Positions 1 through 64,000 of a stretch of DNA of 64,000 nucleotides are shown here, in pieces. The DNA is from a virus. Position 1 is the stretch's first letter; each line of letters starts with the position of its first letter. The stretch is taken from positions 69,091 to 133,090 of the IMG/VR virus record IMGVR_UViG_3300037493_005727. One strand, written 5' to 3'. The position numbers and the translations under genes are program-made. A model generated the notes under the pieces. The model saw only the letters and a program-made list of their open reading frames with translations. It did not search any database and was not told the DNA's origin.

Positions 1-220
1 GGCGCGCGTTGGGAGTGATCGTCTTGGCGGCTGAAGGGTCCACCAGGATTCGACCTAGACCTTTGTCCATCTCACGCTGTACCGCTGGAGCGAGAAGGGC
101 TCTGACTTCCTTCGGGACTATTTTTTTCTGAAACTCCTGCATCTTGGCGGCGTAGGGGCTCTTCATTTGTGCTTTGGTAGGAATAGCCATAGCCCCCATC
201 ATGCTGAGATCCTTGGGCAT
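1..220 (-). CDS. hypothetical protein, 3' end truncated by window edge
   Basis: Minus-strand ATG at 220-218 opens a reading frame that runs to position 1 with no stop (MPKDLSMMGAMAIPTKAQMKSPYAAKMQEF...). It is not in the supplied ORF track because it runs off the edge. Confidence 0.3.
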   Translation of the reverse strand, partial: MPKDLSMMGAMAIPTKAQMKSPYAAKMQEFQKKIVPKEVRALLAPAVQREMDKGLGRILVDPSAAKTITPNAR

Positions 221-325
221 GCGATCAACTTTGATACGCGGAGCTACAACCTTGTTGAGCGTCGCCAAGTCCAGCGCGAACTTCTCATACGCCGCGAACA
301 CGCCTAGACGGTAGTACCGCAAGGG

Positions 326-886
326 TCACCACCCCTTCGGAATCGAAGCACGGAGGCAGAAGATCGTGTTGTTGCCTCGCTTCAGCCCCAACGTAGTCCA
401 GAAGGACTTCGGGAGCTCCCCTTCGGAGATGGGCCAGCTAGGGAGCTCATTCGGCTTCCTGGTGTGCAGGCCACCCTGCCAGAGCCCAATGATGCGCGTA
501 TGGGCCGCGGCGGTGCACTGCAGCGTGTCGACGAGGTACTTCGAGAAGTCGTAGCCTGCGCTGCCTTGGAACGTTGAGCACGTGCGGAACCAGAGCACGC
601 TGCGTGAGGTGACCTTTCCAACGAGCTTCTTGAAGTAGCTGCGGTCAACGCTCTTGCCCGCCAGCCACGCAGTCCCAGGGCTGCCATGGCCCCAGTACTG
701 AATCGAGCTCAGCGTCCCTGGCTGCTGCTCGAGCCAGGAGAAGGCATCCTCCCAGGACGTCGCGGCGTGGTACGCATCCAGCTTTCCGAAGAGCTTGTGC
801 AGGAAGCAGCCGATCTTCCAGGTGAGGGCGAGAAACGCCTGATTGAAGCCAACACCGGGGTTCTTGTCGTAGATGGCGACGCGCAT
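326..886 (-). CDS. hypothetical protein
   Basis: 186-aa ORF of protein-like composition. The overlapping ORFs 382..687- and 366..554+ are R/S-rich or short. Its start sits 16 bp from a divergent gene. Confidence 0.55.
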   Translation of the reverse strand: MRVAIYDKNPGVGFNQAFLALTWKIGCFLHKLFGKLDAYHAATSWEDAFSWLEQQPGTLSSIQYWGHGSPGTAWLAGKSVDRSYFKKLVGKVTSRSVLWFRTCSTFQGSAGYDFSKYLVDTLQCTAAAHTRIIGLWQGGLHTRKPNELPSWPISEGELPKSFWTTLGLKRGNNTIFCLRASIPKGW

Positions 887-902
887 GTCCTAAATTTAGG
901 TC

Positions 903-1253
903 ATGTACGAATACAAAGCCACGGTGATTCGGGTCGTAGACGGTGACACGGTAGACCTGGACATTGATCTAGGCATGCGCGTCCACGTCAAAGAGCGGGT
1001 TCGCATCGCAGGCATCGACACGCCGGAGAAGAACTCGAAGGTCGCAGAGGAGCGTACGGCTGCGCTCGCTGCTTCAGCGTTCCTGCAGGAGCTGCTCAAG
1101 AACCCCGCCGTCATGGTCCGCACGCAGAAGGACGCCCAGGAGAAGTACGGGCGCTACCTTGCGACGATCATCAATTTCGACGGGGTCGACTGTGGCGCTG
1201 AGCTCATCAAGCTGGGCCACGCAGTGGTGTACTTCGGCGGGGCGAAGAGCTAA
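903..1253 (+). CDS. thermonuclease (staphylococcal nuclease/SNase-like)
   Basis: VIRVVDGDT...RIAGIDTPE...KYGRYLA matches the SNase catalytic/Ca-binding motifs (DGDT, R-x-GID-PE, YGR-LA). Confidence 0.8.
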   Translation: MYEYKATVIRVVDGDTVDLDIDLGMRVHVKERVRIAGIDTPEKNSKVAEERTAALAASAFLQELLKNPAVMVRTQKDAQEKYGRYLATIINFDGVDCGAELIKLGHAVVYFGGAKS

Positions 1254-1282
1254 AGAAAACCGTCGTACAGACCGGTCTTTCT

Positions 1283-2092
1283 TCAACCCTTCCTGATGAG
1301 GTGCTCTCCCAGGAAAGCGTCCAACGCCAGCATCCACTCAGGGTGCGCGTCCTCACGGGAGTACTGAGCCTTGTGCAGCGCGGCCAAGAACTCCTTCACG
1401 TCGTGGATCCCGAGCAGCTTCCGCGCGTACAGCGAGCCGTAGCGCTCCGTACGCATTCCACCGTACGCCTTCGGGTCGGGGACGCTCCGGTAGAGCGTGC
1501 TGTGCTTGCGCTGCAATGCCTGATTGAGCTTCTTGTGGAGGTACGGCGTCTCAGTGAGCAGCTTGCGAAGAAGCTGAACCCTGTAGCCGTCCTGCAGGTA
1601 GGACTTGCCGTACCGGCGCTTCCGCTCAGAAGCGTACTTCGCCTCACGGATCTCCTTCTCCGCGTCGAACTCCTTCAGGAACTGAACGTGCGTCACCGCG
1701 TGACGCCCAATGGTAGTCGGCGGCATCATCGCCCGGAGCTGCGTCAGACGCTCCTTGGGTGCGCCCTCCGTCACCTTGGGAGCCCACCGCATCAGCGGGG
1801 CCACCTTGTCGTAGCTGCGCCGGTCACCGACGACATGCCCCACGTTGATGCGGGTCTTCTTGTCGACGGTCGCGAAGTCCTCTTCGATGTCCGGGAGCTC
1901 GTCGTTGTACGGCTTGTCCCTGGAAGCAAGGTGAGCGAGCGTCTTGACTCCGCGCCGCCCTGCCTTCTTGACCAGCGCTTTCCTCCGCTTGGCCGTGTCT
2001 CGCCGCTTACAGGGCAGAACAGAGCGCATCATGTCCAGCGTCTTCTCCTCGTGATTCTTCACTTTCCCCTCCAAGTAAATGGTGGTCAGCAC
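1283..2092 (-). CDS. hypothetical protein
   Basis: 269-aa ORF with mixed composition. The opposite-strand 1301..2167 ORF is Leu/Arg-rich, as expected for a GC-rich antisense artefact. Confidence 0.55.
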   Translation of the reverse strand: MLTTIYLEGKVKNHEEKTLDMMRSVLPCKRRDTAKRRKALVKKAGRRGVKTLAHLASRDKPYNDELPDIEEDFATVDKKTRINVGHVVGDRRSYDKVAPLMRWAPKVTEGAPKERLTQLRAMMPPTTIGRHAVTHVQFLKEFDAEKEIREAKYASERKRRYGKSYLQDGYRVQLLRKLLTETPYLHKKLNQALQRKHSTLYRSVPDPKAYGGMRTERYGSLYARKLLGIHDVKEFLAALHKAQYSREDAHPEWMLALDAFLGEHLIRKG

Positions 2093-2139
2093 ACCTTATA
2101 CCCAGGAGATCACGTCTCTTTGTGCTCGGGCCTGACGAA

Positions 2140-2391
2140 CTATCCGCCGCTCGTGGTCACACCGTAGACGCTGACCGTGTTCGCGCAGCCGCATGAAGAA
2201 ACGTGCGGAGCGAAGACGTTCCGACACAGAGGGCATTGCCAGCCCTGCGGCACGGAGGGGAAGGGGGTCAGCGTAATAGCCGGGCCAATGATCGTTGTCG
2301 GGATCGTGACGGTTACTTGCGGCGTGTGCATGGGACAGCGCCCCGACGTGGTGAGGCGGCAGGCTTCGCACTCTTCAAGGACTTGCATCAT
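2140..2391 (-). CDS. small Cys-rich hypothetical protein
   Basis: 83 aa with a CEAC...CPMH...CPLC...CGC cysteine pattern. Its 5' end overlaps the stop of the upstream minus-strand gene, consistent with operon chaining. Confidence 0.4.
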   Translation of the reverse strand: MMQVLEECEACRLTTSGRCPMHTPQVTVTIPTTIIGPAITLTPFPSVPQGWQCPLCRNVFAPHVSSCGCANTVSVYGVTTSGG

Positions 2392-2758
2392 CGTCTTTCT
2401 CCTTCTTCATTTCCTCGAGAGGATGACCGAGCTCGTACGCGGTCAGTTGCGGCGCTGGGGGCTCTACGTCCGGCGCGGGGACGAGTTGTACCACCGGCTT
2501 TCCACTGAAACCAGCGGGCGTCAAAGCGAACTCCACGTAGCGCTGCAGCGCGTCGTAGCTAAAAAATTCGACCACGAGGATCAGGCACGACTCCGTGAAG
2601 AGTTGTCCTGGTTGCCAGGGCTGCTTCACCCTGACTTCCACGCGGTCGAACTGAGCGTAGCCCTTGGGCCTGTACGTCCCCACACCCAGAGCCGCGTAGT
2701 ACGCGGATAGGCGGAGGACGTACGGGGTGATCCCAGCGAGTTGTTGCTCTTTGCTCAT
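2375..2758 (-). CDS. hypothetical protein
   Basis: 127-aa ORF. The opposite 2177..2710+ ORF is Arg-rich and rejected. Confidence 0.5.
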   Translation of the reverse strand: MSKEQQLAGITPYVLRLSAYYAALGVGTYRPKGYAQFDRVEVRVKQPWQPGQLFTESCLILVVEFFSYDALQRYVEFALTPAGFSGKPVVQLVPAPDVEPPAPQLTAYELGHPLEEMKKEKDDDASP

Positions 2759-2773
2759 GCTGGCCCCAAAACG

Positions 2774-3016
2774 TCAATCACACCAAGACCGTAAACAGGA
2801 AGGGCACCCTGTCACGAGAACGGTTCCGTCTTCTCCTCGCTGTATGAGGCGTTGAAGGACATCACACCGGCACGTTGGGCACTTCTCGAACATGAAGAAC
2901 GGTGCTCCGGTACGAACGCAAAGCTCCTTCTGGTTATTGGTGAAGGTCTTCCTCTGCGCCTCGGTGACGGGGGCTATTGAGTCTCCTTTCGCCACGGTAA
3001 AGATCAAATCTCTCAT
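2774..3016 (-). CDS. hypothetical zinc-ribbon protein (start trimmed to internal Met)
   Basis: The track ORF 2774..3121 overlaps the upstream gene by >100 nt. The internal Met gives an ATGA overlap at 3013-3016. C-terminal CPTCRC...CPSC pattern. Confidence 0.4.
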   Translation of the reverse strand: MRDLIFTVAKGDSIAPVTEAQRKTFTNNQKELCVRTGAPFFMFEKCPTCRCDVLQRLIQRGEDGTVLVTGCPSCLRSWCD

Positions 3017-3312
3017 GTATTCTCCTGTTCGAGCTCCACCGTCAGCAAGAACACCAAGCAGCACATCGCATGCGCCAGGTGATGGTGCCCCGACTCTTCG
3101 TCGTGACTCTGGCCCATCCACCAGTCGTTGATGTGCCGCATCGCTGCGTCGTAGTAGCGCTTCCTCGAGTCGGGGACCTTGCGCCAGTTGTCTTCCTCGT
3201 ACTTCCTCGCGCCGTACTCGAGCACGTCGACCACGGCGTACAGCGCCTTCGTCGGGAAGAGACTGAACCGACGCTTCTGTTGATCGTTCTTCACGCCTTG
3301 TTTTAGCTTCAA
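3013..3312 (-). CDS. putative dATP/dGTP diphosphohydrolase-like N-terminal-domain protein (DUF550-like)
   Basis: LEYGARKYEEDNWRK resembles the GA-x-KY-x3-NW signature I associate with this phage domain family. Assigned from memory, so moderate confidence. Confidence 0.45.
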   Translation of the reverse strand: MKLKQGVKNDQQKRRFSLFPTKALYAVVDVLEYGARKYEEDNWRKVPDSRKRYYDAAMRHINDWWMGQSHDEESGHHHLAHAMCCLVFLLTVELEQENT

Positions 3313-3629
3313 GACTCCTCCAGAAACTTGATGTGATCGACGAGCTTATCTACGACGACTTCGAACGCCTGAAGGTAGCGGCGGGTAACCACCGCCAACA
3401 ACCACGTGTCATCCCCACGGCTAGGCGAGGTTGCCTCTGCGTAACGCATCTCACCCAAGATCATCTCAACCGTCGTTTCGTCAGGACGGAACTCCGTTGA
3501 GTCGAACGGACACTTCTTGTCGGTGTGGTATTTGAGCGGCTGACTGCAAGAGGTACATGGGATCCAGGACGGAAACATCGATCCGCCCGGGGATAGCTGG
3601 GTCAGAGGAAAATCTGTGTCGGCGGTCAC
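3309..3629 (-). CDS. hypothetical protein
   Basis: 106-aa ORF with ATGA-type chaining to its neighbours. Confidence 0.45.
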   Translation of the reverse strand: MTADTDFPLTQLSPGGSMFPSWIPCTSCSQPLKYHTDKKCPFDSTEFRPDETTVEMILGEMRYAEATSPSRGDDTWLLAVVTRRYLQAFEVVVDKLVDHIKFLEES

Positions 3630-4018
3630 ACACCACCAGGAAACTTCGTGGCCCTCAACATGTCTACGAGCTCTTCCCCGACTTGTGACTCCACGTCACG
3701 AACGACCGTCAGCTCACCGCTCGTACGGAGCAAGTGGACCTGGTCGATGTTGGTGGGATCTTCCCTCGAGGCTACGAACGCTTTCTCGGTGGGGTACACG
3801 AAGAGCTCTGTACTCTCACCGAAGGGGATTCGGTAATACGACTGAGGGAACCAGAGGCGAGCTCCCTCTGCATCGCAGACCACGCCATGCGACCAGCGGG
3901 CAAAGAGCCACCGTACGGCGAGCTCCATCAGCTCGACGGGGTGGCTTGTTGCGATGATTGCGTCGATTCCGCCGGGGGTCATTCGGGCTCCTTCATCACG
4001 GTTTATCCGGTATTCCAT
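3626..4018 (-). CDS. hypothetical protein
   Basis: 130-aa ORF chained to the downstream gene. Confidence 0.45.
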   Translation of the reverse strand: MEYRINRDEGARMTPGGIDAIIATSHPVELMELAVRWLFARWSHGVVCDAEGARLWFPQSYYRIPFGESTELFVYPTEKAFVASREDPTNIDQVHLLRTSGELTVVRDVESQVGEELVDMLRATKFPGGV

Positions 4019-4268
4019 TCCGCTCTAGATCTCTCAACGTTTGTTTCAGGAAGGCTGCCATCTCTTCCTGGACTTTAGGAGTTGCGAACTCCCCAGCGAA
4101 ACGATCCGTGAGTAAGCGCTTGGCTATCTGTGCGCGCGGTTCGTACTCGAACATCGACGCCTGGAAGAGACACTTCCCGTCCAGGTGTCGGTCGGCGAGC
4201 TCACCACAGTGGCGGCAGAAAAACGTGACTACGCACGACGGGCTGAGGACCCAGGCGACCGTCTTCAC
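3996..4268 (-). CDS. small CxHC...KCLF-motif protein (paralog family, member 1)
   Basis: FFCRHCGELADRHLDGKCLFQASMFE shares the C-(R/K)-HC...H...KCLF-(E/D)-A-(S/T) core with ORFs at 9737..10021 and 10018..10221. A GTG at 4268-4266 overlaps the stop of the RyR-domain gene (GTGA). The R-rich N-terminal part of the track ORF (to 4502) is rejected. Confidence 0.45.
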   Translation of the reverse strand: MKTVAWVLSPSCVVTFFCRHCGELADRHLDGKCLFQASMFEYEPRAQIAKRLLTDRFAGEFATPKVQEEMAAFLKQTLRDLERNGIPDKP

Positions 4269-4609
4269 GCCAGCTGCTTGACCACGGCGCGGAAGAGGTA
4301 GTCCTTCGCCTTGTCGACGGGCCTGAGCTCGGCGTACGGAAGGAAGCACGGGTGCTCCTTCTTCTCGGCGTCCTTCACCGGGCCGTACTTCCAGCCGGTC
4401 GCCTTCTTCTCCGCGAGCCACACCTCGTGGGACTGCTCCGGCGTGGTGTCGGGGTTGGCTACGTGGTGCTTCACGCCGTTGATGGCGGAGATCTTCTGCC
4501 ACTCAGGGGCCTGCTCCCAGGGAAGCTGAGAGAAGTCGCTCATGCTCGTGCAGTAGGCGCGGTTCACTTCGTGTGCAACCTTGGCGATGTATTCGACGTC
4601 TTTGTTCAC
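4265..4609 (-). CDS. RyR-domain protein
   Basis: ATGWKYGPVKDAEKKEHPCFLPYAELRPVDKAKDY matches the bacterial/phage RyR-domain motif GW-YGP...K-HP-LVPY-EL. Start placed at GTG 4609-4607, preceded by AGGAG with a 6-nt spacer. The long R-rich N-terminal extension of the track ORF (to 5014) overlaps a membrane-protein gene and is rejected. Confidence 0.6.
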   Translation of the reverse strand: MNKDVEYIAKVAHEVNRAYCTSMSDFSQLPWEQAPEWQKISAINGVKHHVANPDTTPEQSHEVWLAEKKATGWKYGPVKDAEKKEHPCFLPYAELRPVDKAKDYLFRAVVKQLA

Positions 4610-4623
4610 TTGAGACTCCTTGG

Positions 4624-5109
4624 TTACGAGATCGGCCCAACGGGGCCTGTGGGTCCAACTGCCTGCGCGGTGATCGTCCAGGTGTGAATCAGCCCCGCCA
4701 GCATAGCGCGAGGTGGTTTGGGCTCTTTCGAGGCCAAGCCCATCGATACGATGGCGAGTCCCATCGGGCCAAAGGGCGCTGGCTGTGGGATGAGCGAAAG
4801 AATTGGCGGCGTGAGAGTCGCGGGAGTTCCGAGAGTCCCCCACGCCGCCAGCATTGCGTTCCCCAGTGCCGTGAAGAACACGACGGGCACGGGCACGGGC
4901 TCCAATGCTCCCATGAGGATCCCCTTGAAAGACGACTCGACGAGGGCTCGGCCGCCCCCGCCAGGGATCAGATACGTCATGTTTTGCGCGTAGGTCCACC
5001 ACACGTTGAACCATGCTTGCGCTGCCTGCTGCTTGTCCTTGGGGTTCGGCCCGCCGGAGGCGTCGAGCTTCACCAGCTCCTGCTCAAGGATGTTCGGGAG
5101 CAGAGGCAC
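4624..5109 (-). CDS. hypothetical membrane protein
   Basis: 161 aa with long hydrophobic stretches (VPVPVVFFTALGNAMLAAWGTLG..., LIPQPAPFGPMGLAIVSMGLA). Confidence 0.5.
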   Translation of the reverse strand: MPLLPNILEQELVKLDASGGPNPKDKQQAAQAWFNVWWTYAQNMTYLIPGGGGRALVESSFKGILMGALEPVPVPVVFFTALGNAMLAAWGTLGTPATLTPPILSLIPQPAPFGPMGLAIVSMGLASKEPKPPRAMLAGLIHTWTITAQAVGPTGPVGPIS

Positions 5110-5116
5110 GACGCCC

Positions 5117-5320
5117 TCACTTTACCGAGGAAACCGGGAGGTACCCCTCGAAGGCAAATTCCTTCAACGGGTCCGTCCGGGCGAGGACGACCTTCATCGT
5201 CAAGACGCCGGTCTCGCAGACCTTACAGAGAGCGGCGATCTGCGCCCGCCCATTGCCACGAACCACCAGCAGAGCGTTCGTGTGGTCAGTGATCTCAGCG
5301 CCACAGTTTGAGCAGGTCAT
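5117..5320 (-). CDS. small zinc-ribbon protein
   Basis: 67 aa carrying CSNCG...CKVCE. Confidence 0.45.
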   Translation of the reverse strand: MTCSNCGAEITDHTNALLVVRGNGRAQIAALCKVCETGVLTMKVVLARTDPLKEFAFEGYLPVSSVK

Positions 5321-5610
5321 CGGCTTACTCCAACGTAGTCAAAATTCCGGTACCCTACGTCCTCGTGCTTGAAATGCAGCGCGAACAACGCGCCACACTT
5401 CTTACACGGGACGAGCGTCCTAGGGTTGTCGTTCCTGTTGGCGATACAGATCGCCGAGTTCTCGAAGTAATTGTCCACAGGCTCGTGAGCACCTTCGCAC
5501 GAAAGCATCGTCTTCGGATCCGTGGGACGACTGGCCTGCGCGACCGTAGCAGCGAGACCAGCGCCCACGCCGAACAGGCCGCCTAGAGAAAGAAAGCTTC
5601 GTCGGTTCAT
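5317..5610 (-). CDS. secreted protein with Tat-type signal peptide
   Basis: N-terminus MNRRSFLSLGGLFGVGAGLAATVAQA (twin-arginine RRxFL followed by a hydrophobic core and AxA). Confidence 0.5.
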   Translation of the reverse strand: MNRRSFLSLGGLFGVGAGLAATVAQASRPTDPKTMLSCEGAHEPVDNYFENSAICIANRNDNPRTLVPCKKCGALFALHFKHEDVGYRNFDYVGVSR

Positions 5611-6152
5611 TTGACCTCATTCATGTGAGTACGCGCCAGCTTAACTTCACGAACTACGGGACCAAGACGGAGCATCTCCTCCGAAGTGAATCCTGTACCA
5701 CGGATCCGGTTGCAGTCGCCACAACACGGAACGACGTTGCTCTGCGAATACTCTTTGGCGTCGTCTACCCGGTCAAGCCCATGGCCCCACAGAGGCAATG
5801 GGAAGCCGCAGTATCGGCACGCTTGTAGCCTCAGTACCGTGAACTCCTCGAAGGTGATGTTCCACACGATACCACGTTTCTTAGCTAGCCGCTTGCCCTC
5901 AGCGAATCTAGCGACAACCTTGATCTTCTGCGCCTTCTTTGCGGCTTTGCATTTATCAGTCTTGTTGTACGCCTGCTGGTACGCTTTACCTTCAGGACTG
6001 CGGCTCCGGGCTAAAGCGCTCTTTAGGTTGATCGGATCTGTATGGTACGCGTGCGCGTACGCCTTTCGCTCAGGGCGTTGCTGCCAGTGCTTGTTGCAGA
6101 GTCCCCGACCGTAGTGCTTAGCGCCACAGTCGGGGACGGTACAGAGCTTCAT
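5607..6152 (-). CDS. HNH endonuclease
   Basis: CRYCG...GLDRVDDAKEYSQSNVVPCCGDCNRIRG is an HNH core (His/Asn plus CxxC pairs), with an N-terminal CxxC...C-x2-H zinc knuckle. Confidence 0.75.
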   Translation of the reverse strand: MKLCTVPDCGAKHYGRGLCNKHWQQRPERKAYAHAYHTDPINLKSALARSRSPEGKAYQQAYNKTDKCKAAKKAQKIKVVARFAEGKRLAKKRGIVWNITFEEFTVLRLQACRYCGFPLPLWGHGLDRVDDAKEYSQSNVVPCCGDCNRIRGTGFTSEEMLRLGPVVREVKLARTHMNEVK

Positions 6153-8879
6153 TTACCCGCAACCCGTGGTCGAGCCACAAGAGACGCAAACCCAACAACT
6201 ACCGGCGCGAACCGTCAAATTTCCGCAGCTACGACACGGGTCTCCGTGCATGCTAGACGGTGGAAGGACTGGAGTGGGGGCTGAGGAACTCTCCTTAGGC
6301 GCCTGAGGAAGCAGGAACCGGATCTCCATCCACTTCGCTAGGTAATCGGCGATAGAATCGGCTCGAGGGATCTCCTTATTGCCGGTGAATCCGGAGGGCT
6401 CAAAACGAACGCCACGGAACTTCTCAAGGAGCGTACCCAGCGGTACTCCGTACTGGAGTCCTACTGAGATCGCCGTAGCAGCCATATCCACCAGGCCGTG
6501 AAGGGTTGAGCCTGCCTTTGAGATCGAAAGGAAGACTTCCCCAGGGGTACCATCATCATTCAGCCCTGCGTGAATGTAGCCATCTTGGCCCGCGATACTG
6601 AACTTATGGGTCACACTCATCCGCTCATCTGACAGACGCTTACGCTCGCCCCACCGAAGGTGCGACTTGCCTTCCTCGAACTCTTTGATGGTCTTCTTCA
6701 AGGCGCTCTTGAGCTCTTCTGACTGCTCTGCGTCGAGCGTCTTGGCTTCTTCTTTCTTGCTCGTCTTGGCGGACACAGGCTGGCTCGCCTTGCAGCCGTC
6801 GCGGTAGATGGCCACGCACTTCAGGCCAAGTTCCCACGACCGCATGTACGCATTGGCGACGTCACCGACGGTAGCGCTGTTCGGCATGTTGACGGTCTTG
6901 CTGATGCCGCCACTGAGGAACGGCTGAACGGCGGCCATCATCAGCAGGTGTCCATCGGTGCTGATCTGGTCAGAGCCGATGGCCGTCTGGAAGACCTTGC
7001 GGTGAGCGGGGCTGAAGATGGGAGGAGAGTGCGTCCCTTCCAGGTCAGCCATGAGCATCTCGAGGTCTGAGTTCACGTAACCAAGGTTACGCGCTGCATC
7101 TACGGCGATACGGTTCGGCATCTTCACGTAGCCACCACCGACGAGCTTCTTGTGCTGCACCAGCGCCAACATCGGCTCGATGCCCGTCGTGTCGCAGTCC
7201 ATCATGAAGCCGATGGTGCCTGTGGGAGCCAGCACTGAGATCTGGCTGTTGCGGTAGCCGTTCTGCTTGCCTGCTGCGAGAGCGGCGGACCACTCCTCGT
7301 TGGCCATGCGGATCGTCGTGTGGTGGCGCTGCGGAAGCTTCTCCGACGCCTCCTTGTGCATCTCGATGACGTTGAGCATCGCCTGCTTGTTGTCGGCGTA
7401 GTAGTCGAACGCACCGACGGACTGAGCCATGATGGCGCTCATCTTATAGCCCGTCGCGGTCATCAGCGACGTGAGGCCTGCAGCGAACTCACGACCCTCA
7501 GGAGAGTCGTAAGCGAGCCCCTTCACCATCAGCAGCGAGCCGAGGTTCGCGTAGCCAATCCCCAGCGGGCGAGAGGCCTTGGTGTGCTTGGTGATCTGCG
7601 GCGTGGGATAGTCGGCCATCCCACAGAGGATCTCCATCGCTACGATGCAGACTTCAGTGGCCTTGGAGAAAGCCACTGCATCGAACTCGGATCCAGGTCC
7701 CTTGATGAACTTGAGCAGGTTAAAGCTGCCCAGGTTGCACGACGTGTCGTCGAGGTGCAGAAACTCCGAGCACGGGTTGCTGCTGTTGATGCGGCCGGTG
7801 TTGGGGAGTGTGTGCCACTTGTTCGTAGTGGTGTCGAACTGGATTCCGGGGTCACCGCTAGCCCAAGTCGCCTTAGCAATCTCATCCCACAGCTCCCGTG
7901 CCTTGTACGTGTGGACTGTCTCGTTGGTGGTGCGTGACTTCGTCTGAAACGCCTGGTCGTCGATGACCTTGCGCATGAAGAAGTCGGTCACACGAACGGA
8001 GTTGTTGGCGTTCTGGAACGGCGACAGATCGTAGGCGTTGCCCGGCTGGTTGAACTCAGCGCTGAAGCCTGCAGCGATGAGCGCCTGTGCGATCTTCTCT
8101 GCTTCGGTCTTGCAGTGAATGAAGCCAGGCTGGCCGTTTGCCTGTACGAGGATGTCGGGATGGTCCGCGTTCAGCACGACCATCTTGGCAGCGCGCCGCG
8201 TGGTGCCGCCCGACTTGGTGACGCCAGCCCCTGAGTCGAGCCAGCGCATGAAGCTCACCGGGCCTGAGGGCGTGCCGCCACCTGAGAGCGTCTCGTAGCT
8301 ACTACGGATCTTGGAGAGGTTGCTCCCTGCGCCAGAGCCACCCTTGAACAGCTTGATCTCGGTGCGTCCGAGCTCGGTGATGCTCTCCATCGTATCTTCG
8401 ACGCCGTTGATGAAGCAGGCACTCGCCTGCTGAGATACGCCGGGGACGCCGATGTTGAACCACACCGGAGAGTTGAAGGCGAACATCTGGTGCAGCAGCA
8501 TGTACGTGAGCTCCTGCTCGAACACGAGAGAGGTCTCGAGAGAGAGGAGGAACTGCTCGTAGCCCGCTTTCGCGATGGTGTGCGCCACACGAGTGACGAG
8601 CTGCTTGACAGAGTTCTCCTTCACTCCGTTGACGACGCGGAAGTACTTCTCGGCGACGATGTTGACGGCCCTGTCGCTCCAGGACTCCGGCGCCTCGACG
8701 TCCTTCTGCTCGAAGACTGCTTCACCCTTGGCGTTCTTGATGCTGGCGTCGCGCTTCGTCCACTTCACGGAGTCGAACGGGTGACCGTGCTTGCTGAAGT
8801 ACAGATCAAAGGAGAGAGAAGACTTTGTGGGGATGACAGATGCTTGCCCTTCGTTCGAAGGGGTAACTTGCACGTCCAT
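6153..8879 (-). CDS. nrdJ: ribonucleotide reductase, class II (adenosylcobalamin-dependent) large subunit
   Basis: 908 aa. NPCSEFLHLDDTSCNLGSFNL is the RNR active-site NPC(G/S)E...C-N-L loop. The C-terminal Cys-rich tail CRSCGNL...CWVCVSCG is typical of class II RNRs. No partner small-subunit gene is visible nearby. Confidence 0.88.
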   Translation of the reverse strand: MDVQVTPSNEGQASVIPTKSSLSFDLYFSKHGHPFDSVKWTKRDASIKNAKGEAVFEQKDVEAPESWSDRAVNIVAEKYFRVVNGVKENSVKQLVTRVAHTIAKAGYEQFLLSLETSLVFEQELTYMLLHQMFAFNSPVWFNIGVPGVSQQASACFINGVEDTMESITELGRTEIKLFKGGSGAGSNLSKIRSSYETLSGGGTPSGPVSFMRWLDSGAGVTKSGGTTRRAAKMVVLNADHPDILVQANGQPGFIHCKTEAEKIAQALIAAGFSAEFNQPGNAYDLSPFQNANNSVRVTDFFMRKVIDDQAFQTKSRTTNETVHTYKARELWDEIAKATWASGDPGIQFDTTTNKWHTLPNTGRINSSNPCSEFLHLDDTSCNLGSFNLLKFIKGPGSEFDAVAFSKATEVCIVAMEILCGMADYPTPQITKHTKASRPLGIGYANLGSLLMVKGLAYDSPEGREFAAGLTSLMTATGYKMSAIMAQSVGAFDYYADNKQAMLNVIEMHKEASEKLPQRHHTTIRMANEEWSAALAAGKQNGYRNSQISVLAPTGTIGFMMDCDTTGIEPMLALVQHKKLVGGGYVKMPNRIAVDAARNLGYVNSDLEMLMADLEGTHSPPIFSPAHRKVFQTAIGSDQISTDGHLLMMAAVQPFLSGGISKTVNMPNSATVGDVANAYMRSWELGLKCVAIYRDGCKASQPVSAKTSKKEEAKTLDAEQSEELKSALKKTIKEFEEGKSHLRWGERKRLSDERMSVTHKFSIAGQDGYIHAGLNDDGTPGEVFLSISKAGSTLHGLVDMAATAISVGLQYGVPLGTLLEKFRGVRFEPSGFTGNKEIPRADSIADYLAKWMEIRFLLPQAPKESSSAPTPVLPPSSMHGDPCRSCGNLTVRAGSCWVCVSCGSTTGCG

Positions 8880-8891
8880 GAATCACCTTGG

Positions 8892-9446
8892 TTATGTGGA
8901 AATGGTGTTCGCTGAGTAAGAGACCAGCGAGATCTTCTTGTCTGTGTCCCGTAGCTTCTTCAATACTTCGAGCTCAGAGCGGGTTGTCCCCTTGTTGAGG
9001 TGGAAAGACCGCGCTACTTGAGCGAGACCGAATGCGTCGCAGATGTCATCCTGCGCAAAATCTTGCCCCCACTTCTTGAGTACTGCTTGACGCATCTGCT
9101 CTTTTTTAGCTTGACCGTGATCTGCCACGAACTGCTTCAACGACGCAGGCGGAACGATGATGAAAGGAACGGCGGCGTCGTGGAGAACGAGCTTCACCAC
9201 TGCGCCGACTTCGCCGAGCTCGAACACCCGCCCAGCGCCAACATCGTAGGCGTAGCCCTCGAGCGCGGCGTACTTGATGTCAGGCTCTGCGGCCAAGACG
9301 TCACGCAGCGCGTCGCGAATGCAGGCCAAGCGCGGCGCCCCTGTACGCTTCCCAGGGGTCACCGTCCCGGCGTACACGACCTCTTGATTCTCTGAAACTA
9401 CTGCTACCCCGGAACTGCGCAGCGACTGGTCAATTCCAAGGTACAT
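8892..9446 (-). CDS. RuvC-like Holliday junction resolvase
   Basis: MYLGIDQSLRSSGVAVV (RuvC motif I, GID-S), YAALEGYAY, and DICDAFGLAQVA (the terminal catalytic Asp region). Confidence 0.8.
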   Translation of the reverse strand: MYLGIDQSLRSSGVAVVSENQEVVYAGTVTPGKRTGAPRLACIRDALRDVLAAEPDIKYAALEGYAYDVGAGRVFELGEVGAVVKLVLHDAAVPFIIVPPASLKQFVADHGQAKKEQMRQAVLKKWGQDFAQDDICDAFGLAQVARSFHLNKGTTRSELEVLKKLRDTDKKISLVSYSANTIST

Positions 9447-9458
9447 GCGACTCCTAGC

Positions 9459-9674
9459 TTAGGCCCAGTGCTGCTTCACGGCGAGTCGAAGATTCCCTTC
9501 AGCTTCTCGCAAAAGTTCAGCGTCCCCAAAGTCCATTGCCTCGACGTAGTGACGCGCACAGTCAGCGAGGCAACGCTGCATCAGATCTTGGCGACCTGGG
9601 TGAATGTCCGCGAGATTGCGCTCATCGTTCTGGATGTAGCGCTGCAAGACGTCCCGGCGAGAGAGCTCAGTCAT
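9459..9674 (-). CDS. hypothetical protein
   Basis: 71-aa ORF chained in the operon. Confidence 0.4.
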   Translation of the reverse strand: MTELSRRDVLQRYIQNDERNLADIHPGRQDLMQRCLADCARHYVEAMDFGDAELLREAEGNLRLAVKQHWA

Positions 9675-9879
9675 CTTTCCTCACAACGTCCCGCGGGTCC
9701 AAAAGAAGAACCTTCACCTTCCCAGGCTCGTTGCCATCAACTTCCAGCGTTGCGTTGCCGTAGACATGGAGGTCCATCGACATCGACTGAGCGAAGCTTG
9801 CCTGCTTCAGCTTGTCGCGAATGAAATCGGCGCCGATTCCGCCAAGCTCTGCCCACAAGCGCTTGCGCCACCCACTCAC
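9667..9879 (-). CDS. hypothetical protein (start uncertain)
   Basis: 70-aa ORF. It overlaps the 3' part of the 9737..10021 ORF, so one of the two boundaries is wrong, or an internal start at ~9780 is used. Confidence 0.3.
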   Translation of the reverse strand: MSGWRKRLWAELGGIGADFIRDKLKQASFAQSMSMDLHVYGNATLEVDGNEPGKVKVLLLDPRDVVRKDD

Positions 9880-10021
9880 CTGGGGTCAGCGGATCCCAGG
9901 CCGTCGCTTCGAAGAGACACTTGTCCTGGACGTGTTCGTCCGCTGTTTTCTCGCAGTGGCGACACGTCGGGACAAAGTTCTCGATGACTTCGTCGTGAAT
10001 CCTGGTTTGCTTCTGGCTCAT
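9737..10021 (-). CDS. small CxHC...KCLF-motif protein (paralog family, member 2)
   Basis: PTCRHCEKTADEHVQDKCLFEATAWD. Internal Met chosen to give an ATGA overlap with the upstream paralog at 10018-10021. The C-terminal extent is uncertain. Confidence 0.4.
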   Translation of the reverse strand: MSQKQTRIHDEVIENFVPTCRHCEKTADEHVQDKCLFEATAWDPLTPGEWVAQALVGRAWRNRRRFHSRQAEAGKLRSVDVDGPPCLRQRNAGS

Positions 10022-10221
10022 TTCTTCAGCTTCCGGGAGACGGCAAAGGTACTCGCGTCGAAAAGGCATTTCTCTTCCTCACCAACGTGGTCTCTCCGAA
10101 TCAGGTCGCAGTGCTTGCACACGGCGAACTGCTCCAATCCCTGCTTCTGCATGTAGACCGGCGTGACCCAGCCCCGCGGCTCACCGGCCAGCTTCTCATC
10201 GCTCACAGAACCTCCTTCCAA
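10018..10221 (-). CDS. small CxHC...KCLF-motif protein (paralog family, member 3)
   Basis: AVCKHCDLIRRDHVGEEEKCLFDASTFA. First gene of the operon, downstream of the iteron-rich gap. Confidence 0.5.
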   Translation of the reverse strand: MEGGSVSDEKLAGEPRGWVTPVYMQKQGLEQFAVCKHCDLIRRDHVGEEEKCLFDASTFAVSRKLKK

Positions 10222-10683
10222 GGGCCCCAGCGGGGCGGTGGGACGACGACCAGACCGGGTTGCGTGCTTGTCCTCAAAACGGGTGTTGCGCCGCCACAGC
10301 GGCCGTCACGGTCACCAGGGTTTTCCGCACGAAGCCATGGTGCCGGACGGCATGCAGACCCGTTTTCGAAGTACGAACATGTAGGCATCGACCATCGAAG
10401 CAGGTATTCAGCACTTTCAATGAGGTGTTCAGCCTTAACTCACTGATTTTCTTCATTACCTGAATACCTGAAGACCACTGAATAGAATTTAACTAAGTTG
10501 TATGTAAGAAATCGTAGCCGTGACCATATGTGTGGCTATCTGACCGCACTCCCTTCGGGACGCTGTAGCGCCTGGGAAAGTTTCCAACCTGGTATTCAGG
10601 GTGTGGTGGCGTCTTCAGGTGTTCAGCTGTTGAATCTCTACGCGGGTTTACGGCTGAACACGACACGCTCAAACCTGAACACG
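10222..10683. repeat. iteron-rich non-coding region (candidate replication origin/regulatory region)
   Basis: ~460 bp without a convincing ORF. At least 9 copies of CTGAA(T/C)AC / GTGTTCAG / GTATTCAG occur in both orientations (10401-10414, 10423-10435, 10456-10485, 10588-10601, 10615-10635, 10652-10664, 10671-10686). The region is AT-richer than its surroundings and contains a CCC-TTCG-GGG tetraloop hairpin at ~10551. It lies immediately 3' of the primase-helicase gene. Confidence 0.5.
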
Positions 10684-12618
10684 TCACTCGCCGGAGGTCA
10701 CTTTTAGAGGATCTACTGTTGCGAGAGCCTCTTCTAGTTTTTTATCGATGTTATCGGGCTTAGGTGAAGGAACAATGGCGAGGTCCGGGCGATTCTGCAT
10801 GCCAGGGCTAATCCATAGATTACCTTCTTCGGTGTGTTTCTTGACGTAACCACACACTTTAAGGGCGTACGCCATACGCGCTTGTTGTCCTCTGTCGTGA
10901 CAGTCCTTCCCTGTCAAACCGGCAACGGCTTCGAGGAGCTCGTGGATTCGCAGGGCGTCAGTGTTCTTCGCCGCGGCGTGTAGCCCCTGCTTGGCCACCT
11001 TCTTGTCGGTGATGGCGTTACGTAGCCACGCCTTCAAGGGCTCGACGTAGGGCTCGGTCTCGGTGAACTGTTCGTTGAACTTCGCCCTAAACTTGTCCTG
11101 CTCCACGCTCAGCCACCAACGATGCGTCGTGCACCGAGTCTCCCCATCCACCGCCATCTTGCAATCAGCGCACGTCGCCGCAGCGTTGTAGAGAGCCATG
11201 GCCTGCGCCCACAGCTGCGACTTGATCGACTCTACGTAGAGGATGTTGGTCTTTTGAGTCTCGTCCTCCACGACAATGATCCAAAAGCGTCGAGATCCCG
11301 TCGCATCCTTGAGAAACGTATCGTCGTTCGTGGAGCCCACGAAGATGCACCACCGAGGGTTCTTCGTCATCGCTTTCCCATAGGGAAGACGAAGGTCATC
11401 ACTCCGGTCCGTGATCTCACCTTTGACCTGATGGACCTCCTTCTTGTGCATGGCGCTGAGCTCAGCGATCTCTATCCACGTGTTCTGGATGAACGCCATG
11501 CGAGAGTCCTTCGAACCGAACTCGATGTGCGTCGCTGAGAAGCGGCCCGCTGGGGCGAGGGCACGAAACAGCGAGGACTTCTTGGTGCCTTGTGCTGATT
11601 TCAGCACGAGCATCGTGTCCATCTGACAACCTGGGTCGAAAGTGCGTGCGACCGTTCCGATCAGGGTCTTCGTGAGCTGCGTGAGCGCTAACGCGTTCGT
11701 CTGCTGCGTCCACTCCAACGTTTTTCCATCGAGACCCGTCTCCTCTTTCCACCCGCCAATGGCCTTCAGCAGAGGAAGCATGTAGTCGTTGCCATCCCAC
11801 GCGGGGAGTTGGTTGAACCACTCTCGCGCCGGGTGAAACTTGTTCTTGCGGGCGATAGCTTCAATGGCTTGCTGCACGTAGGCCTCGCTTGGAACGAAGC
11901 GGCGCATGCCGCGACGTCCCGGTGTGGGGACGGCGTAGGTCCGAGCAATGGACATACGGATATCACTCGTCGTGACTGCGTCTTCAGCGCGAACTCGATT
12001 GACTGTGATGCAGCAGTCCATCTCGTTCCACTCGAGTTTTCCTCCGACGAGTTCGGGGTCCAGCAGAATCAATGTGACCAAGCAGTAGTAATCGTCAGTG
12101 AGATCCCCGTTCTCCATGCAGGACCCGAACGTCTTACTCTTCACCCAACGAGCCAGCGAGTCGATGCCTACCGGCTCACCGCCACGATGCATGCCCAGCT
12201 TTCGCAGCAGCGCGAACTCAACGTCCGCAGCAGAGGCGGCATCGAAGATGCTGTCGCACAAAGGCTCGAGGAGGAGCTGCCCCTGCGTGAGGACGCCAGC
12301 GTAGTGGGCCTTGAAGTCAACCTTCGCCTTCGCGAGGAGTACGGGATCTTTACCCGCAAAAAACTTGAGGACCCCGGCAAGCTTCTCCAAAACTGGAGGT
12401 TGCGCGGGGTCCGGTGGGGGAAATGTTTTGGGGCCGCTGGGAGGAAGCCCTGAGGCTTGTCTCGCTGCTGCTGCCGATGCAATCTTGTCTGCTTCTACTT
12501 CCAACATCCATTGTGTCTTTTCCCCCTTCGACACTATGAATGCTTCGCTGTGGAATGTTGTTGAGACCAACATCTCCCGCAACTCTGCTGGACTCGGAAC
12601 CGGCATCCCGTCCCCCAA
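10684..12618 (-). CDS. primase C-terminal/D5-like SF3 helicase (VirE / P4-alpha-like replicative helicase)
   Basis: 644 aa. IFVGSTNDDTFLKDATGSRRFWIIVVED matches the VirE/D5 C-terminal motif (...RRFW.I.V). There is a Walker-type NTPase region upstream, and the gene sits directly after the Prim-Pol gene. Confidence 0.75.
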   Translation of the reverse strand: MGDGMPVPSPAELREMLVSTTFHSEAFIVSKGEKTQWMLEVEADKIASAAAARQASGLPPSGPKTFPPPDPAQPPVLEKLAGVLKFFAGKDPVLLAKAKVDFKAHYAGVLTQGQLLLEPLCDSIFDAASAADVEFALLRKLGMHRGGEPVGIDSLARWVKSKTFGSCMENGDLTDDYYCLVTLILLDPELVGGKLEWNEMDCCITVNRVRAEDAVTTSDIRMSIARTYAVPTPGRRGMRRFVPSEAYVQQAIEAIARKNKFHPAREWFNQLPAWDGNDYMLPLLKAIGGWKEETGLDGKTLEWTQQTNALALTQLTKTLIGTVARTFDPGCQMDTMLVLKSAQGTKKSSLFRALAPAGRFSATHIEFGSKDSRMAFIQNTWIEIAELSAMHKKEVHQVKGEITDRSDDLRLPYGKAMTKNPRWCIFVGSTNDDTFLKDATGSRRFWIIVVEDETQKTNILYVESIKSQLWAQAMALYNAAATCADCKMAVDGETRCTTHRWWLSVEQDKFRAKFNEQFTETEPYVEPLKAWLRNAITDKKVAKQGLHAAAKNTDALRIHELLEAVAGLTGKDCHDRGQQARMAYALKVCGYVKKHTEEGNLWISPGMQNRPDLAIVPSPKPDNIDKKLEEALATVDPLKVTSGE

Positions 12619-12745
12619 AAAAGAAAGACAACCCCCCCGGGCGGCACTGACATGCCACCACGGGGGTCCACCGGAAGCGGCAGAAGGTTTGGAAGTGTAG
12701 ACAGTGTCAGCTGTCCGCGGGGCGTCGCTTTAGCAGAAAAGCGCC

Positions 12746-13771
12746 CTACCGTCTAGGTATTCTGCTCCACCACGCCAACCTCGCGGAGTGCAACAGGTTC
12801 TTCGCGTCGGTCGGGTACACGTAGTCTGGGGGCATCCCCGAACGAACCATGTGCTCGAACGACATCGGCCCGTAAGTGGCCGCCACTGTTATGGAGTCCG
12901 TGAAGACCCGGTCGGTCTCCCCCGGCTTGTACCCGGAATACTCCGAGGAGATTTCGTGGAAGGCCTCACGGGCAATATCCATGAGATCAGGATGGCCGAG
13001 ACACGCACAAGCGAGATTGGTTGCGAACCCTCGCCACGTCTCGCGATCAACTTCGTCAGGGTTCTCCCGCATCCACTGAGTCATCTGGCACTCTTTGGAC
13101 AGCATGTCCTCGAGCAGGAACTTGGCCTCAGCCTTCGGCGTGCCCGCTGAATGCAATCCTTGCTTCTCCTCGAGGTTCCCCGCGGGGCTCTTGCGGGGTG
13201 GCTGCTTGACGAGCTTCAGCAGCCAGTCGGGCGCCACAGCCAGCTCTGCATCGGCTGGCCCGTTCTGCCAGTTGTAGCGTCGTCCGCTCTTGTGGAGTGA
13301 ACCGGCGCCCACGACGTAACCCCCATCTCCTCGCGTATCAAGCCCCGCACCCAGAGCACCGGCGGTGTTGCGGTAGTCGGGGCCAGGGAACTGGAAGTAG
13401 AAGTGAAGTCCTCCGGAGCCGGTACGAACTGAGAGAGTCTTCGGAAGCGGTGCATTCTTCTGCTCCAATTCTGCGAGGGTCTCGACGCCGCCATTCTTCG
13501 GGTCAACGTCGAGCACCCAGATGCCTGAGCGAATGCCCGTCGCAATGCCGAACCCGTCGTTGGGCCACTTCTCCCACATGGCAGGCGTCCCGGCTTCCTT
13601 CGACCAGGCGATACGAGGGTGCTTCCCCATGTTGGGGCACGTCTCGTCTTGACAGTCGCACCGAGGGGTCTCTGTACCCATCCCCAAGATCTGGCGAATG
13701 GGGAAGATGTGGTACTTCAGCTTCTCGATGTAGTACGTCGCAACACCGACTCCGAAGGGGACGCTCATCAC
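12746..13771 (-). CDS. bifunctional DNA primase/polymerase (Prim-Pol, AEP family)
   Basis: GKHPRIAW, GIATGIRSGIWVLDVDPKNGG, TGSGGLHFYF and GDGGYVVGAGSLHKSGRRYNW follow the Prim-Pol N-terminal domain pattern (catalytic DxD, SGG-H-YF, and the G-D-RG-GGYVV-P-S-H-G-Y-W motif). Confidence 0.8.
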   Translation of the reverse strand: MMSVPFGVGVATYYIEKLKYHIFPIRQILGMGTETPRCDCQDETCPNMGKHPRIAWSKEAGTPAMWEKWPNDGFGIATGIRSGIWVLDVDPKNGGVETLAELEQKNAPLPKTLSVRTGSGGLHFYFQFPGPDYRNTAGALGAGLDTRGDGGYVVGAGSLHKSGRRYNWQNGPADAELAVAPDWLLKLVKQPPRKSPAGNLEEKQGLHSAGTPKAEAKFLLEDMLSKECQMTQWMRENPDEVDRETWRGFATNLACACLGHPDLMDIAREAFHEISSEYSGYKPGETDRVFTDSITVAATYGPMSFEHMVRSGMPPDYVYPTDAKNLLHSARLAWWSRIPRR

Positions 13772-14031
13772 TTCCCCACGAGGTCCTGCGTTGCGAGTCG
13801 CGTCATCTTCGTCGCCCAGCTCCCCAGGATCATCTCCGCCTTGTCGAAGGCGCGATTCTCGCTGGGGTTGTCGATGAGCTCACACACCAGCACGGCGTGC
13901 ATGAACGCTGTCTGCTCGCGTGAGAGCGCGTGCATCTCTCTGATGATGTCTCGGAGCTTGGCGTTCTGCTCTCGCAGGGCCTTCTCCACGTAGAACGACT
14001 CAGGCTTCTTACGGTTGATCTTCAGACCCAT
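13768..14031 (-). CDS. hypothetical protein (internal-Met start)
   Basis: The track ORF 13768..14169 has an Arg-rich N-terminus. The Met at 14031 gives a compact 87-aa protein. Confidence 0.35.
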   Translation of the reverse strand: MGLKINRKKPESFYVEKALREQNAKLRDIIREMHALSREQTAFMHAVLVCELIDNPSENRAFDKAEMILGSWATKMTRLATQDLVGK

Positions 14032-14215
14032 TTGTTCTCCCTTTCCAAACTTGAAACTTCTTCTCCTCAGCGTCGAGCTCTGGGGAGTTCCGATCTTCCC
14101 ACCGCACCGCCACAGCTTGGCAGTTCTCACAGCCGTAGGGCCCGCTCTGCATCTCCCCGACTCCGACATCGACCATGTCGCACACCATCTCGCACGAGCA
14201 GTAGGGGCACTTCAT
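14009..14215 (-). CDS. small zinc-ribbon protein (internal-Met start)
   Basis: MKCPYCSCEM...YGCENCQAV. Start chosen to remove the Arg-rich leader and to give an ATGA overlap at 14212-14215. Confidence 0.4.
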   Translation of the reverse strand: MKCPYCSCEMVCDMVDVGVGEMQSGPYGCENCQAVAVRWEDRNSPELDAEEKKFQVWKGRTNGSEDQP

Positions 14216-14466
14216 GTTCGTTTGTTCCGCGTGATGTTCCAGGCCGCGAAGACAACGTCGTCGTTGTCGTAGACGTGGAAGCCGTGGTGCTCCGTGAAGA
14301 CCATGAGGTACCCGCGCCATCGAACCGCAAAGGCGCTGTCCCAGCAGAAGTGAGACCCGTCTTCGTGCTGCAGTACGGTGTACCCCCGAAGCCGCGGATC
14401 ATCTGCCCGCAGCTTCTCGTCCCTCTTCTTCGCTTCAGTCATTGCTGCGCTGTACCGAGGTTTCAT
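14212..14466 (-). CDS. hypothetical protein (internal-Met start)
   Basis: MKPRYSAAMTEAKKRDEKLRADDPRLRGYTVLQHEDGSHFCWD.... ATGA chaining at both ends. Confidence 0.4.
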   Translation of the reverse strand: MKPRYSAAMTEAKKRDEKLRADDPRLRGYTVLQHEDGSHFCWDSAFAVRWRGYLMVFTEHHGFHVYDNDDVVFAAWNITRNKRT

Positions 14467-14726
14467 GGTTTCTCTTTTCCCAGCATCTGTTGGAGCTTCT
14501 CTTCTGCCTTTGCTTGGTCCGGTTCCTTGATGAAGTCCGCGAACTCTTTCTCCGCCGCCGCGTACTTCTTCTCTCGTTCGATGAGCGCGGCATCCTGCTG
14601 CCCCACGGCCATCTCTTCGTACCTCTTGCTCCCGAACGTTCCGTCGAACTCCATCTTCAGTAGCCCACGAACTGCTCTGGTGAGCCACTCGATTCGATCT
14701 TCACGGAGCTTCTCTCGTCCAGTCAT
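14463..14726 (-). CDS. hypothetical protein (internal-Met start)
   Basis: MTGREKLREDRIEWLTRAVRGLL.... ATGA chaining. Confidence 0.4.
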   Translation of the reverse strand: MTGREKLREDRIEWLTRAVRGLLKMEFDGTFGSKRYEEMAVGQQDAALIEREKKYAAAEKEFADFIKEPDQAKAEEKLQQMLGKEKP

Positions 14727-15025
14727 TTCTTGTTTCTCCGTAGCAGCAGGTCCAACTTCGAGTTGACCTGAAGCAGCAGCTTTCCCTGGTAGTCCCACTG
14801 CAACTCGTGCACGCCCAGTACGTTCGCACACGAGTCACAGAACCACTTGTCGACGCCTGGGCCTCGATGGGACATGTCGTACTTAGTCAGCTCTCGTTTG
14901 AGCTCACAGCCGTTGCATTCCCCTTTCACGGCAACCTCGTCAGCACGGCCTCTGGATGCCGAGGCCGCGTCGTGTAGCCGATGAGCTCGAACACCCAGTG
15001 GTCTCCACCTGGATCTCCGTTGCAC
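14723..15025 (-). CDS. small Cys-pair protein, paralog of 18729..18950 (start uncertain)
   Basis: ECNGCE...WFCDSCANVLGVHELQWDYQGKLLLQVNSKLDLLLRRNKK versus ARCEACD...KLCSTCADTVSLGFLRNDSLGKVLLQINSKLDVLSRQKKEK. The true start is probably internal. Confidence 0.4.
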   Translation of the reverse strand: MQRRSRWRPLGVRAHRLHDAASASRGRADEVAVKGECNGCELKRELTKYDMSHRGPGVDKWFCDSCANVLGVHELQWDYQGKLLLQVNSKLDLLLRRNKK

Positions 15026-15462
15026 TCTTGCTTCGCATGCTTCTCTGCTTCTTCTCTCGTGTTGAAGGACTCCCCGACGTACTTGTCGTGGGCCCGCATC
15101 ACCATGAACCGCTTCTCTGGAATCACCGTTTTCCCCTCCCGTGCTGGAATTCTTTCTCGCTTCAACGCCGTCTCTGCCTCAAGGAGGCGCTGTTTCACTT
15201 CTCGAGCGCAGGCAGCCACGTCGCCTCCTGTGCCGTAGATGTCGAACTCCTCGAGCGTCTGGTAGGCGCTCTTCAGTTCGGCCTCCAGCTCCTTGACTCG
15301 CCTCTCGAGGATCTGGACCTCGACCCACAGAGTGTGTCGCGCCGCCTTCTCTCCTTGAAGGTCCCGAATGACAGCCAGCGCCTCGTCGCGCTCCGCCACC
15401 ACCTTCTCGGCGAACACCGACCAGTTACCCTCGTTGGGCCCCTTGAGGTGCGAGCTCATTGG
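14926..15462 (-). CDS. hypothetical protein (coiled-coil-like; internal-Met start)
   Basis: MSSHLKGPNEGNW...VEVQILERRVKELEAELKSAYQTLEEF. Start at 15462 abuts the upstream gene's stop. Confidence 0.4.
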   Translation of the reverse strand, partial: PMSSHLKGPNEGNWSVFAEKVVAERDEALAVIRDLQGEKAARHTLWVEVQILERRVKELEAELKSAYQTLEEFDIYGTGGDVAACAREVKQRLLEAETALKRERIPAREGKTVIPEKRFMVMRAHDKYVGESFNTREEAEKHAKQECNGDPGGDHWVFELIGYTTRPRHPEAVLTRLP

Positions 15463-15779
15463 CCCTCCAGACCGGGCAGCTGGTCCTGGCGGTGCTTGAC
15501 GCACACAGGACACGTGCAGGCAGCCCCACCGAAGTACCGTCGTCCATGTGCTGCATGCTCTTCGACTTCGTTGACCGTCTTACCGTACTTGCGAGGCAGC
15601 CCCGCCAGCACGCGCCACACATCGGTGGCGAGGGGCCGTCGAGGGTCGTACCAGTTGTCCCGGTCCCCCGTGAAGTTGTGCAGCTCCGGGATGTCGGGAC
15701 TCTGGTCCGATGCTGCCATCGCCTTCTGAACTTCGCGCAAGACGTCAAGCACGTCGTCCGCGTCCGTTTTGTTGCTCAT
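15456..15779 (-). CDS. hypothetical protein
   Basis: 107-aa ORF. Confidence 0.45.
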   Translation of the reverse strand: MSNKTDADDVLDVLREVQKAMAASDQSPDIPELHNFTGDRDNWYDPRRPLATDVWRVLAGLPRKYGKTVNEVEEHAAHGRRYFGGAACTCPVCVKHRQDQLPGLEGQ

Positions 15780-16591
15780 GGTTTTTCCTCTTTAACCCAC
15801 CAGGGTGTTTCAACTCCGCGTCCCGAGCAGTACAGAGAGATCTTCTCCTTCTGCACGGCAGTCACGTTGTCGTAGTCCTTCGGGAAGATGTGGTGTTCCC
15901 CGTCGCGTTCCTGCAGCTTCACCCACCCGATGGGATCCGTGTCCAGATCTAAACCCCACATCAGCTGATTGTGCCCTCCGTACGCACATGAGTAGAACTT
16001 CCCTTCAGGCGACAACCAGCCGTTGCTGCCGGTGATCGTGTCAGAGGGAACAGGCGCTACCTTCTTTGGCTCAGGCGCCTCGATGCTCCCGAGAACGATG
16101 CTCTCCGTGCGGCGATTCCACTCCGACTGTCTGTAGAGAGGTTCTTTGTCGCCAGGCTCTCCGCTACCTTCCCAGTCGTATCCTTTGATCAGGGTCGGAG
16201 GACCGCCGAAACGTTTCTCCGTCTTACGCTGAGGAACGTGACGCAGCCCCGTAGGTGATGCGACGCCAACGGTGTTACCGGCGATCATCTGGAACGCATC
16301 GTCACGCTCATCCTGCGCCACGTCTCGTTCTTCGCGGAGCTTACTGAGTACATCTTTGAGCGTCTGCATCGGCACGTTGTCTTCTTCCAGCGTGACCCCG
16401 ATCTTGCTGTCACCGACCAGCTTGGCCCGCCCCTCGAGAATGTCGAGCATGGCCGACTGAGGAAGCCCCTCCATGCACTCGAGCAGCTCCATCGCTCGCT
16501 TGTGCTCCCCCTCTTCAGCCCAGAAGGCCCGCGCCTGCCTGGTGATGAACTCTCCGGTGATGACGAACTGAACCATCTCAACAGAGCTCAT
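15776..16591 (-). CDS. hypothetical protein
   Basis: 271-aa ORF with ATGA chaining. Confidence 0.5.
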   Translation of the reverse strand: MSSVEMVQFVITGEFITRQARAFWAEEGEHKRAMELLECMEGLPQSAMLDILEGRAKLVGDSKIGVTLEEDNVPMQTLKDVLSKLREERDVAQDERDDAFQMIAGNTVGVASPTGLRHVPQRKTEKRFGGPPTLIKGYDWEGSGEPGDKEPLYRQSEWNRRTESIVLGSIEAPEPKKVAPVPSDTITGSNGWLSPEGKFYSCAYGGHNQLMWGLDLDTDPIGWVKLQERDGEHHIFPKDYDNVTAVQKEKISLYCSGRGVETPWWVKEEKP

Positions 16592-17076
16592 CGTAACGCC
16601 TCCGCAACTCGATCACGTACGACGTTGTAAAACCGCAGCGCTTCGTGCTCTCGTCCTTCTAGGACCAGGCGTTCGACTCGAACCTCCTCGGACAATTCGG
16701 TCCCGTCGAAACGATTGACCTTCGCACTACTGCAGGCCAACTGTGCCCGCCGCCAGTTCCGTTCCGCGAACCCAAGCAGCTCATTCAGCGCGGTGGTCAG
16801 CTTCTCCACCTTCCCACTGTTCAGGTACGGATTACGGTGCCACCCCGTAGGGCACGAAGCTCCCCCACCATCCGTCCAGCTGAGGGCAGGGAGTCCTTCC
16901 CGCTTGAGCTCCTCATCTATGCGCGAGATGAGCCAGGCTTCGGTGAGGACGGCGTTCTTGTTCGCTGCTTCCAGAGCTTCTACCGTTGCCCGCAGCCTCT
17001 CTGCGGAAACGCGAGTGTCGTGCTTCCACGAAGCAGGGAGCTCCGCAGAAGTGAACGGCGCAGGTGCGTCGCTCAT
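16588..17076 (-). CDS. hypothetical protein (internal-Met start)
   Basis: MSDAPAPFTSAELPASWKHDTRV.... The Arg/Leu-rich N-terminal extension of the track ORF is rejected. ATGA at 17073-17076. Confidence 0.4.
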   Translation of the reverse strand: MSDAPAPFTSAELPASWKHDTRVSAERLRATVEALEAANKNAVLTEAWLISRIDEELKREGLPALSWTDGGGASCPTGWHRNPYLNSGKVEKLTTALNELLGFAERNWRRAQLACSSAKVNRFDGTELSEEVRVERLVLEGREHEALRFYNVVRDRVAEALR

Positions 17077-17597
17077 TGGCACTCCGGACACGGCCGATAG
17101 CCAGCACGACCCTCGTGGTCTTCGAGGATCTTCCGCGTGTTGTTGCAGGAGTTGCAGTAGGCACGAACCGGCTCGCGTCCAGGGTTGAGCCGCTCCCACT
17201 CTTCCTCAGTGATTTCAACGTTCGCCCCGTTGCGGCGTACGAAGATCCCCGAACCAACTTCCTGATGCGTCTGGGGGTTCTTGAACCAGCCTGAGATAGC
17301 CGCCATCCACAGCGCTCGGCAGTCCTTGCAGACCCGAAGCGTGTAGAATGAGCGAACACCGAGGGGCTGGTCCGTGGTCACCTCGCCAGACCCGATGTTG
17401 ATCGTCTGCCCGTTGCTGAGGTTGATGGAAGGGGCAGGCTTGTGCAGCTTGAGGTGCTCCGCCTCTCCCTCGAGCAAAGACTTCCTTGTGAAGGGCAGGC
17501 CGAGCTCCTGCATCTCGTAGAAGCACGCCATCCACAGTGTTCGGCGATCTTCTCCCACTTCGCCGCAGCGTTGGCACAGCTCTCCGTGTTCGCTCAT
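17073..17597 (-). CDS. hypothetical zinc-binding protein (internal-Met start)
   Basis: MSEHGELCQRCGEV...CKDCRALW...YCNSCNN...CPECQ, i.e. four CxxC pairs. Confidence 0.45.
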   Translation of the reverse strand: MSEHGELCQRCGEVGEDRRTLWMACFYEMQELGLPFTRKSLLEGEAEHLKLHKPAPSINLSNGQTINIGSGEVTTDQPLGVRSFYTLRVCKDCRALWMAAISGWFKNPQTHQEVGSGIFVRRNGANVEITEEEWERLNPGREPVRAYCNSCNNTRKILEDHEGRAGYRPCPECQ

Positions 17598-17884
17598 TTC
17601 TTCTTCTCCTTGCGCAGTTGAAAGATGTAGTGACCTCCTCGTCGCGACTGAAGCCAGCAGAGGGCCCAGAACACGTAGTTCTTCTCGAGGGCCCCGATGA
17701 TCGACTCGTTGCCGCTCCAGCCCGCCGTCGAGACCCAATACTTCGAACCACGCTGACGCCAGTACCCTGCGTCGGCGTAGGCCCAACGTTTCTGTACGTA
17801 TTCGAGCAGCCCCACCAGGTCAGTGTGAGGCCACGCCCGAATCTTCTTGAGCTCGGCGCTCGTGGGGTAGCCCTCGGAGTTCAT
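17594..17884 (-). CDS. hypothetical protein (internal-Met start)
   Basis: MNSEGYPTSAELKKIRAW.... Trp/Tyr-rich. Confidence 0.4.
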   Translation of the reverse strand: MNSEGYPTSAELKKIRAWPHTDLVGLLEYVQKRWAYADAGYWRQRGSKYWVSTAGWSGNESIIGALEKNYVFWALCWLQSRRGGHYIFQLRKEKKK

Positions 17885-18231
17885 ACGAGGTACACCAAAT
17901 GCTGCGCGTGTTCGCCTCCGTCGATCATGACGGAGTCGTAGTTGGCCCACTCTTGGGCTGTGGTCATTTTTAGATCAGCGTTCACCCCGATGTAGACTTC
18001 CTCCGGGGAGATCCTCAAATATTTCTCCATGCGGATGCGATCTTCTCGTGCCCTCTTGCGGGTGTACGTCATCTCATACAGCGTGTACGCGATAGCGTTG
18101 AACCACTGCGCGATGTCTTCCGCGGTCAGCGTCTCCGGCTCATGCTGCACCCGAGGCAACAACAGATCGCCGAACGCGTGCATCACACGACCGAAGTCGT
18201 TGTCCCCCTTGAAACGTACGAGCACTTTCAC
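17881..18231 (-). CDS. hypothetical protein (GTG start)
   Basis: GTG at 18231-18229 is preceded by GAGAGGAGGAG with a 5-nt spacer. This removes the R/G-rich N-terminus of the track ORF. Confidence 0.45.
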   Translation of the reverse strand: MKVLVRFKGDNDFGRVMHAFGDLLLPRVQHEPETLTAEDIAQWFNAIAYTLYEMTYTRKRAREDRIRMEKYLRISPEEVYIGVNADLKMTTAQEWANYDSVMIDGGEHAQHLVYLV

Positions 18232-18393
18232 GGCTTCTCCTCCTCTCGTGTTTGAATCTCCTTTACCACCCCGTGGAGTCCGCCCGACGTGAAGGCGTTC
18301 ATGAGCCTGTGGTCGAGGGGCATCTCCGCTGCTTCGCACACCTCACAGTTCCCGTTGACGCAGTTTTCGGCTTTCACTTTCTTTGGCTTCATC
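18228..18393 (-). CDS. small hypothetical protein (53 aa, below ORF-track cutoff)
   Basis: Read by hand: ATG 18393-18391, MKPKKVKAENCVNGNCEVCEAAEMPLDHRLMNAFTSGGLHGVVKEIQTREEEKP, with stop TGA overlapping the downstream GTG start (GTGA) and an ATGA overlap with the upstream gene. It fills an otherwise unexplained 160-nt gap. Confidence 0.4.
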
Positions 18394-18727
18394 GCTTCTT
18401 CCTCTTCGCAGGCTTCCTGTGCACAACGAACCCCATGCTCGATGCGAGTGCCTTCAGGATCTCTTCGTTGGTGTTGCGGTAGCCGCCTCCGTAGCCGAGG
18501 ACAGCGCCCATGTTGCCGCCGATGGCGACCACCGAGAATGCGTCGGCGTGGTGACTCTCGATGGCGGTCGCAGCGTTGACGTGATTCATCGCCGAGATGA
18601 CGGCGTCGTACTTTCGACCGCTCCCCAGCGACATGACAGCGGCGGCCAGCTTCTTCCCGAACTGGGGGTCCTCCGCGATGGCGTGCAGCGCATCATTGAG
18701 CACGATGACGGTGGTGTTGAAGCCCAT
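18389..18727 (-). CDS. hypothetical protein
   Basis: 112-aa ORF of protein-like composition. Confidence 0.5.
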   Translation of the reverse strand: MGFNTTVIVLNDALHAIAEDPQFGKKLAAAVMSLGSGRKYDAVISAMNHVNAATAIESHHADAFSVVAIGGNMGAVLGYGGGYRNTNEEILKALASSMGFVVHRKPAKRKKR

Positions 18728-18728
18728 G

Positions 18729-18950
18729 TCACTTCTCCTTTTTCTGCCGTGAGAGTACGTCCAACTTGGAGTTGATCTGCAGCAGCACCTTTCCGAGGCT
18801 GTCGTTCCGGAGGAACCCGAGGCTCACGGTGTCGGCGCACGTCGAGCACAACTTCGTGGGCTGGGTTTTCAGGCTTCCAGGGATGTTTTCTTCGTAGGTC
18901 TTGAGGGTCCGCACAACGTCGCACGCCTCACAACGAGCTCGTTCGCTCAT
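18729..18950 (-). CDS. small Cys-pair protein, paralog of 14723..15025
   Basis: First gene of the leftward operon. C-terminal GKVLLQINSKLDVLSRQKKEK is shared with the paralog. Confidence 0.5.
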   Translation of the reverse strand: MSERARCEACDVVRTLKTYEENIPGSLKTQPTKLCSTCADTVSLGFLRNDSLGKVLLQINSKLDVLSRQKKEK

Positions 18951-19091
18951 AGGGCTCCGAACAAACTACCCCCGCGAGCGCTATCACACGCTCAGCGGGG
19001 AGGCCTTTCGGCCTTCTGTGAATTTGGGGTGGACGGTGATAGACGTCCAGAGACACCACTTCTCTACTCTTCTCTTGTACCACAAGCAACG

Positions 19092-19100
19092 CCTATACTT
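19092..19100 (+). promoter_or_regulatory. CTATACT box (-10-like), 9 nt upstream of ATG 19109
   Basis: gCCTATACTTgaggcgcaATG. One of five copies of this motif; see the finding on it. Confidence 0.45.
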
Positions 19101-19108
19101 GAGGCGCA

Positions 19109-19513
19109 ATGGCCGCCAGTATCACCCACACGCAGACTCGTACGGACACGGTGCCTCCGGTACCGGACGTGTACCCGAGCATCCCTAACACCCTGGATGC
19201 CAAGTACCGCGTCGTCGACGTTGTAACGGCCACGGTCAACATCGACCCTGAAGTCTTCGTGTACCGCTACAGCGACTGGGTGTTCGATCACGTAGCTACC
19301 GTGCTGGACATGGAGCAGATCCAAGAACTTACGCCAACTCCCGGCGCACCGTTTTACCGCCAGAACTACGTGGTGAGGGACTTCGCGAGTGAGAGCCAGG
19401 CCGCCGCCTTCGCAGAGGAACTGATCTCTCGAATGGAACGTCTGGCGTTGGAATACGTGTTGTACCCGTCGACGTTCGTTGGTACGACGACCGGTACGCT
19501 CCCTCCCCCGTAG
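19109..19513 (+). CDS. hypothetical protein, tandem paralog A
   Basis: 134 aa. VFVYRYSDWVFDHVATVLDM...PFYRQNYVV...LISRMERLALEY aligns with the next gene (LFTYRFSDGLYDHVSTTVDL...PFYRQSTVS...VESRLTSLAKEY). Confidence 0.6.
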   Translation: MAASITHTQTRTDTVPPVPDVYPSIPNTLDAKYRVVDVVTATVNIDPEVFVYRYSDWVFDHVATVLDMEQIQELTPTPGAPFYRQNYVVRDFASESQAAAFAEELISRMERLALEYVLYPSTFVGTTTGTLPPP

Positions 19514-19515
19514 CG

Positions 19516-19524
19516 CTCTATACT
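19516..19524 (+). promoter_or_regulatory. CTATACT box (-10-like), 8 nt upstream of ATG 19533
   Basis: gCTCTATACTgaggaactATG. Confidence 0.45.
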
Positions 19525-19532
19525 GAGGAACT

Positions 19533-19898
19533 ATGGCAGCCACGGTCATCAACTACACGCTGGTTCAGAGCACCATCCCGGGTCCCCCGGCGCAGTATCA
19601 GGTGCAGGCGACGATCAACACATCGCCAAACACCGGCACGTCGCTGTTCACGTACCGCTTCAGTGACGGCCTGTACGATCACGTGTCTACTACCGTGGAC
19701 CTGATGACGTACCCGACCGCGGCCAATCCTTCCTTCCCGTTCTACCGGCAGTCGACGGTGTCCTTTTTGTCCCAGAACGCAACCGAGGCCATCGACTTCT
19801 CCGCGATGGTCGAGTCTCGCTTGACGAGCCTGGCGAAAGAGTACGACGCAGTCGCGACGACCTTCGTGCCTGGTACGTACCCCATCGTTGTTCCGTAA
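19533..19898 (+). CDS. hypothetical protein, tandem paralog B
   Basis: 121 aa, homologous to 19109..19513 as described there. Confidence 0.6.
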   Translation: MAATVINYTLVQSTIPGPPAQYQVQATINTSPNTGTSLFTYRFSDGLYDHVSTTVDLMTYPTAANPSFPFYRQSTVSFLSQNATEAIDFSAMVESRLTSLAKEYDAVATTFVPGTYPIVVP

Positions 19899-19907
19899 GG
19901 ACGCACC

Positions 19908-21062
19908 ATGGCAACTACCCTCGGCCAGCACTGCACCGTCTTCCTGGACGTCGATGGGATCCAGCGGTTCAAGATCGTCTCCAGCGTCGACTCGGTCGAG
20001 GCGGGGGACCTCCCGCTCCACGGCGCCGCTCCGTACACCTCGTACATCTTCGTTCACAAGATCGTCGAGCCCACGGACGCCAAGGCTGACACGTTCCTTC
20101 GGGTTGGCAATGTCGCCGACCTCACCACCATCGCCATTGGGCGTGAGCTCGCGGTAGGCCTCGGGCAGTCGCTGTACCTGGCTATCGAGTTCACCGTCAT
20201 CTACGACGACATCGCCACGGCGAGCCAGGCGAAGACGCTCATTCAGCAGCGAGTCGACAACCTCATCGCCGACTGGCACAAGTACAACGAGGAGTTCCTC
20301 GCCCCTCTGACGACTCCGCCGGATCTCTCAACCATTCCCTTCCCGCTCACCCAGAGCGAAGAGGATGAACGCAAAGCAGCGTACGACGAGGCTCACGCAG
20401 AGCTCCTGGCGGCCAAGGCCGACTCCGCCCTCGCGGCGGTCGAAGCCTCGGCGTCCATCTCAGCGGCGGCTACCTGCAACGACGTCGCGTCCATCACCGT
20501 CGCGAACAGCCAAGAGTGCAGCAAGCTGCTGGGACAGTACAACGGCATCGTCACGGCTGAAGACGCCTTCCGCGGCGCTGTCACCTCATTCGCTCCGTCG
20601 GCGGTCACCTTCTCCGACGCATCGTTGGTCTTCTTCAACGCGTGTACGGCCTACCAGACGGCGAGCGCAACGTACATCAGCTACGGCATCACGCCGACTA
20701 CTCCACAGCGCCAGGCGTTCATGGATGCCAAGCTCACCTGGGATAACGCCCTCACCGCTTGGAACAATGTGCGGGTAACGTTCAACGCCGCGGGCCTCAA
20801 CTCGGCCATCGCAGCTGAGTCCATCAACGGCGCTCCCGCCATGGCGACTCTTCAGACCGACATGTCTAAGGCCTGCACGACAAAGATCTCCGAGGTCACG
20901 GCCGCTGCAAGCAAAAAAACAGAGTGCGACAAGGCGGCGGCCGAGGCCACGACCGCAAAGAAGGCAGCCGACGAAGCTCTGTCGGCCGCCCTCCTCGCAG
21001 ATACGCAAGCCTACCTCGAGGTCAAGGCCCTGTGCCCTGAGTTTGAACGCACTGTCCCGTAG
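19908..21062 (+). CDS. Ala/Thr/Ser-rich hypothetical protein (possibly virion-associated)
   Basis: 384-aa ORF. The opposite-strand ORFs (19518..20279-, 20586..21008-) are Arg/Gly-rich artefacts. Confidence 0.5.
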   Translation: MATTLGQHCTVFLDVDGIQRFKIVSSVDSVEAGDLPLHGAAPYTSYIFVHKIVEPTDAKADTFLRVGNVADLTTIAIGRELAVGLGQSLYLAIEFTVIYDDIATASQAKTLIQQRVDNLIADWHKYNEEFLAPLTTPPDLSTIPFPLTQSEEDERKAAYDEAHAELLAAKADSALAAVEASASISAAATCNDVASITVANSQECSKLLGQYNGIVTAEDAFRGAVTSFAPSAVTFSDASLVFFNACTAYQTASATYISYGITPTTPQRQAFMDAKLTWDNALTAWNNVRVTFNAAGLNSAIAAESINGAPAMATLQTDMSKACTTKISEVTAAASKKTECDKAAAEATTAKKAADEALSAALLADTQAYLEVKALCPEFERTVP

Positions 21063-21234
21063 CCGGGGCGGTGAGGAAGAAAGCGCACATCCTGAGGAAG
21101 TCTATCTTGTCGACAGCGACTTCTCGCTGATCGATGATGATGAACATCCATTTGTCTTCAGTCCCCTCGGCGAACTCGATGTCCTTGGGGTAGCTGTTGG
21201 AGCTGTCCTTCTGAAGCGTGAGTACGAGCTTCAT
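21022..21234 (-). CDS. small hypothetical protein
   Basis: 70 aa. ATGA overlap with the upstream gene at 21231-21234. Its tail overlaps the 3' end of 19908..21062 convergently. Confidence 0.35.
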   Translation of the reverse strand: MKLVLTLQKDSSNSYPKDIEFAEGTEDKWMFIIIDQREVAVDKIDFLRMCAFFLTAPATGQCVQTQGTGP

Positions 21235-22523
21235 GGGCGTACCTCCACTTTGTCCACATCTCCGAGGCGTCCATCAGACAGATGAGAGGCGACTTGGGAG
21301 ATCTTGGTAAGATCCGAGGTGTAGCGAGAAATCCAATTACCGTTCGTCCAAAGAACCGAAACGTAGCGGTCGTTACACCCCACAGCTGTGATGTATCTCC
21401 GATTCCCCCAACCGGTGGCCTGATAGCCGCGGCCAGTCTTGAGCGTGAGCCACAGCAGCGCTCGCAGCGTTGGATCTTTGACGGGCCCACGCTTCGCAGG
21501 CACGTCTGCTTCAATCAGCGCCAACCCAAAGGCCTTGGCGATGTCCTCGTACGTCTTGAGCATCCCGAACTCAGTGATTGACCCCTTGGCTCGGTGCACC
21601 GTCGCAACGACGCCGTCAGTGCCCTGTAGCTTGAGGCCTGTGAGCACAACGTTCCAGCGAGAGACCTTCGCGGTCTCCCCCATGTGCCGGGCAATCTCCC
21701 ATAGCTGCCACTCAGGCCAGGGGGATGCTTTCATCACCGCGGTGAGCCGACGGTCGGCTTCCTCGATGATGCTCGCTTCAGGCGGGTAGGCGCCCTTGCA
21801 GTGCGACGCCCTGTCGCAGCTGTCCTTGATGGGACATTTGACGCACTGCGTCTTCTTGAACCTCTTGGTGTCGGCTCCTTGAGTGGACGCCTCGGAGCGC
21901 TTCTTGTGGTTCTTCTCTGTTGCGTCGAAGTCGTGCTCCCAGTACGGGCGGATCGCCTTCGAGAATGCTTCTGTCCGTGTCGAACCAGGCTTCACGAGGG
22001 TGAACTCCCCCAGCTTGGTGTAGTGCTCCTGCACGTGCTCCCACAGGTCCTCAGCCTCGTGCGCTGGGGACAGCCTCGCTGGGAGCTCAATCCCGACTCC
22101 CTCAGACAAGCACTTCATCCCCTTGTCTGGGCAGTGCGTGCACCCCACCGCCTTGAACAAGGACAGGCACCGGTTGTAGCGCTGTCGCAGGTTCAGAGTG
22201 TATGGCTTCCCTTCGAGAAAGAATTGAAGATCCGGCGTATCGATCTTCGCGTCGTCCGGCAATTGCTCCGCAAGGTGCGTGGAGACGAGGACGAACTCCA
22301 TCTTCGGGGGCGTAGGCTTTTGGTTTCCCCACCAGCTGCTGTTGCGAGGCTGGGCGCCTGCGACCTGCGATACGAAGTACCCGTTTGAAAAGATCTTAGC
22401 GAGCTCCGGCAGGGCAGCTACCTTTTCGACGTCCAACGTCTCGAAGAGAAGAGAAGGGGTCGTAGAATCCTCCCGCCACCGGGATGAGTTGTTATCTGTG
22501 GCGGAACAGACGGTGTATCTCAT
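21231..22523 (-). CDS. hypothetical Cys-rich protein immediately downstream of the RT
   Basis: 430 aa with CTHCPDKGMKC and CVKCPIKDSCDRASHC clusters. ATGA overlap with the RT gene. Confidence 0.55.
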   Translation of the reverse strand: MRYTVCSATDNNSSRWREDSTTPSLLFETLDVEKVAALPELAKIFSNGYFVSQVAGAQPRNSSWWGNQKPTPPKMEFVLVSTHLAEQLPDDAKIDTPDLQFFLEGKPYTLNLRQRYNRCLSLFKAVGCTHCPDKGMKCLSEGVGIELPARLSPAHEAEDLWEHVQEHYTKLGEFTLVKPGSTRTEAFSKAIRPYWEHDFDATEKNHKKRSEASTQGADTKRFKKTQCVKCPIKDSCDRASHCKGAYPPEASIIEEADRRLTAVMKASPWPEWQLWEIARHMGETAKVSRWNVVLTGLKLQGTDGVVATVHRAKGSITEFGMLKTYEDIAKAFGLALIEADVPAKRGPVKDPTLRALLWLTLKTGRGYQATGWGNRRYITAVGCNDRYVSVLWTNGNWISRYTSDLTKISQVASHLSDGRLGDVDKVEVRP

Positions 22524-23716
22524 GTACCTGTCACCTCGAACGGTGGACTCTGGTTCTCGAGATCGACGGGTTCACTCTTCAGCTCCCCGTTTACGAACTC
22601 GAAGGAGGTGACGTCCTCCTGCTTGTGTGTCTCCTTCGCTTTCACGTAGAGCTTGAGCAGCTTCGCTGTCTTGTCCGGCGCGAACCGGGTGAAGTAGTTG
22701 AGCTTGCCTACGATCCACGCATGAAGCTGAGGTACAGACTCCTTCTTCGCGTACTTGAGCTGTGCCTCGAAGCCGTGCTGGTTCGCCTTGTAGAGGAGCA
22801 TGTGCATCTTGTTGTACTCGTTCGCTGGGATGTTCAGCTTACGATTGATGCTGATCCCCAAGAATCGTTGAGGACGCGACCAGTGCTGGACCTGCAGCTT
22901 CTTCCAGTTTACTCGGTAACCTGTGCTCTTGATGACGCGGTCAGCGGCTTGGATCACCTGAGAAACGTCGGGTGAGTTCAGCGGCTTGTCGTAGCTGAAG
23001 TACAGGTCGTCCGCGTACCTGGTGTAGCGCCACCCATCTGGTAGCGTCTTCATCAGCGGCTGGTCAATCTTCCAGTCGCACACCAGGTTGCAGATGTCCC
23101 CTGCCGTGAGCGCTCCCGGCGGAACACCGGTACGTGTCTTGTTCCGGTCGTCCCGGTAGTCGGTCGTGAGCAGCTGGCCCAAGAGCGACGAAGCGTAGTG
23201 GTTGTATCCAACGACCTCGTGGAAGTACTGGCGGATCCATGAACGGCGTGTCGACAAGAAGAAGTCCTTCAGGTCGAGCTTGAACTTGACCCCGCGTCGA
23301 GGGCAATCGTGCTTCACCGGGCTGGTGTGAGGCTTGGTCGTCTCGTCGCAGATCTTGCACTCGCGCAGGTGCAGTGACGCAGCGTCGATTGTGCTTTTAC
23401 CGAGCTGATAGGCCGCCACGTGCTGTCCCAGGTGTGTTGTCAGGGGCTGGAGGATGCGGCTCCGCATCTGCGCCTGGAAGATGCGCAGTAGGTCGTTGGG
23501 GTCGAAGGTTCGGCGCAGTCCGCCGGTCTTCTTCTTGACCATGAACTGCTTGTACATCTGGTCTCTGTGATCGACGATGTACCAGAACGTCTTTCCAGTG
23601 AACCCCAGCCGAAAGGCCAGAGTCCAGTCGTCGATGATGAACGGCACGTTGGGGAGATTTACGAGAGGAGCACGGACCTCGATCTTCTCGAGGAAGTTTT
23701 GTTTGTAGGTGGGCAT
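22520..23716 (-). CDS. reverse transcriptase (stand-alone prokaryotic RT, class unresolved; DGR-like motif 4)
   Basis: KKKTGGLRRTFDPNDLLRIFQAQMRSRIL (RT1-2), AAYQLGKSTIDAASLH (RT3), FKLDLKDFFLSTRR (motif A), GVPPGALTAGDICNLVCD (motif B', P-x-G-x-L-T-x4-N-L as in DGR RTs), RYADDLYFS (YADD catalytic box), FLGISI (motif D/E). Confidence 0.85.
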   Translation of the reverse strand: MPTYKQNFLEKIEVRAPLVNLPNVPFIIDDWTLAFRLGFTGKTFWYIVDHRDQMYKQFMVKKKTGGLRRTFDPNDLLRIFQAQMRSRILQPLTTHLGQHVAAYQLGKSTIDAASLHLRECKICDETTKPHTSPVKHDCPRRGVKFKLDLKDFFLSTRRSWIRQYFHEVVGYNHYASSLLGQLLTTDYRDDRNKTRTGVPPGALTAGDICNLVCDWKIDQPLMKTLPDGWRYTRYADDLYFSYDKPLNSPDVSQVIQAADRVIKSTGYRVNWKKLQVQHWSRPQRFLGISINRKLNIPANEYNKMHMLLYKANQHGFEAQLKYAKKESVPQLHAWIVGKLNYFTRFAPDKTAKLLKLYVKAKETHKQEDVTSFEFVNGELKSEPVDLENQSPPFEVTGT

Positions 23717-24345
23717 CAGTCTTCCTCAGCCAGCAGGTGGTTCTCAGTTGGAGGTGGCAGCGCCAACCCTTCCTGAAAGTGGTTGGTCATCCCGAGCCCC
23801 AGCGACGAGTAGCAAATGTCCTCGCCCAGGCGGCAGTGCCCGTTCTGGTGGTTGATGAAGTTGGGGCAGGCAACACACACCGGCCGAATGTTCTCGGTGG
23901 GCGTTTGCAGGTAGGTGAGCGCCGGGAACGGATCCGCGACTCCCACGGAGGATGCGCGCCGTCGTGAGCGTCGGGGCTTTGCCGGGTTGGTGGGGAGACG
24001 GTACTTGCCCGCGGCGGTGATGTACCGGGGCAAGTTGGACGCAACAAACTTGGCGAGAATGGGCACAGCCATCACCCAGTCCCCTGTCTCGAGAGCTTCT
24101 CGCCACTCCTCGTTGGTTGGCCCCTTCAGGTCATCGTTCCGATTGAACGCGTGCGTGTCGCCCGCTTCGATCTGAACGTGGTCCAGCAGCAGGTCCTTCA
24201 TGGTGTTCTCGACAGGCAATACCAGGGCGTAGCGAAACAGCTTCTTGAAGATGCTGTGTTCCCCGTTGCGAGCCAAATACACTCGATCAAAAGGGAACAC
24301 CTTTCCAGCCGCCTCGCGCTTGACGCGAAGACAGTACAGGTCCAT
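23716..24345 (-). CDS. hypothetical protein upstream of RT
   Basis: 209 aa. Overlaps the RT start by ATGA. CVACPNFINHQNGHC. Confidence 0.5.
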   Translation of the reverse strand: MDLYCLRVKREAAGKVFPFDRVYLARNGEHSIFKKLFRYALVLPVENTMKDLLLDHVQIEAGDTHAFNRNDDLKGPTNEEWREALETGDWVMAVPILAKFVASNLPRYITAAGKYRLPTNPAKPRRSRRRASSVGVADPFPALTYLQTPTENIRPVCVACPNFINHQNGHCRLGEDICYSSLGLGMTNHFQEGLALPPPTENHLLAEED

Positions 24346-24378
24346 GAGGACTCCTTGGTGGTGGTGGTTGTTTGGTGA

Positions 24379-24903
24379 TCAGTACCGCTGAGCAGCGAAC
24401 TCGCTTCGGATGTTCCGCCACTTTCCTGAGAGCCAAAGCGCGTCGAGGCGCTTCAGTTCTTCTTCGATGCGCTTGAGCTGCTTCTTACGCCCTGTCGGGC
24501 GATCCCACGTTTGTGGCTGCGGCACCAGGCATCCTACCCAGTTGATCTTCACCAGCTGAGGCAGCCCGGCCCGCCACGTCGATGTGATGTACAGCGGCCA
24601 ATCTTCGTAGCCGTCGTAAACGATGTACTTGTAGGGTCCGTGGACCTTGTCGCAATGCTTGGTGGGGTACGTCTTCCGCTTCCCAACCTTGAGAGCGACC
24701 CAGGCGCACACTGAGATCATGTAGTCGCTGGTCGACGTTGCATCAAACCCAATGCGACAGGGACCGTGGTCGTACGAGAGGTCACGATCAATCGGTCCCC
24801 GCGCATAGGGGTCCAGTGTGTGGTTGTAGTGTCTCGAGAGGAAGGCCATCATCTCCTTCTTGGCCTTCTCACTCTTGATCGGCGTCGCGATGGAGTAGCC
24901 CAT
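24379..24903 (-). CDS. hypothetical protein
   Basis: 174-aa ORF. Confidence 0.5.
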   Translation of the reverse strand: MGYSIATPIKSEKAKKEMMAFLSRHYNHTLDPYARGPIDRDLSYDHGPCRIGFDATSTSDYMISVCAWVALKVGKRKTYPTKHCDKVHGPYKYIVYDGYEDWPLYITSTWRAGLPQLVKINWVGCLVPQPQTWDRPTGRKKQLKRIEEELKRLDALWLSGKWRNIRSEFAAQRY

Positions 24904-24906
24904 GGC

Positions 24907-25185
24907 TCACGGTGGCAGAATGACGATCTGCCCGCCCGTCTCCTTGACCCGCTTGATGACGTCCATGATGTTGAGCGCCTTCACCTGCTTGGAGCGCTTC
25001 TCGACGTATCCTGACCCGTCATCCGCCCGCATCAGCTCGCCGTCGTGCACGTACTCCGTGCCGTCTTTGCGCCGGTACACGCAGCGGTTCTTCTTCGTCT
25101 CCTCGGAGTACTTGGTATTCCCCGTGAGGTCCGTGTCGTAGTGCTTGATGGTGATGTCTTCTTTTCGGATTGGTGTCGGCATCAT
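24907..25185 (-). CDS. hypothetical protein (internal-Met start)
   Basis: MMPTPIRKEDITIKHYDTD.... ATGA overlap at 25182-25185. Confidence 0.4.
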   Translation of the reverse strand: MMPTPIRKEDITIKHYDTDLTGNTKYSEETKKNRCVYRRKDGTEYVHDGELMRADDGSGYVEKRSKQVKALNIMDVIKRVKETGGQIVILPP

Positions 25186-25394
25186 TGCTCCTTCCAAGTG
25201 GTCACAGCCGCTTCGAATGCTCTGTGGGCATCTTCGCACGCGTTGCTAATCCACATCCTGCCGTGCAAGGACTCTGGTGTCTTGTCCAGGGGCTTCCACT
25301 CCCCGTACTTGAGATCTCTATTTGCGTCCCGCGCGAGATCTCCGATTGGCCCAGTCTCTTTTTTTTGGGTGAGAAGCCAGTCTAGAAACTCCAT
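25182..25394 (-). CDS. hypothetical protein
   Basis: 70-aa ORF immediately downstream of the VWA gene. Confidence 0.4.
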   Translation of the reverse strand: MEFLDWLLTQKKETGPIGDLARDANRDLKYGEWKPLDKTPESLHGRMWISNACEDAHRAFEAAVTTWKEQ

Positions 25395-25396
25395 GG

Positions 25397-27028
25397 TTAC
25401 TCCTCCTTCATTTTGAACATCTCGATCAGTCGGTTGGGTGCGATGTTGTCCATCCCGTCACACGGCGAACAGTTGGGCATGAGCAGCCAGATGATGGGGC
25501 ACTGCGGTTGGTACTTCGGGAAGCATTCGCCCATCAGGCCGACGCCTCCGTCCGTACAGATGACCATCAGGTCGGGAGCAGGGTGCTTCTCCTGCAACCG
25601 AGGGGCTCCTTCGACCCAGTCTTCAGGTTCGTCGCAACCAGCGACTCGCTTGAAGAATGGCGTGTACACCGTACCCCCATGACCTCGGCGGTTCTGGAGC
25701 TCCTTGATGTACGCTTCATCAGGAGGCTCGACGTTGGTGACCTTCACTTCCTTCTGAAGGGCCGCGTCGCACTCGACGTAGGTCACGAAGACCGACTTGT
25801 TCTGAGCGAGCAGTGAGTTGATACAGGCGCAGGCACGGGCGTACTCGTCGTCTCCCATCGAGCCAGACGTGTCCGTCATCCAGGTGATGTTGTACCCGAA
25901 CTCCAGCATCTGCCCCGGCCACGGCTCCAGGTAGTCCTCGTTGATGAGCGACAGGTTCGGTGACCCCATCTCCTCATGCACTCGGGCGGTGATCGCTCCT
26001 TGGATGATGTCGCGGAGGAACGTGTCCCATGGAATCTGCTCAGGCTCGAGCAGCGCGTCGATGATCCTCTGGATGTTTCCCGCCATGTAGCCACGGTCGC
26101 GGTGCACGCGCTCGTTCGCCGCTCTCGCCAGTGATTGAGCGTGCTTCTTCATCTTCGTACCCGCGGAGATGGCTTCTTCCGGCGTCATCTCTTCGGCCTT
26201 CTCGTTCCACTGCTTGTGCGCCTTGCCGGACATCTTGTCGAAGGCCTTTTGCAGCTTCTCGAACGTCTCCGGATTGTTGATGGCCTGGTTGATCAGCGAG
26301 TCCGGGAGGCCAGGAATCTTGTTGGGTACCCCGCCTCCCTTCCCCTTTCCGAAGGGGCTCTCCATGACATCCCCGCTCCCCTCACCCTCGCCTCCTTCGC
26401 CTTCGTCGCCTTCCTCGCCTTCTCCGTCACCATCGACGAATTCGACGTCGCCGCGGTCAAGGGCGTCATTGAGATCCTTCAACATCTGCTCAACCTTGTT
26501 CTTGAACCCCTGGAGATCGTCGAGCATCAGCGTGAAGTACTCTTCCATCGAGAGCCCTGTGGGCATCCCGAACTCTTCAGGGAGCAGGAACGTCCATTCA
26601 CCGACCCCAACGCCTCGAGGGCGATGGACCTCTTTGAACTTTGGCTCCAAGCGAACAATGGCGTCGTTGGCCGCGAAGTCCGCCGCGAAGTTGAAGGTGG
26701 TCAGCACCGCCCTTCGGACGAACGGATCTGTACACGCCGCGAGCATCTTGAAGAGTCGCGGGATGTGATTCAGCGCGATGTGCGCTGCTTCGTGAACCAG
26801 GACGAGCAGCCTCATGTGAGGCGAGCACTGTTCAAAGAACGGCATGTGGCATGTGAGGACGTAGCGCCAGTTCTGCGTAAGGTGCACGGACATCGTGCCC
26901 TCGCTGTTGGTGTAGTTCTTCTGGCACCCGTTGATGAGCATGGCCCAGTAGTTGGCCGAACCGCGCCGCGATACCCAGTAAACCAGCGACTTCGCTAGTT
27001 CGTTTTCTTCAGGATTGGTGGTAGTCAT
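25397..27028 (-). CDS. VWA-domain protein with N-terminal HExxH metallopeptidase-like domain (DUF2201-type MoxR partner)
   Basis: LVHEAAHIALNH (HExxH); a poly-acidic linker GDGEGEEGDEGEGGEGEGSGD; a VWA/MIDAS-like WMTDTSGSMGDD...VICTDGG. The architecture is the one known to pair with MoxR AAA+ ATPases. Confidence 0.7.
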   Translation of the reverse strand: MTTTNPEENELAKSLVYWVSRRGSANYWAMLINGCQKNYTNSEGTMSVHLTQNWRYVLTCHMPFFEQCSPHMRLLVLVHEAAHIALNHIPRLFKMLAACTDPFVRRAVLTTFNFAADFAANDAIVRLEPKFKEVHRPRGVGVGEWTFLLPEEFGMPTGLSMEEYFTLMLDDLQGFKNKVEQMLKDLNDALDRGDVEFVDGDGEGEEGDEGEGGEGEGSGDVMESPFGKGKGGGVPNKIPGLPDSLINQAINNPETFEKLQKAFDKMSGKAHKQWNEKAEEMTPEEAISAGTKMKKHAQSLARAANERVHRDRGYMAGNIQRIIDALLEPEQIPWDTFLRDIIQGAITARVHEEMGSPNLSLINEDYLEPWPGQMLEFGYNITWMTDTSGSMGDDEYARACACINSLLAQNKSVFVTYVECDAALQKEVKVTNVEPPDEAYIKELQNRRGHGGTVYTPFFKRVAGCDEPEDWVEGAPRLQEKHPAPDLMVICTDGGVGLMGECFPKYQPQCPIIWLLMPNCSPCDGMDNIAPNRLIEMFKMKEE

Positions 27029-27035
27029 CAGGTCT

Positions 27036-27044
27036 CCTATACTT
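27036..27044 (+). promoter_or_regulatory. CTATACT box upstream of gene 27076
   Basis: tCCTATACTTcag, 31 nt before the ATG. That gene also has a GAGGTGG ribosome-binding site. Confidence 0.4.
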
Positions 27045-27075
27045 CAGTGGTTCAATCCTCTTTCGAGGTGGCACA

Positions 27076-28065
27076 ATGCCGATTGTCGATCAGTTCTCAG
27101 ACCCTGCCTTCGGTACGCTGTACCGCCAAGTCGCCCGCATGCCCGCTCTCGAGGCGTTCGTGAAGGAGGCCGCGGTCGTCGCCGATGAGGTTGGCGCTCT
27201 CCCCGACACCGCCTTCGCTTGGCCCGCTGAGCGCAAGTTCCCGATCCACACCCCTGAGCACGCAGCGCTGTCCTTCGCGTACTCCAAGGTTGCTTCCGTG
27301 CTCCCCACAGAAGTCCGCAGCAACATCGTGCAGGCTCTCGAGGTCTACGGCGTACCCGAGGACACCTTCGCAGAGCAGGAGATGAAGGTCGCCTCCGACG
27401 AGAACGACTACCTCGTTCCTGAGCACAGGCTCTTCCCGGTGAAGACCGCTGAGCAGTGCAAGCTGGCGCAAGACAACTTGGTGAGGAGCTTGTCGAAGCT
27501 CGACCTCGAGCACCGCGCCATCGCCTGCGGGAACCTCGTCAAGAAGGCCGACGCCCTTGGCGTTGAGCTCCGCCCCGAGGTGCTCCAGCTCGCGGGCTTG
27601 GTCGTGAGCAGCACCAAGACGGCGGCGCAGTGGCTCGACGCTCGGGCTTCTCAGCTCCCTGAGGGGGACACGTACAAGACGGCGTACGAGACCCTCGCGA
27701 ACCACATCCGGAAGGGTCCTGAGGAACTCTCTGAGCGCGCAGGTCTTCTCAAGGTCGCCGCAGCGATCGGTGAGCTCGATGAGAAGTCGGGCCTCGACAA
27801 GCACTACGACCGCCGCCTGCCTGACGCACTGCGTACCGTGTTCAACACGGAGAAGCTGGCCTCCAAGTCGGTGGATCTGGGTGGTACGTACATCACTGTC
27901 GCCAAGCTGGCTCAGCTCCCTGCGTCCTTCTGGGAGGACCTGGGCGGCAAGGAGCTCGGTGACGAGATCGCCCCCGGCGGCGTCGTGGATCAATCGAAGC
28001 TGGCTACCGTGGTGGACACGCTTCCGCTGGATCTCAAGATGCAGCTGAAGGCGCACTGTCGCTAA
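27076..28065 (+). CDS. hypothetical protein
   Basis: 329 aa with a GAGGTGG RBS. The opposite-strand 381-aa ORF (27097..28242-) is Arg/Leu-rich and rejected. Confidence 0.6.
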   Translation: MPIVDQFSDPAFGTLYRQVARMPALEAFVKEAAVVADEVGALPDTAFAWPAERKFPIHTPEHAALSFAYSKVASVLPTEVRSNIVQALEVYGVPEDTFAEQEMKVASDENDYLVPEHRLFPVKTAEQCKLAQDNLVRSLSKLDLEHRAIACGNLVKKADALGVELRPEVLQLAGLVVSSTKTAAQWLDARASQLPEGDTYKTAYETLANHIRKGPEELSERAGLLKVAAAIGELDEKSGLDKHYDRRLPDALRTVFNTEKLASKSVDLGGTYITVAKLAQLPASFWEDLGGKELGDEIAPGGVVDQSKLATVVDTLPLDLKMQLKAHCR

Positions 28066-28083
28066 CTTATTGGAGAATAAGTA

Positions 28084-28320
28084 ATGAACTTCTACCAACT
28101 TGGCGTCACAGACGCCCTCGCGAAATTCGCAGCCAGTCTTCCTCCGCGTCCCCCGCAAAAAGGCGCGCGTCCCTTCGGCGGTGCGTCGTCTGAGTCGCCG
28201 GGCGTGTCCGCGGTAGCGAAGCTGCCTACGGAGACGTCTCACTCCTCTGAGGCGCGTATCCCGGATCTAGGCCTCGACCTGCGGACGCCTTCTCGAGCGG
28301 CCAAGAAAACAACTGCGTGA
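28084..28320 (+). CDS. small hypothetical protein
   Basis: 78-aa ORF preceded by GGAGAATAAGTA. Confidence 0.4.
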   Translation: MNFYQLGVTDALAKFAASLPPRPPQKGARPFGGASSESPGVSAVAKLPTETSHSSEARIPDLGLDLRTPSRAAKKTTA

Positions 28321-29042
28321 ATCTCTCCGAGCTTCAGCGAACTCTGGCGAAAGAGGCCTACGCGGCTTTCTTCCGCACGCCCACGAACGCCCAGAAGGCG
28401 CATGCCAGGACGGTGATGCAGGACTGCGAAGCAGCAGCTACGGCGGTGTTCATCGCTGCCAGGCATCTCCTGGGCCCTACGTTCATTTCTTACGAGCCTG
28501 AGACGCTGTGGTTGGAGCTGGACCCCTGTCACTCGAACAGGGACAAGCTATCCGCAGCCATCGCTCTGGCGATGACCCCGAGCTTCTACTGGGACTACCG
28601 GGTCTTCGGGGCCACAGTGCACGCTCTGAATGACGAGATGGTTTCCCCTGAGGCGGTGCCGCACTGTTCACCCGCCGCGATGGCCTGGGCGACTTTCGAG
28701 GCTGAGCTCTTGTTCGCGCTGTCGGACGGGGAGTCAACGAGGCCCGAGTTCGACGAAACCATTGAGGCGTACGTCGCGGTCTGCTTGTTCGATGAGGGTC
28801 TGACCCTGCCTCCAACAGGCCTCAGCTTCGCGGCTGAAGAGCTTGGGCGGAAGGTCAGCGCGGACGCCTTGAACCTGAAAAAAGAGACCGCCGCAGCCTG
28901 GGCCGCGCTCCCCAAGGAGAAGCTCGAACAAAAGAAGTTCGAGAACTCCCCCCTGGGGGCGCAGCTGGAGAAGCTGGCTACTTCTTGGGTGTACGTCCAA
29001 GAGCGAACGAAGCTGCTGAGAAGCCACTTAGAGAAGCTCTAG
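28317..29042 (+). CDS. hypothetical protein
   Basis: 241 aa, ATGA-chained to the preceding ORF. Confidence 0.5.
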   Translation: MNLSELQRTLAKEAYAAFFRTPTNAQKAHARTVMQDCEAAATAVFIAARHLLGPTFISYEPETLWLELDPCHSNRDKLSAAIALAMTPSFYWDYRVFGATVHALNDEMVSPEAVPHCSPAAMAWATFEAELLFALSDGESTRPEFDETIEAYVAVCLFDEGLTLPPTGLSFAAEELGRKVSADALNLKKETAAAWAALPKEKLEQKKFENSPLGAQLEKLATSWVYVQERTKLLRSHLEKL

Positions 29043-29274
29043 GCTTCTTTGGTTTCTTCGGCTTCAGCTCCTCGGGGTCCTCGACGTAGTAGTTCTTTTC
29101 CCCGTTGGGGCATTCTTCGCGCATGACGACCAAGCAGCGATCAATACTCGCTTGACCGTCGCCGTAGGACTTCACTTCGTTTTGACAGCGCGTACAGGTC
29201 GCACAGACACTCGGGATACTCTGTCCGTGATCTCCCCGCCGGGAAATGTAGTCGATCTCACAGAGGACTTTCAT
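28978..29274 (-). CDS. hypothetical zinc-finger protein
   Basis: CATCTRC...C...CPNGEK. ATGA overlap with the MoxR gene stop at 29271-29274. Confidence 0.4.
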   Translation of the reverse strand: MKVLCEIDYISRRGDHGQSIPSVCATCTRCQNEVKSYGDGQASIDRCLVVMREECPNGEKNYYVEDPEELKPKKPKKPRASLSGFSAASFALGRTPKK

Positions 29275-30551
29275 GCCGTTTCCATCGGGTCTTTGCTCTT
29301 ACCCCGCCCGTGAATCTTCTTCTCTTGTTCGTCGTGAATCCGGTTGATGCGGTCGTTGATCTCCTTCCACAACGGGTACTGGCGATTCGCGACCGTGAGG
29401 TCCTGCATGTACTTCAGGTTCTTCGGTTCCCCGATTCCCCCATGAGCTTGACAGGCTGCGTCGAGCATGGCGTAGAACGGCTGCGCCTGCTCCACCGGCA
29501 TGTCATGCCAGAACTGAACGAGCTGCGGCGCGATGGTCTGGGGCTCAGGCCGTTCACGGAAGATGAACTGCGCGACCTCGTTGACCAGGCTGGTGTAGTC
29601 CCCGCCCGCCTCCTTCTGGAGGTCCAGAACACGAGAGCGGAGCTTGCTCTTCGGCTTGTAGTCGTAGAGCACCGCCTCCGGGGAGATGATGATCTCGTTG
29701 TTCTTGATGAAGGCGCAGAGCGTCTGCGCATTCACGGTGTTGATTGAGGCAGCCAGGCGGAGCTCAGCTTTCTCGCTGTGCAGGTCCACCTTCGCCGCCT
29801 CGAGGTTGTAGAGGGACAGCGAGACCGTCTGCCACGTGGCCGGGCAGGCGAACTGCTTGTTTCCGTCTCGGTCCTTGGCGGTGTACAACATCGCCGGTGT
29901 GGCAGTGAGCAGGCGCACCACCATGGGGTGGCAGGGGCGCCCGCCCTCGAAGTCCGTGTAGTGGAACTCCGGCGTGAGCGCGTGCTTCTTCCAGTCGCTG
30001 AACGTGTTGTACACGTACGCCTTCATCAGGCGGCGATTGAACGCCGAGTTGGTCTCGATCTTCGTGACGTTGTACCCCGCCGTTGAGGGATTCATCAGCG
30101 CGACAATGACGCAGTCGTCTGGTAGGGTGTAGTCGTAGATTCCCCGGTCCTCGAGGAACTTGAAGAACAGAGCGATTGCGTGCTGCTGCCCCTGGTTGAT
30201 TTCATCGAAGATGAGGATGCACTTCTCCCCCTGCTTGGGGTAGTCGTTCGGGATAGCGATCTTGAAGTGTCCCGTTTCATCTGCCCTCTGCGGAACACCG
30301 GCTCCGATCATGGAGAACTGCGACGTGCGAATGTCTACGACCCGCCTTCCGTGCTTCCGAGCGAGCTGGTGAATGCCCTGCGACTTCCCTTCTCCGGCTT
30401 CCGAGATGAGGCACCAAACCCCGCGGGTCTGCTCCATCTCGATGCTGAGGTCGATCTGCCACAGCGCTTCTGTCAGGGTCATGCGCGGGATTCCATAGCG
30501 ATCCCAGTACGCTTCTCCGTGAACGACTTTGTCCTGTGCTGCGTTGCTCAT
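29271..30551 (-). CDS. MoxR-like AAA+ ATPase
   Basis: ISEAGEGKSQGI (Walker A-like GxxGxGKS), ILIFDEINQGQQH (Walker B DE plus sensor), ALMNPSTAGYN...AFNRRL (MoxR/CbbQ-type arginine finger region). Confidence 0.8.
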   Translation of the reverse strand: MSNAAQDKVVHGEAYWDRYGIPRMTLTEALWQIDLSIEMEQTRGVWCLISEAGEGKSQGIHQLARKHGRRVVDIRTSQFSMIGAGVPQRADETGHFKIAIPNDYPKQGEKCILIFDEINQGQQHAIALFFKFLEDRGIYDYTLPDDCVIVALMNPSTAGYNVTKIETNSAFNRRLMKAYVYNTFSDWKKHALTPEFHYTDFEGGRPCHPMVVRLLTATPAMLYTAKDRDGNKQFACPATWQTVSLSLYNLEAAKVDLHSEKAELRLAASINTVNAQTLCAFIKNNEIIISPEAVLYDYKPKSKLRSRVLDLQKEAGGDYTSLVNEVAQFIFRERPEPQTIAPQLVQFWHDMPVEQAQPFYAMLDAACQAHGGIGEPKNLKYMQDLTVANRQYPLWKEINDRINRIHDEQEKKIHGRGKSKDPMETA

Positions 30552-30574
30552 GTCTGCCTCTTTGGTGGTGGTGT

Positions 30575-32191
30575 ATGACTCAAATGAACATCGGCACGAA
30601 GCGGTTGTCGGAAGTCGCAGAGGGTCTGCTCTGGCTGGACGGCGCCCCGTTCAGCTTGGATGACTACCCGATGTACCGGAACATCTACGACGGACGCTAC
30701 AAAGCGACTCTCCTGATGTGTGGCCGACAGGTGGCCAAGTCGACATCCCTGGCGAACTTCATCATCTCGGAGTCTGTCGCTCTTCCGTTCTTCCGGTCCT
30801 ACTACGTCTCTCCTTCAAAAGAGCAGACGCTGATCTTCTCTAACACACGTGTGGGTAAGACGCTTTCGTACTCCCCCATTGTGAAGAAGTTCTTCCAGTC
30901 CCCGGAGCACGCAGACCGCGTGCTTCACCGCTCGTACACCAACGGATCCGAGAACGCGTTCACCTACGCCTGTGATGACGCCGACCGCGCTCGAGGCTTC
31001 TCAGCTGATCGAGTCAGCTACGACGAGTTCCAGGACATGCTGTACGACTCAGTGGTTCCCGTCATCAACGCCTGCATGAAGAACTCGAACTACCGCTTCG
31101 AGACCTACGCAGGAACGCCGAAGACGATGGAAGCCAGCATCCAGTACCTCTGGGACAAGTCGTCTCAGAGCGAGTGGGTGATGAAGTGCGACGGCTGCTC
31201 GAAGTACAACTTCGTCGTCGACGAGAAGTCCCTAGGACTGCACGGGCCCATCTGCCTCAACTGCGGTAAGGTGCTCAACCCCCGTATCGGGCAGTGGGTC
31301 GACATGAAGAAGGTCGATTCCAAAACCGGGAGACACTCGGTGAAGGGGTTTCACATCCCCCAGCTGATCATGCCTCTGAACATCCCGTCTTGCGTGAACA
31401 ACACGCCGGAAAAGCCGGATGCCAAAAAAGACGCTCAAGAGCGTTGGGACGACATCCTTCGAGACCACGACATGTTCTCGTCGGCGAAGTTTCGCAACGA
31501 GGTGTTGGGAGTCTCTGACGCCATCGGTCGTCGTCTCATCTCTCTCGAGGAGCTTGAGGCTCTTTGTACGGGCCCTAAGATTTCAGCGTACCCCGACAAG
31601 AATCTCGAGGGATGCACCGTCACCTTCGCCGGGGTGGACTGGTCTGGCGGCGGGACCACTGGAGTAAGCCGCACCGTGCTTTGGATCTGGGGCTGGCACC
31701 CCGGCAGTCAGAAGCTACGGACGCTGTACTACCGCATCTACCCTGGCAACAACGCCGTCACGGACGTCGAGGACATCGCCAAGATTTGTCAGCAGTACTC
31801 AGTCGCTCTGGTTGTCGGAGACGCTGGAGAAGGCGCTCTGCCTAACGCCACCCTTCGCGCTCGCCTTGGTGCCCACCGAGTGACGATGGTGCAGTACGGC
31901 GCGCTGGGCCAGCCCATCAAGTGGAACGGTCTCGACCGATACTTGGCTGACCGAACCACGCTGATCGACAACTACCTCATGTTCCTGAAGAGAGGCGCGG
32001 TGGTCTACCCGCCACAGGAAGAGGCGCGGGAAGCCATCAAGGACATCCTCAACGTCTACGAAGAGGTGACCACCGCGGGCAAGAAGGTGTGGAGGCACAG
32101 CCCACAACTCCCAGATGATTGTCTCCACGCCCAGCTCTTTGGGTGGTTCGCCTCGAAGATTCACATGAACGACCTTAAGTTCTACGCTTAA
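30575..32191 (+). CDS. terminase large subunit
   Basis: LLMCGRQVAKSTSLANF (Walker A) and the T7 gp19-like ATPase/nuclease layout (...FQDMLYD..., DAGEG). The track ORF begins at 30536, but that would overlap the divergent MoxR start (30551). The Met at 30575, after GGTGGTGG, is preferred; the Met at 30584 is also possible. Confidence 0.75.
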   Translation: MTQMNIGTKRLSEVAEGLLWLDGAPFSLDDYPMYRNIYDGRYKATLLMCGRQVAKSTSLANFIISESVALPFFRSYYVSPSKEQTLIFSNTRVGKTLSYSPIVKKFFQSPEHADRVLHRSYTNGSENAFTYACDDADRARGFSADRVSYDEFQDMLYDSVVPVINACMKNSNYRFETYAGTPKTMEASIQYLWDKSSQSEWVMKCDGCSKYNFVVDEKSLGLHGPICLNCGKVLNPRIGQWVDMKKVDSKTGRHSVKGFHIPQLIMPLNIPSCVNNTPEKPDAKKDAQERWDDILRDHDMFSSAKFRNEVLGVSDAIGRRLISLEELEALCTGPKISAYPDKNLEGCTVTFAGVDWSGGGTTGVSRTVLWIWGWHPGSQKLRTLYYRIYPGNNAVTDVEDIAKICQQYSVALVVGDAGEGALPNATLRARLGAHRVTMVQYGALGQPIKWNGLDRYLADRTTLIDNYLMFLKRGAVVYPPQEEAREAIKDILNVYEEVTTAGKKVWRHSPQLPDDCLHAQLFGWFASKIHMNDLKFYA

Positions 32192-32378
32192 CAGCCAAGG
32201 CGTAGACATCTTCGATCAACTTGGCAAAGTCTTCGTAAGGCACGTAGCCTTCAACAGTTCCATGCCCTCGACAGGCGGGGCAGGCAACCATTTCTCCGTA
32301 TTCCCGCTGCCCTCCGGGGATCTTCTTTTCCCCGTGGCAGTACTCACATCCCAGACGAACAACGAACGACTTGATCAC
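32175..32378 (-). CDS. small DnaJ-type zinc-finger protein
   Basis: CEYCHGEKK...CPACRGHGTV (CxxCxGxG repeats). Probable GTG start after TAGGAGTCACC. Confidence 0.45.
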   Translation of the reverse strand: MIKSFVVRLGCEYCHGEKKIPGGQREYGEMVACPACRGHGTVEGYVPYEDFAKLIEDVYALAVKRRT

Positions 32379-32698
32379 GGTGACTCCTAAGCGCGCACGG
32401 TTCGGATCACCCGATCCGAAACCTGCGGCACGTGGTGACTCCTACGATTGTAATTCCCACACCCCCGGGAATTACATCACGGTACAGCTTTAGAGATCAT
32501 GACCGCACTACGCGGTCGGTGCTTTACAGCACTCTGAACGAATCACCAGAGCCAACAGAACTCTTCTTTGTTTTATCATCTGCAGCAGCTCGAGGCGGCC
32601 GCGGCGGACATCTTCGAGGAGGACCTCGTCGAAGCACGGCCGTATGAAAACATCCTGGGTGTAGCGAGAGCTAGGCTCTGCGTATCACCCACGGCCAA

Positions 32699-32742
32699 AA
32701 TGTCTCCACTACGGAGACGCCGGGTAGGTACCGGAGCAAGAG
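32699..32742. repeat. 42-bp hairpin-containing direct repeat, copy 1
   Basis: AATGTCTCCaCTACGGAGACGCCGGGTAGGTACCGGAGCAAGA contains a GTCTCC(g)...CGGAGAC stem-loop and a CCGG-GTAGGTA-CCGG element. An AGCTAGGCT box sits ~30 nt upstream. Confidence 0.6.
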
Positions 32743-32899
32743 TTCACGACGTTTCCCTTCTTTCCTCTTTGTTCTATCGGTCCGAGCTGGGACCTGGTCG
32801 AGGGGTCTTCTTGTTCGAGGAGCTCGAAGGAGCTCCCCAGTCAAGGATGACCCTCGTCGTCGGCAAAGCAGCTGGGCTGCGCGCCGACCGTAAGTGTTC

Positions 32900-32941
32900 A
32901 TGTCTCCGCTACGGAGACGCCGGATAGGTACCGGGGCAGGA
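32900..32941. repeat. 42-bp hairpin-containing direct repeat, copy 2
   Basis: ATGTCTCCGCTACGGAGACGCCGGaTAGGTACCGGgGCAgGA. An AGCTGGGCT box sits upstream. Confidence 0.6.
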
Positions 32942-33090
32942 AAGGTAAGGCAGATCTTCTGAGTTCCAACATGTCTGAAGAGCTCGGCGATGGCGCTGCA
33001 TAACGAAAGCCTCCAACGCGGCTAACAGCTCGTCCCTCGAGGACGTCCAGGTGTCGAAGTAGCTAGGCTACAAGACACCACCGGGAGGGA

Positions 33091-33134
33091 AATGTCTCCG
33101 CTACGGAGACGCCGGGTAGGTACCGGAGCAAGAT
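33091..33134. repeat. 42-bp hairpin-containing direct repeat, copy 3
   Basis: AATGTCTCCGCTACGGAGACGCCGGGTAGGTACCGGAGCAAGA. AGCTAGGCT upstream. Ends 12 bp before the exonuclease gene stop. Confidence 0.6.
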
Positions 33135-33145
33135 CTTTTATCGAA

Positions 33146-33709
33146 TCACTTCGCCGCCGTGGCCCACTTCTCCATCAGCTTCAGGTAGACCTGTCGGCAA
33201 GCTTCGGCGTCCGCGAGCGCCCTGTGCTGCGGCTTCGCGTCGACTCCGAGGAACGAACACAGCTTCTCAAGGCTCAGCCCAGGCAACCCCGTGTAGCAGA
33301 ACAGAGGCCAGGCCAGCGCCACCGTATCCACCTTGTGGTAGCCCCATGGCGGCTTCATTCCAAGTCGCACGAACAGGGGCGAAAGAAAGCCCTCGTCAAA
33401 CGACACGTTCTGCCCGACCAGCACCGTGTTGCCCGCCATCTGCTGGAGAGCATCCACGACGATCTCCGGCTTCACGCACTTCTCGTCCGTCCACTCCTCG
33501 GGCTTGTAGTTGTTGACCTGCAGAGCTTTGGGCTCGGCAGTCTCGAGGTGGAGTGGCTTCAGCTTCGCTTCGAACGTCTTGATGATGGTCTTCCCATCAG
33601 GGCTTGTGCGGATCGCTGCCACTTCCAGCAGTTCGTGCTTCGTGGGGTCCAGCCCCGTCGTTTCCGTGTCCACGAACAGCAGGTCCTGCGGCTTGTTTGT
33701 CGGGAGCAT
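33146..33709 (-). CDS. DnaQ-like 3'-5' exonuclease (DEDDh family)
   Basis: LLFVDTETTGL (Exo I), VLVGQNVSFDEGFL (Exo II), HRALADAEAC (Exo III, H-x4-D). Confidence 0.8.
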   Translation of the reverse strand: MLPTNKPQDLLFVDTETTGLDPTKHELLEVAAIRTSPDGKTIIKTFEAKLKPLHLETAEPKALQVNNYKPEEWTDEKCVKPEIVVDALQQMAGNTVLVGQNVSFDEGFLSPLFVRLGMKPPWGYHKVDTVALAWPLFCYTGLPGLSLEKLCSFLGVDAKPQHRALADAEACRQVYLKLMEKWATAAK

Positions 33710-33938
33710 TCTTGGCCTGGTACATCGAGACTATGTGCTTTCGCTGCACACAGGTTTTGGGTGAAATGATCAGTGACTTGCGGTCGTGCTTGATGAGTCT
33801 CCCCGTCAAGCAGCCACCTGTCACGGTGAACACCTTTACGAGGGTGTCTTTCCACTCATCGAGGATGTCATCCTGGATCGGCTTATACTTCGGCAAGCGC
33901 GGTTCGGACTTCTTCCTCCGTGTAGGCTTCGGCGGCAT
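33597..33938 (-). CDS. questionable small ORF overlapping the pol/exonuclease junction
   Basis: 113-aa ORF. Its N-terminal half (KVFTVTGGCLTGRLIKHDRKSLIISPKTCVQ) looks protein-like, but it overlaps the exonuclease gene by >100 nt and its tail is G/A/P-rich. It may be an overprinted gene, a frameshifted C-terminus, or an artefact. Confidence 0.2.
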   Translation of the reverse strand: MPPKPTRRKKSEPRLPKYKPIQDDILDEWKDTLVKVFTVTGGCLTGRLIKHDRKSLIISPKTCVQRKHIVSMYQAKNAPDKQAAGPAVRGHGNDGAGPHEARTAGSGSDPHKP

Positions 33939-36798
33939 CGTTTGAGTACTCCTTGATCAGGGTATTGGCTAGGTAAGCATCTAGTGACTTGAGCTCTCCG
34001 TATGAGGGTCCTACTTCGTAGTCCCACTTGAAGGCAACCGGGAGCCAGGGATGCGCAATCGCTGCCCCCTTTTCCAAGTGGGTGTAGATGAAGTCCGGCA
34101 ACTGCGCTGCGTACTTCTTCTTGATCTGGAAACCTATGCTGTCATGTACGGTCAAGAGCAACCGGCCTCCTAGTTCCCGCAACGGCTCTTCGATTGCTAC
34201 GAGGCGTCCCATGACGATGTCAGAGCTCGTGCTCTGGATCTTGAAGTTCACCGTCTGTCGTTCGGCGCGCCCAAGCAAGTACTTCGGGGCTCCCACGACG
34301 CTAAAACGACGGCGCCTCCCGAAGAACGTCTCGACGAATCCGAACTGCTGCAGCTCCCATCGAGTCTGAGCCATGTACGTTTTGATCGACGGGAACATTG
34401 CGAACAGCATGTGAATGAGACGTTCTGCTTGCTGAACACTGATACCAATTGTCTCCGCGATTTTATGAGGCCCGGCTCCGTACAGGATCCCGAACACCAC
34501 TCGCTTCACAGCCGTTCGAAACTTGTCCAACATCTCGCCGTACTTCTTGTTGATCTCCTTGATCTTCTCCCTGTTCGCGAAGTCCTCGTACGTCAAGGGG
34601 TATGCGTCGTCCAGGTTCATGCTCGTCAGCACTTCGGCGGCACCTTCGCTTTCGCGAACGAGCTCGATGATCTTGGAGGCGATGAAGCAGTGCGTGTCCT
34701 GCCCTGCGTTCAGAGACGCTATGAGGGCGGGGTCCTGGCAGTAAGCGGTGAGGATTCGGACTTCAGCGCCCTTGGCGTCCGCGTTGACGAAGAGGTCCTC
34801 ATCTTCGTCGTCCACGACGAACACCTTCTTGATGTTCACGCCCGCCAGCTTCTTCGGGATGTTTTGCATGTTCTCATCGTTGGATGAGAGTCGCCCTGAG
34901 TTCGTCCCGTGCTGGTTGTAGTTCGTGTGTAGGAACCCGTCGAGCTCTGACAGGTCACCCACGTTCTGGCAGAACGTGTTCTTCGCCTTGAACGCTTTGG
35001 CGTAGATCAGTTTCTTGGACGCGAAGGGGCACCCGTACTTAGCCACCAGGAACTGCATGACCTTCTCGGTGGTCTGAGTCTGCCCTTTCTTGGTCTTCGA
35101 GACTCCTTCCAGCGGATACTTGGTGTGCACGCCTGTCGTCGGATGCACGAAGCCTGTGTCGAACAACACTCGGGCAATCTCTGCGGGGCTGTTGAGCTTG
35201 AGCTCGGTCCCCGCCATGGCGTACAGCGCGTCCGTCGATTCCTGAACCACCTTCCCCAGGTCCTCCTGCAACTTCATCAAGTAGGGACGGTCGATTCGAA
35301 TGCCCTGAAACTCCATACGAGCGAGCGCCGGGGTCACGGGGAAAACGATCTTCCTCGCGAGCTGCCGTACTGGCTGCGGGTCCTTGCACAGCTGAGGAAT
35401 TTCGTAGGAGGGGATGTTCTTGGCGGCGAGGGTAGCGTTGTAGCGCCCCACCTTGACCTTCTTGTCGATGACCGCGTTGTTCTCGAGGACGATACGCTTC
35501 TCTTGCAGTCCGACGAGTCGGCGGGTCATGTCGGCGTCTACCGCCGCGTACAGGAGCAGCGTCGCGAGAGGGATGTTTTCGAACCCCCCGTCATTCTCCA
35601 TCCCCGCCTTCTTCTTTCGACCGCCAGCGACGGTGGCCTTGAGAGCCTTGCGGAGGTTGTGCAGCTGCGAGTCCCCTTCTTCCTTCGTGAGGATCTCGTG
35701 CAGAGAGTCCGCGTAGGATGCGAAGTCGGGGAAGTTGGTCCGGGTCAGAGGCTTGAGACCGTACTGGCCCTTCTTATCCTCCTCGAGCACGTGCTCGCCC
35801 GTCATGCTGTCCCAGATGAAGTTGACTAGCGCCCACCCCATCTTCAGAAAGACTTTGTAGTCGAACTTGAAGTTGTGGAAGAACTTCGGCTTCTTACACG
35901 CGAGCACTTCGAGGACGTACGGGACGACCTCTTCTGGCGTGTACTGGACTCCGGGGTGCCACAGAGGAATGGCTGTCGCTTTTCCCTCGGCCCACGCGAA
36001 GGACACTGCGAGGACCTTCAGCTTCTCCCGATGCGGGAACTTGGTGTTCGTCTCAGTGTCGACTGAGATGGGCCAGTTCTCTGGGGCGACGTTTCCCTCC
36101 GAGTAGTTGATGATCTCTTGGCAGACAGCTTTGACCTCTTCGACCGTCGTTGGGATCTTGTAATCTTTAGTCAGCGTTTCCAGCGCAGGGACAGTGTTGA
36201 AGCCCCCGGATTTTACCGCGTCAGCGGCTCGCCGTAGATCGGAGGTGAACGATGTATAGAGCCCTGGCATTGCCACGAGCTGCTTGGTTGAGATAGTGAC
36301 GACCACGTCGAAACGCCGTTCGCCTGTGAAGATCCCCCCCACTGTCTGCTGGGGCAGAAGGCGCCCCTGCATGTCTTTTAACTTCATCGCTTTGATGTCC
36401 AGCGCTCTGACCGCGGTCATCCCCATGATGAGGAGAACCGGCTTCTTCTTGGAGAGCGTTAGATCGGACTGAAGGAGCGTCTTGCACCGCTGGAGTACGG
36501 CTTTAGCCGGTTCAGGATCGCCTTGATTACTTGTGCACTTGACCGCGTAGGTATACGCGAAGGTCAGGTCTTTGTAGTCCGGGAACTGGCGGAGATTTTC
36601 TATCGCTGTTCGGATGATCTTTCCGCTGTCGTCCTGGAAAAGTAGAGGTACTTTCCCGTAGCGGTCACATACCGGCGCCTCTGCGATGATGATGAGATCG
36701 GCGTTGGAGGCGACCGGCGAGTCTATGTACTCGTACGGGTGCGTCGCCGATGATTGTTCTCGAGGACACCCAACGCAAATCGGGTGAAGCTTAGGCAT
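33883..36798 (-). CDS. DNA polymerase, family A (Pol I-like) with 3'-5' exonuclease domain and N-terminal family-4 UDG-like domain
   Basis: 971 aa. SVDTETN (Exo I) and YAAVDADMTRRL (Exo III). Motif B KRVVFGILYGAGPHKIAE (R-x3-K-x3-FG-x2-YG). Motif C LLTVHDSIGF (HDE-type). N-terminal CVGCPRE...IIIAEAPVCDRYGKVPLLFQ...GKII resembles a 4Fe-4S family-4 uracil-DNA glycosylase (GEAPG-like). Confidence 0.88.
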   Translation of the reverse strand: MPKLHPICVGCPREQSSATHPYEYIDSPVASNADLIIIAEAPVCDRYGKVPLLFQDDSGKIIRTAIENLRQFPDYKDLTFAYTYAVKCTSNQGDPEPAKAVLQRCKTLLQSDLTLSKKKPVLLIMGMTAVRALDIKAMKLKDMQGRLLPQQTVGGIFTGERRFDVVVTISTKQLVAMPGLYTSFTSDLRRAADAVKSGGFNTVPALETLTKDYKIPTTVEEVKAVCQEIINYSEGNVAPENWPISVDTETNTKFPHREKLKVLAVSFAWAEGKATAIPLWHPGVQYTPEEVVPYVLEVLACKKPKFFHNFKFDYKVFLKMGWALVNFIWDSMTGEHVLEEDKKGQYGLKPLTRTNFPDFASYADSLHEILTKEEGDSQLHNLRKALKATVAGGRKKKAGMENDGGFENIPLATLLLYAAVDADMTRRLVGLQEKRIVLENNAVIDKKVKVGRYNATLAAKNIPSYEIPQLCKDPQPVRQLARKIVFPVTPALARMEFQGIRIDRPYLMKLQEDLGKVVQESTDALYAMAGTELKLNSPAEIARVLFDTGFVHPTTGVHTKYPLEGVSKTKKGQTQTTEKVMQFLVAKYGCPFASKKLIYAKAFKAKNTFCQNVGDLSELDGFLHTNYNQHGTNSGRLSSNDENMQNIPKKLAGVNIKKVFVVDDEDEDLFVNADAKGAEVRILTAYCQDPALIASLNAGQDTHCFIASKIIELVRESEGAAEVLTSMNLDDAYPLTYEDFANREKIKEINKKYGEMLDKFRTAVKRVVFGILYGAGPHKIAETIGISVQQAERLIHMLFAMFPSIKTYMAQTRWELQQFGFVETFFGRRRRFSVVGAPKYLLGRAERQTVNFKIQSTSSDIVMGRLVAIEEPLRELGGRLLLTVHDSIGFQIKKKYAAQLPDFIYTHLEKGAAIAHPWLPVAFKWDYEVGPSYGELKSLDAYLANTLIKEYSNDAAEAYTEEEVRTALAEV

Positions 36799-36843
36799 TA
36801 CACGCTCCTCGGTTAGGGCCGCCGCACGAGGAGAGCTCGTGGG

Positions 36844-37659
36844 CTATTTCTTGAAGTTGGGGCAGATCCCCTTGTAGCCGCACCAGTCACACCACCAACC
36901 CTCCTTCGGAGCGGGCGGTGCTTGCAGCCCGGCGCAGGAATCAGTGAGGAACTTGATGAGCCACGGGTGGTACTCGTTCCGAATGGTCTCCGCGCTGACG
37001 CGCGGATTCCACAACAGCTGGTCCGTCTGAACAAAGTTGATGGCCGTCTGTACACCCTTGAGCTCTGGGCGGAAGGCGAGCGCCAGGACGCAGTACGCTT
37101 TGCACTGGTCCTCGTACATCGACATCTCTTTTTGCTTTCCCGACTTGTGGTCGATGACGACGGCGTCGCCATGCCCTGTGATCATAGTGAAGTCGAGAAC
37201 CCCGCGGAATAGCCCGGTCTTGTCGAAGAACTGGATGTTCTTGAAGTCTTTGGACATCCCGATCTTGTACTCAATCAGGACGTTTTGAGGCTTGACGCCG
37301 TGCTTCAGCTTGAATCGGTTGATGTATTCCACGAACCGTGCGACCTGGTCGTAGAAGCTCATCACCGTCTCAGCTTCGTCGTTGGTCATCTCGCCTTGGT
37401 CGATGGCGAAGCGGAAGGAGTCCTTCACCTTCAATCCGTCGAGCGCGAACTCGAGCGCCTTGTGCACCACGACCCCGACGCGGCTTTCCACCGAGGAAGC
37501 TCGAGGCTCCTCCGGCTGCCTCTGCGTTCCGTACTTGAAGTCGTATTGGAGCGAACACTTGGCGATCACCCCCGCCTTGGAGAAGGACCACGGACCGTTT
37601 TTCTGGACGTACTCGGGGACGACGAGATCCATGGCACACCTCGCAAGAAGAAGGTGCAC
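36844..37659 (-). CDS. Cas4-like PD-(D/E)XK nuclease (RecB-family exonuclease with 4-Cys cluster)
   Basis: GHGDAVVIDHKSGK (D...D/E-x-K), QCKAYCVLA (QxxxY), and the N-terminal Cys plus C-terminal CDWCGYKGICP cluster typical of Cas4/AddB-type Fe-S nucleases. Confidence 0.7.
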   Translation of the reverse strand: MHLLLARCAMDLVVPEYVQKNGPWSFSKAGVIAKCSLQYDFKYGTQRQPEEPRASSVESRVGVVVHKALEFALDGLKVKDSFRFAIDQGEMTNDEAETVMSFYDQVARFVEYINRFKLKHGVKPQNVLIEYKIGMSKDFKNIQFFDKTGLFRGVLDFTMITGHGDAVVIDHKSGKQKEMSMYEDQCKAYCVLALAFRPELKGVQTAINFVQTDQLLWNPRVSAETIRNEYHPWLIKFLTDSCAGLQAPPAPKEGWWCDWCGYKGICPNFKK

Positions 37660-37711
37660 GAGCAGACGCAGGGCCCTGTCGAGGAGCCCTGCGCCCGCTG
37701 TGCGTTACTGC

Positions 37712-38764
37712 TTAGACGTCCTTCGAGTAGTCCGGCGCTGTATCAGTGTCGCCCTTGACGAACGCCTTCTCGTCGAATGCCGGGGTGGACCCAGCACCAG
37801 CTGCACCACCGGCTTCCGTGCTGTTCTTCAGACGGTCGTGGATGTTGGCCAGCGCCGCGTAGTAGATGTCCGTGTCGATGATCTTGGACAGCGCGGTGAA
37901 CAGCGGGTGCAGCTTCGGGTCGGTGTTCGCCTTGGTCGCGTCAGCTACCGGGTTCGTCTGGATGACGTACCACTTCTTGTCGCCCTCGACGCGCTCCTTC
38001 GCCTCGAAGGTGAACCAGCGGTCCCAGAGGCTGTTGGACTTCTTCATGATGCCCATCAGCGCACGGCCAGCGCCTTCGCTGGTCTTGCTGAACTTCAGCT
38101 CGTAGATGGACGTCATCTCCTGGTCGAGCAGGTACGCGGTGACTTCCCGCATGCAGCCGCCCTGGCTGTACTGGCGGACGCTGGGGTTGAGCGGGCAGGC
38201 GTCGCAGTTGCCGTACTTGCTCCCGGTCTTTCGGTCGACCGACACGCAGATCGGCGCCTTGCTTTCCTTGCTGTCGTTGGACTTCGGCGGCCAGAGGATC
38301 TGGCCTTCGTAGATGGCCAGGGGGACGGCGGTGAACTTCTCCCCGAGGATGCGGGAATCCGCCGAGTAGAACTGGCCAGGCAGGCACTGGCGCGGGCGGA
38401 GCGGGTCATTGCCGGTGCCGTGGTACGGCTTCAGGGCGGTCGGCTCGAACCCGGTGGACGAAGTGTGCAACCCCTGCTTCTCGGGGTTGGTCTTCGACAC
38501 CAGCGTCATCATCGCTTCTTGTCCCGCCTCCGGGAGCTTCATCACGATGTCCATGAGCTCGGAGGGGGTGGGGCGCTTGAGCATCAGCGCTCGGGCGCGA
38601 ACTTCCTCGGGGAGACGCGCTGCCAGGGCCTTGCGGGCGGCGAAATCCGAGGAGATACTCGCATCTGCCGCCGGAACGATAGCAGCGGGTGCAGGAGCGG
38701 CAGCGGTTTCGATGGGCGCGGCGGGTGCTTCCACTGCGGGGGTGGTATCAGGCTTCTTGGCCAT
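37712..38764 (-). CDS. hypothetical protein (candidate ssDNA-binding/annealing partner of the adjacent nuclease)
   Basis: 350 aa with an Ala/Pro-rich N-terminus and a GNCDACP motif. Function inferred only from its position next to the Cas4-like exonuclease. Confidence 0.45.
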   Translation of the reverse strand: MAKKPDTTPAVEAPAAPIETAAAPAPAAIVPAADASISSDFAARKALAARLPEEVRARALMLKRPTPSELMDIVMKLPEAGQEAMMTLVSKTNPEKQGLHTSSTGFEPTALKPYHGTGNDPLRPRQCLPGQFYSADSRILGEKFTAVPLAIYEGQILWPPKSNDSKESKAPICVSVDRKTGSKYGNCDACPLNPSVRQYSQGGCMREVTAYLLDQEMTSIYELKFSKTSEGAGRALMGIMKKSNSLWDRWFTFEAKERVEGDKKWYVIQTNPVADATKANTDPKLHPLFTALSKIIDTDIYYAALANIHDRLKNSTEAGGAAGAGSTPAFDEKAFVKGDTDTAPDYSKDV

Positions 38765-38885
38765 GTCGGTACTCCGTTGATTTTGCGGGTGAGTTGGTTT
38801 TGTGGTTTACAGGTGTTGTTTTGGTCCGGCGACCCTACCGCGTCGTCGGGGTGGATACAAGCTCTAAAGCGAGGGTCATTAGGGA
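38765..38885. promoter_or_regulatory. T-rich divergent promoter region
   Basis: TTGATTTTGCGGGTGAGTTGGTTTTGTGGTTTACAGGTGTTGTTTTGGTCC contains three TTGnTTTTG repeats, and is unusually AT-rich for this genome. It lies between a leftward gene start (38764) and the rightward sigma gene (38886). Confidence 0.4.
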
Positions 38886-39719
38886 ATGAGCGCTATGGAA
38901 AACGACCGCGTTGTCTCAGCGTATTTCGCCGATTTACGCGGTAACTCGTTTGTTCCTCAGAAGGAAGAGTACGACCTTGTTAAGGCGTACAGGACCTGCT
39001 CCTCCTGCCGAGCGTCTTACGCTCTTGGAGCGTCTACCTCCAAGTGCGCCAAGTGCGGGACTCCGCGAAACTTCAAGGCGCGAGATCGCCTGATCTCTGG
39101 CGCCCTGAGATTCGTTGTGAAGCTCGCCAAGGAATACTCCTTTCGAACGAAAGGTCCCAATTTCGATAACGAAGTTCTCACCGCTTTGATCTCCGCGGGG
39201 AATGTAGGGCTACTGGTCGCAGCTGACCGCTTTGACGTGACACGCAATACGAAGTTCTTGACGTACGCGGCTTGGTGGGTTCGAGAGAAGATCCTCGAGG
39301 AGTTGGACAGCCAGGGCATTATTCGCGTGCCCGCCCACAAGCAGAAGGCTCTCCGCGCCCAGCGAAAACACGGCGGAGGTACTGAAGTTGAAGCGCCCCA
39401 CGTCACACTAGATGACGTCGAGGCGATCGATGACGCTGGTCATTGTGAGCAGCGTCTTGAGAAAGATCTCGTCAATACCTACGGCCTTGCGCTGCTCCGC
39501 GCAGCCCTGGATGAGCTCTCGCTTCGTGAGCGAGACAAGTACATCGTCCTGGCGTACTACGGTTCCCGAGAGGAGCCGAAGAATCTTCGACAGATCTCCA
39601 AACGCGTAGACCTCTCCTCGGAACGCGTGCGCCAGATCAAGAAGGACACGATGGACCAGCTCCGCACGTACCTGGCGGCCAATCAAGTATCGGCCACCAG
39701 GGACGTGTTCGCGGAGTAG
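38886..39719 (+). CDS. RNA polymerase sigma factor, sigma-70 family (regions 2-4 only)
   Basis: LISAGNVGLLVAADRFDVTRNTKFLTYAAWWVREKI (region 2.1-2.4). LSLRERDKYIVLAYYG...NLRQISKRVDLSSERVRQIKKDTMDQLR (region 4 HTH). Confidence 0.8.
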   Translation: MSAMENDRVVSAYFADLRGNSFVPQKEEYDLVKAYRTCSSCRASYALGASTSKCAKCGTPRNFKARDRLISGALRFVVKLAKEYSFRTKGPNFDNEVLTALISAGNVGLLVAADRFDVTRNTKFLTYAAWWVREKILEELDSQGIIRVPAHKQKALRAQRKHGGGTEVEAPHVTLDDVEAIDDAGHCEQRLEKDLVNTYGLALLRAALDELSLRERDKYIVLAYYGSREEPKNLRQISKRVDLSSERVRQIKKDTMDQLRTYLAANQVSATRDVFAE

Positions 39720-40685
39720 CTACTTCAGCCGGAGGTCGGCCGCGAGCGTGATGCCCTTGAGGATCAGGCGGTATTCCTCACGCTTCTTGGCGCTCTCCGC
39801 GTTCACTTCTTTCCGTTTGTAGCTGACCATCAGCTCGCGGATGTCTTCCTTCTTGAGCGGGTGGAAGTCCGAGTCGACGTAGTACTCGACAGCCTTCTCC
39901 GTCGGCGCAGGCTTCGCGACCTTCTTCTTCTTGGGCTTGGCTTCTCCGTCTTCTCCTTCGTCGTCAGGCTCAGCTTCCGCCGCGGCTTCCTTCGCCTTGG
40001 CAGCCAAGTGGGACACCTTGGCGTCGAGCGCTGCGACCGTGAGGTCCTCGGCCTCGAACATCAGGTCGTCGATGGCCTTGACGTCCGGCAGCAACCGGCA
40101 GAGCGCCCGTGCGTGCGTGAACGAGATTTTCCCGTCACGAAGCGCGTCAAGCACTGACTTCGGCAGCTCCAGCAGCGCCAGGTACTGCGACACGTAGCCC
40201 GGCGCAACGCCGATGGCCTGCGCCACTTCCTGCTGCTCGAGGCCGGTGTTCTTGATGAGCTTCGACAGGGCTCTGGCCTTGTCGATGGCGCTCATATCCT
40301 CCCTGTGGATGTTCTCAATGAGCGCCAACTTCAGGCGGCGATCCGCGTCCGCGTCGATGACGAGCGCCGGAATGGTGAGCATGTCCTCCAGGCTGCGTAC
40401 CGCGGTGAGGCGTCGATGGCCTGCGACCACGGAGTACTTCCCGGGGGTCTCAGACGCAGTTACGATGATGGGCTCCATGAGCCCTTCGGCTTGGATGCTC
40501 TTGGCGAGTCCTTCGATGTCGGGGAGCTCCCCGGTACGGACGTTGTCCCCAGCCTTGGTGACGATGTCCTTGAGCGGGAGATCTACGTACCTGCCCGGAG
40601 TTCTGGTTGATGACGCCTTCTTCTCGGGAACTGGAACAACGGGCGCGGCGGCTTCAGGTGACACAGGTGCTTCGGCGGTAGCCAT
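39720..40685 (-). CDS. ParB-like nuclease-domain protein
   Basis: GLMEPIIVTASETPGKYSVVAGHRRLTAVR is the ParB/Srx box (G-x-x-R), followed by an HTH-like region and an acidic/lysine-rich tail. Confidence 0.75.
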   Translation of the reverse strand: MATAEAPVSPEAAAPVVPVPEKKASSTRTPGRYVDLPLKDIVTKAGDNVRTGELPDIEGLAKSIQAEGLMEPIIVTASETPGKYSVVAGHRRLTAVRSLEDMLTIPALVIDADADRRLKLALIENIHREDMSAIDKARALSKLIKNTGLEQQEVAQAIGVAPGYVSQYLALLELPKSVLDALRDGKISFTHARALCRLLPDVKAIDDLMFEAEDLTVAALDAKVSHLAAKAKEAAAEAEPDDEGEDGEAKPKKKKVAKPAPTEKAVEYYVDSDFHPLKKEDIRELMVSYKRKEVNAESAKKREEYRLILKGITLAADLRLK

Positions 40686-40724
40686 AGGGCTCCTCCAGGT
40701 GAGGGGTGAATTGTTGGGAATGCG

Positions 40725-40982
40725 TTACCGGTCGTGGAACTCGCGAAGGAACGCGTCACGACTGATGTTGTGCATGACGAGTTTCTCCACCACCGTGCCC
40801 TCAACGATCTCGCCGACGAGGAAGAGGAATTCCCTCTCCATCTTCTCGACGGCCTGAGGCGTATTGTGGGCGGTGACCCACAGAGCACGGATCGCTTTGA
40901 GCTTGTAGACGAGGTGTTCTTGCGCAGCGAGGTGCCTGCGCGCTCTCGCCGTATTCTTGTTAGCGAGGCTTCGTAGGGGCAT
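40725..40982 (-). CDS. hypothetical protein (internal-Met start)
   Basis: The track ORF 40725..41063 has a Cys/Ala-rich leader that overlaps the upstream zinc-ribbon gene. The Met at 40982 is preferred. Confidence 0.35.
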   Translation of the reverse strand: MPLRSLANKNTARARRHLAAQEHLVYKLKAIRALWVTAHNTPQAVEKMEREFLFLVGEIVEGTVVEKLVMHNISRDAFLREFHDR

Positions 40983-41166
40983 GGGTCTCAGCCTCGAAAG
41001 GTTTGGAGCCGCATTTTTGGCACAACAGGATCCCTGTGACATCCAGAGGGCGAAGAGCTCCACCGCAGGAGGGACACTTCTTGGTCCCGGCTGCGGCTGT
41101 CTTCACATCGTCTTCTGTTTCCTCGACTCCGTACTTCTCGGTGTCTGTCACAGGGATCCCTTTCAT
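40960..41166 (-). CDS. small zinc-ribbon protein
   Basis: CPSCGG...CQKCG. Confidence 0.45.
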   Translation of the reverse strand: MKGIPVTDTEKYGVEETEDDVKTAAAGTKKCPSCGGALRPLDVTGILLCQKCGSKPFEAETHAPTKPR

Positions 41167-41170
41167 GAAG

Positions 41171-41515
41171 TTACGCCTTCTCGGGCGCTGCCTTTTCCTT
41201 CTTGGTCCGCGGCTTCCGCTCGCCGAGCTCGCTCACGCCCTCGAGCAGGTCTCCGACGCGGGTCGCGCACGAACGCTTTCCATCGTCCTTCGGGTCGCAC
41301 AGGTAGCTGTGCACCAGGCTCTTGTCGCCCAGAACCGCGAAGAAGTCCGGCAGGTCCTCCACGGGGAGGCTGGCGACGAAGTCCTGAAGCTTCTTCAAGA
41401 CGACCGCCTTACGCTTCTGATGCTCTTCGAGGGCCGTCGCTTCCGCGAGGGTCTCGAGGTTGATGATGTCTTCTCGATGACATCGGCTGCAGCTCATGCT
41501 CATCTTGATCGTCAC
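41171..41515 (-). CDS. hypothetical protein
   Basis: 114-aa ORF. Confidence 0.45.
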   Translation of the reverse strand: MTIKMSMSCSRCHREDIINLETLAEATALEEHQKRKAVVLKKLQDFVASLPVEDLPDFFAVLGDKSLVHSYLCDPKDDGKRSCATRVGDLLEGVSELGERKPRTKKEKAAPEKA

Positions 41516-41532
41516 TTGTGGCTCCTTGGGGG

Positions 41533-42435
41533 TTACTTCTTACCGCGGCACAGGTGGTAGAACGAGCAGTGGTCCTTGTTACAGGCCCAGTTGTCGATCT
41601 CCGTCTTGGGGAATACACCTTTTCGTACGAACTCCGCAACTTCGTTCACGTGGTCGATGAGGATTTCCACGTCTCTCGGGGCCCGCGTGCTCTCCGCCTG
41701 CAGGAAGGTCGGGGCCTTCTTGTGGGCGATGAGTTGGTCGATGCGCACATCCGGCGTGCCCTCCACGTGTGAGTAGAGGGTCAGCTGCGGGTCCAGGGCT
41801 ACTTCTTTGTCGCTCCACTTCGCCTTTCCGGTCTTCAGGTCGGCGACTACCAGCTTGGTCGGTGCTTCGGCCAACTGCGCTGCGCTCATTCCAGGCACGG
41901 CGATGGCGGACTGTCGGTCGATTAGGTCGATCCATCCGATCATCGGAACATCGCCAACCTTCTTGGCGAAGCCCTTCTCGATGGCGACCGGGTTGATCTT
42001 GGGCAGGGCGTACGTGGTGTACGTTTTGAACAAGTTCAGGGCCAGGTCCTTCGTCTTCCCGGGATCCTCTTCGCCCCAGTCAAGAACACCCTTCGCCTTC
42101 TCGTCGAAGGTTCGGCTCACGACTTCACGCCCCTCGTCGACGCTGGGCACCTTGCCCTCCATCTTCGCCTTGAGAACGTGTTCCACCCCCGCGTGAACCG
42201 CGTTGCCCCGGCTCGTTGAGGCGTAGTCCGGGGTTGAAATCTGCTGCACGTACTTGAACTCGTACGCCTTACCGCAGATCATCCAGCTGTTGTACTGCGA
42301 GTTCGAGAAGAAGCCTTTGGGGAGCTTCGGGTCGAGGAAGTCCCTCGTGATGTTCAGATTGCGGAGCAGTACGTCCGTCCGAGACTCTTTCATGTGGACT
42401 ACCTCTGGGTGATCGAGAACGTTTCCCTTTGTCAT
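41533..42435 (-). CDS. second Cas4-like PD-(D/E)XK nuclease
   Basis: IGWIDLIDRQ...KLVVADLKTGKAKW (D...D-x-K), QLTLYSHVE (QxxxY), an N-terminal Cys (WMICGKAY) and a C-terminal CNKDHCSFYHLC cluster. Confidence 0.65.
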   Translation of the reverse strand: MTKGNVLDHPEVVHMKESRTDVLLRNLNITRDFLDPKLPKGFFSNSQYNSWMICGKAYEFKYVQQISTPDYASTSRGNAVHAGVEHVLKAKMEGKVPSVDEGREVVSRTFDEKAKGVLDWGEEDPGKTKDLALNLFKTYTTYALPKINPVAIEKGFAKKVGDVPMIGWIDLIDRQSAIAVPGMSAAQLAEAPTKLVVADLKTGKAKWSDKEVALDPQLTLYSHVEGTPDVRIDQLIAHKKAPTFLQAESTRAPRDVEILIDHVNEVAEFVRKGVFPKTEIDNWACNKDHCSFYHLCRGKK

Positions 42436-42870
42436 TCAAACCTCATCGTCTTGACTGGTTGGCGCGATATCCGACCACCGACCCGATCGACGGGCCAGCT
42501 TCGGGTTTTCCCTGTCCAGCTGTGCTTCGAGGGCCTTGCTCGTGGCAAGCACGGACGCCGGGTGCACGGCTTCGTCGGACCCTTCTGACCCGTCTCTCCC
42601 GGGAGGCGGCGGTTCATCAGAGGCGTCGGGGTCGTCCCGCTGCCGTACCTCCTCCTTCGGAGCCTCTACCCTCTCTTTCGCGGCTCGACGCGCTGGAGCG
42701 TTGAAAGCGACCACGTTCTCCTCCCTCGGAGGTGCGTCGGTCATGGGGAGCCCGCTGACTTCGATTTCGAACGGGTCTGTTTTGATGATGACCTTCTCCG
42801 GATCGAGCTCAACGTCGAAGTGCTTCCCGAGGATGGCCACGACTTCACTCTTCTCCAAGATCAATCTCAT
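42436..42870 (-). CDS. hypothetical acidic protein
   Basis: 144-aa ORF, ATGA-chained to the helicase gene. Confidence 0.4.
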   Translation of the reverse strand: MRLILEKSEVVAILGKHFDVELDPEKVIIKTDPFEIEVSGLPMTDAPPREENVVAFNAPARRAAKERVEAPKEEVRQRDDPDASDEPPPPGRDGSEGSDEAVHPASVLATSKALEAQLDRENPKLARRSGRWSDIAPTSQDDEV

Positions 42871-44924
42871 GTAAGCACCTTTGCTTTAGCTACGGTTCGT
42901 TTGACGCTGCGCTGATAGATGCACGCGGGGTCGAAGATCTCCACCCCCGCCCGCAGACACCGCTCGTATCGCGGGCAGGTGGCGCAGACGATCTTGTTTG
43001 TCAGCATCGCGCTGAGGTCTCTCTTCTCACTCAAGGCGACGGCCTTGAAGTGGTCTACCGTCCCCGCCGCGATGAGGCGATAGACGAAGGTCTTCATCCG
43101 CTGCCCGGCCCTAAAATTTCTGTCGATGGCTTGAAGGTAGTGTCCCAACGACCATGGCAGAGCGTAGAAGATCATATACGCTGCGGAGTTCAGGGTGATG
43201 CCGACCCCCGTCGCAACATGACTCAAGTAGACGCGGCAGTCAGGCGTCAAGTTGAACTCGTCGATCCGTTTCTGGATGTTCCCTTCGCCGCCACGAACGT
43301 ATCCCAGTTTCTTCTTCTTGAGCAGCTCTTCGATGGCGTCAAGCTCAGCGTGGTACTGCCCCCAGATGATGACCTTCGACTTTTCGTTGGCCAGGATCTC
43401 ATCGAGCAGCCCCTCGAGGGCGTCGAGCTTCGGGTTCTCCTTCAGAGTGTTCAGCAGTCCTGGGGGCGCCTTCTGGACGACCTGACACTTCGCGGTGTAG
43501 GGCTGGATGTTGGAGTCAACGCACTTCACCAGGTGTTCACAGGTGTCGCAGAGGCCCGCTTTTTTCTGGCTGTCGATGATAAACGCCGAAGTCACCTGCG
43601 CCAGCTTGTTGAGGAGCACGGCCGCGTTCTGAACGGCGAGTGTGCTCTCGGAGGTGAAGAACTCCTGGAGGTCCGCGGACATCTCTTCGACCAGCTTGTT
43701 GTAGAGCTTCTTCTGCTCCCCGGAGAGTTCGATGGGGACGTCAATGATCGTACGCGGTGGAAGGTCTAGACACTCTTCCTTCGTCTTACGAATAGCGACG
43801 CGATTGACTCGCTCGTTCAGGATGTTGATGTTCTTGAACCCCGTAACGATTCTCTTGTTGTAGGGGTTCCTGGTTAAGAACATGTCAGAGAACTGAAGCC
43901 AGTCTTCCGGGATGATCGCAGGCGAAAGAAATTTCATCTGGGGATAGAGATGTCGCGGATCCCCCAGTGTCGGAGTCCCCGACATCAGGTACCTTCGCCG
44001 CGCCTTCTTTGATAGCGCTATGGCAGCCTTCGTTTGGTCCGCCCCAGAGTTGTTCAGATTCTGACTTTCATCGGCAGCGATGATCTGGAAGTCGATGTCC
44101 TTCAGCCACTGCGGGCTTTGTTTCGATTCGTCCGCGGCCCACTGGCAAACGTGTTTGATGGGTGCTCCGAGCGCCCAGGCCACTGCGAGCTCGAACTGCC
44201 GCTCGGGGTCCGAAAGAAAGCGTATCCCGTTGACCAACGTCTTGAGTGCGTTGGCGGTCAGCGGAACCCCGTTCTCATTCGCCTCCTTCAACGCTTTGAG
44301 GGTCGCGGGGTAGAGCCTCGGGTGCCCAAGGTTTCGAGCCGTTCCGTAGGAAGCTACGATTACGTCGTACTCCTTGTACCTGCGTATGATCTCCCTTTTT
44401 TGCTCAGGCGTGCCTGTGAGCGCGACCGCTTTGAGCTCACCCCCAGAGTGGAGCGCAGCTTCTCGCACCCAACCGGGAACGGTCACTTTTGGCGTTAGCA
44501 CCAGCATTCTGCTGCCGGGGAAGCACCGCTTCAGGTCGACCATGACCTTGGTCTTTCCGGTCCCGGGATCCCAGTAGAGGGCGAACCGCGGGTAGTTGAC
44601 GAGGTGCGACAGCCCGTCTATCTGGTGGTCGAAGGGCTTGGTGGCGAACGAGAAATGCTCGGGGAGGATGCGTTCTTTCAGCCGCTGTGGTACGTCTTGC
44701 AGCCAGGCAATCTGCTGCTCTGCCTCGGTGGAGAAGGCCACATCCTTCACCACTTTTTTGAGATCCTGTACGGCCAAGAGTCCAAATGGAGGGTAGGCTG
44801 GAAACATCCAACGCTTCTTCTCCACATCCAGACCCCCAGCGTGTACTCTCTCCAGCCCGGGGATCATCCCGGATGAGACGAAGACCGGGGTGCCATTCAC
44901 GGTCTCCAGTGAAATCAGGGGCAT
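42867..44924 (-). CDS. SNF2-family (SF2) helicase
   Basis: LYWDPGTGKT (motif I), IIAADESQNL (DExx box), MSGTPTLGDPRHLYPQMKFL (Snf2 motif III region), and a C-terminal helicase domain ...AGQRMKTFVYRLIAAGTVDH (motif VI-like). Confidence 0.8.
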   Translation of the reverse strand: MPLISLETVNGTPVFVSSGMIPGLERVHAGGLDVEKKRWMFPAYPPFGLLAVQDLKKVVKDVAFSTEAEQQIAWLQDVPQRLKERILPEHFSFATKPFDHQIDGLSHLVNYPRFALYWDPGTGKTKVMVDLKRCFPGSRMLVLTPKVTVPGWVREAALHSGGELKAVALTGTPEQKREIIRRYKEYDVIVASYGTARNLGHPRLYPATLKALKEANENGVPLTANALKTLVNGIRFLSDPERQFELAVAWALGAPIKHVCQWAADESKQSPQWLKDIDFQIIAADESQNLNNSGADQTKAAIALSKKARRRYLMSGTPTLGDPRHLYPQMKFLSPAIIPEDWLQFSDMFLTRNPYNKRIVTGFKNINILNERVNRVAIRKTKEECLDLPPRTIIDVPIELSGEQKKLYNKLVEEMSADLQEFFTSESTLAVQNAAVLLNKLAQVTSAFIIDSQKKAGLCDTCEHLVKCVDSNIQPYTAKCQVVQKAPPGLLNTLKENPKLDALEGLLDEILANEKSKVIIWGQYHAELDAIEELLKKKKLGYVRGGEGNIQKRIDEFNLTPDCRVYLSHVATGVGITLNSAAYMIFYALPWSLGHYLQAIDRNFRAGQRMKTFVYRLIAAGTVDHFKAVALSEKRDLSAMLTNKIVCATCPRYERCLRAGVEIFDPACIYQRSVKRTVAKAKVLT

Positions 44925-44967
44925 GCTATTCTCCTTAGCACAAGAACGTTTATCCGGCCAACATACT

Positions 44968-44980
44968 CTTTACGTGGTAC
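44968..44980 (+). promoter_or_regulatory. CTTTACGTGGTAC box upstream of portal-like gene
   Basis: acATACTCTTTACGTGGTACggtcacc, 35 nt before ATG 45015. Identical 13-mer at 58201-58213. Confidence 0.4.
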
Positions 44981-45014
44981 GGTCACCTAGATTTGGGAAC
45001 AATGAGGAACTCGA

Positions 45015-46745
45015 ATGGCTGACACCCCGAACAACGATGCGATGTCGGCCTTTGACAGAGCCGCCTCCCACCCGAACCCCGCCTTTGACTTTCTCACCGG
45101 ATTCGTTCCGAGGAAGCTCAAAGATCTTTTCAAATGGTGCGAGTACCTGCTGTACAACAGCGCCCACGTCTACGCCGCTCTGCGGAAGTTCGGTGAACTC
45201 GTAGTTACGGACATCGAGTACGGCACTTCCAACGAGGCGCTGCGTCGGAACTACCGACGTCTCTTCGAGAAGACACTAAAGATCAAGAGCGCCCTGTTGA
45301 TGGCCTCCCTAGACAAGCACGTCTACGGAAACCACTTCACGTCGATCTACAAGCCGTTCGTCCGAAGCCTCAAGTGTCCGAAGTGTCAGACGCTTACTTC
45401 GATCAACCACACCGACTACAAGTTCGAGTTGAAGCGTCTCTCTTTCACCTACTTCTGTACGCGCTGCAAGATAGAGGTGAAAGGCGCCGTCGTTGACCGG
45501 AAGATCCTCGCCGCCAGCAAGGTTCACATCATCCGCTGGGACCCCAAGCTGATGGACATCGACTACAACCCGATCACAGGCCAGTCGGTGTACTACTACA
45601 ACATTCCGCAGGACATCAAAGACCAGGTGAAGTCGGGGTCGAAGCACCTCATCAACTCCATGCCGATGGAGTTCCTCGAGAACATCCGGGACAACAAGAC
45701 GTTCCGCTTCGAGAAGGACGCACTGTTCCACATCAAGGTGCCGAGTCCCTCAGGCATCGACCAGCAGTGGGGCTTTCCTCCTCTCGCTTCGACCATCAAG
45801 CTGTTCCTCTACACCTTGGTCCTCCGCAAGGCGAACGAAGCCATCGCACTCGAGCACGTCGTGCCCATGCGCATCCTGCACCCGGCTCAGAACGGCCAGC
45901 AGGACTTCACGCAGATGATTTCTCTCGCCCGCTGGCAGGACGAGATGAAGACGAACATCCGGCGGTGGCGCCGTGACCCGCTACACATCATGATGGCCCC
46001 CGTTGCCCTCGGTGTGTCGAACCTGGGTGGCGACGGTCGAGCGATGCTCACCATCGGCGAGCTCCAGGAAGCAGAGAAGTCCATCATGGCTGCCCTCGGC
46101 ATCCCGCAGGAGTTCCTGTACGGCGGCCTCACTAAGGCAGGCATGGAGGCCACGCTTCGTCTGATTCAGAACCAGACGCAGGGCCACGCCGACGACATGA
46201 ACGACCTGCTCCAGTGGTACGCTGACCAGCTGGCGCGCTTCCTTGGATGGGAGAAGGTCGAGACCAAGCTCACGCAGCTCAAGATGGTGGACGACACCGA
46301 GTCGAAGCAGATGCTCATCAACATGGCGACGGGACAGGCAGGCCAGCAGTACGTCTCGATGACTACGGTGATGGAGAAGCTCGACATCGACCTCGACGAG
46401 GAACGCGAGAAGCGTCTGCAAGAGACTCTCGACGAGACTCGCCACCAGATGCGCGTGCAGAACGAGGTCAAGAAGCTCCAGAACAACCTGGCGCAGCAGG
46501 TCCAGAACCAAGCCAACATGGCTTCCGGTCTCAACTACGACCAGCAGGCAGTCATCGGCCAGGCAGACCAGATCGTGCAGCAGCTCATGGGCCTGGACCC
46601 TGGTTCGCGGCGTTCCCAAATGCACAGCCTCCAAGCCGAGGACGCCGTGATGTACGCAGTCGTCGTGCAGCGGCTCGAGGACATGCAGAACCAACAGGGC
46701 GCACAGGCGAAGGCACAAGCCAACGGCGCTCAGCCCCCGATGTAA
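45015..46745 (+). CDS. putative portal (head-tail connector) protein
   Basis: 576 aa. First gene of the rightward structural block. The Gln/Met-rich C-terminal tail resembles podovirus portal C-termini. Assignment is by architecture and position only. Confidence 0.4.
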   Translation: MADTPNNDAMSAFDRAASHPNPAFDFLTGFVPRKLKDLFKWCEYLLYNSAHVYAALRKFGELVVTDIEYGTSNEALRRNYRRLFEKTLKIKSALLMASLDKHVYGNHFTSIYKPFVRSLKCPKCQTLTSINHTDYKFELKRLSFTYFCTRCKIEVKGAVVDRKILAASKVHIIRWDPKLMDIDYNPITGQSVYYYNIPQDIKDQVKSGSKHLINSMPMEFLENIRDNKTFRFEKDALFHIKVPSPSGIDQQWGFPPLASTIKLFLYTLVLRKANEAIALEHVVPMRILHPAQNGQQDFTQMISLARWQDEMKTNIRRWRRDPLHIMMAPVALGVSNLGGDGRAMLTIGELQEAEKSIMAALGIPQEFLYGGLTKAGMEATLRLIQNQTQGHADDMNDLLQWYADQLARFLGWEKVETKLTQLKMVDDTESKQMLINMATGQAGQQYVSMTTVMEKLDIDLDEEREKRLQETLDETRHQMRVQNEVKKLQNNLAQQVQNQANMASGLNYDQQAVIGQADQIVQQLMGLDPGSRRSQMHSLQAEDAVMYAVVVQRLEDMQNQQGAQAKAQANGAQPPM

Positions 46746-46754
46746 GGATCCCGA

Positions 46755-47255
46755 ATGCCTCCTCCGAAATCAGACGCCGGGTCCGACTTCGCGTCGGTCC
46801 TCAATGCTGCGATGCAGATCCCTGAGGGGTTCGAGACCAAGGGGACAGACCTTCCTGATGGTTTCCCTCTTCCTCGACAGGGGTCCCACCGGACCGTAGA
46901 CACCACTGACGAGGGGATCCCCGGAGTCACGGCGTTCGACTTCAAGATTCACCGCAAGGTCTTTACTATCTTCCGTCCGTGGGACAACTGTGCCCGCTGC
47001 GGGCAAGATATCGCGGGCGGGGCGGTAACCCTACCGGATAGTGGCGACCACGAGTGTCCGCACACCGCCCTGGACGAGTACGAGACCATCGTCAACGACA
47101 TCCTCGCGGGCAAAATGATCTTCGGATCTGAGCAGGAAATCACGCAGAAGGACGGAAGCGTTCTCGTCTCTCTTCGTTGGTACGAAAAAATTCCGTCGAA
47201 GAAAAAGAAACCGCAAGTCCGTGTGGACGGAACGGTCGAAGAGTCTGATCTCTGA
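46755..47255 (+). CDS. hypothetical protein
   Basis: 166-aa ORF. Confidence 0.45.
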   Translation: MPPPKSDAGSDFASVLNAAMQIPEGFETKGTDLPDGFPLPRQGSHRTVDTTDEGIPGVTAFDFKIHRKVFTIFRPWDNCARCGQDIAGGAVTLPDSGDHECPHTALDEYETIVNDILAGKMIFGSEQEITQKDGSVLVSLRWYEKIPSKKKKPQVRVDGTVEESDL

Positions 47256-47271
47256 CCCCCACCAAGACTCC

Positions 47272-47296
47272 CCCGCGAGACGCACATCCTCGCGGG
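47272..47296. terminator. bidirectional stem-loop terminator between convergent genes
   Basis: CCCGCGAG-acgcacatc-CTCGCGGG (8-bp GC stem). The only strong hairpin in the 47256-47361 convergent gap. Confidence 0.5.
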
Positions 47297-47361
47297 AGAG
47301 CCGCCTTGGTCTTAAACCCGGAACAGAATCCGAGCGACCAAAGCCACGTACCTGATGTTCA

Positions 47362-48093
47362 TTAGGTGGCTGGTGCCTCTGACGCTTTCGTCAGCGCCTC
47401 AAAGGGTGGTAGCGACGGCACTTCCTTGCCGCCCCTCTTAGGTGTCTTGATCTTGTTGATCTTCGCGGCAGGGCCCGTCTTGGGAGACGCGATCTGGGGC
47501 ACCTGCTTCTGCGCCTGCTGCTGCGCCTTCCACCGAGTAACGTCTTTCTGGTGGCAGGCGTAGCACTTGCGGCGTCGGACATGCTTCTTGTACTTCTTGA
47601 GTCCCGACGCGACTTCCCGGACCGTCACGACGATCGCCTTGTCGCTTCCGCAGGGCTGGCAGAAGTACTGATACACTTCCGCAGACCCGGACAGCGTTCC
47701 GGCGTCGAACTGATCGACGATGGTCTTACGCCCCTCTGGCGTGTCCCAGCGCTCGATGTAGTCGAATGCCATTCGTCGCAGAGGAACGAGGCACTCGCAC
47801 AACGGGTACTCCGGGTGGAAGCCCAGCACCTTATCCGCAGGCACGGGGTCCTTCTTCGTACCGCAGAAGAAGCACTTCGTTCCGGCGCACCGGATCGCGG
47901 CTTCTTCGGCGTAAGCGGGAAGCCGAGACATCGGCAGCCCTGTCTTCGCCCACCTCCGCGGCTCATCCACCGCGCAGATGATTGCCTCCTTCAATTCCGG
48001 AACGGACGGTCCCGGCTTGAAGGATTCCTTCAAGACCACTTTCGTGGTCTTCTTCTTCTTCGTCACGGCCTTCTTCTTCACGGCCTTCTGCAT
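47362..48093 (-). CDS. lysine-rich zinc-finger DNA-binding-like protein
   Basis: 243 aa, poly-Lys at both ends, CFFCG...CEC...CQPCG...CYACH Cys pairs. A lone minus-strand gene between plus-strand blocks, just upstream of the RNAP gene. Confidence 0.5.
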   Translation of the reverse strand: MQKAVKKKAVTKKKKTTKVVLKESFKPGPSVPELKEAIICAVDEPRRWAKTGLPMSRLPAYAEEAAIRCAGTKCFFCGTKKDPVPADKVLGFHPEYPLCECLVPLRRMAFDYIERWDTPEGRKTIVDQFDAGTLSGSAEVYQYFCQPCGSDKAIVVTVREVASGLKKYKKHVRRRKCYACHQKDVTRWKAQQQAQKQVPQIASPKTGPAAKINKIKTPKRGGKEVPSLPPFEALTKASEAPAT

Positions 48094-48185
48094 GGTATAC
48101 CCCTCGATGGTAATGGTTGCCCGAGGTGCGACCCCGGGTGTAATGAGTCCCTAGATTGCGACTCAACTACTGATACCAAATAAGG

Positions 48186-48194
48186 GGCTATACT
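48186..48194 (+). promoter_or_regulatory. CTATACT box 7 nt upstream of RNAP gene ATG (leaderless-type promoter)
   Basis: aaggGGCTATACTtacggacATG. Confidence 0.45.
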
Positions 48195-48201
48195 TACGGA
48201 C

Positions 48202-51200
48202 ATGGCGCTGACATCCGTGCTCACCGATGCCGAGTCCCGGCGGACTCAAATCCGAGCGAAAGCGCTTGAGGCGCTCCGCGCCGCCTTTCCCTTGCCCCTT
48301 AGGGACAAGCAGATCCAAGTCTCTGATCTGCAGGTCCACCACAAAGACTACGGGCCGAACGACCAGAAGCAGGCGCTGCTCAGCGGCGGATCCCTCTTCG
48401 AGCCCGTCAAGGGGACCATCACTCTTCGAGGCGCTGACGGCAAAGAGATCGAGAAGGTAAAAGGTTTTACCTTGCTCAACCTCCCGTTCTTCACTGGGCG
48501 GCACACCTTCATCTTGGACGGCAACGAGTACAACGTCTCAAACCAGCTCCGTCTGAAGCCGGGCGTGTACACTCGACGGCGAGGAAACGAAGAGCTCGAA
48601 GCGGCCTTCAACCTTTCGAAGGGGGCTAACTTTCGGTTGTCCCTGGACCCCGCCCAAGGGCACCCGTACGTCGAGTACGGAACTACCGCCATTCCGCTTT
48701 ACTCAGTATTGCGGAAGTTGGGAGTCCCGCACGCAGACATCTCGTCGCACTGGGGATCCGATGTAGCGGGGCAGAACGAGGCTGCGTTCGCAGGGAAGCA
48801 CGACAAGCACCTCGCCAAGCTCTACGAGAAAGTGACGCATCCGTCCAAGCGCACGGCCACCAACCCTGAGACGCAACTAGAGGCAGTGCGCGCCGCTTAC
48901 GCTGCGACCGCGATGGACCCTGAGGTCAACAAGGAGACTCTGGGGCACGAGTTCTCGTCGGTCACCCCTCAGGCGCTGCTGGTTGCGTCGAAGCGCCTCC
49001 TCAACGTCTACAAGAACAACGCCCCTGTAGATGATCGTGACGCTCTGCAATTCAAGACCTATCACTCGGTCGACGACTTCATCAAAGAGCGCATCACTCT
49101 CGACGCCCGAGCCCTGGCCAGCAAGGTGAAAGGGCGGGCGACGCACAAGACCGGGCTCCGAGAAATCCTCCCGTCGTCGCCTTTCTCTGGTGGCATCCGG
49201 AGCTTCCTCACCGGCTCACAGCTGAGCTCGATTCCGACGCACATCAACCCGATGGAGGCCATTGATCACGCCGTTAGGGTTACTTCTCTGGGTGAAGGCG
49301 GCATTGCCAACGAACGGGCAATCCCCGCAGAAGCCCGAACCATCCACTCAAGCCATCTCGGTATCCTGGACCCGATTCGTACCTCAGAGTCGTTCCGTGC
49401 AGGCATCGACATCCGTACGGCATTCGGGGCTCATCGGGATGAGCGAGGGAATCTGTACACGATGGTAAAGGATGTGAAAACAGGTAAGGGGGTCATGCTC
49501 TCGGCGTCTGAGATGTCTAGCGCCGTGGTGGCATTCCCGAAGCAGAAGATGTCTGGGATGATCGCCGCGATGGACAAGGGAGAAGTCGCTCACGTCCCTG
49601 CGTCCAAGGTGACCCACGAACTCTACGACGCTGCTCAGCTCTACTCTCCCGCGACGAACCTCGTACCCTTCCTCGAGTCTGTTCAGGGGAACCGTGGAAT
49701 CATGGGCGGCAAGGTTCAGACGCAGGCTCTACCGCTCGTTCACAGAGAAGCTCCCCTCGTACAGTCGGGGGTCTCTTCATCGGACAAGAACGGACAAAGC
49801 ATCAGCTGGGAGCGGCAGCTCGCTCACCTCGCGCTCCCCGTTTCTCCCGTTGCAGGGAAGGTAGTGAAGATCGACGGGCAGTACATCTACATCGACCCGT
49901 CTGGGAAGAAGCACGCTGAGGACTTCGGGATCGAGAAGAACTCGTTCGAGAAGCGCGGCGGGGCAGTCAAACGACAGAAGACCATCAAAGGACTTTGCTT
50001 CAAGCTTGAGCTCGAGCCTGGAGACATCCGCTCTGGCGTATCCCCCGAAGGTAAGAAGTGGGAGAAGAAGATGTCCCTCGCCTACGGGCACATTCCCAAG
50101 ACGGTTGGGGATGACGGCGAGACCGTAGACATCTACTTGAAGGAAGATGGCGTCTTCGATCACGTGTACGTTGTTCGTCAGAAGAAGCGCGACGGATCAC
50201 ACGATGAAGATAAGTGCATGGTGGGGTTCGACTCGAAGGACGCCGCGAAAGACGCCTACGAGAAGCACGGACCGGAATGGGGTTACGGGTCGTTGGAAGA
50301 GTATACCTGGGATGAGTTCCAGGACGACTACCTTTCAGAGCGGCAGCGCGAGAAGGCCGCTGCTGAGAAGGATCTCGTACGCGTTCCGTATGACAGCAAC
50401 TTGCCTTTCGCGTCCAAGACCTATCTACACCACGATCTCTTAGTGAAGCCGGGGGACCACGTCACCGCTGACCAGCATCTCGCTGAGTCCAACTTCACGC
50501 GGGACGGCGCCTTTGCTCTGGGCCGCAACATGACCATCGGGTACATCCCTTACTACGGGATGAACTCGAACGACGCTGTCGTCATTTCGGAGGGCGCTGC
50601 GGACAAGCTCACGTCTGAGCACATGTACAAGGAGATCGTTGAAGTCGAGAGGGACGCAATCGTGGGGCGCGACGTCCACCAGCAGTACTACGGGCCCAAG
50701 TACACCGCGGAACAGTACCGCAAGCTCGACGCCAACGGCGTAGTACGCAAGGGCATGAAGGTGATGCCTCACGACATCCTGATCGCCGGAGTTACCAAAG
50801 GAAAACTTTCCGCGTCAGACGCCCTGCTAGGCAACCTGAAGAAGACTCTGGTTCACCCCTATCGCGAGCTCGTTCGCACCTGGGATCACGACTACGAGGG
50901 GGACGTCATCGACGTGCACGTCACAGACAAGCGCGTCGTGGTGACCGTTAGGACGAAAGAGCCGATGCGCGTCGGCGACAAGCTCACGGGACGGCACGGA
51001 AACAAGGGCGTTGTTTCCATGATCGTACCGGACCACAAGATGCTTCAGGATGAGAAGGGTAAGCCGCTCGAGGTGCTCTACACCTCAGCAGGCGTCATCT
51101 CGCGTATCAACCCGGCGCAGATTCTTGAAACGGTGGTAGCCAAGGTCGCCAAGAAGATTGGGAAGCCCATCATCGTTGAGAACTTCTCGGGGAGGGACAA

Positions 51201-53016
51201 CGTGCAGTGGGCGAAGGACTTGCTCAAAGAGCACGGGGTCAAGGACAAGGAAACGCTTTTCGACCCTGTCTCTGGGAAGAAGATCCCCGGCATTCTGGTT
51301 GGGCCGCAGTTCGTGCTCCGCTTGTTCAAAACCACGGAGACTAACTTCGCAGCCCGCGGCACGGGGGCCTACGACGTCAACCAGCAGCCCATCAAAGGCG
51401 GAGACGAGGGCGCAAAGGCCGTCGGCAAGATGGAGTTCAATGCACTGGTTGCGCACAACGCCCGTAACGTGCTGCGAGAGACAGCGACGATCAAGAGTCA
51501 GAAGAACGACGAGTTCTGGCGCTGCGTCCAGTTGGGGCTACCGCTCCCTCCGCTGAAGTCTTCGTTCGCCTACGACAAGTTCGTGGGAATGCTCCACGGG
51601 GCAGGAGTGAAAGTGGACACCCGGGGGAGTGTGAGCACTCTGTCTCCTTTGACGGACCACGACATCCTGAAGATGTCCTCCGGCGCGATTCAGAACGAGA
51701 AGCTGGTTCGGGCCAAGGATCTCGCCCCTGAGCGCGGAGGCTTGTTCGACCCGGCGGTGACGGGCGGGACCGTCGGTACCCGCTGGAGCCACATCGAGCT
51801 CGCCGAGCCCATCATCAACCCCATCTTCGCTGACCCCGCTCGCCGTTTGCTCGGGATGACGTTGAAGGAGTTCGACAAGTTTCACCACGACAATGGTGGG
51901 GCGCAGATCAAGAAAAAGCTAAACGCCATCAACGTGAGTGGGCGTATCGACGAGCTGCGGAGCTCCATCAAGAAGTTGAACGGGGTGAAGCTCGACGACG
52001 CAGTGAAGCAGCTCAAGTTCCTAGAGGCTCTGCACCGGCAGAAGCTCCAGCCTGGGGACGCCTACGTGCTGTCCAAGCTCCCAGTTCTGCCTCCGCTCAT
52101 GCGTCCGATCCTCCCAGGAAAGAGCGGGTCTGAGCTCGTCGTAGGGGATTCGAACTACCTCTACCAGAGCGCCATGCTCCACAACCGCTCACTCCAGCGG
52201 CAGGTCGACTCTCCTGTTCTCCCCCCCGATGAGCACGCCAAGCTGCGGCAGAATCTCTTCAACGCAGTGGGCGCCGTCGTCGGAACGCACGAGTCCGACA
52301 ACCCCAAGCTCTTGAAGCGCAACGTGAAGGGTCTGCTCGAGCACCTCACGGGGAAGACGACTCCGAAGAGCAGCTACTTCCAGAAGAAGATCATGAAGCG
52401 GCAGCAGGACATCTCCGGGCGCGGAACCATCGCTCCTGACGGGTCCTTGGGCATGGACGAGATCGGTCTCCCAGAAGACATGCTCTGGGGGATGTACGGG
52501 AAGTTCGTAATCGCTCGTTTGGTTCGTCGAGGCTTTGGCGCCGTCGCTGCGAAGGAGATGGTGGAGAAGAAGCACCCCGCGGCGCACGACGCGCTGATGG
52601 CCGAGCTCAAAGAACGCCCCGTGATGGTGAACCGCGCCCCCACACTGCATCGGTACGGCTTTGTTGGCGCCAACCCTGTGCCCGTGGCGGGTAAGACGAT
52701 CCGGGTGAACCCCTTCATCGAGCTCGGAATGAACGCCGACTATGACGGCGACACCTTCCAGATTCACGTCCCAGTTCTTCCTGGGGCCGTGCAAGAGGTG
52801 AAGGGGATGACTCTCTCCAATCTTCTCTTCTCTGACCGAGAGAAGGATAGCTTGATGGTCGCTCCCCGCATGGAGGCTATGCTAGGAGTTCACCTGGCTT
52901 CCAAAGCAGAAGGATCTGCCAACGGGCAGACTCACAAGTACAAAACGAAGGCGGACGCCATGGCAGCATACAAACGTGGTGAGATCACGCTCAGCTCGAA
53001 GGTAGAGGTAGGCTAA
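48202..53016 (+). CDS. fused multisubunit RNA polymerase beta subunit + N-terminal half of beta' subunit
   Basis: 1604 aa. Beta: ...SLGEGGIANERAIPAEARTIHSSHLGILDPIRTSESFRAGIDIRTA, LVPFLESVQGNRGIMGGKVQTQALPLV, MRVGDKLTGRHGNKGVVSMI, GKMEFNALVAHNARNVLRETATIKSQKND. Beta'-N: HIELAEPIINPIF, MVNRAPTLHRYGF, NADYDGDTFQIHVPV (the catalytic Mg triad). The usual N-terminal beta' zinc-finger cysteines are absent. Confidence 0.9.
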   Translation: MALTSVLTDAESRRTQIRAKALEALRAAFPLPLRDKQIQVSDLQVHHKDYGPNDQKQALLSGGSLFEPVKGTITLRGADGKEIEKVKGFTLLNLPFFTGRHTFILDGNEYNVSNQLRLKPGVYTRRRGNEELEAAFNLSKGANFRLSLDPAQGHPYVEYGTTAIPLYSVLRKLGVPHADISSHWGSDVAGQNEAAFAGKHDKHLAKLYEKVTHPSKRTATNPETQLEAVRAAYAATAMDPEVNKETLGHEFSSVTPQALLVASKRLLNVYKNNAPVDDRDALQFKTYHSVDDFIKERITLDARALASKVKGRATHKTGLREILPSSPFSGGIRSFLTGSQLSSIPTHINPMEAIDHAVRVTSLGEGGIANERAIPAEARTIHSSHLGILDPIRTSESFRAGIDIRTAFGAHRDERGNLYTMVKDVKTGKGVMLSASEMSSAVVAFPKQKMSGMIAAMDKGEVAHVPASKVTHELYDAAQLYSPATNLVPFLESVQGNRGIMGGKVQTQALPLVHREAPLVQSGVSSSDKNGQSISWERQLAHLALPVSPVAGKVVKIDGQYIYIDPSGKKHAEDFGIEKNSFEKRGGAVKRQKTIKGLCFKLELEPGDIRSGVSPEGKKWEKKMSLAYGHIPKTVGDDGETVDIYLKEDGVFDHVYVVRQKKRDGSHDEDKCMVGFDSKDAAKDAYEKHGPEWGYGSLEEYTWDEFQDDYLSERQREKAAAEKDLVRVPYDSNLPFASKTYLHHDLLVKPGDHVTADQHLAESNFTRDGAFALGRNMTIGYIPYYGMNSNDAVVISEGAADKLTSEHMYKEIVEVERDAIVGRDVHQQYYGPKYTAEQYRKLDANGVVRKGMKVMPHDILIAGVTKGKLSASDALLGNLKKTLVHPYRELVRTWDHDYEGDVIDVHVTDKRVVVTVRTKEPMRVGDKLTGRHGNKGVVSMIVPDHKMLQDEKGKPLEVLYTSAGVISRINPAQILETVVAKVAKKIGKPIIVENFSGRDNVQWAKDLLKEHGVKDKETLFDPVSGKKIPGILVGPQFVLRLFKTTETNFAARGTGAYDVNQQPIKGGDEGAKAVGKMEFNALVAHNARNVLRETATIKSQKNDEFWRCVQLGLPLPPLKSSFAYDKFVGMLHGAGVKVDTRGSVSTLSPLTDHDILKMSSGAIQNEKLVRAKDLAPERGGLFDPAVTGGTVGTRWSHIELAEPIINPIFADPARRLLGMTLKEFDKFHHDNGGAQIKKKLNAINVSGRIDELRSSIKKLNGVKLDDAVKQLKFLEALHRQKLQPGDAYVLSKLPVLPPLMRPILPGKSGSELVVGDSNYLYQSAMLHNRSLQRQVDSPVLPPDEHAKLRQNLFNAVGAVVGTHESDNPKLLKRNVKGLLEHLTGKTTPKSSYFQKKIMKRQQDISGRGTIAPDGSLGMDEIGLPEDMLWGMYGKFVIARLVRRGFGAVAAKEMVEKKHPAAHDALMAELKERPVMVNRAPTLHRYGFVGANPVPVAGKTIRVNPFIELGMNADYDGDTFQIHVPVLPGAVQEVKGMTLSNLLFSDREKDSLMVAPRMEAMLGVHLASKAEGSANGQTHKYKTKADAMAAYKRGEITLSSKVEVG

Positions 53017-53636
53017 TGGCTCGTTACAAGATCGCTGCAGGCGCTGGGTTCGATGCCGCGTACGCTGAAGCGGAACAGGCGCAGGCCCCCGAGGCTCAGC
53101 CCGCTGGGGAGGTGGAATCTGCGGTTCAGCCCCCGCAGCCCACTGCCTCTGAGGGGGTTCACCCGCTGGCCGTGTCCCCGGAGGAAGGGTTGTTCGCAGT
53201 TCCTCAGGAGAAGGTCGTCGGCCAGTGCGTGAAGCTGCTCAAGCTCAAGTACACGATGATGATGATGTACATCAACTACGGTGACCGGATCCGGGCGCAT
53301 TTCCGGGACGTCATCTACGACCACTTCAAAGAGCACGCCGACGAAGAGCGTCAGGACGCCTACCACCTGACGATGAAGATCACGGCGTTGGGCGGGGAGC
53401 CCACTCCGAAGGTGAGCACCATCCCCGACATCAACGACCTGCACCAGATGTTCATGGCTCTTCTTCAGGCGGAGAAGCAGATCATCCAGGAGCTGCGGAA
53501 CCTGTCCCTCATGGCGGGGGAGAATTTGTCACTCAAGGTCATGCTCGAGCAGATGGTCTTCACGGATCAGCAGCACGCGGACGATTTGCGTCGGATGATG
53601 TTCTGCGAAGGAGGCGGCGGTGGAACCGTTCCTTAA
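53016..53636 (+). CDS. ferritin-like four-helix-bundle protein
   Basis: FKEHADEERQDAYHL and MLEQMVFTDQQHADDL give paired E...E-x-x-H-like motifs on predicted helices. Start overlaps the RNAP stop (TAATG). Confidence 0.45.
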   Translation: MARYKIAAGAGFDAAYAEAEQAQAPEAQPAGEVESAVQPPQPTASEGVHPLAVSPEEGLFAVPQEKVVGQCVKLLKLKYTMMMMYINYGDRIRAHFRDVIYDHFKEHADEERQDAYHLTMKITALGGEPTPKVSTIPDINDLHQMFMALLQAEKQIIQELRNLSLMAGENLSLKVMLEQMVFTDQQHADDLRRMMFCEGGGGGTVP

Positions 53637-53778
53637 ACAGGCGTACGAAGAAGGCCAACGCGCCGCGGCAGAAGAGCTTGACCAAAAACTGAAGGACGCC
53701 GTCAAGAAGCGAAAGACGTCGGTGGGCTGGAAAGAGGACTCCGTAGCACCCAACCGATTGTCCAGCGTGAACAAGTAA
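53620..53778 (+). CDS. small hypothetical protein (52 aa, GTG start, below track cutoff)
   Basis: Read by hand: GTG 53620 after GAAGGAGG, VEPFLKQAYEEGQRAAAEELDQKLKDAVKKRKTSVGWKEDSVAPNRLSSVNK, stop TAA 53776-53778. Confidence 0.35.
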   Translation: MEPFLKQAYEEGQRAAAEELDQKLKDAVKKRKTSVGWKEDSVAPNRLSSVNK

Positions 53779-53791
53779 CCTAGGCTCTGCC

Positions 53792-54082
53792 ATGATGAAT
53801 CTTGCGTACCAAGAGGGGAAAGCTCGTGCGGAGGAGGATTTCGGTCTTCGCACGGCCGCTGATGCGTATCAGCGGGGTATCCCTCACGGGGATCAGCGCC
53901 TGCCTGTTGAGCGCTTCGCCAAACATCTCTCTACGATGGACCCGGAAGTCGGCCCCTTGCCGGATGAGCGTAAGAAGCGTTTTGGCAACCCGGTGCGTTG
54001 GGGCGGAGTCACCTCCCCGTATGGAACGGGCGCGCAGTCGAACGACTACTCTAACATTGGACCAGACCAGGCGGCGATATGA
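53792..54082 (+). CDS. hypothetical protein (MxxLAY family, copy 1)
   Basis: MMNLAYQEGKA.... Its N-terminus is paralogous to the next ORF (MISDLAYKSGA...). Confidence 0.45.
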   Translation: MMNLAYQEGKARAEEDFGLRTAADAYQRGIPHGDQRLPVERFAKHLSTMDPEVGPLPDERKKRFGNPVRWGGVTSPYGTGAQSNDYSNIGPDQAAI

Positions 54083-54483
54083 TCAGTGACCTTGCGTACA
54101 AATCGGGCGCCTCTGCGGCCTGGGGAACTTTCATGAAATCTTCGGGCGCCACACCACGTGCGGCCATTCACAGCTTTACGCCTAAGCCCAAACTCGGTAC
54201 CCCCGCTGGTGCGCCACTCGGCGCTGTCGGGTCCCCCGTCGCCCCAGCCCCCGCCGCAGCAGTAGCTCCTCCCGCCGCCGCCGCTCCTCCTGTCGCGCCC
54301 ATCAAGGGCGGCGCCGCCGCTCCGGCAGCAGCGCCAGCAGCGGCAGCGCCCGCAGCAGCAGCCGCGGGTGGGGGTTGGAAGGGGTTCGCACGGGACGCCG
54401 CCGTTCAGATGGCCGTCCCTATCGGGATGATGGGTCTCCAGAAAATCATGGAGCCGTCGCAAAAAGATCCGAACGCCACCTAA
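54079..54483 (+). CDS. Ala/Pro-rich hypothetical protein (MxxLAY family, copy 2)
   Basis: 134 aa with a long poly-Ala/Pro linker. ATGA overlap with the previous ORF. Confidence 0.45.
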   Translation: MISDLAYKSGASAAWGTFMKSSGATPRAAIHSFTPKPKLGTPAGAPLGAVGSPVAPAPAAAVAPPAAAAPPVAPIKGGAAAPAAAPAAAAPAAAAAGGGWKGFARDAAVQMAVPIGMMGLQKIMEPSQKDPNAT

Positions 54484-54489
54484 GGTCTT

Positions 54490-56289
54490 ATGGCGCAAAC
54501 TCTCGGCAAGTACCTTGTAAACGATCTCCTTCCCACCAAGCATCACATCACGGGGACGTTGAACAAGAAGGAGTTCCAGCAGAAGATGCTGGCACTCGCG
54601 CAGGAAGACCCCGCCGGGTACGTCGAGATCGTTTCCAAGCTGAAGTCTCTGGGTGACGACATCTCTACGCTGGAGGGCATCTCAGTAGGGTTGGACGACA
54701 TCACCCCGGCGTACAAATCCCGCGATGCCATCATGGCGCCGGGAATCGCCGCGATGAAGAACGCTGTCGGGCGTGACGCCAAAGAGAAGATCATTCTCGA
54801 CGTACAAAAGAGAATGCTCGAGCACACCAAGGTACACCCGGGGTCAATGACGGCGATGGCGCTCTCTGGGGCGCGTGGAAACATTCCCCAGCTGATGAAG
54901 ACCATCGCATCCCCAGTTGCTACGACTACGGGGAAGGGGGACATCAACCCCTGGCTCATCAGTCGGTCGTACGCCGAGGGCCTCTCCGCGGCTGACCACT
55001 GGGCCGCAGGAAACGAAGCTCGACACAACACCGTCCAGACGTACACCGCCATCGCGGAGCCTGGCGACATGTCGAAGGTCATGACCAACAATATGTACCC
55101 GATGGTCATCACCAAGGACGACTGCGGCACGCACAACGGTTTGGCGATGGACAGTCACGACGGAAACATCGTCGACCGGTACCTTTCACGGGATCAGGCC
55201 GGATACCACCGGAACGACGTCGTGACGAAAGCCGTCGCCTCCAAACTCCAGGCCAAGGTGAAGAAGGTCTACGTCCGCTCACCCATGACTTGCGACGCCA
55301 CCGACGGGATCTGCCGCAAGTGCCAGGGGCTTGATGAGCGGGGGCGCCCTCACGCGATCGGCGTCAACGTTGGCGTTCGAGCTGCTCAATCTATCTCCGA
55401 GCCTCTGACCCAAATGGCTCTCGGGGCCAAGCACGGAATGCGCGTCTTGAAGGGCGCGTCGCCCAAACTGGAAGGCATCGCTGGCATCCGTCAGCTCCTG
55501 GAAGTTCCTCAGAGCTTCATCAACAAGGCGCCTCTAGCTGAACACGCGGGTACGGTGACTAAGATCGTTCCTGCGTCCCATGGCGGAACGCACGTCTACG
55601 TGGACGCGGTGCAGCACTACGCTGGTCCTAACTTGAAAATCCTGGTAACCCCGGGACAGAAAGTCGAGGCAGGCGATGTCCTCTCAGAAGGGATCCCGAA
55701 GCCAGATGAGCTCATTCACCACAAGGGTTTTGGTGCGGGACGACAGTACCTCGTGGACACACTTCATGACATCTATTCCGGTCAAGGAATCAACGTCGAC
55801 AAGCGGCACCTTGAGCTGGTCGCCCGCGCAGACCTCAACCACGTCAAAATTCTCGAGCATTCGGATGAGCACCCTGAGCTCGTAAAGGGGGAGACGCTCC
55901 CCTATTCCACGTACCGTGATGCGGCGCGGAGTCGCAACAAGCTGCTCCCCTTGGCCCAAGCGGAAGGCGCTGTACTCGGTAAAGAGGTTCTTCACTTCAC
56001 CGTAGGTACTCGACTGTCTTCCTCCGTCATCAACACCCTTCGGGCACACGACATCAAGGAAGTTGAAGCGACGTCAACGCTCCCGAGAGTTGAGTTTCTG
56101 ATGCGCCCGATGGCGCGAAATCCTCTCCTGCATCCGGACTGGATGGCGCGACTGGCGCACCGGTACCTGAAAGACAGCCTGCTGCAGGGAGCCCGAACGG
56201 GCGCGGCATCAGACCGCCACAGCACGCACCCAGTACCCGCCTATGCTTACGGCGCTGAATTCGGGATCGGACCTGAGGGGCACTACTGA
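54490..56289 (+). CDS. RNA polymerase beta' subunit, C-terminal half
   Basis: ALSGARGNIPQLMKTI...YAEGLSAADHWAAGNEARHN...VITKDDCGTHNGL aligns with E. coli beta' GARG...FREGL...HGARKG...TEDDCGT (bridge-helix/F-loop region). The downstream trigger-loop-like G-rich segment is also present. Confidence 0.85.
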   Translation: MAQTLGKYLVNDLLPTKHHITGTLNKKEFQQKMLALAQEDPAGYVEIVSKLKSLGDDISTLEGISVGLDDITPAYKSRDAIMAPGIAAMKNAVGRDAKEKIILDVQKRMLEHTKVHPGSMTAMALSGARGNIPQLMKTIASPVATTTGKGDINPWLISRSYAEGLSAADHWAAGNEARHNTVQTYTAIAEPGDMSKVMTNNMYPMVITKDDCGTHNGLAMDSHDGNIVDRYLSRDQAGYHRNDVVTKAVASKLQAKVKKVYVRSPMTCDATDGICRKCQGLDERGRPHAIGVNVGVRAAQSISEPLTQMALGAKHGMRVLKGASPKLEGIAGIRQLLEVPQSFINKAPLAEHAGTVTKIVPASHGGTHVYVDAVQHYAGPNLKILVTPGQKVEAGDVLSEGIPKPDELIHHKGFGAGRQYLVDTLHDIYSGQGINVDKRHLELVARADLNHVKILEHSDEHPELVKGETLPYSTYRDAARSRNKLLPLAQAEGAVLGKEVLHFTVGTRLSSSVINTLRAHDIKEVEATSTLPRVEFLMRPMARNPLLHPDWMARLAHRYLKDSLLQGARTGAASDRHSTHPVPAYAYGAEFGIGPEGHY

Positions 56290-56291
56290 CC

Positions 56292-56756
56292 ATGCGCGAT
56301 CTGAGCCACAGGGCGGGCGTTACCGCGGCGCTGCGAGATTTCGCGGTGGCCAAGTACGCCGGATTCTGGGGCGATGTCGCGTCGTCCGCCCGTCACCAAG
56401 CGTTCGGGCAGCCTGGTGAAGCGCTAAAACAGATTCGCGCCGGGACTCTGTTCAACCCTGAGACGGGGCTGTATCACCACGGGCTTCCCAGATCGCTTGG
56501 AGGTCTAGCAGGCAATCTCGCTGTGCCTCTGGCGCTGACCGCGTTGTTCGCAAAGATGCATCCTGAGGGAAGCCGGGGAGAACTCATCGGCGATATGATT
56601 GGTAGGACGACGGGATCTTTGCTAGGAGCTCCTTTGTTTGGAGCTGTAGGTCAAGTAGGTGGCGGTATGTTGCTTTCGAATGTCGGTCGTGCCCTCGGGC
56701 GCCAATATGACTTGGCGTCAGCACCGCGTAATTCAGAGGTTGCGTCTGAAGAGTGA
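56292..56756 (+). CDS. Gly-rich hypothetical protein
   Basis: 154-aa ORF directly after the beta'-C stop. Confidence 0.4.
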   Translation: MRDLSHRAGVTAALRDFAVAKYAGFWGDVASSARHQAFGQPGEALKQIRAGTLFNPETGLYHHGLPRSLGGLAGNLAVPLALTALFAKMHPEGSRGELIGDMIGRTTGSLLGAPLFGAVGQVGGGMLLSNVGRALGRQYDLASAPRNSEVASEE

Positions 56757-56855
56757 TTTTTCCTATGTTGGCTGTACCGGCGCTGAACGCCCGCAAATTG
56801 TAAAACCACAACCTCTGGCCTACACTCCGGCCATCGTACGAAGGAGCAAAATTTC

Positions 56856-58130
56856 ATGGGTCTCTTTAAGCGTGCAGCAGCCCGAGGCGTAGCACACGAA
56901 CTTGTTCGTCGCGGAGTCATCGCGTTCCCGTCGAAGCAGGCGATGGACGAGGCGGCTGACGCCGTCGCTGACGGTCCTCCTGGCGAGGCCATGCCGGAGA
57001 TGTCCCCCGAGGGCGGTCACTCCCCCGAGGAGCTCGCCACCGTTGCCAACAAGCTGATGGAGATCGCCCACGCTCTGATGGAGCAGGCGGGTGCTTCGGC
57101 TCCTGGCGCTGGCGGGATGCCTCCTGGGATGGAGCATGAAGGCGCCGCTCCTGAAGGCCCTCCCCCGTCACCCGAGGCCGCCAAGGCAGCCATGGATCTG
57201 ACCAAGACCGCCGCGGAGGCGAACTACGAATCGCTGGCAGCGTCTATCGCGGTCGAGTGCATGGAGAAGGCCGCGGCCGAGGTGAAGCAGGCCACTGGTG
57301 GCGCGCTGATTCACGGCGGCGACAAGGGCAATGACGCGGCGCAGGCTGCGACGCACGGCGAAGTGGCCGCACTCGACAAGAAGCAGCGCCCCGAGGGTGC
57401 CTACCACCACGGCGTGGGCAACACCGAGCTGGACACGATGAAGGGCCACATCGGTGACCTGAGCAAGAATCCGAAGGGTCCTGCGAACAGCCCGTCGGGC
57501 AGCAACTCTGTGAGCAGCGACGCAGGCTCAGGCAAAGCTGCAAGCCTGGACGAGCAGCTCAAGAAGATCGCCAACAAGCTGGTTGGCCTGCACGACGGTG
57601 AGGACAAGAACAAGCTCACCGACGCGGCGAAGATCGACACCCTCGCGCAGCTGGACAACAAGAACCGCCCCCAGGGGAAGTACCTGGTCGGCATGGGCAA
57701 CGCGAACTTCTCCGAGCCGCAGACTCATCGCATCGGCCATGAGCAGCCGCACCCCAACGCGCCGAAGAACAGCCCTTCGGGCACCAACTCGGTGATTCAG
57801 GCCTCGAAGACCTCTGAGGAGGACGCGTTCCTGGTGCTCTTCAAGAAGACCGCCGAGGACGTTGGCCCGTACCTCCCCGCGATGAGCGACGACGAGAAGG
57901 TCGCGCACATCTCCAAGATGATCGGCTTCGACCACGACGGACGCCAGGAGTACCTGAACGGTCTCCACAAGACCGCGGGTGGCGATGAGTCGAAGGAGAC
58001 GAAGGCGCACGAGAAGAGCGAGTCGCCCAAATACGAGAAGAAGGAAGAGAAGGGCGAGTCCAAGAAGGAGAGCGCGCTCCTCGGCAAGATCCGTGAAATC
58101 GCCGCCGCGTCTTCAGCCTCGGCGAGCTAA
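56856..58130 (+). CDS. acidic Ala-rich repeat protein (scaffolding-like)
   Basis: 424 aa. Internal repeat KKQRPEGAYHHGVGNTELDTMKGHIGDLSKNPKGPANSPSGSNSV / NKNRPQGKYLVGMGNANFSEPQTHRIGHEQPHPNAPKNSPSGTNSV. GAAGGAG RBS. Its position before a large structural gene suggests a scaffold. Confidence 0.45.
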   Translation: MGLFKRAAARGVAHELVRRGVIAFPSKQAMDEAADAVADGPPGEAMPEMSPEGGHSPEELATVANKLMEIAHALMEQAGASAPGAGGMPPGMEHEGAAPEGPPPSPEAAKAAMDLTKTAAEANYESLAASIAVECMEKAAAEVKQATGGALIHGGDKGNDAAQAATHGEVAALDKKQRPEGAYHHGVGNTELDTMKGHIGDLSKNPKGPANSPSGSNSVSSDAGSGKAASLDEQLKKIANKLVGLHDGEDKNKLTDAAKIDTLAQLDNKNRPQGKYLVGMGNANFSEPQTHRIGHEQPHPNAPKNSPSGTNSVIQASKTSEEDAFLVLFKKTAEDVGPYLPAMSDDEKVAHISKMIGFDHDGRQEYLNGLHKTAGGDESKETKAHEKSESPKYEKKEEKGESKKESALLGKIREIAAASSASAS

Positions 58131-58157
58131 AGCCGCAGCTCCCAACAAGAGGGCCCA

Positions 58158-58198
58158 AAACGGCCGTTGGGTCCTATACTTGGACCTGACGGCCGTTT
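58158..58198 (+). terminator. long stem-loop with TATACTT loop (terminator-like; also carries a CTATACT box)
   Basis: AAACGGCCGTtgGGTCC-TATACTT-GGACCtgACGGCCGTTT gives a 10+5 bp stem with a 2-nt internal loop, immediately followed by CGCTTTACGTGGTAC. It lies 28 nt after the scaffold-like gene stop. Confidence 0.45.
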
Positions 58199-58200
58199 CG

Positions 58201-58213
58201 CTTTACGTGGTAC
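58201..58213 (+). promoter_or_regulatory. CTTTACGTGGTAC box upstream of large structural gene
   Basis: Identical 13-mer to 44968-44980. 24 nt before ATG 58237. Confidence 0.4.
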
Positions 58214-58236
58214 ACTGACCGCTGTAGGAGAATTAC

Positions 58237-61131
58237 ATGCCCGCAATTTCGCCGCGAACACAAGCGATGGGACAGCCTGGTGGGACCAGCGATCAGGCGA
58301 AAGCCATGTTCGACCAAGGCTTGTCGCAGATGGCCTACAACGTTCTGCTGAGCAAGCTGCCCAACGTGGCGCCAGACGTTGTCACCTTCAAGGTTCTGGA
58401 GACAGACCACGAGGAGGGCTCAGGTGTCGGGGCCTTCGTCATCATCCGCCGGGGGCAGACGCTCTACATCCCCGTCGTGATGGCGGACAATCAAATCAAG
58501 CCGCTCGACATCCTGTACTACAAGGATCTCAACGCCTTCATGCCGCTGAGCAAGGAGTGGCTCGAGGAGCTCGACAAGCAGTCGATGGGTGAGCTCGGAA
58601 AGGGCGTGACCCCGCCCAAGACGATGCCGACCGACGTCGACATCCGCAACACCGTCGTTCCGCCCACTACAGGTCGGTACAGCTACGCCGCGGATGCTAC
58701 GGAGAAGGCGGAGGATCTCAAGAAGAAGATGCGCCCGCCGAAGCACGCCATTCCGAAGACGGCGGAGACGGAGACGAAACAGGCCGGTCGCGTCTTTGAC
58801 GAGGCACGCAACCAAGTCGAGCCCAAGCTCGCCTTCCTCGACTTCCTTTCGAAGGCCCCGAACCGTATCAAGAAGGCCGCGGCGAAGATGCTCGAGACCC
58901 GGCCCACCATGCTGAAGCAGGCAGTGTGGTTCTACGGCGAGAGGCCTCTCATCGACGCCCTGAAGCTTGCGGACTACGGCGGTGGGATCAAGAATCACGG
59001 TGGCGCTCTGTACGTCGCCGACGACAAGACGTCTCCTCAGGAGTTCAAGGACATCTTTGGTCCGAAGTCCCCCGCCGCGTTCCAAGGCGTAAAGGTGAAG
59101 GGGTACTACGCCAAGGATGACCGCAAGAAGGTCAACCGCGCCCTGGCGGTCCAGCCGTACCTCGACCTGCATGAGCCGAAGGACTCTGGGGCCTACAAGC
59201 TCTGGAAGAAGGACGGCAGGCCCGTCGTCGCGCTTGTCATCGCGAATCCGATCAACATGTTCGGAGACCCTCAGGGTAAGCGGATTCCTTCGCGCAACAT
59301 CCGTTTCGTCAACCAGTCGGCGGGCCCCGCCAATGAACTGGAAGGGCATAACTCCCGGTACCGCGTGCCTGGGGAGACCGGCTACCGTGATGAGTTCCAC
59401 ATCGATCGGTACATTGGGGTCACTGAAGACGGCGACTTGATTGACTCGACCGATCTCTTGGGCACACAGGTGGCGATGAGCCAGCTCGAAGGGTCCGAGG
59501 TGTTCAAGAAGACGGTCGGCGAAGCCTCGGCCGCTGGCCCTCGTAAGGGACAGAGAGGCATCTTCGTTCAGCGCCGCGGTGCGTCCTTCATCGCGACGGC
59601 TCCCGTGACCATTGAGTCGGTCACTTCAGATTTCGACGGCGGACGTCGTGTTGAGGTGCTGGGCTCCTGGGGCAAGAAGACGCTGGTGACGGACGCCCGC
59701 CACCCCGGCAGCAAGCTGATGATCCCGACGGACAGCGACGTTGTCTACATGCCGAGCAACTTCGTCTGGTTCCCCATCAAGAGTGAGCTCACCCGGAAGG
59801 ACTTCCTCACCACGCCGAAGGACATCTTCAACTGGACCACCGACGCGATGTTGTCGGAGGGCGCCGAGAAGGTGAAGGTGTCGAAGTACACCGGCGAGAA
59901 CGGCTTCAACATCGCAGGGGAGTACGTCGGTGACTTCGTCTCCGCTCTCCGCAAGCTGGCGACCGAAGCCGTCATCCCGGTTGAGGACGCGGAGTTCGCG
60001 CTCAAGACGGCCGCGGAGAAGGGGAACTACTCCTTCTGGATCATCGAGTCGGAGAAGCTCGAGAAGGTGGCGGCGAAGCTCAGCGTGGCTGAGGGGGCGC
60101 CCGAGAAGCAAAAGAAGAAAGGTTTCAAGCACTATCTCGCAGACGGGGTGATGGGCGGCCTGGGGCAGAAGTGGATCGACCACAAAGACGGGACGCGGAC
60201 CTACATCGAGAAGGACGAGTTCTCGCCTGGGGGCTACAAGGTCGCCGCCGAGAAGCAGCCTGAGCAGCCGGATCCCGCCGAGCAGGCGATGATGCAGATG
60301 CAGCAGGCGCAGATGCAGCAGCCGCAGGGCCCTTCGCCCGTCGACATGGCGGTCGCCGAGCAGATGCAGAGCATCCAGAGCCAGATGCAGGCGCTGACCC
60401 AGATGCAGCAGATGGTGCAGACCATTCAGCAGCGGGCGAGCATGATCGCCAGCGGTGGTGGAGCAGGCGCTGCTCCGGCAGCCGCAGCCGCGGCAATGGG
60501 CGGCCCGATGGATCCCTCAATGATGGGGGCGGGCGCACCGGTTCAGGGAATGGGCGGGCAGGACCCCAACGCTCAAGCGCAGCAGGGACAGCCGCAGGGG
60601 CAGCCTCCGCCTGGAATGGGCCAGCCGCAAGGTCAACAGCAGCCCGGACAAGCTCCTGCGGCTGGTCAGCCGGGGATGGACTCCAACGCCGCAGCACAGC
60701 AAGGGCAGGATCCCAATGCCCAGGCTCAGCAGCAGCCTCCGCAGGCGATGATGGCCGCAGACGATGGGTCTGTGGACACCATGCAGTCGCAGGTGAACCC
60801 GCAGTTCATTGAGCAGGCGGGACAGCTCAACGACGCAGGCACCTTCGACGCGGCGGCGCTGTCGTCGATGGCGCAGACTCCTTCTCTCAAGGAGATGGTC
60901 GCGGGCTACCTGCCGAACCTCGAGAAGTCTCTCGACAACCTGGGCCGGGTGCTCCTCACGCTCTGGATGGACGAGATGCGTATCAAGGGTGACATCGGTG
61001 ACGACGCGTTCATCGCTCTGGAAGACAATCTGCGCTCGACATTCCGCGGCATGGGTGATTTGATTCTGAAGATCAACCAGAACACATTGGTTCTCCGGGA
61101 ACAGCACGAACACAGCGCCTACCAAGGGTGA
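58237..61131 (+). CDS. large virion structural protein with Gln/Met/Pro-rich low-complexity region
   Basis: 964 aa with a GGAG RBS. Residues ~690-830 are a QMQQ / PQGQ low-complexity tract. The opposite-strand ORFs are Arg/Leu-rich artefacts. Specific role (capsid, portal or other) is not resolvable from sequence alone. Confidence 0.55.
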   Translation: MPAISPRTQAMGQPGGTSDQAKAMFDQGLSQMAYNVLLSKLPNVAPDVVTFKVLETDHEEGSGVGAFVIIRRGQTLYIPVVMADNQIKPLDILYYKDLNAFMPLSKEWLEELDKQSMGELGKGVTPPKTMPTDVDIRNTVVPPTTGRYSYAADATEKAEDLKKKMRPPKHAIPKTAETETKQAGRVFDEARNQVEPKLAFLDFLSKAPNRIKKAAAKMLETRPTMLKQAVWFYGERPLIDALKLADYGGGIKNHGGALYVADDKTSPQEFKDIFGPKSPAAFQGVKVKGYYAKDDRKKVNRALAVQPYLDLHEPKDSGAYKLWKKDGRPVVALVIANPINMFGDPQGKRIPSRNIRFVNQSAGPANELEGHNSRYRVPGETGYRDEFHIDRYIGVTEDGDLIDSTDLLGTQVAMSQLEGSEVFKKTVGEASAAGPRKGQRGIFVQRRGASFIATAPVTIESVTSDFDGGRRVEVLGSWGKKTLVTDARHPGSKLMIPTDSDVVYMPSNFVWFPIKSELTRKDFLTTPKDIFNWTTDAMLSEGAEKVKVSKYTGENGFNIAGEYVGDFVSALRKLATEAVIPVEDAEFALKTAAEKGNYSFWIIESEKLEKVAAKLSVAEGAPEKQKKKGFKHYLADGVMGGLGQKWIDHKDGTRTYIEKDEFSPGGYKVAAEKQPEQPDPAEQAMMQMQQAQMQQPQGPSPVDMAVAEQMQSIQSQMQALTQMQQMVQTIQQRASMIASGGGAGAAPAAAAAAMGGPMDPSMMGAGAPVQGMGGQDPNAQAQQGQPQGQPPPGMGQPQGQQQPGQAPAAGQPGMDSNAAAQQGQDPNAQAQQQPPQAMMAADDGSVDTMQSQVNPQFIEQAGQLNDAGTFDAAALSSMAQTPSLKEMVAGYLPNLEKSLDNLGRVLLTLWMDEMRIKGDIGDDAFIALEDNLRSTFRGMGDLILKINQNTLVLREQHEHSAYQG

Positions 61132-61133
61132 GC

Positions 61134-61826
61134 ATGAAACGCGTATCTCCACGGCACCGGTTCGAGTCTGTGCTCGCAACGGTAAAGACAGCGTCTCCTC
61201 CTCCCCCCGGGGAAATGGAGGCGGCGCTGCACAGCCTCATCAAACGGAGCGGTCCCCCGGATCCGTGGGTGGAGTACGCGTACGATCTATACCTCGATGT
61301 ACAGCACCGTTCGGTCCTGGACGCGTTCATTCTCTCGAGCGCTCCAATGGACGTCGTAAGCAAGGTCCTGGGAATCCCTGTCCTCGTGCTGATGGCTTAC
61401 GAGTACCTCTTCTTCGACATGGCGACTTTCCGTAACCGCCTCGAGAAGATCACGTACGCGTCGAATTACGACGGTGACGCTTACGCCGCTGAGCTACTGA
61501 AGACGGGCATCATGGTGGGCTCGGACTACCTGATTTGGACGTACGGCGGCAAAGATACCGTCGACACCCGGGCGGTCGTGCGCCATACGATGATCGATGC
61601 GTTCTACCGCGGCATGTCACACAAGGGGAACAGCCTCACGAGCGCCGTATCCAAGGAGTCCCAGAAGTGGTGGGCGACGGCCATCAAGAACGCCGAGATC
61701 CTTGAGAAGATGGACCCGCAGGCGACGAAGCAGGCGTATGAGGAGCTTCGCATCGCACTGAACGGCGTTGATGAAACCTTGCCGGTTGAAAAATCTCCGG
61801 TGCCCGTCGAAGACATTCTTCACTAG
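61134..61826 (+). CDS. hypothetical protein
   Basis: The track ORF begins at GTG 61128, which overlaps the upstream stop. The ATG at 61134 is preferred. Confidence 0.5.
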   Translation: MKRVSPRHRFESVLATVKTASPPPPGEMEAALHSLIKRSGPPDPWVEYAYDLYLDVQHRSVLDAFILSSAPMDVVSKVLGIPVLVLMAYEYLFFDMATFRNRLEKITYASNYDGDAYAAELLKTGIMVGSDYLIWTYGGKDTVDTRAVVRHTMIDAFYRGMSHKGNSLTSAVSKESQKWWATAIKNAEILEKMDPQATKQAYEELRIALNGVDETLPVEKSPVPVEDILH

Positions 61827-61835
61827 GATACTGCC

Positions 61836-62648
61836 ATGCCACGTTGGAACGAGAGCGAATTCGTAAAGCACGCCCAGGGGCTCGCGGAGCAGCACCTGGT
61901 GACCAAGAAAAGCCTGAACGAGCTCTCTGAGAAGTTCGCTCAGGAGAACCAGCTCAACCCCGAGGAGATTCGTACCCTCGTGCGGCTGGCGAACGTGGCA
62001 ACGTTTCAAGAGCTCTTCAAGAAAAAGGACGGCGGGGACAAGATGATTGAGTTCGACACCGGAGATCCCGAGGCTGTCATTCGCAACATGGTGGCCTCAG
62101 CTAGCGCACCGCCGCAGACCGCGAACATCAACAACGACAAGCTCGCCAGCGAAGTCCCCGACATGATGCGGGAGAAGCGCCTGGGCAAGAAGTTCGACCT
62201 CGCGCCTGAGGCCGAGAAGGTAGCGGAGTACGCCGAGAAGCCCGCCCGCGAGGACATTGTCGTGATGAATCTCCGCAAGCTGGCGTCGGAGTTTACCATC
62301 GCGAAGATCTCTGCGGGGGCGAAGTGGGAGGAGAAGCTGGCGTCCCTGGCTCGTGTCTTCAAGCGCGCCCCAGGGTACGGACCCAAGTTCATGGACTTCG
62401 AGAAGTGCGCCTGGGCTGAGCTCGGGGCAGACGCGTCGCCTGAGATGGCCTTCCTCTACGAGGAGCTTCGAGTCAATCACTCTCGGCCCGACCTCGAGAA
62501 GGTGGCCTTCCTACAGGAGCGCCTGGTGGTAGAGGACACCCCCGAGCTCCGGCTGTTGAAGGAAGCCCACGATGCCCGGCAGACCTACGAGAAGATGATC
62601 GGTGCGCTGGCGTGGGTCGACAAGAACATGCCCGCTCTTGGGCGGTAA
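61836..62648 (+). CDS. hypothetical protein
   Basis: 270-aa ORF. Confidence 0.5.
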   Translation: MPRWNESEFVKHAQGLAEQHLVTKKSLNELSEKFAQENQLNPEEIRTLVRLANVATFQELFKKKDGGDKMIEFDTGDPEAVIRNMVASASAPPQTANINNDKLASEVPDMMREKRLGKKFDLAPEAEKVAEYAEKPAREDIVVMNLRKLASEFTIAKISAGAKWEEKLASLARVFKRAPGYGPKFMDFEKCAWAELGADASPEMAFLYEELRVNHSRPDLEKVAFLQERLVVEDTPELRLLKEAHDARQTYEKMIGALAWVDKNMPALGR

Positions 62649-62649
62649 C

Positions 62650-63762
62650 GTGAAGAACCCCATTTTCCAAGCCCAGGTCGCCGCACTGTTCGACAAGACG
62701 TCGAATGCCCACGTGCGTCGTGGAGAGGAGATCATCTCCGGGGCAAAGGACATTGGGTCCGCGGCTCAGGGGGTCCTTGGAGTAGCGAATCGGGGACTGT
62801 CGAAGTTCGTAGACCCCGCCGGAGATAGCGTTCTAGCCAAGGGGCTTGGGCGAGCTGCCGATTTCGCTTCAAAGCGGCCAGGCCTTGCGACAGGCGTGAT
62901 TGGCGCAGCCGCTTTGGCGCCTATACTGGGGAACGCTTTCAGTTCGTCACAGGCACATCACCAGAGAGAGCTCATGGACGCATACGCTCAGCCCGAAAGG
63001 GTCATCACCGCCAACCTGGACGAGTTCATTGAGAAGAAGGCGGAGCTCTACTCAATGACCAAGGTAGCGGCGAAGCCCCCTCCGAAGCCGCCTTGGCTGT
63101 CGAACCAGCTGCTGAAGAACATCGCAAATCGGGCGGCCCGCGGCGCTGGAAACGTTGCCCGGAGCGAAGCGCGTAAGCGTAGCGAATCAGCAGCGGCCGA
63201 AGCTCGTCAGCGCGCTTCGGAGCAGATGAAGCGCTTTCAGGCAGCTACGGAGAAGCAGCGGGCGCAGCACAAGGGCGACATCAAATCAGTCGCTCGTTCC
63301 GCCGCGAATGCCGTCAAGAAGAGCCTCCCGCCGGAGCCTGGATTCTGGTCTGCCTCGGGCGAGGCCATGGTCGGCGGCTTGAGCAAGGGGATCGGTTCGG
63401 CGCTTGGTGGCTCGTTGGTGGGGCTGATGGCCCACGGCATCGGGACCGGCGTTGACGCTCTCCGCGATCACTTCATGCTGGACCCGAAGCGTAAGGCTCT
63501 CGTGGACACCCTCGTCCGCACGGATCCTGTGCTCAGCGATGCGGTTGACCGGAGCCCGGACAGCAAGGCGATTATCCGTGAGTCCTACGGGACGATGGAG
63601 CGGTTCGCCCCTACTCTGTCCCTGGACATCAACGCTGTTCGGTCTTTCCTCCGGGAAGCTGTTCTCGGCGGGTCCGGCGTGAACTACGCCACCATCAAAA
63701 ATCTGGTAGACACCGAGAAGTCTATCGCTGAGGCAAAGCCCCGTTACGGGGGAGGATACTGA
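62650..63762 (+). CDS. hypothetical protein (probable GTG start)
   Basis: The track ORF 62602.. overlaps the previous gene. The in-frame GTG at 62650 immediately follows the TAA stop (VKNPIFQAQV...). Ala/Gly-rich. Confidence 0.45.
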   Translation: MKNPIFQAQVAALFDKTSNAHVRRGEEIISGAKDIGSAAQGVLGVANRGLSKFVDPAGDSVLAKGLGRAADFASKRPGLATGVIGAAALAPILGNAFSSSQAHHQRELMDAYAQPERVITANLDEFIEKKAELYSMTKVAAKPPPKPPWLSNQLLKNIANRAARGAGNVARSEARKRSESAAAEARQRASEQMKRFQAATEKQRAQHKGDIKSVARSAANAVKKSLPPEPGFWSASGEAMVGGLSKGIGSALGGSLVGLMAHGIGTGVDALRDHFMLDPKRKALVDTLVRTDPVLSDAVDRSPDSKAIIRESYGTMERFAPTLSLDINAVRSFLREAVLGGSGVNYATIKNLVDTEKSIAEAKPRYGGGY

Positions 63763-63763
63763 C

Positions 63764-63973
63764 ATGGACAACATCGATCAGCACATTTCGCCGGAGCTGC
63801 ACGAGGCCATCCAGCGCTTCGGCTTCGACAAGGTCGCGGCCCGGATGTTCGGAGTGGAAGAGATCAACGAAAAGACGGCTTCGACCATCGTCGGCACGAA
63901 CTTGATGACCCGCTTGGCGGAGTGGCGGCAGGTCGCCACAGGTCTCGCGGCGTTGAAAGACCTCGGGGGCTGA
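63764..63973 (+). CDS. small hypothetical protein
   Basis: 69 aa. The stop of the previous gene overlaps this start (TGACATGG). Confidence 0.4.
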   Translation: MDNIDQHISPELHEAIQRFGFDKVAARMFGVEEINEKTASTIVGTNLMTRLAEWRQVATGLAALKDLGG

Positions 63974-64000
63974 GATGCACTACGTCACGTTCTGGAAGAA

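Follow-up and report, generated by a model that had tools for sequence, protein, structure and literature searches.

Four small genes between the halves of a split phage RNA polymerase: candidates for passengers or adaptors of a virion polymerase

The two genes for a split multisubunit RNA polymerase (RNAP) of an uncultured phage, which is ~190 kb in size and related to Salmonella phage Arash, are separated by a gap that contains four small ORFs. This arrangement raises the question of what these four proteins do and whether they belong to the polymerase. The first-pass annotation of the analysed DNA, a 64,000-nucleotide stretch (the window), proposed that they are either RNAP accessory subunits, functionally analogous to alpha or omega, or assembly/packaging factors.

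Layout of the polymerase operon

The + strand block that holds the RNAP operon opens with a portal-like protein of 576 aa (45015..46745). Searches of Pfam and PHROGs gave no match to this protein, and it shows 30% identity (tblastn, E=5e-90) to the annotated portal of Arash, Gp204, which is encoded at an equal position relative to the RNAP genes. The RNAP beta and beta'N fusion (beta-beta'N; 1604 aa, 48202..53016, + strand) matches Pfam Rpb2_6 (3e-49), Rpb2_3, Rpb1_1 and Rpb1_2, and is 36-37% identical to Arash Gp206. Its beta part contains an InPase (PF18823) domain at aa 589-708 (49966..50325, + strand; Pfam E=8.5e-31). The PHROG matches of this segment are minor head, virion and DarB-like proteins, and the alignments with Arash and D69 lack it. 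The beta'C protein (599 aa, 54490..56289, + strand) matches Rpb1_5 (1e-18) and Rpb1_4, and is 33-35% identical to Arash Gp216 and its D69 homologue.

The gap between beta-beta'N and beta'C contains genes for a ferritin-like protein, orf52, orf96 and orf134, all on the + strand, co-directional and overlapping or nearly abutting. The first-pass description of these ORFs as tightly chained is borne out by their coordinates, strand and overlaps. The start codon of the ferritin-like gene uses the A of the RNAP stop codon (TAATG), as had been noted, and orf96 and orf134 overlap at ATGA. The ribosome-binding site claimed for orf52 is also found: GAAGGAGG is located 8 nt upstream of its GTG start codon. 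The orthologue in relative L004 begins at the equivalent position with an ATG start codon. Neither a promoter-like site nor a + strand terminator-like site is detected when the 53016-54490 region is scanned. The four ORFs are conserved in over 20 related contigs of metagenomic phages, with their order kept, and their dN/dS values are 0.08-0.29, indicating purifying selection. These results indicate that the four ORFs are genes, rather than chance ORFs. They and the genes for the split RNAP make up a single, tightly coupled operon close to the portal gene.

The ferritin-like protein and its variable slot

The ferritin-like protein (53016..53636, + strand; 206 aa, ATG start codon, pI 5.0) matches PF00210 with an E-value of 2.5e-11 (44 bits; cut-off 24.5), and its dN/dS value is 0.13-0.15. 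All of its 88 homologues are found within its phage clade. In its AlphaFold (AF2) model (pLDDT 85), aa 64-199 (53205..53612, + strand) form a four-helix bundle, with helices at aa 64-93, 98-124, 142-167 and 171-199. The best Foldseek matches are 2qqy from B. anthracis and the mini-bacterioferritin Mper-mBfr (9qq4/9qq5), with a target-normalised TM score of 0.89 and an rmsd of 1.4-1.6 A. Approximately 133 residues are superposed on these structures with 23% identity (phmmer E=1e-7 and 1e-5), and, as in these structures, the bundle lacks a fifth helix. Judged from the Pfam match and this model, the protein is a true ferritin-fold protein, as called at first pass, nearest to mini-bacterioferritins and, more broadly, to the Bfr/DpsL branch of PF00210. 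The two E...ExxH helices ascribed to it are not found. No helix of the domain contains ExxH; E111-x-x-D114 and D184-x-x-H187 are found in the helices instead, and the sole ExxH (EGVH, aa 46) lies in a disordered leader.

The metal ligands were mapped against 2qqy and 9qq4, and their conservation was checked across two subclades. The remodelled metal site of the bundle consists of K78, Y85, H103, H107, E111, E153, D184 and H187, of which all but D184 are retained as a conserved set. Glu49, Glu91, His127 and the second-sphere Tyr23 of mini-bacterioferritin are kept as E111, E153, H187 and Y85 respectively. In contrast, three of the six di-iron ligands are replaced: Glu16 of helix A by Lys78 (Lys in 22 of 23 sequences), His52 of helix B by the unconstrained position 114 (D/A/G/S/T/F/Q/W), and Glu124 by Asp (D184) or Cys. 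The haem ligand Met50 is replaced by Arg112. The di-iron ferroxidase centre cannot form, because helix A carries Lys78, the helix-B His position is unconstrained and the haem Met is changed to Arg. The conserved His/Glu/Lys set suggests, from its conservation in the aligned sequences, a chemical function that goes beyond what a passenger model explains.

These replacements bear on a possible role of the ferritin-like gene in metabolism or stress, as an auxiliary gene whose product sequesters iron or acts as an antioxidant in the infected cell in the manner of Dps or bacterioferritin and is unrelated to the polymerase. The ferritin fold and Pfam match, and the metal-binding residues that remain at four of the six ligand positions together with the second-sphere Tyr, are consistent with such a role, and Dps-like genes of other phages, also seen among the BFVD matches, have been read as iron or antioxidant genes (PMC6669764). 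However, the defective metal site argues against it, as do the restriction of the family to one phage clade and the position of the gene, which, where present, always directly follows beta-beta'N, its start codon overlapping the stop codon, and lies outside any metabolic module. We therefore consider this role very unlikely.

The ferritin-like protein also differs from mini-bacterioferritins in its gene context, a phage RNAP operon, and in an additional N-terminal leader of ~60 aa, which is predicted to be disordered (pLDDT 55-67 at aa 1-50 and 84 at aa 51-60). A variable Pro/Ala-rich N-terminus is followed by a conserved pre-domain motif, PTASEGVHPLAVSPEEGLFAVPQE, at aa 42-65 (53139..53210, + strand), in which A44, G47, H49, P50, L51, S54, E56, E57, G58, F60, A61 and Q64 are invariant or nearly so. 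This motif is limited to the subclade of the window's own phage.

The position of the ferritin-like gene is a variable slot. The gene is absent in two nested close relatives (L023 and L024) and in five members of a second subclade, and in a third subclade LigD enzymes take its place. In sister clades the slot holds LigD-type primase-polymerase (PrimPol), 3'-phosphoesterase (PE) or ATP-ligase enzymes, which are fused to an orf96-like domain or headed by the leader helix described below. Among 67 non-redundant loci, 22 contain the ferritin-like gene and an orf96-like domain, 21 PrimPol, PE and an orf96-like domain, and 4 ligase and PE; the ferritin-like gene and a LigD-type enzyme never co-occur. 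This mutual exclusion largely tracks the subclades and may reflect phylogenetic inertia. Arash, D69 and the Vibrio phages have the same RNAP architecture without recognisable homologues of the four ORFs, and none of the cultured relatives carries the four genes. The ferritin-like protein is 88% identical to that of relative L006, as compared with 72% for beta'C, and the pattern is reversed with L003 and L004, indicating that the recombination histories of the two genes differ.

Such variability would be expected if the four proteins had no joint function, the RNAP split site being a permissive landing place and the shared helix a product of local tandem duplication. The gap varies from 0.6 to 5.7 kb with highly variable content, homing endonucleases and inteins are found within and near it, the gap of Arash holds opposite-strand genes, and the recombination is mosaic. 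However, the 4-nt or 1-nt overlap between the ferritin-like and RNAP genes is kept down to 50% ferritin identity, an orf96-like domain is kept in the gap down to ~33% identity of the beta-beta'N C-terminal region, and purifying selection is strong. In addition, the leader motif occurs outside the gap and on DNA-end repair enzymes, a coherent functional class. The absence of any joint function is therefore unlikely.

Small proteins and their shared leader helix

The proteins orf52, orf96 and orf134, and a further paralogue, orf154, encoded outside 53016-54483 and just downstream of beta'C, are small and mostly disordered. All four are headed by a leader helix with the motif Y-x2-G-x3-A-x3-F/L, which is amphipathic and has a small-xxx-small packing face. 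The motif is located at 53644..53679 in orf52 (YEEGQRAAAEEL), 53807..53842 in orf96 (YQEGKARAEEDF), 54097..54132 in orf134 (YKSGASAAWGTF) and 56307-56342 in orf154 (MRDLSHRAGVTAALRDF), all on the + strand. The paralogy of the N-termini of orf96 and orf134 reported at first pass is evident from the invariant Y, G, A and F in register, but these two proteins are not an isolated pair, because the motif is shared with orf52 and orf154. The invariant residues of the orf52, orf96 and orf134 families coincide, and hhalign comparisons among these families give P=3e-4 (orf52 versus orf96), 0.012 and 0.016, all in register. A loose form of the motif occurs 10 times in the 128,000 six-frame codons of the window, with three of these occurrences at the N-termini of the gap proteins. 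At 74 non-redundant loci, 53 coding-strand ORFs open with the motif, as compared with 5.8 expected, and 6 on the opposite strand, as compared with 4.8 expected. The ORF directly downstream of beta'C in relatives likewise opens with it.

The orf52 protein (53620..53778, + strand; 52 aa, pI 9.1, dN/dS 0.08-0.13) consists of the leader helix and a basic tail, which ends in a conserved VGWKE...P..L motif in the six orthologues aligned. The orf134 protein (54079..54483, + strand; 134 aa, pI 10.1, dN/dS 0.24-0.29) was described as ending in an Ala/Pro linker. This tract is in fact internal (about aa 36-96, ~54184-54366), with a conserved hydrophobic motif behind it at the C-terminus (~54367-54459). 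Its orthologues range from 106 to 260 aa, mostly because the linker varies in length. The orf154 protein (56292..56756, + strand) contains Gly-rich hydrophobic segments; BLASTP aligns its N-terminus in register with that of orf134 (E=0.027), and AVP..M.P forms a further aligned block.

These hydrophobic segments allow orf134 and orf154 to be read as holin-, antiholin- or spanin-type lysis or membrane proteins, present in the operon by chance. A clear one-TM protein with a reported match to Phage_holin_6_1 (PF09682) is encoded in the gap of some relatives, sequence-similar one-TM proteins are present in L023, L024 and L025, the L011 protein reaches a Kyte-Doolittle 19-residue value of 2.0, and orf154 contains Gly-zipper-like segments, as does the third gene in many relatives. 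However, orf134 has no clear transmembrane segment, because its best value is 1.2, below the transmembrane threshold. The orf134 and orf154 proteins of the window have no match in Pfam, PHROG or NCBIfam, no endolysin is found among the scanned ORFs around the operon, and Arash Gp213, which is similar in composition, is present in virions. A lysis function is therefore highly improbable.

The orf96 protein (53792..54082, + strand; 96 aa) is the founding member of a domain that consists of helix 1 (Y..G...A...FG), helix 2 (P.ER.AK.L), R..WG and a C-terminal GAAI/YGGV. It has 29 close homologues, and its AF2 model (pLDDT 56) contains helices only at aa 4-16 and 38-47. An orf96-like domain is found in the gap of 57 of 58 relatives with at least ~33% identity in the beta-beta'N C-terminal region, often directly upstream of beta'C; most members that keep it there have 46-50% beta'C identity. 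In relative L071, the orf96-like part, recognised by eye only, is fused to a Gly-rich tail.

This conservation is one reason to consider the four proteins as RNAP accessory or assembly subunits. On this reading, orf96 would act as a small omega-like clamp, folding on the split beta' to join beta'N to beta'C, and the polymerase would bind the ferritin-like bundle and the remaining small proteins as additional subunits or specificity factors. The genes are translationally coupled to both RNAP genes, and orf96, like RpoZ/omega and other small RNAP subunits that fold on a partner, is small, conserved and predicted to be largely disordered alone, with a gene adjoining that of a large subunit, and a latch could be necessary where beta' is split. 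To our knowledge, the known phage multisubunit RNAPs have neither alpha nor omega, and they use unrelated extra subunits, such as gp68 of the phiKZ nvRNAP, which is compatible with this proposal. However, orf96 shows no similarity to omega/RpoZ/Rpb6 or to any solved protein chain, and the leader helix also heads many unrelated, non-RNAP proteins of up to 939 aa. An alpha- or omega-like role finds no support for the ferritin-like gene, given its absence from L023, L024, Arash and the Vibrio phages, its replacement by LigD-type enzymes and its separate recombination history. Obligate RNAP subunits are thus the weaker explanation, and we regard it as doubtful, although a subunit role is possible for orf96 alone, as suggested by the presence of its domain in the gap sequences of nearly all relatives.

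Because the leader helix is common to many unrelated proteins, a common docking tag is favoured over a dedicated subunit. The helix is internal in the PrimPol-PE-orf96 fusions of relatives and so does not need a free N-terminus, which is as compatible with a domain as with a tag.

Co-packaging with the polymerase and comparison with known systems

The explanation that we prefer, tentatively, is that the four proteins are packaged together with a virion RNA polymerase, as its passengers or adaptors. The leader helix would be a common docking element for a changing set of passengers, and its partner would be one component of an internal virion assembly, namely the polymerase itself, the portal or a scaffold. 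The docked passengers would be packaged and ejected together with the polymerase. In this scheme orf96 may be the core adaptor, the Gly/Ala-rich hydrophobic orf134 and orf154 may function at the membrane during ejection, and the ferritin-like protein may be a passenger that lacks ferroxidase activity, binds one metal ion or has a structural role only, and acts early in infection and not as an iron store.

The assembly/packaging role proposed at first pass fits the single portal-proximal operon shared with the polymerase and the presence of the Arash RNAP homologue and Gp213 in virions. By spectral count, Gp206 ranks first and Gp216 fifth among the Arash virion proteins, and Gp213, a Gly/Ala-rich protein encoded between the RNAP genes, is detected with 93% coverage (PMC10585845). 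The Arash virion proteome comprises 116 proteins, many of them enzymes (PMC10585845), so a protein's presence in this list does not strictly prove that it is packaged. InPase domains are characteristic of head-packaged polyvalent proteins (PMC5512222), and the synteny of the portal gene with the RNAP operon is conserved. By analogy with Arash, the virion of this phage probably carries its RNAP and injects it along with the DNA.

Several known systems resemble this arrangement in part. The ferritin-like proteins that are cargo of encapsulins combine a ferritin fold with a short terminal motif and a flexible Pro/Ala-rich linker, so that loading into an HK97-type shell is possible by analogy. The encapsulin targeting peptide is typically C-terminal with a known consensus, whereas the extension here is N-terminal and unrelated, an encapsulin gene is absent and the iron site is defective. 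The internal proteins of phage T4 (IPI-III and Alt) carry an N-terminal capsid targeting sequence, and are similar in that a short N-terminal sequence is placed on otherwise unrelated proteins of one phage. A T4-type tag would explain the co-packaging of passengers and their injection with DNA. The leader helix differs from it in having no sequence similarity and no conserved protease site downstream, and in being internal in some relatives. Polyvalent proteins and MuF-anchored passengers (PMC5512222) are similar in their portal-proximal genes, in the polymerase with an InPase domain and in the multidomain proteins found in the sister-locus slot, such as the single 939-aa helix-PE-ligase-DUF4269-peptidase C39 protein of L076. 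Unlike polyvalent chains, the four products of the window are small and either single-domain or disordered, and a MuF domain is not found; the text of the paper on polyvalent proteins nowhere mentions ferritin or LigD domains (Iyer et al. 2017, PMC5512222). Arash differs by its 33-37% identity, by lacking the InPase insert and any recognisable ferritin-like, orf96-like or leader-motif gene, and by the opposite-strand genes that its gap also includes. It is similar in the beta-beta'N plus beta'C architecture adjoining the portal gene, and in the Gly/Ala-rich hydrophobic virion protein that is encoded between the RNAP halves.

Gene order, coding status and the polymerase

The four-ORF block at 53016-54483 (+) lies between the two halves of the split RNA polymerase (RNAP), which are a 1604-aa fusion of beta and beta'N (48202-53016, +) and the 599-aa beta'C protein (54490-56289, +). 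It consists of a ferritin-like ORF of 206 aa (53016-53636, +), the 52-aa orf52 with a GTG start (53620-53778, +), the 96-aa orf96 (53792-54082, +) and the 134-aa orf134 (54079-54483, +). The TAATG overlap and the GAAGGAGG site ahead of the orf52 GTG are present as described in the first-pass annotation, orf96 and orf134 overlap by ATGA, and a simple scan of 53016-54490 detected neither promoter-like sites nor plus-strand terminator-like sites. Upstream are a portal-like gene (45015-46745, +), whose product is 30% identical to the annotated portal of Salmonella phage Arash, orf166 (46755-47255, +), and a 243-aa ORF of no family match on the minus strand (47362-48093), which breaks the plus-strand block between orf166 and the polymerase. 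The same position is occupied by minus-strand ORFs of 250-297 aa in the related loci L009, L011 and L013, and by a plus-strand ORF of 142 aa in L014. Downstream, orf154 (56292-56756, +) directly follows beta'C. orf424 (56856-58130) encodes an acidic, low-complexity protein of 424 aa, which matches no family, is 70-87% conserved in relatives and contains an internal duplication (..QRPEGAYHHGVGN...NSPSGSNSV.. and ..NRPQGKYLVGMGN...NSPSGTNSV...); a role as scaffold-like or internal protein is possible. Other genes of the window code for a large terminase, a family-A DNA polymerase, a class II ribonucleotide reductase and a VapE-like protein, and a ferritin-like protein identical to that of the window is recorded from a 190,250-bp JGI contig of an uncultured phage.

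The block is found in the same order in related viral contigs, with protein identities of 60-88% for the ferritin-like protein, 65-76% for orf52, 62-68% for orf96 and about 34% for orf134. The Nei-Gojobori dN/dS values against these relatives are 0.13-0.15, 0.08-0.13, 0.11-0.19 and 0.24-0.29, respectively, and 0.05-0.13 for beta'C. Judged by conserved order and dN/dS, the four ORFs are genes. The orf134 orthologues are 106-260 aa long and vary in the length of the linker. A longer antisense ORF (54046-54546) was rejected as the true gene over orf134, because the conservation of both termini, the variation in the linker and the dN/dS value are all properties of the plus frame.

The ferritin-like gene is 88% identical to that of L006 and 60-68% identical to those of L003 and L004, whereas beta'C is 72% identical to that of L006 and 85% identical to those of L003 and L004. 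These opposite patterns identify 53016-56289 as a recombination mosaic with respect to these loci and place the breakpoint inside the interval between the two polymerase genes (the gap). In L003 (14-8509, on a contig shared with L015), beta-beta'N is one ORF of 2831 aa with three in-frame insertions, the first of which has intein-like boundaries, with Cys at its start and Asn-Thr at its end; probably, the polymerase is interrupted by inteins that contain homing-endonuclease parts. In L004 (8448-9074), a 208-aa ORF between the ferritin-like gene and orf52 contains an HNH/endonuclease VII-like motif recognised by eye (CVDHNH...CPACN). This ORF resembles a homing-endonuclease gene; if it is one, insertions into the gap are tolerated.

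Among cultured phages, the nearest relatives are Arash and the Vibrio phages D69, D181 and D148 (33-37% identity), which have the same layout of portal, beta-beta'N, gap and beta'C. Virion-packaged multisubunit RNA polymerases are known in a few phage groups. In the virion proteome of Arash, which is generous at 116 proteins, the beta homologue Gp206 gives the most spectra of all proteins and the beta' homologue Gp216 ranks fifth, and the Gly/Ala-rich, glycine-zipper-like Gp213, encoded between them, is detected at 93% coverage (PMC10585845). orf154 was considered as a Gp213 homologue and dropped, the sole match being compositional (E=0.08). In the window's clade, the beta part of the polymerase contains an inserted inorganic-pyrophosphatase-like domain (InPase, PF18823; E=8.5e-31), at aa 589-708 of the window's fusion (49966-50325), which the Arash and Vibrio D69 homologues do not contain. 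For an RNA polymerase to incorporate a pyrophosphatase is already unusual. InPase of this type is a component of polyvalent phage proteins that are predicted to be packaged and injected, in which it has been suggested possibly to clear pyrophosphate for early transcription (PMC5512222). A polymerase encoded together with the portal in an apparent late structural block would chiefly be of use when delivered into the next cell. We tentatively read the four genes, with somewhat less than even confidence, as companions of a virion RNA polymerase, and we infer that their products are packaged with it.

Fold and remodelled metal site of the ferritin-like protein

The first-pass annotation was right to call the first gene of the block ferritin-like, since its product scores 44.1 bits against PF00210 (cut-off 24.5), is matched by phmmer to 2qqy and a mini-bacterioferritin, and is assigned the same fold by AlphaFold and Foldseek. 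The AlphaFold model (pLDDT 85; 83-sequence alignment) has a disordered N-terminus and predicted helices at 64-93, 98-124, 142-167 and 171-199, and its top Foldseek matches are 2qqy and the mini-bacterioferritin 9qq4/5 (target-normalised TM 0.89, rmsd 1.4-1.6 Å). With this four-helix fold and an HMM score above the cut-off, the protein falls in the Bfr/DpsL/mini-bacterioferritin branch. Its 88 database homologues are all metagenomic and all at least 49% identical, and in the two contigs examined, P0074 and P0059, the gene directly follows beta-beta'N with overlapping stop and start codons.

The di-iron ferroxidase centre of the ferritin branch is built from Glu of helix A, Glu-x-x-His of helix B, Glu of helix C and Glu-x-x-His of helix D. 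The two E...ExxH helices that had been reported for the window protein are absent; it has E111-x-x-D114 and D184-x-x-H187. At the positions equivalent to the mini-bacterioferritin ligands Glu16, Glu49, His52, Glu91, Glu124 and His127 and its haem ligand Met50 (PMC13168243), the window protein has K78, E111, D114, E153, D184, H187 and R112, respectively. Among 23 distinct ferritin-like sequences from two subclades, Glu at 153 and His at 103, 107 and 187 are present in all, and Lys at 78, Tyr at 85 and Glu at 111 in 22 each. Position 184 is Asp in 16 and Cys in four, and position 114 is variable (D/A/G/S/T/F/Q/W). Ligand mapping over these sequences thus finds neither the canonical di-iron ligand set nor the haem-binding Met located at the dimer interface of Bfr and mBfr, which is replaced by Arg at 112 (21/23). 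This pattern indicates that the half of the di-iron site corresponding to Glu49/Glu91/Glu124/His127 survives and that the other half is gone. As far as the residues tell, a canonical ferroxidase centre cannot form, Lys replaces one ligand and the site retains conserved polar residues. An iron or stress auxiliary gene would be compatible with the ferritin fold and the surviving half-site; beside the loss of the canonical centre, this reading fits less of the evidence and is quite improbable. The family, with Lys for a metal-binding Glu and with His/His/Glu/Glu/His kept, would offer a clean case of a ferritin fold used beyond iron storage.

The N-terminal 60 residues have a short conserved opening (xRYKI), then Pro/Ala-rich sequence that varies, then a pre-domain motif under strong conservation, PTASEGxHPLAVSPEEGLFAVPQE (aa 42-65); aa 51-60 are modelled at pLDDT 84. 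Cleavage of this leader at a site of the phiKZ type (S/A/G-x-E), either ASE|G or SPE|E, was considered and dropped, the motif being too short to be judged from sequence. The leader helix described below was also considered at this N-terminus and dropped, the resemblance (FDAAYAEAEQA) being weak and confined to the two closest sequences. Fold matches of the model in BFVD (A0A6J7XDU5, A0A6J7WIS1, A0A6J7WPK9, A0A6J5LAB8_2 and A0A8S5MNG7) are parts of uncultured-phage proteins of far greater length, with the annotations prohead protease, ParB/sulfiredoxin and NUDIX hydrolase. They hint, as a lead and not a test, that ferritin/Dps-like folds may belong to head-associated or polyvalent phage proteins elsewhere.

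A leader helix in the small proteins and the orf96-like domain in the gap

Pfam, PHROGs and NCBIfam give no match at E<=0.1 for orf52, orf96 and orf134, and none for orf154, orf424 or the downstream genes. The invariant residues of the orf96 family (A5, Y6, E8, G9, A13, F17 and G18), the orf134 family (Y7, G10, A14 and F18) and the orf52 family (A8, Y/F9, E11, G12, A16 and L/F20) coincide on the pattern Y-x2-G-x3-A-x3-F/L, termed the leader helix. The profile-profile alignments of this region are short and all in register (P=3e-4, 0.012 and 0.016). In the window's 128,000 six-frame codons, a loose form of the pattern is found ten times, three of them at the N-termini of orf52, orf96 and orf134. 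The paralogy noticed earlier between the N-termini of orf96 and orf134 therefore stands for that pair, and orf52, the third member in the interval, had been missed. orf154 is a fourth member; it starts MRDLSHRAGVTAALRDF, is in register with orf134 and has a second hydrophobic block in common with it. The leader lies at residues 6-20 in these four proteins. In the clade as a whole, 53 coding-strand ORFs have the pattern starting at one of residues 1-13, versus 5.8 expected from its background rate, and 6 opposite-strand ORFs do so versus 4.8 expected. The leader-bearing ORFs fall in several families, including the ORF after beta'C in many genomes. Look-alikes head two more small ORFs of the window, at 28081-28317 (+; MNFYQLGVTDALAKF) and at about 1-325 (-; (L)RYYRLGVFAAYEKF); they were not counted, their E-values against the leader-motif HMM being 1.4 or worse.

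The AlphaFold model of orf96 (pLDDT 56) has only two short helices, 4-16, which is the leader motif, and 38-47, suggesting that the small proteins are probably disordered until bound. The conserved Y, G, A and F/L would lie on one helix face with small residues in its middle, as in a classical close helix-packing surface. The companion reading casts the leader helix as a putative docking element used in common and orf96 as the putative core adaptor; orf134 and orf154 would be hydrophobic members with a possible role during ejection. orf134 was dropped as a candidate membrane protein on its hydropathy (Kyte-Doolittle maximum 1.2).

One-TM proteins are found in place of orf134 in L011 (10633-10974), L023 (6193-6690), L024 (6290-6691) and L025 (6361-6741). 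Those of L023, L024 and L025 resemble the L011 protein by sequence, and the present readings offer no explanation for a holin-type gene inside an RNAP operon. That the small proteins serve lysis is very improbable. The non-homologous 113-aa L011 protein, with a reported match to Phage_holin_6_1 (PF09682), is the only one that qualifies as a holin; no window protein combines a TM helix with a match to this family, and the lysis reading accounts for less of the evidence.

A degenerate-pattern scan with the beta'C protein alignment gave 80 viral contigs (31-85% identity), and the gap measures 0.6-5.7 kb in all loci with a placeable beta-beta'N end. Iterative searches locate the orf96-like domain (orf96 and its relatives) in the gap, as a ~100-aa protein that stands alone and, in most cases, immediately precedes beta'C. 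A ~125-aa version ends in YGGV; jackhmmer does not bridge the two families, and they are considered akin because hhalign aligns them over 67 columns with P=2.9e-5. The domain also forms the C-terminal 100 residues of 490-570-aa proteins, the N-terminal parts of which are LigD primase-polymerase (PrimPol, PF21686) and LigD 3'-phosphoesterase (PE, PF13298). In L071 it is apparently fused to a Gly/Ala-rich hydrophobic tail, as seen by eye and undetected by the searches. In the same slot of long-gap loci, the leader helix is followed by PE and an ATP-dependent ligase, to which one 939-aa protein (L076) adds DUF4269 and a C39 peptidase. The PrimPol-PE-orf96 fusions of L032, L033, L053, L034, L042, L073 and others have an internal Met, around 6670-6690, exactly at the start site of the stand-alone orf96-like proteins (e.g. 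..EASMTPYTRGRYAALLKLGL..), which suggests that the genes fused recently or that translation has a second start inside the ORF.

The gap content was counted in 67 non-redundant loci, which are related, so that the counts are not independent events. The gap contains ferritin and orf96-like genes in 22 loci, PrimPol, PE and orf96-like parts in 21, ligase, PE and orf96-like parts in 4, PE and orf96-like parts in 2, the orf96-like domain only in 8, and none of these in 10, nine of which belong to the distant Arash-like group. Ferritin is found together with a LigD-type enzyme in none of the 67. The states track three subclades defined by beta'C clustering, and ferritin has been lost in nested lineages, namely two loci of the window's own subclade (L023 and L024) and five of a second. 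On this distribution, the exclusion between ferritin and LigD is partly phylogenetic and the ferritin gene is dispensable. Its losses and replacements contradict the earlier proposal that it encodes an RNAP accessory subunit; as a companion, it would be one among several alternative passengers of a variable slot. A permissive site with hitch-hiker genes is improbable and leaves more of the evidence aside. If the genes are mere hitch-hikers, the locus provides a new clade-specific ferritin-like family and small ORFs, of modest interest.

The orf96-like domain co-occurs with the polymerase in 57 of the 58 loci with at least ~33% identity in the C-terminal part of beta-beta'N. The main rival to the companion reading makes orf96, perhaps with the others, a subunit of the polymerase. 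This is rather unlikely: near-universality would suit a subunit, but the promiscuity of the leader helix and the absence of the domain from the Arash-like group (31-36% identity), in which it was not detected, weaken it. No homology to omega/Rpb6 (PF01192) or another RNAP factor was detected for orf52, orf96 and orf134 in Pfam, PHROG and NCBIfam, or for orf96 against PDB, where its profile has no match below E=0.25. The two readings would be reconciled by an adaptor docking on the polymerase. Among 1.84 billion representative proteins, the orf96 profile has 21 matches, which are ~75-100 aa long bar one long repetitive protein and include no new architectures; the broad orf96 alignment as query adds four proteins only. 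Nucleotide and protein searches of a phage collection with the region, the ferritin gene and orf96 gave nothing or chance matches only.

Significance and relation to known systems

A bolder extension of the companion reading, which is doubtful, is that the helix serves as a portable tag for loading cargo, in a system that had gone unrecognised and whose slot changes occupant between lineages. A large clade of uncultured phages of ~170-195 kb would pack leader-bearing or orf96-binding proteins with the virion RNA polymerase and then inject them, and the slot would swap a remodelled ferritin cage and a complete LigD-type DNA-end repair kit between lineages. If so, the helix would be a simple, testable handle to load foreign proteins into phage heads and would reveal the activities that a phage needs in the first seconds of infection, and ferritin-fold cargo in an HK97-type head would give phages a direct counterpart to encapsulin-ferritin compartments. 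To our knowledge, little has been described of the way in which such polymerases and their companions are chosen for packaging, beyond T4-type targeting sequences and MuF anchors. The locus offers a short helix on many unrelated proteins, a near-universal orf96-like domain and a slot with a lineage-dependent occupant. No description of the ferritin-like family, the orf96-like domain, the leader helix or the ferritin/LigD slot in an RNAP operon was found in the searchable literature. Precedents exist for the ferritin fold, for virion RNAPs, for targeting sequences and for polyvalent passengers, and therefore the locus is not categorically new.

The leader resembles the targeting sequence (CTS) of T4-type internal proteins, in that a short N-terminal sequence is common to otherwise unrelated proteins of the same phage. 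The T4 sequence is removed by the prohead protease at a conserved site. No conserved cleavage-type residue is seen after the leader helix in the orf52, orf96 and orf134 family alignments, the residues at the leader being x-E-G in orf52 and orf96 and K-S-G in orf134; the helix is internal in the PrimPol fusions, and no protease was identified in the window. Polyvalent proteins have two to fifteen effector domains per polypeptide (Iyer et al. 2017, PMC5512222), whereas the four products of the window have one domain or none; the multidomain feature is found in sister loci only, as in the 939-aa protein of L076. The window resembles the polyvalent systems in having a portal-like gene 1.5 kb upstream and InPase (PF18823) within the polymerase.
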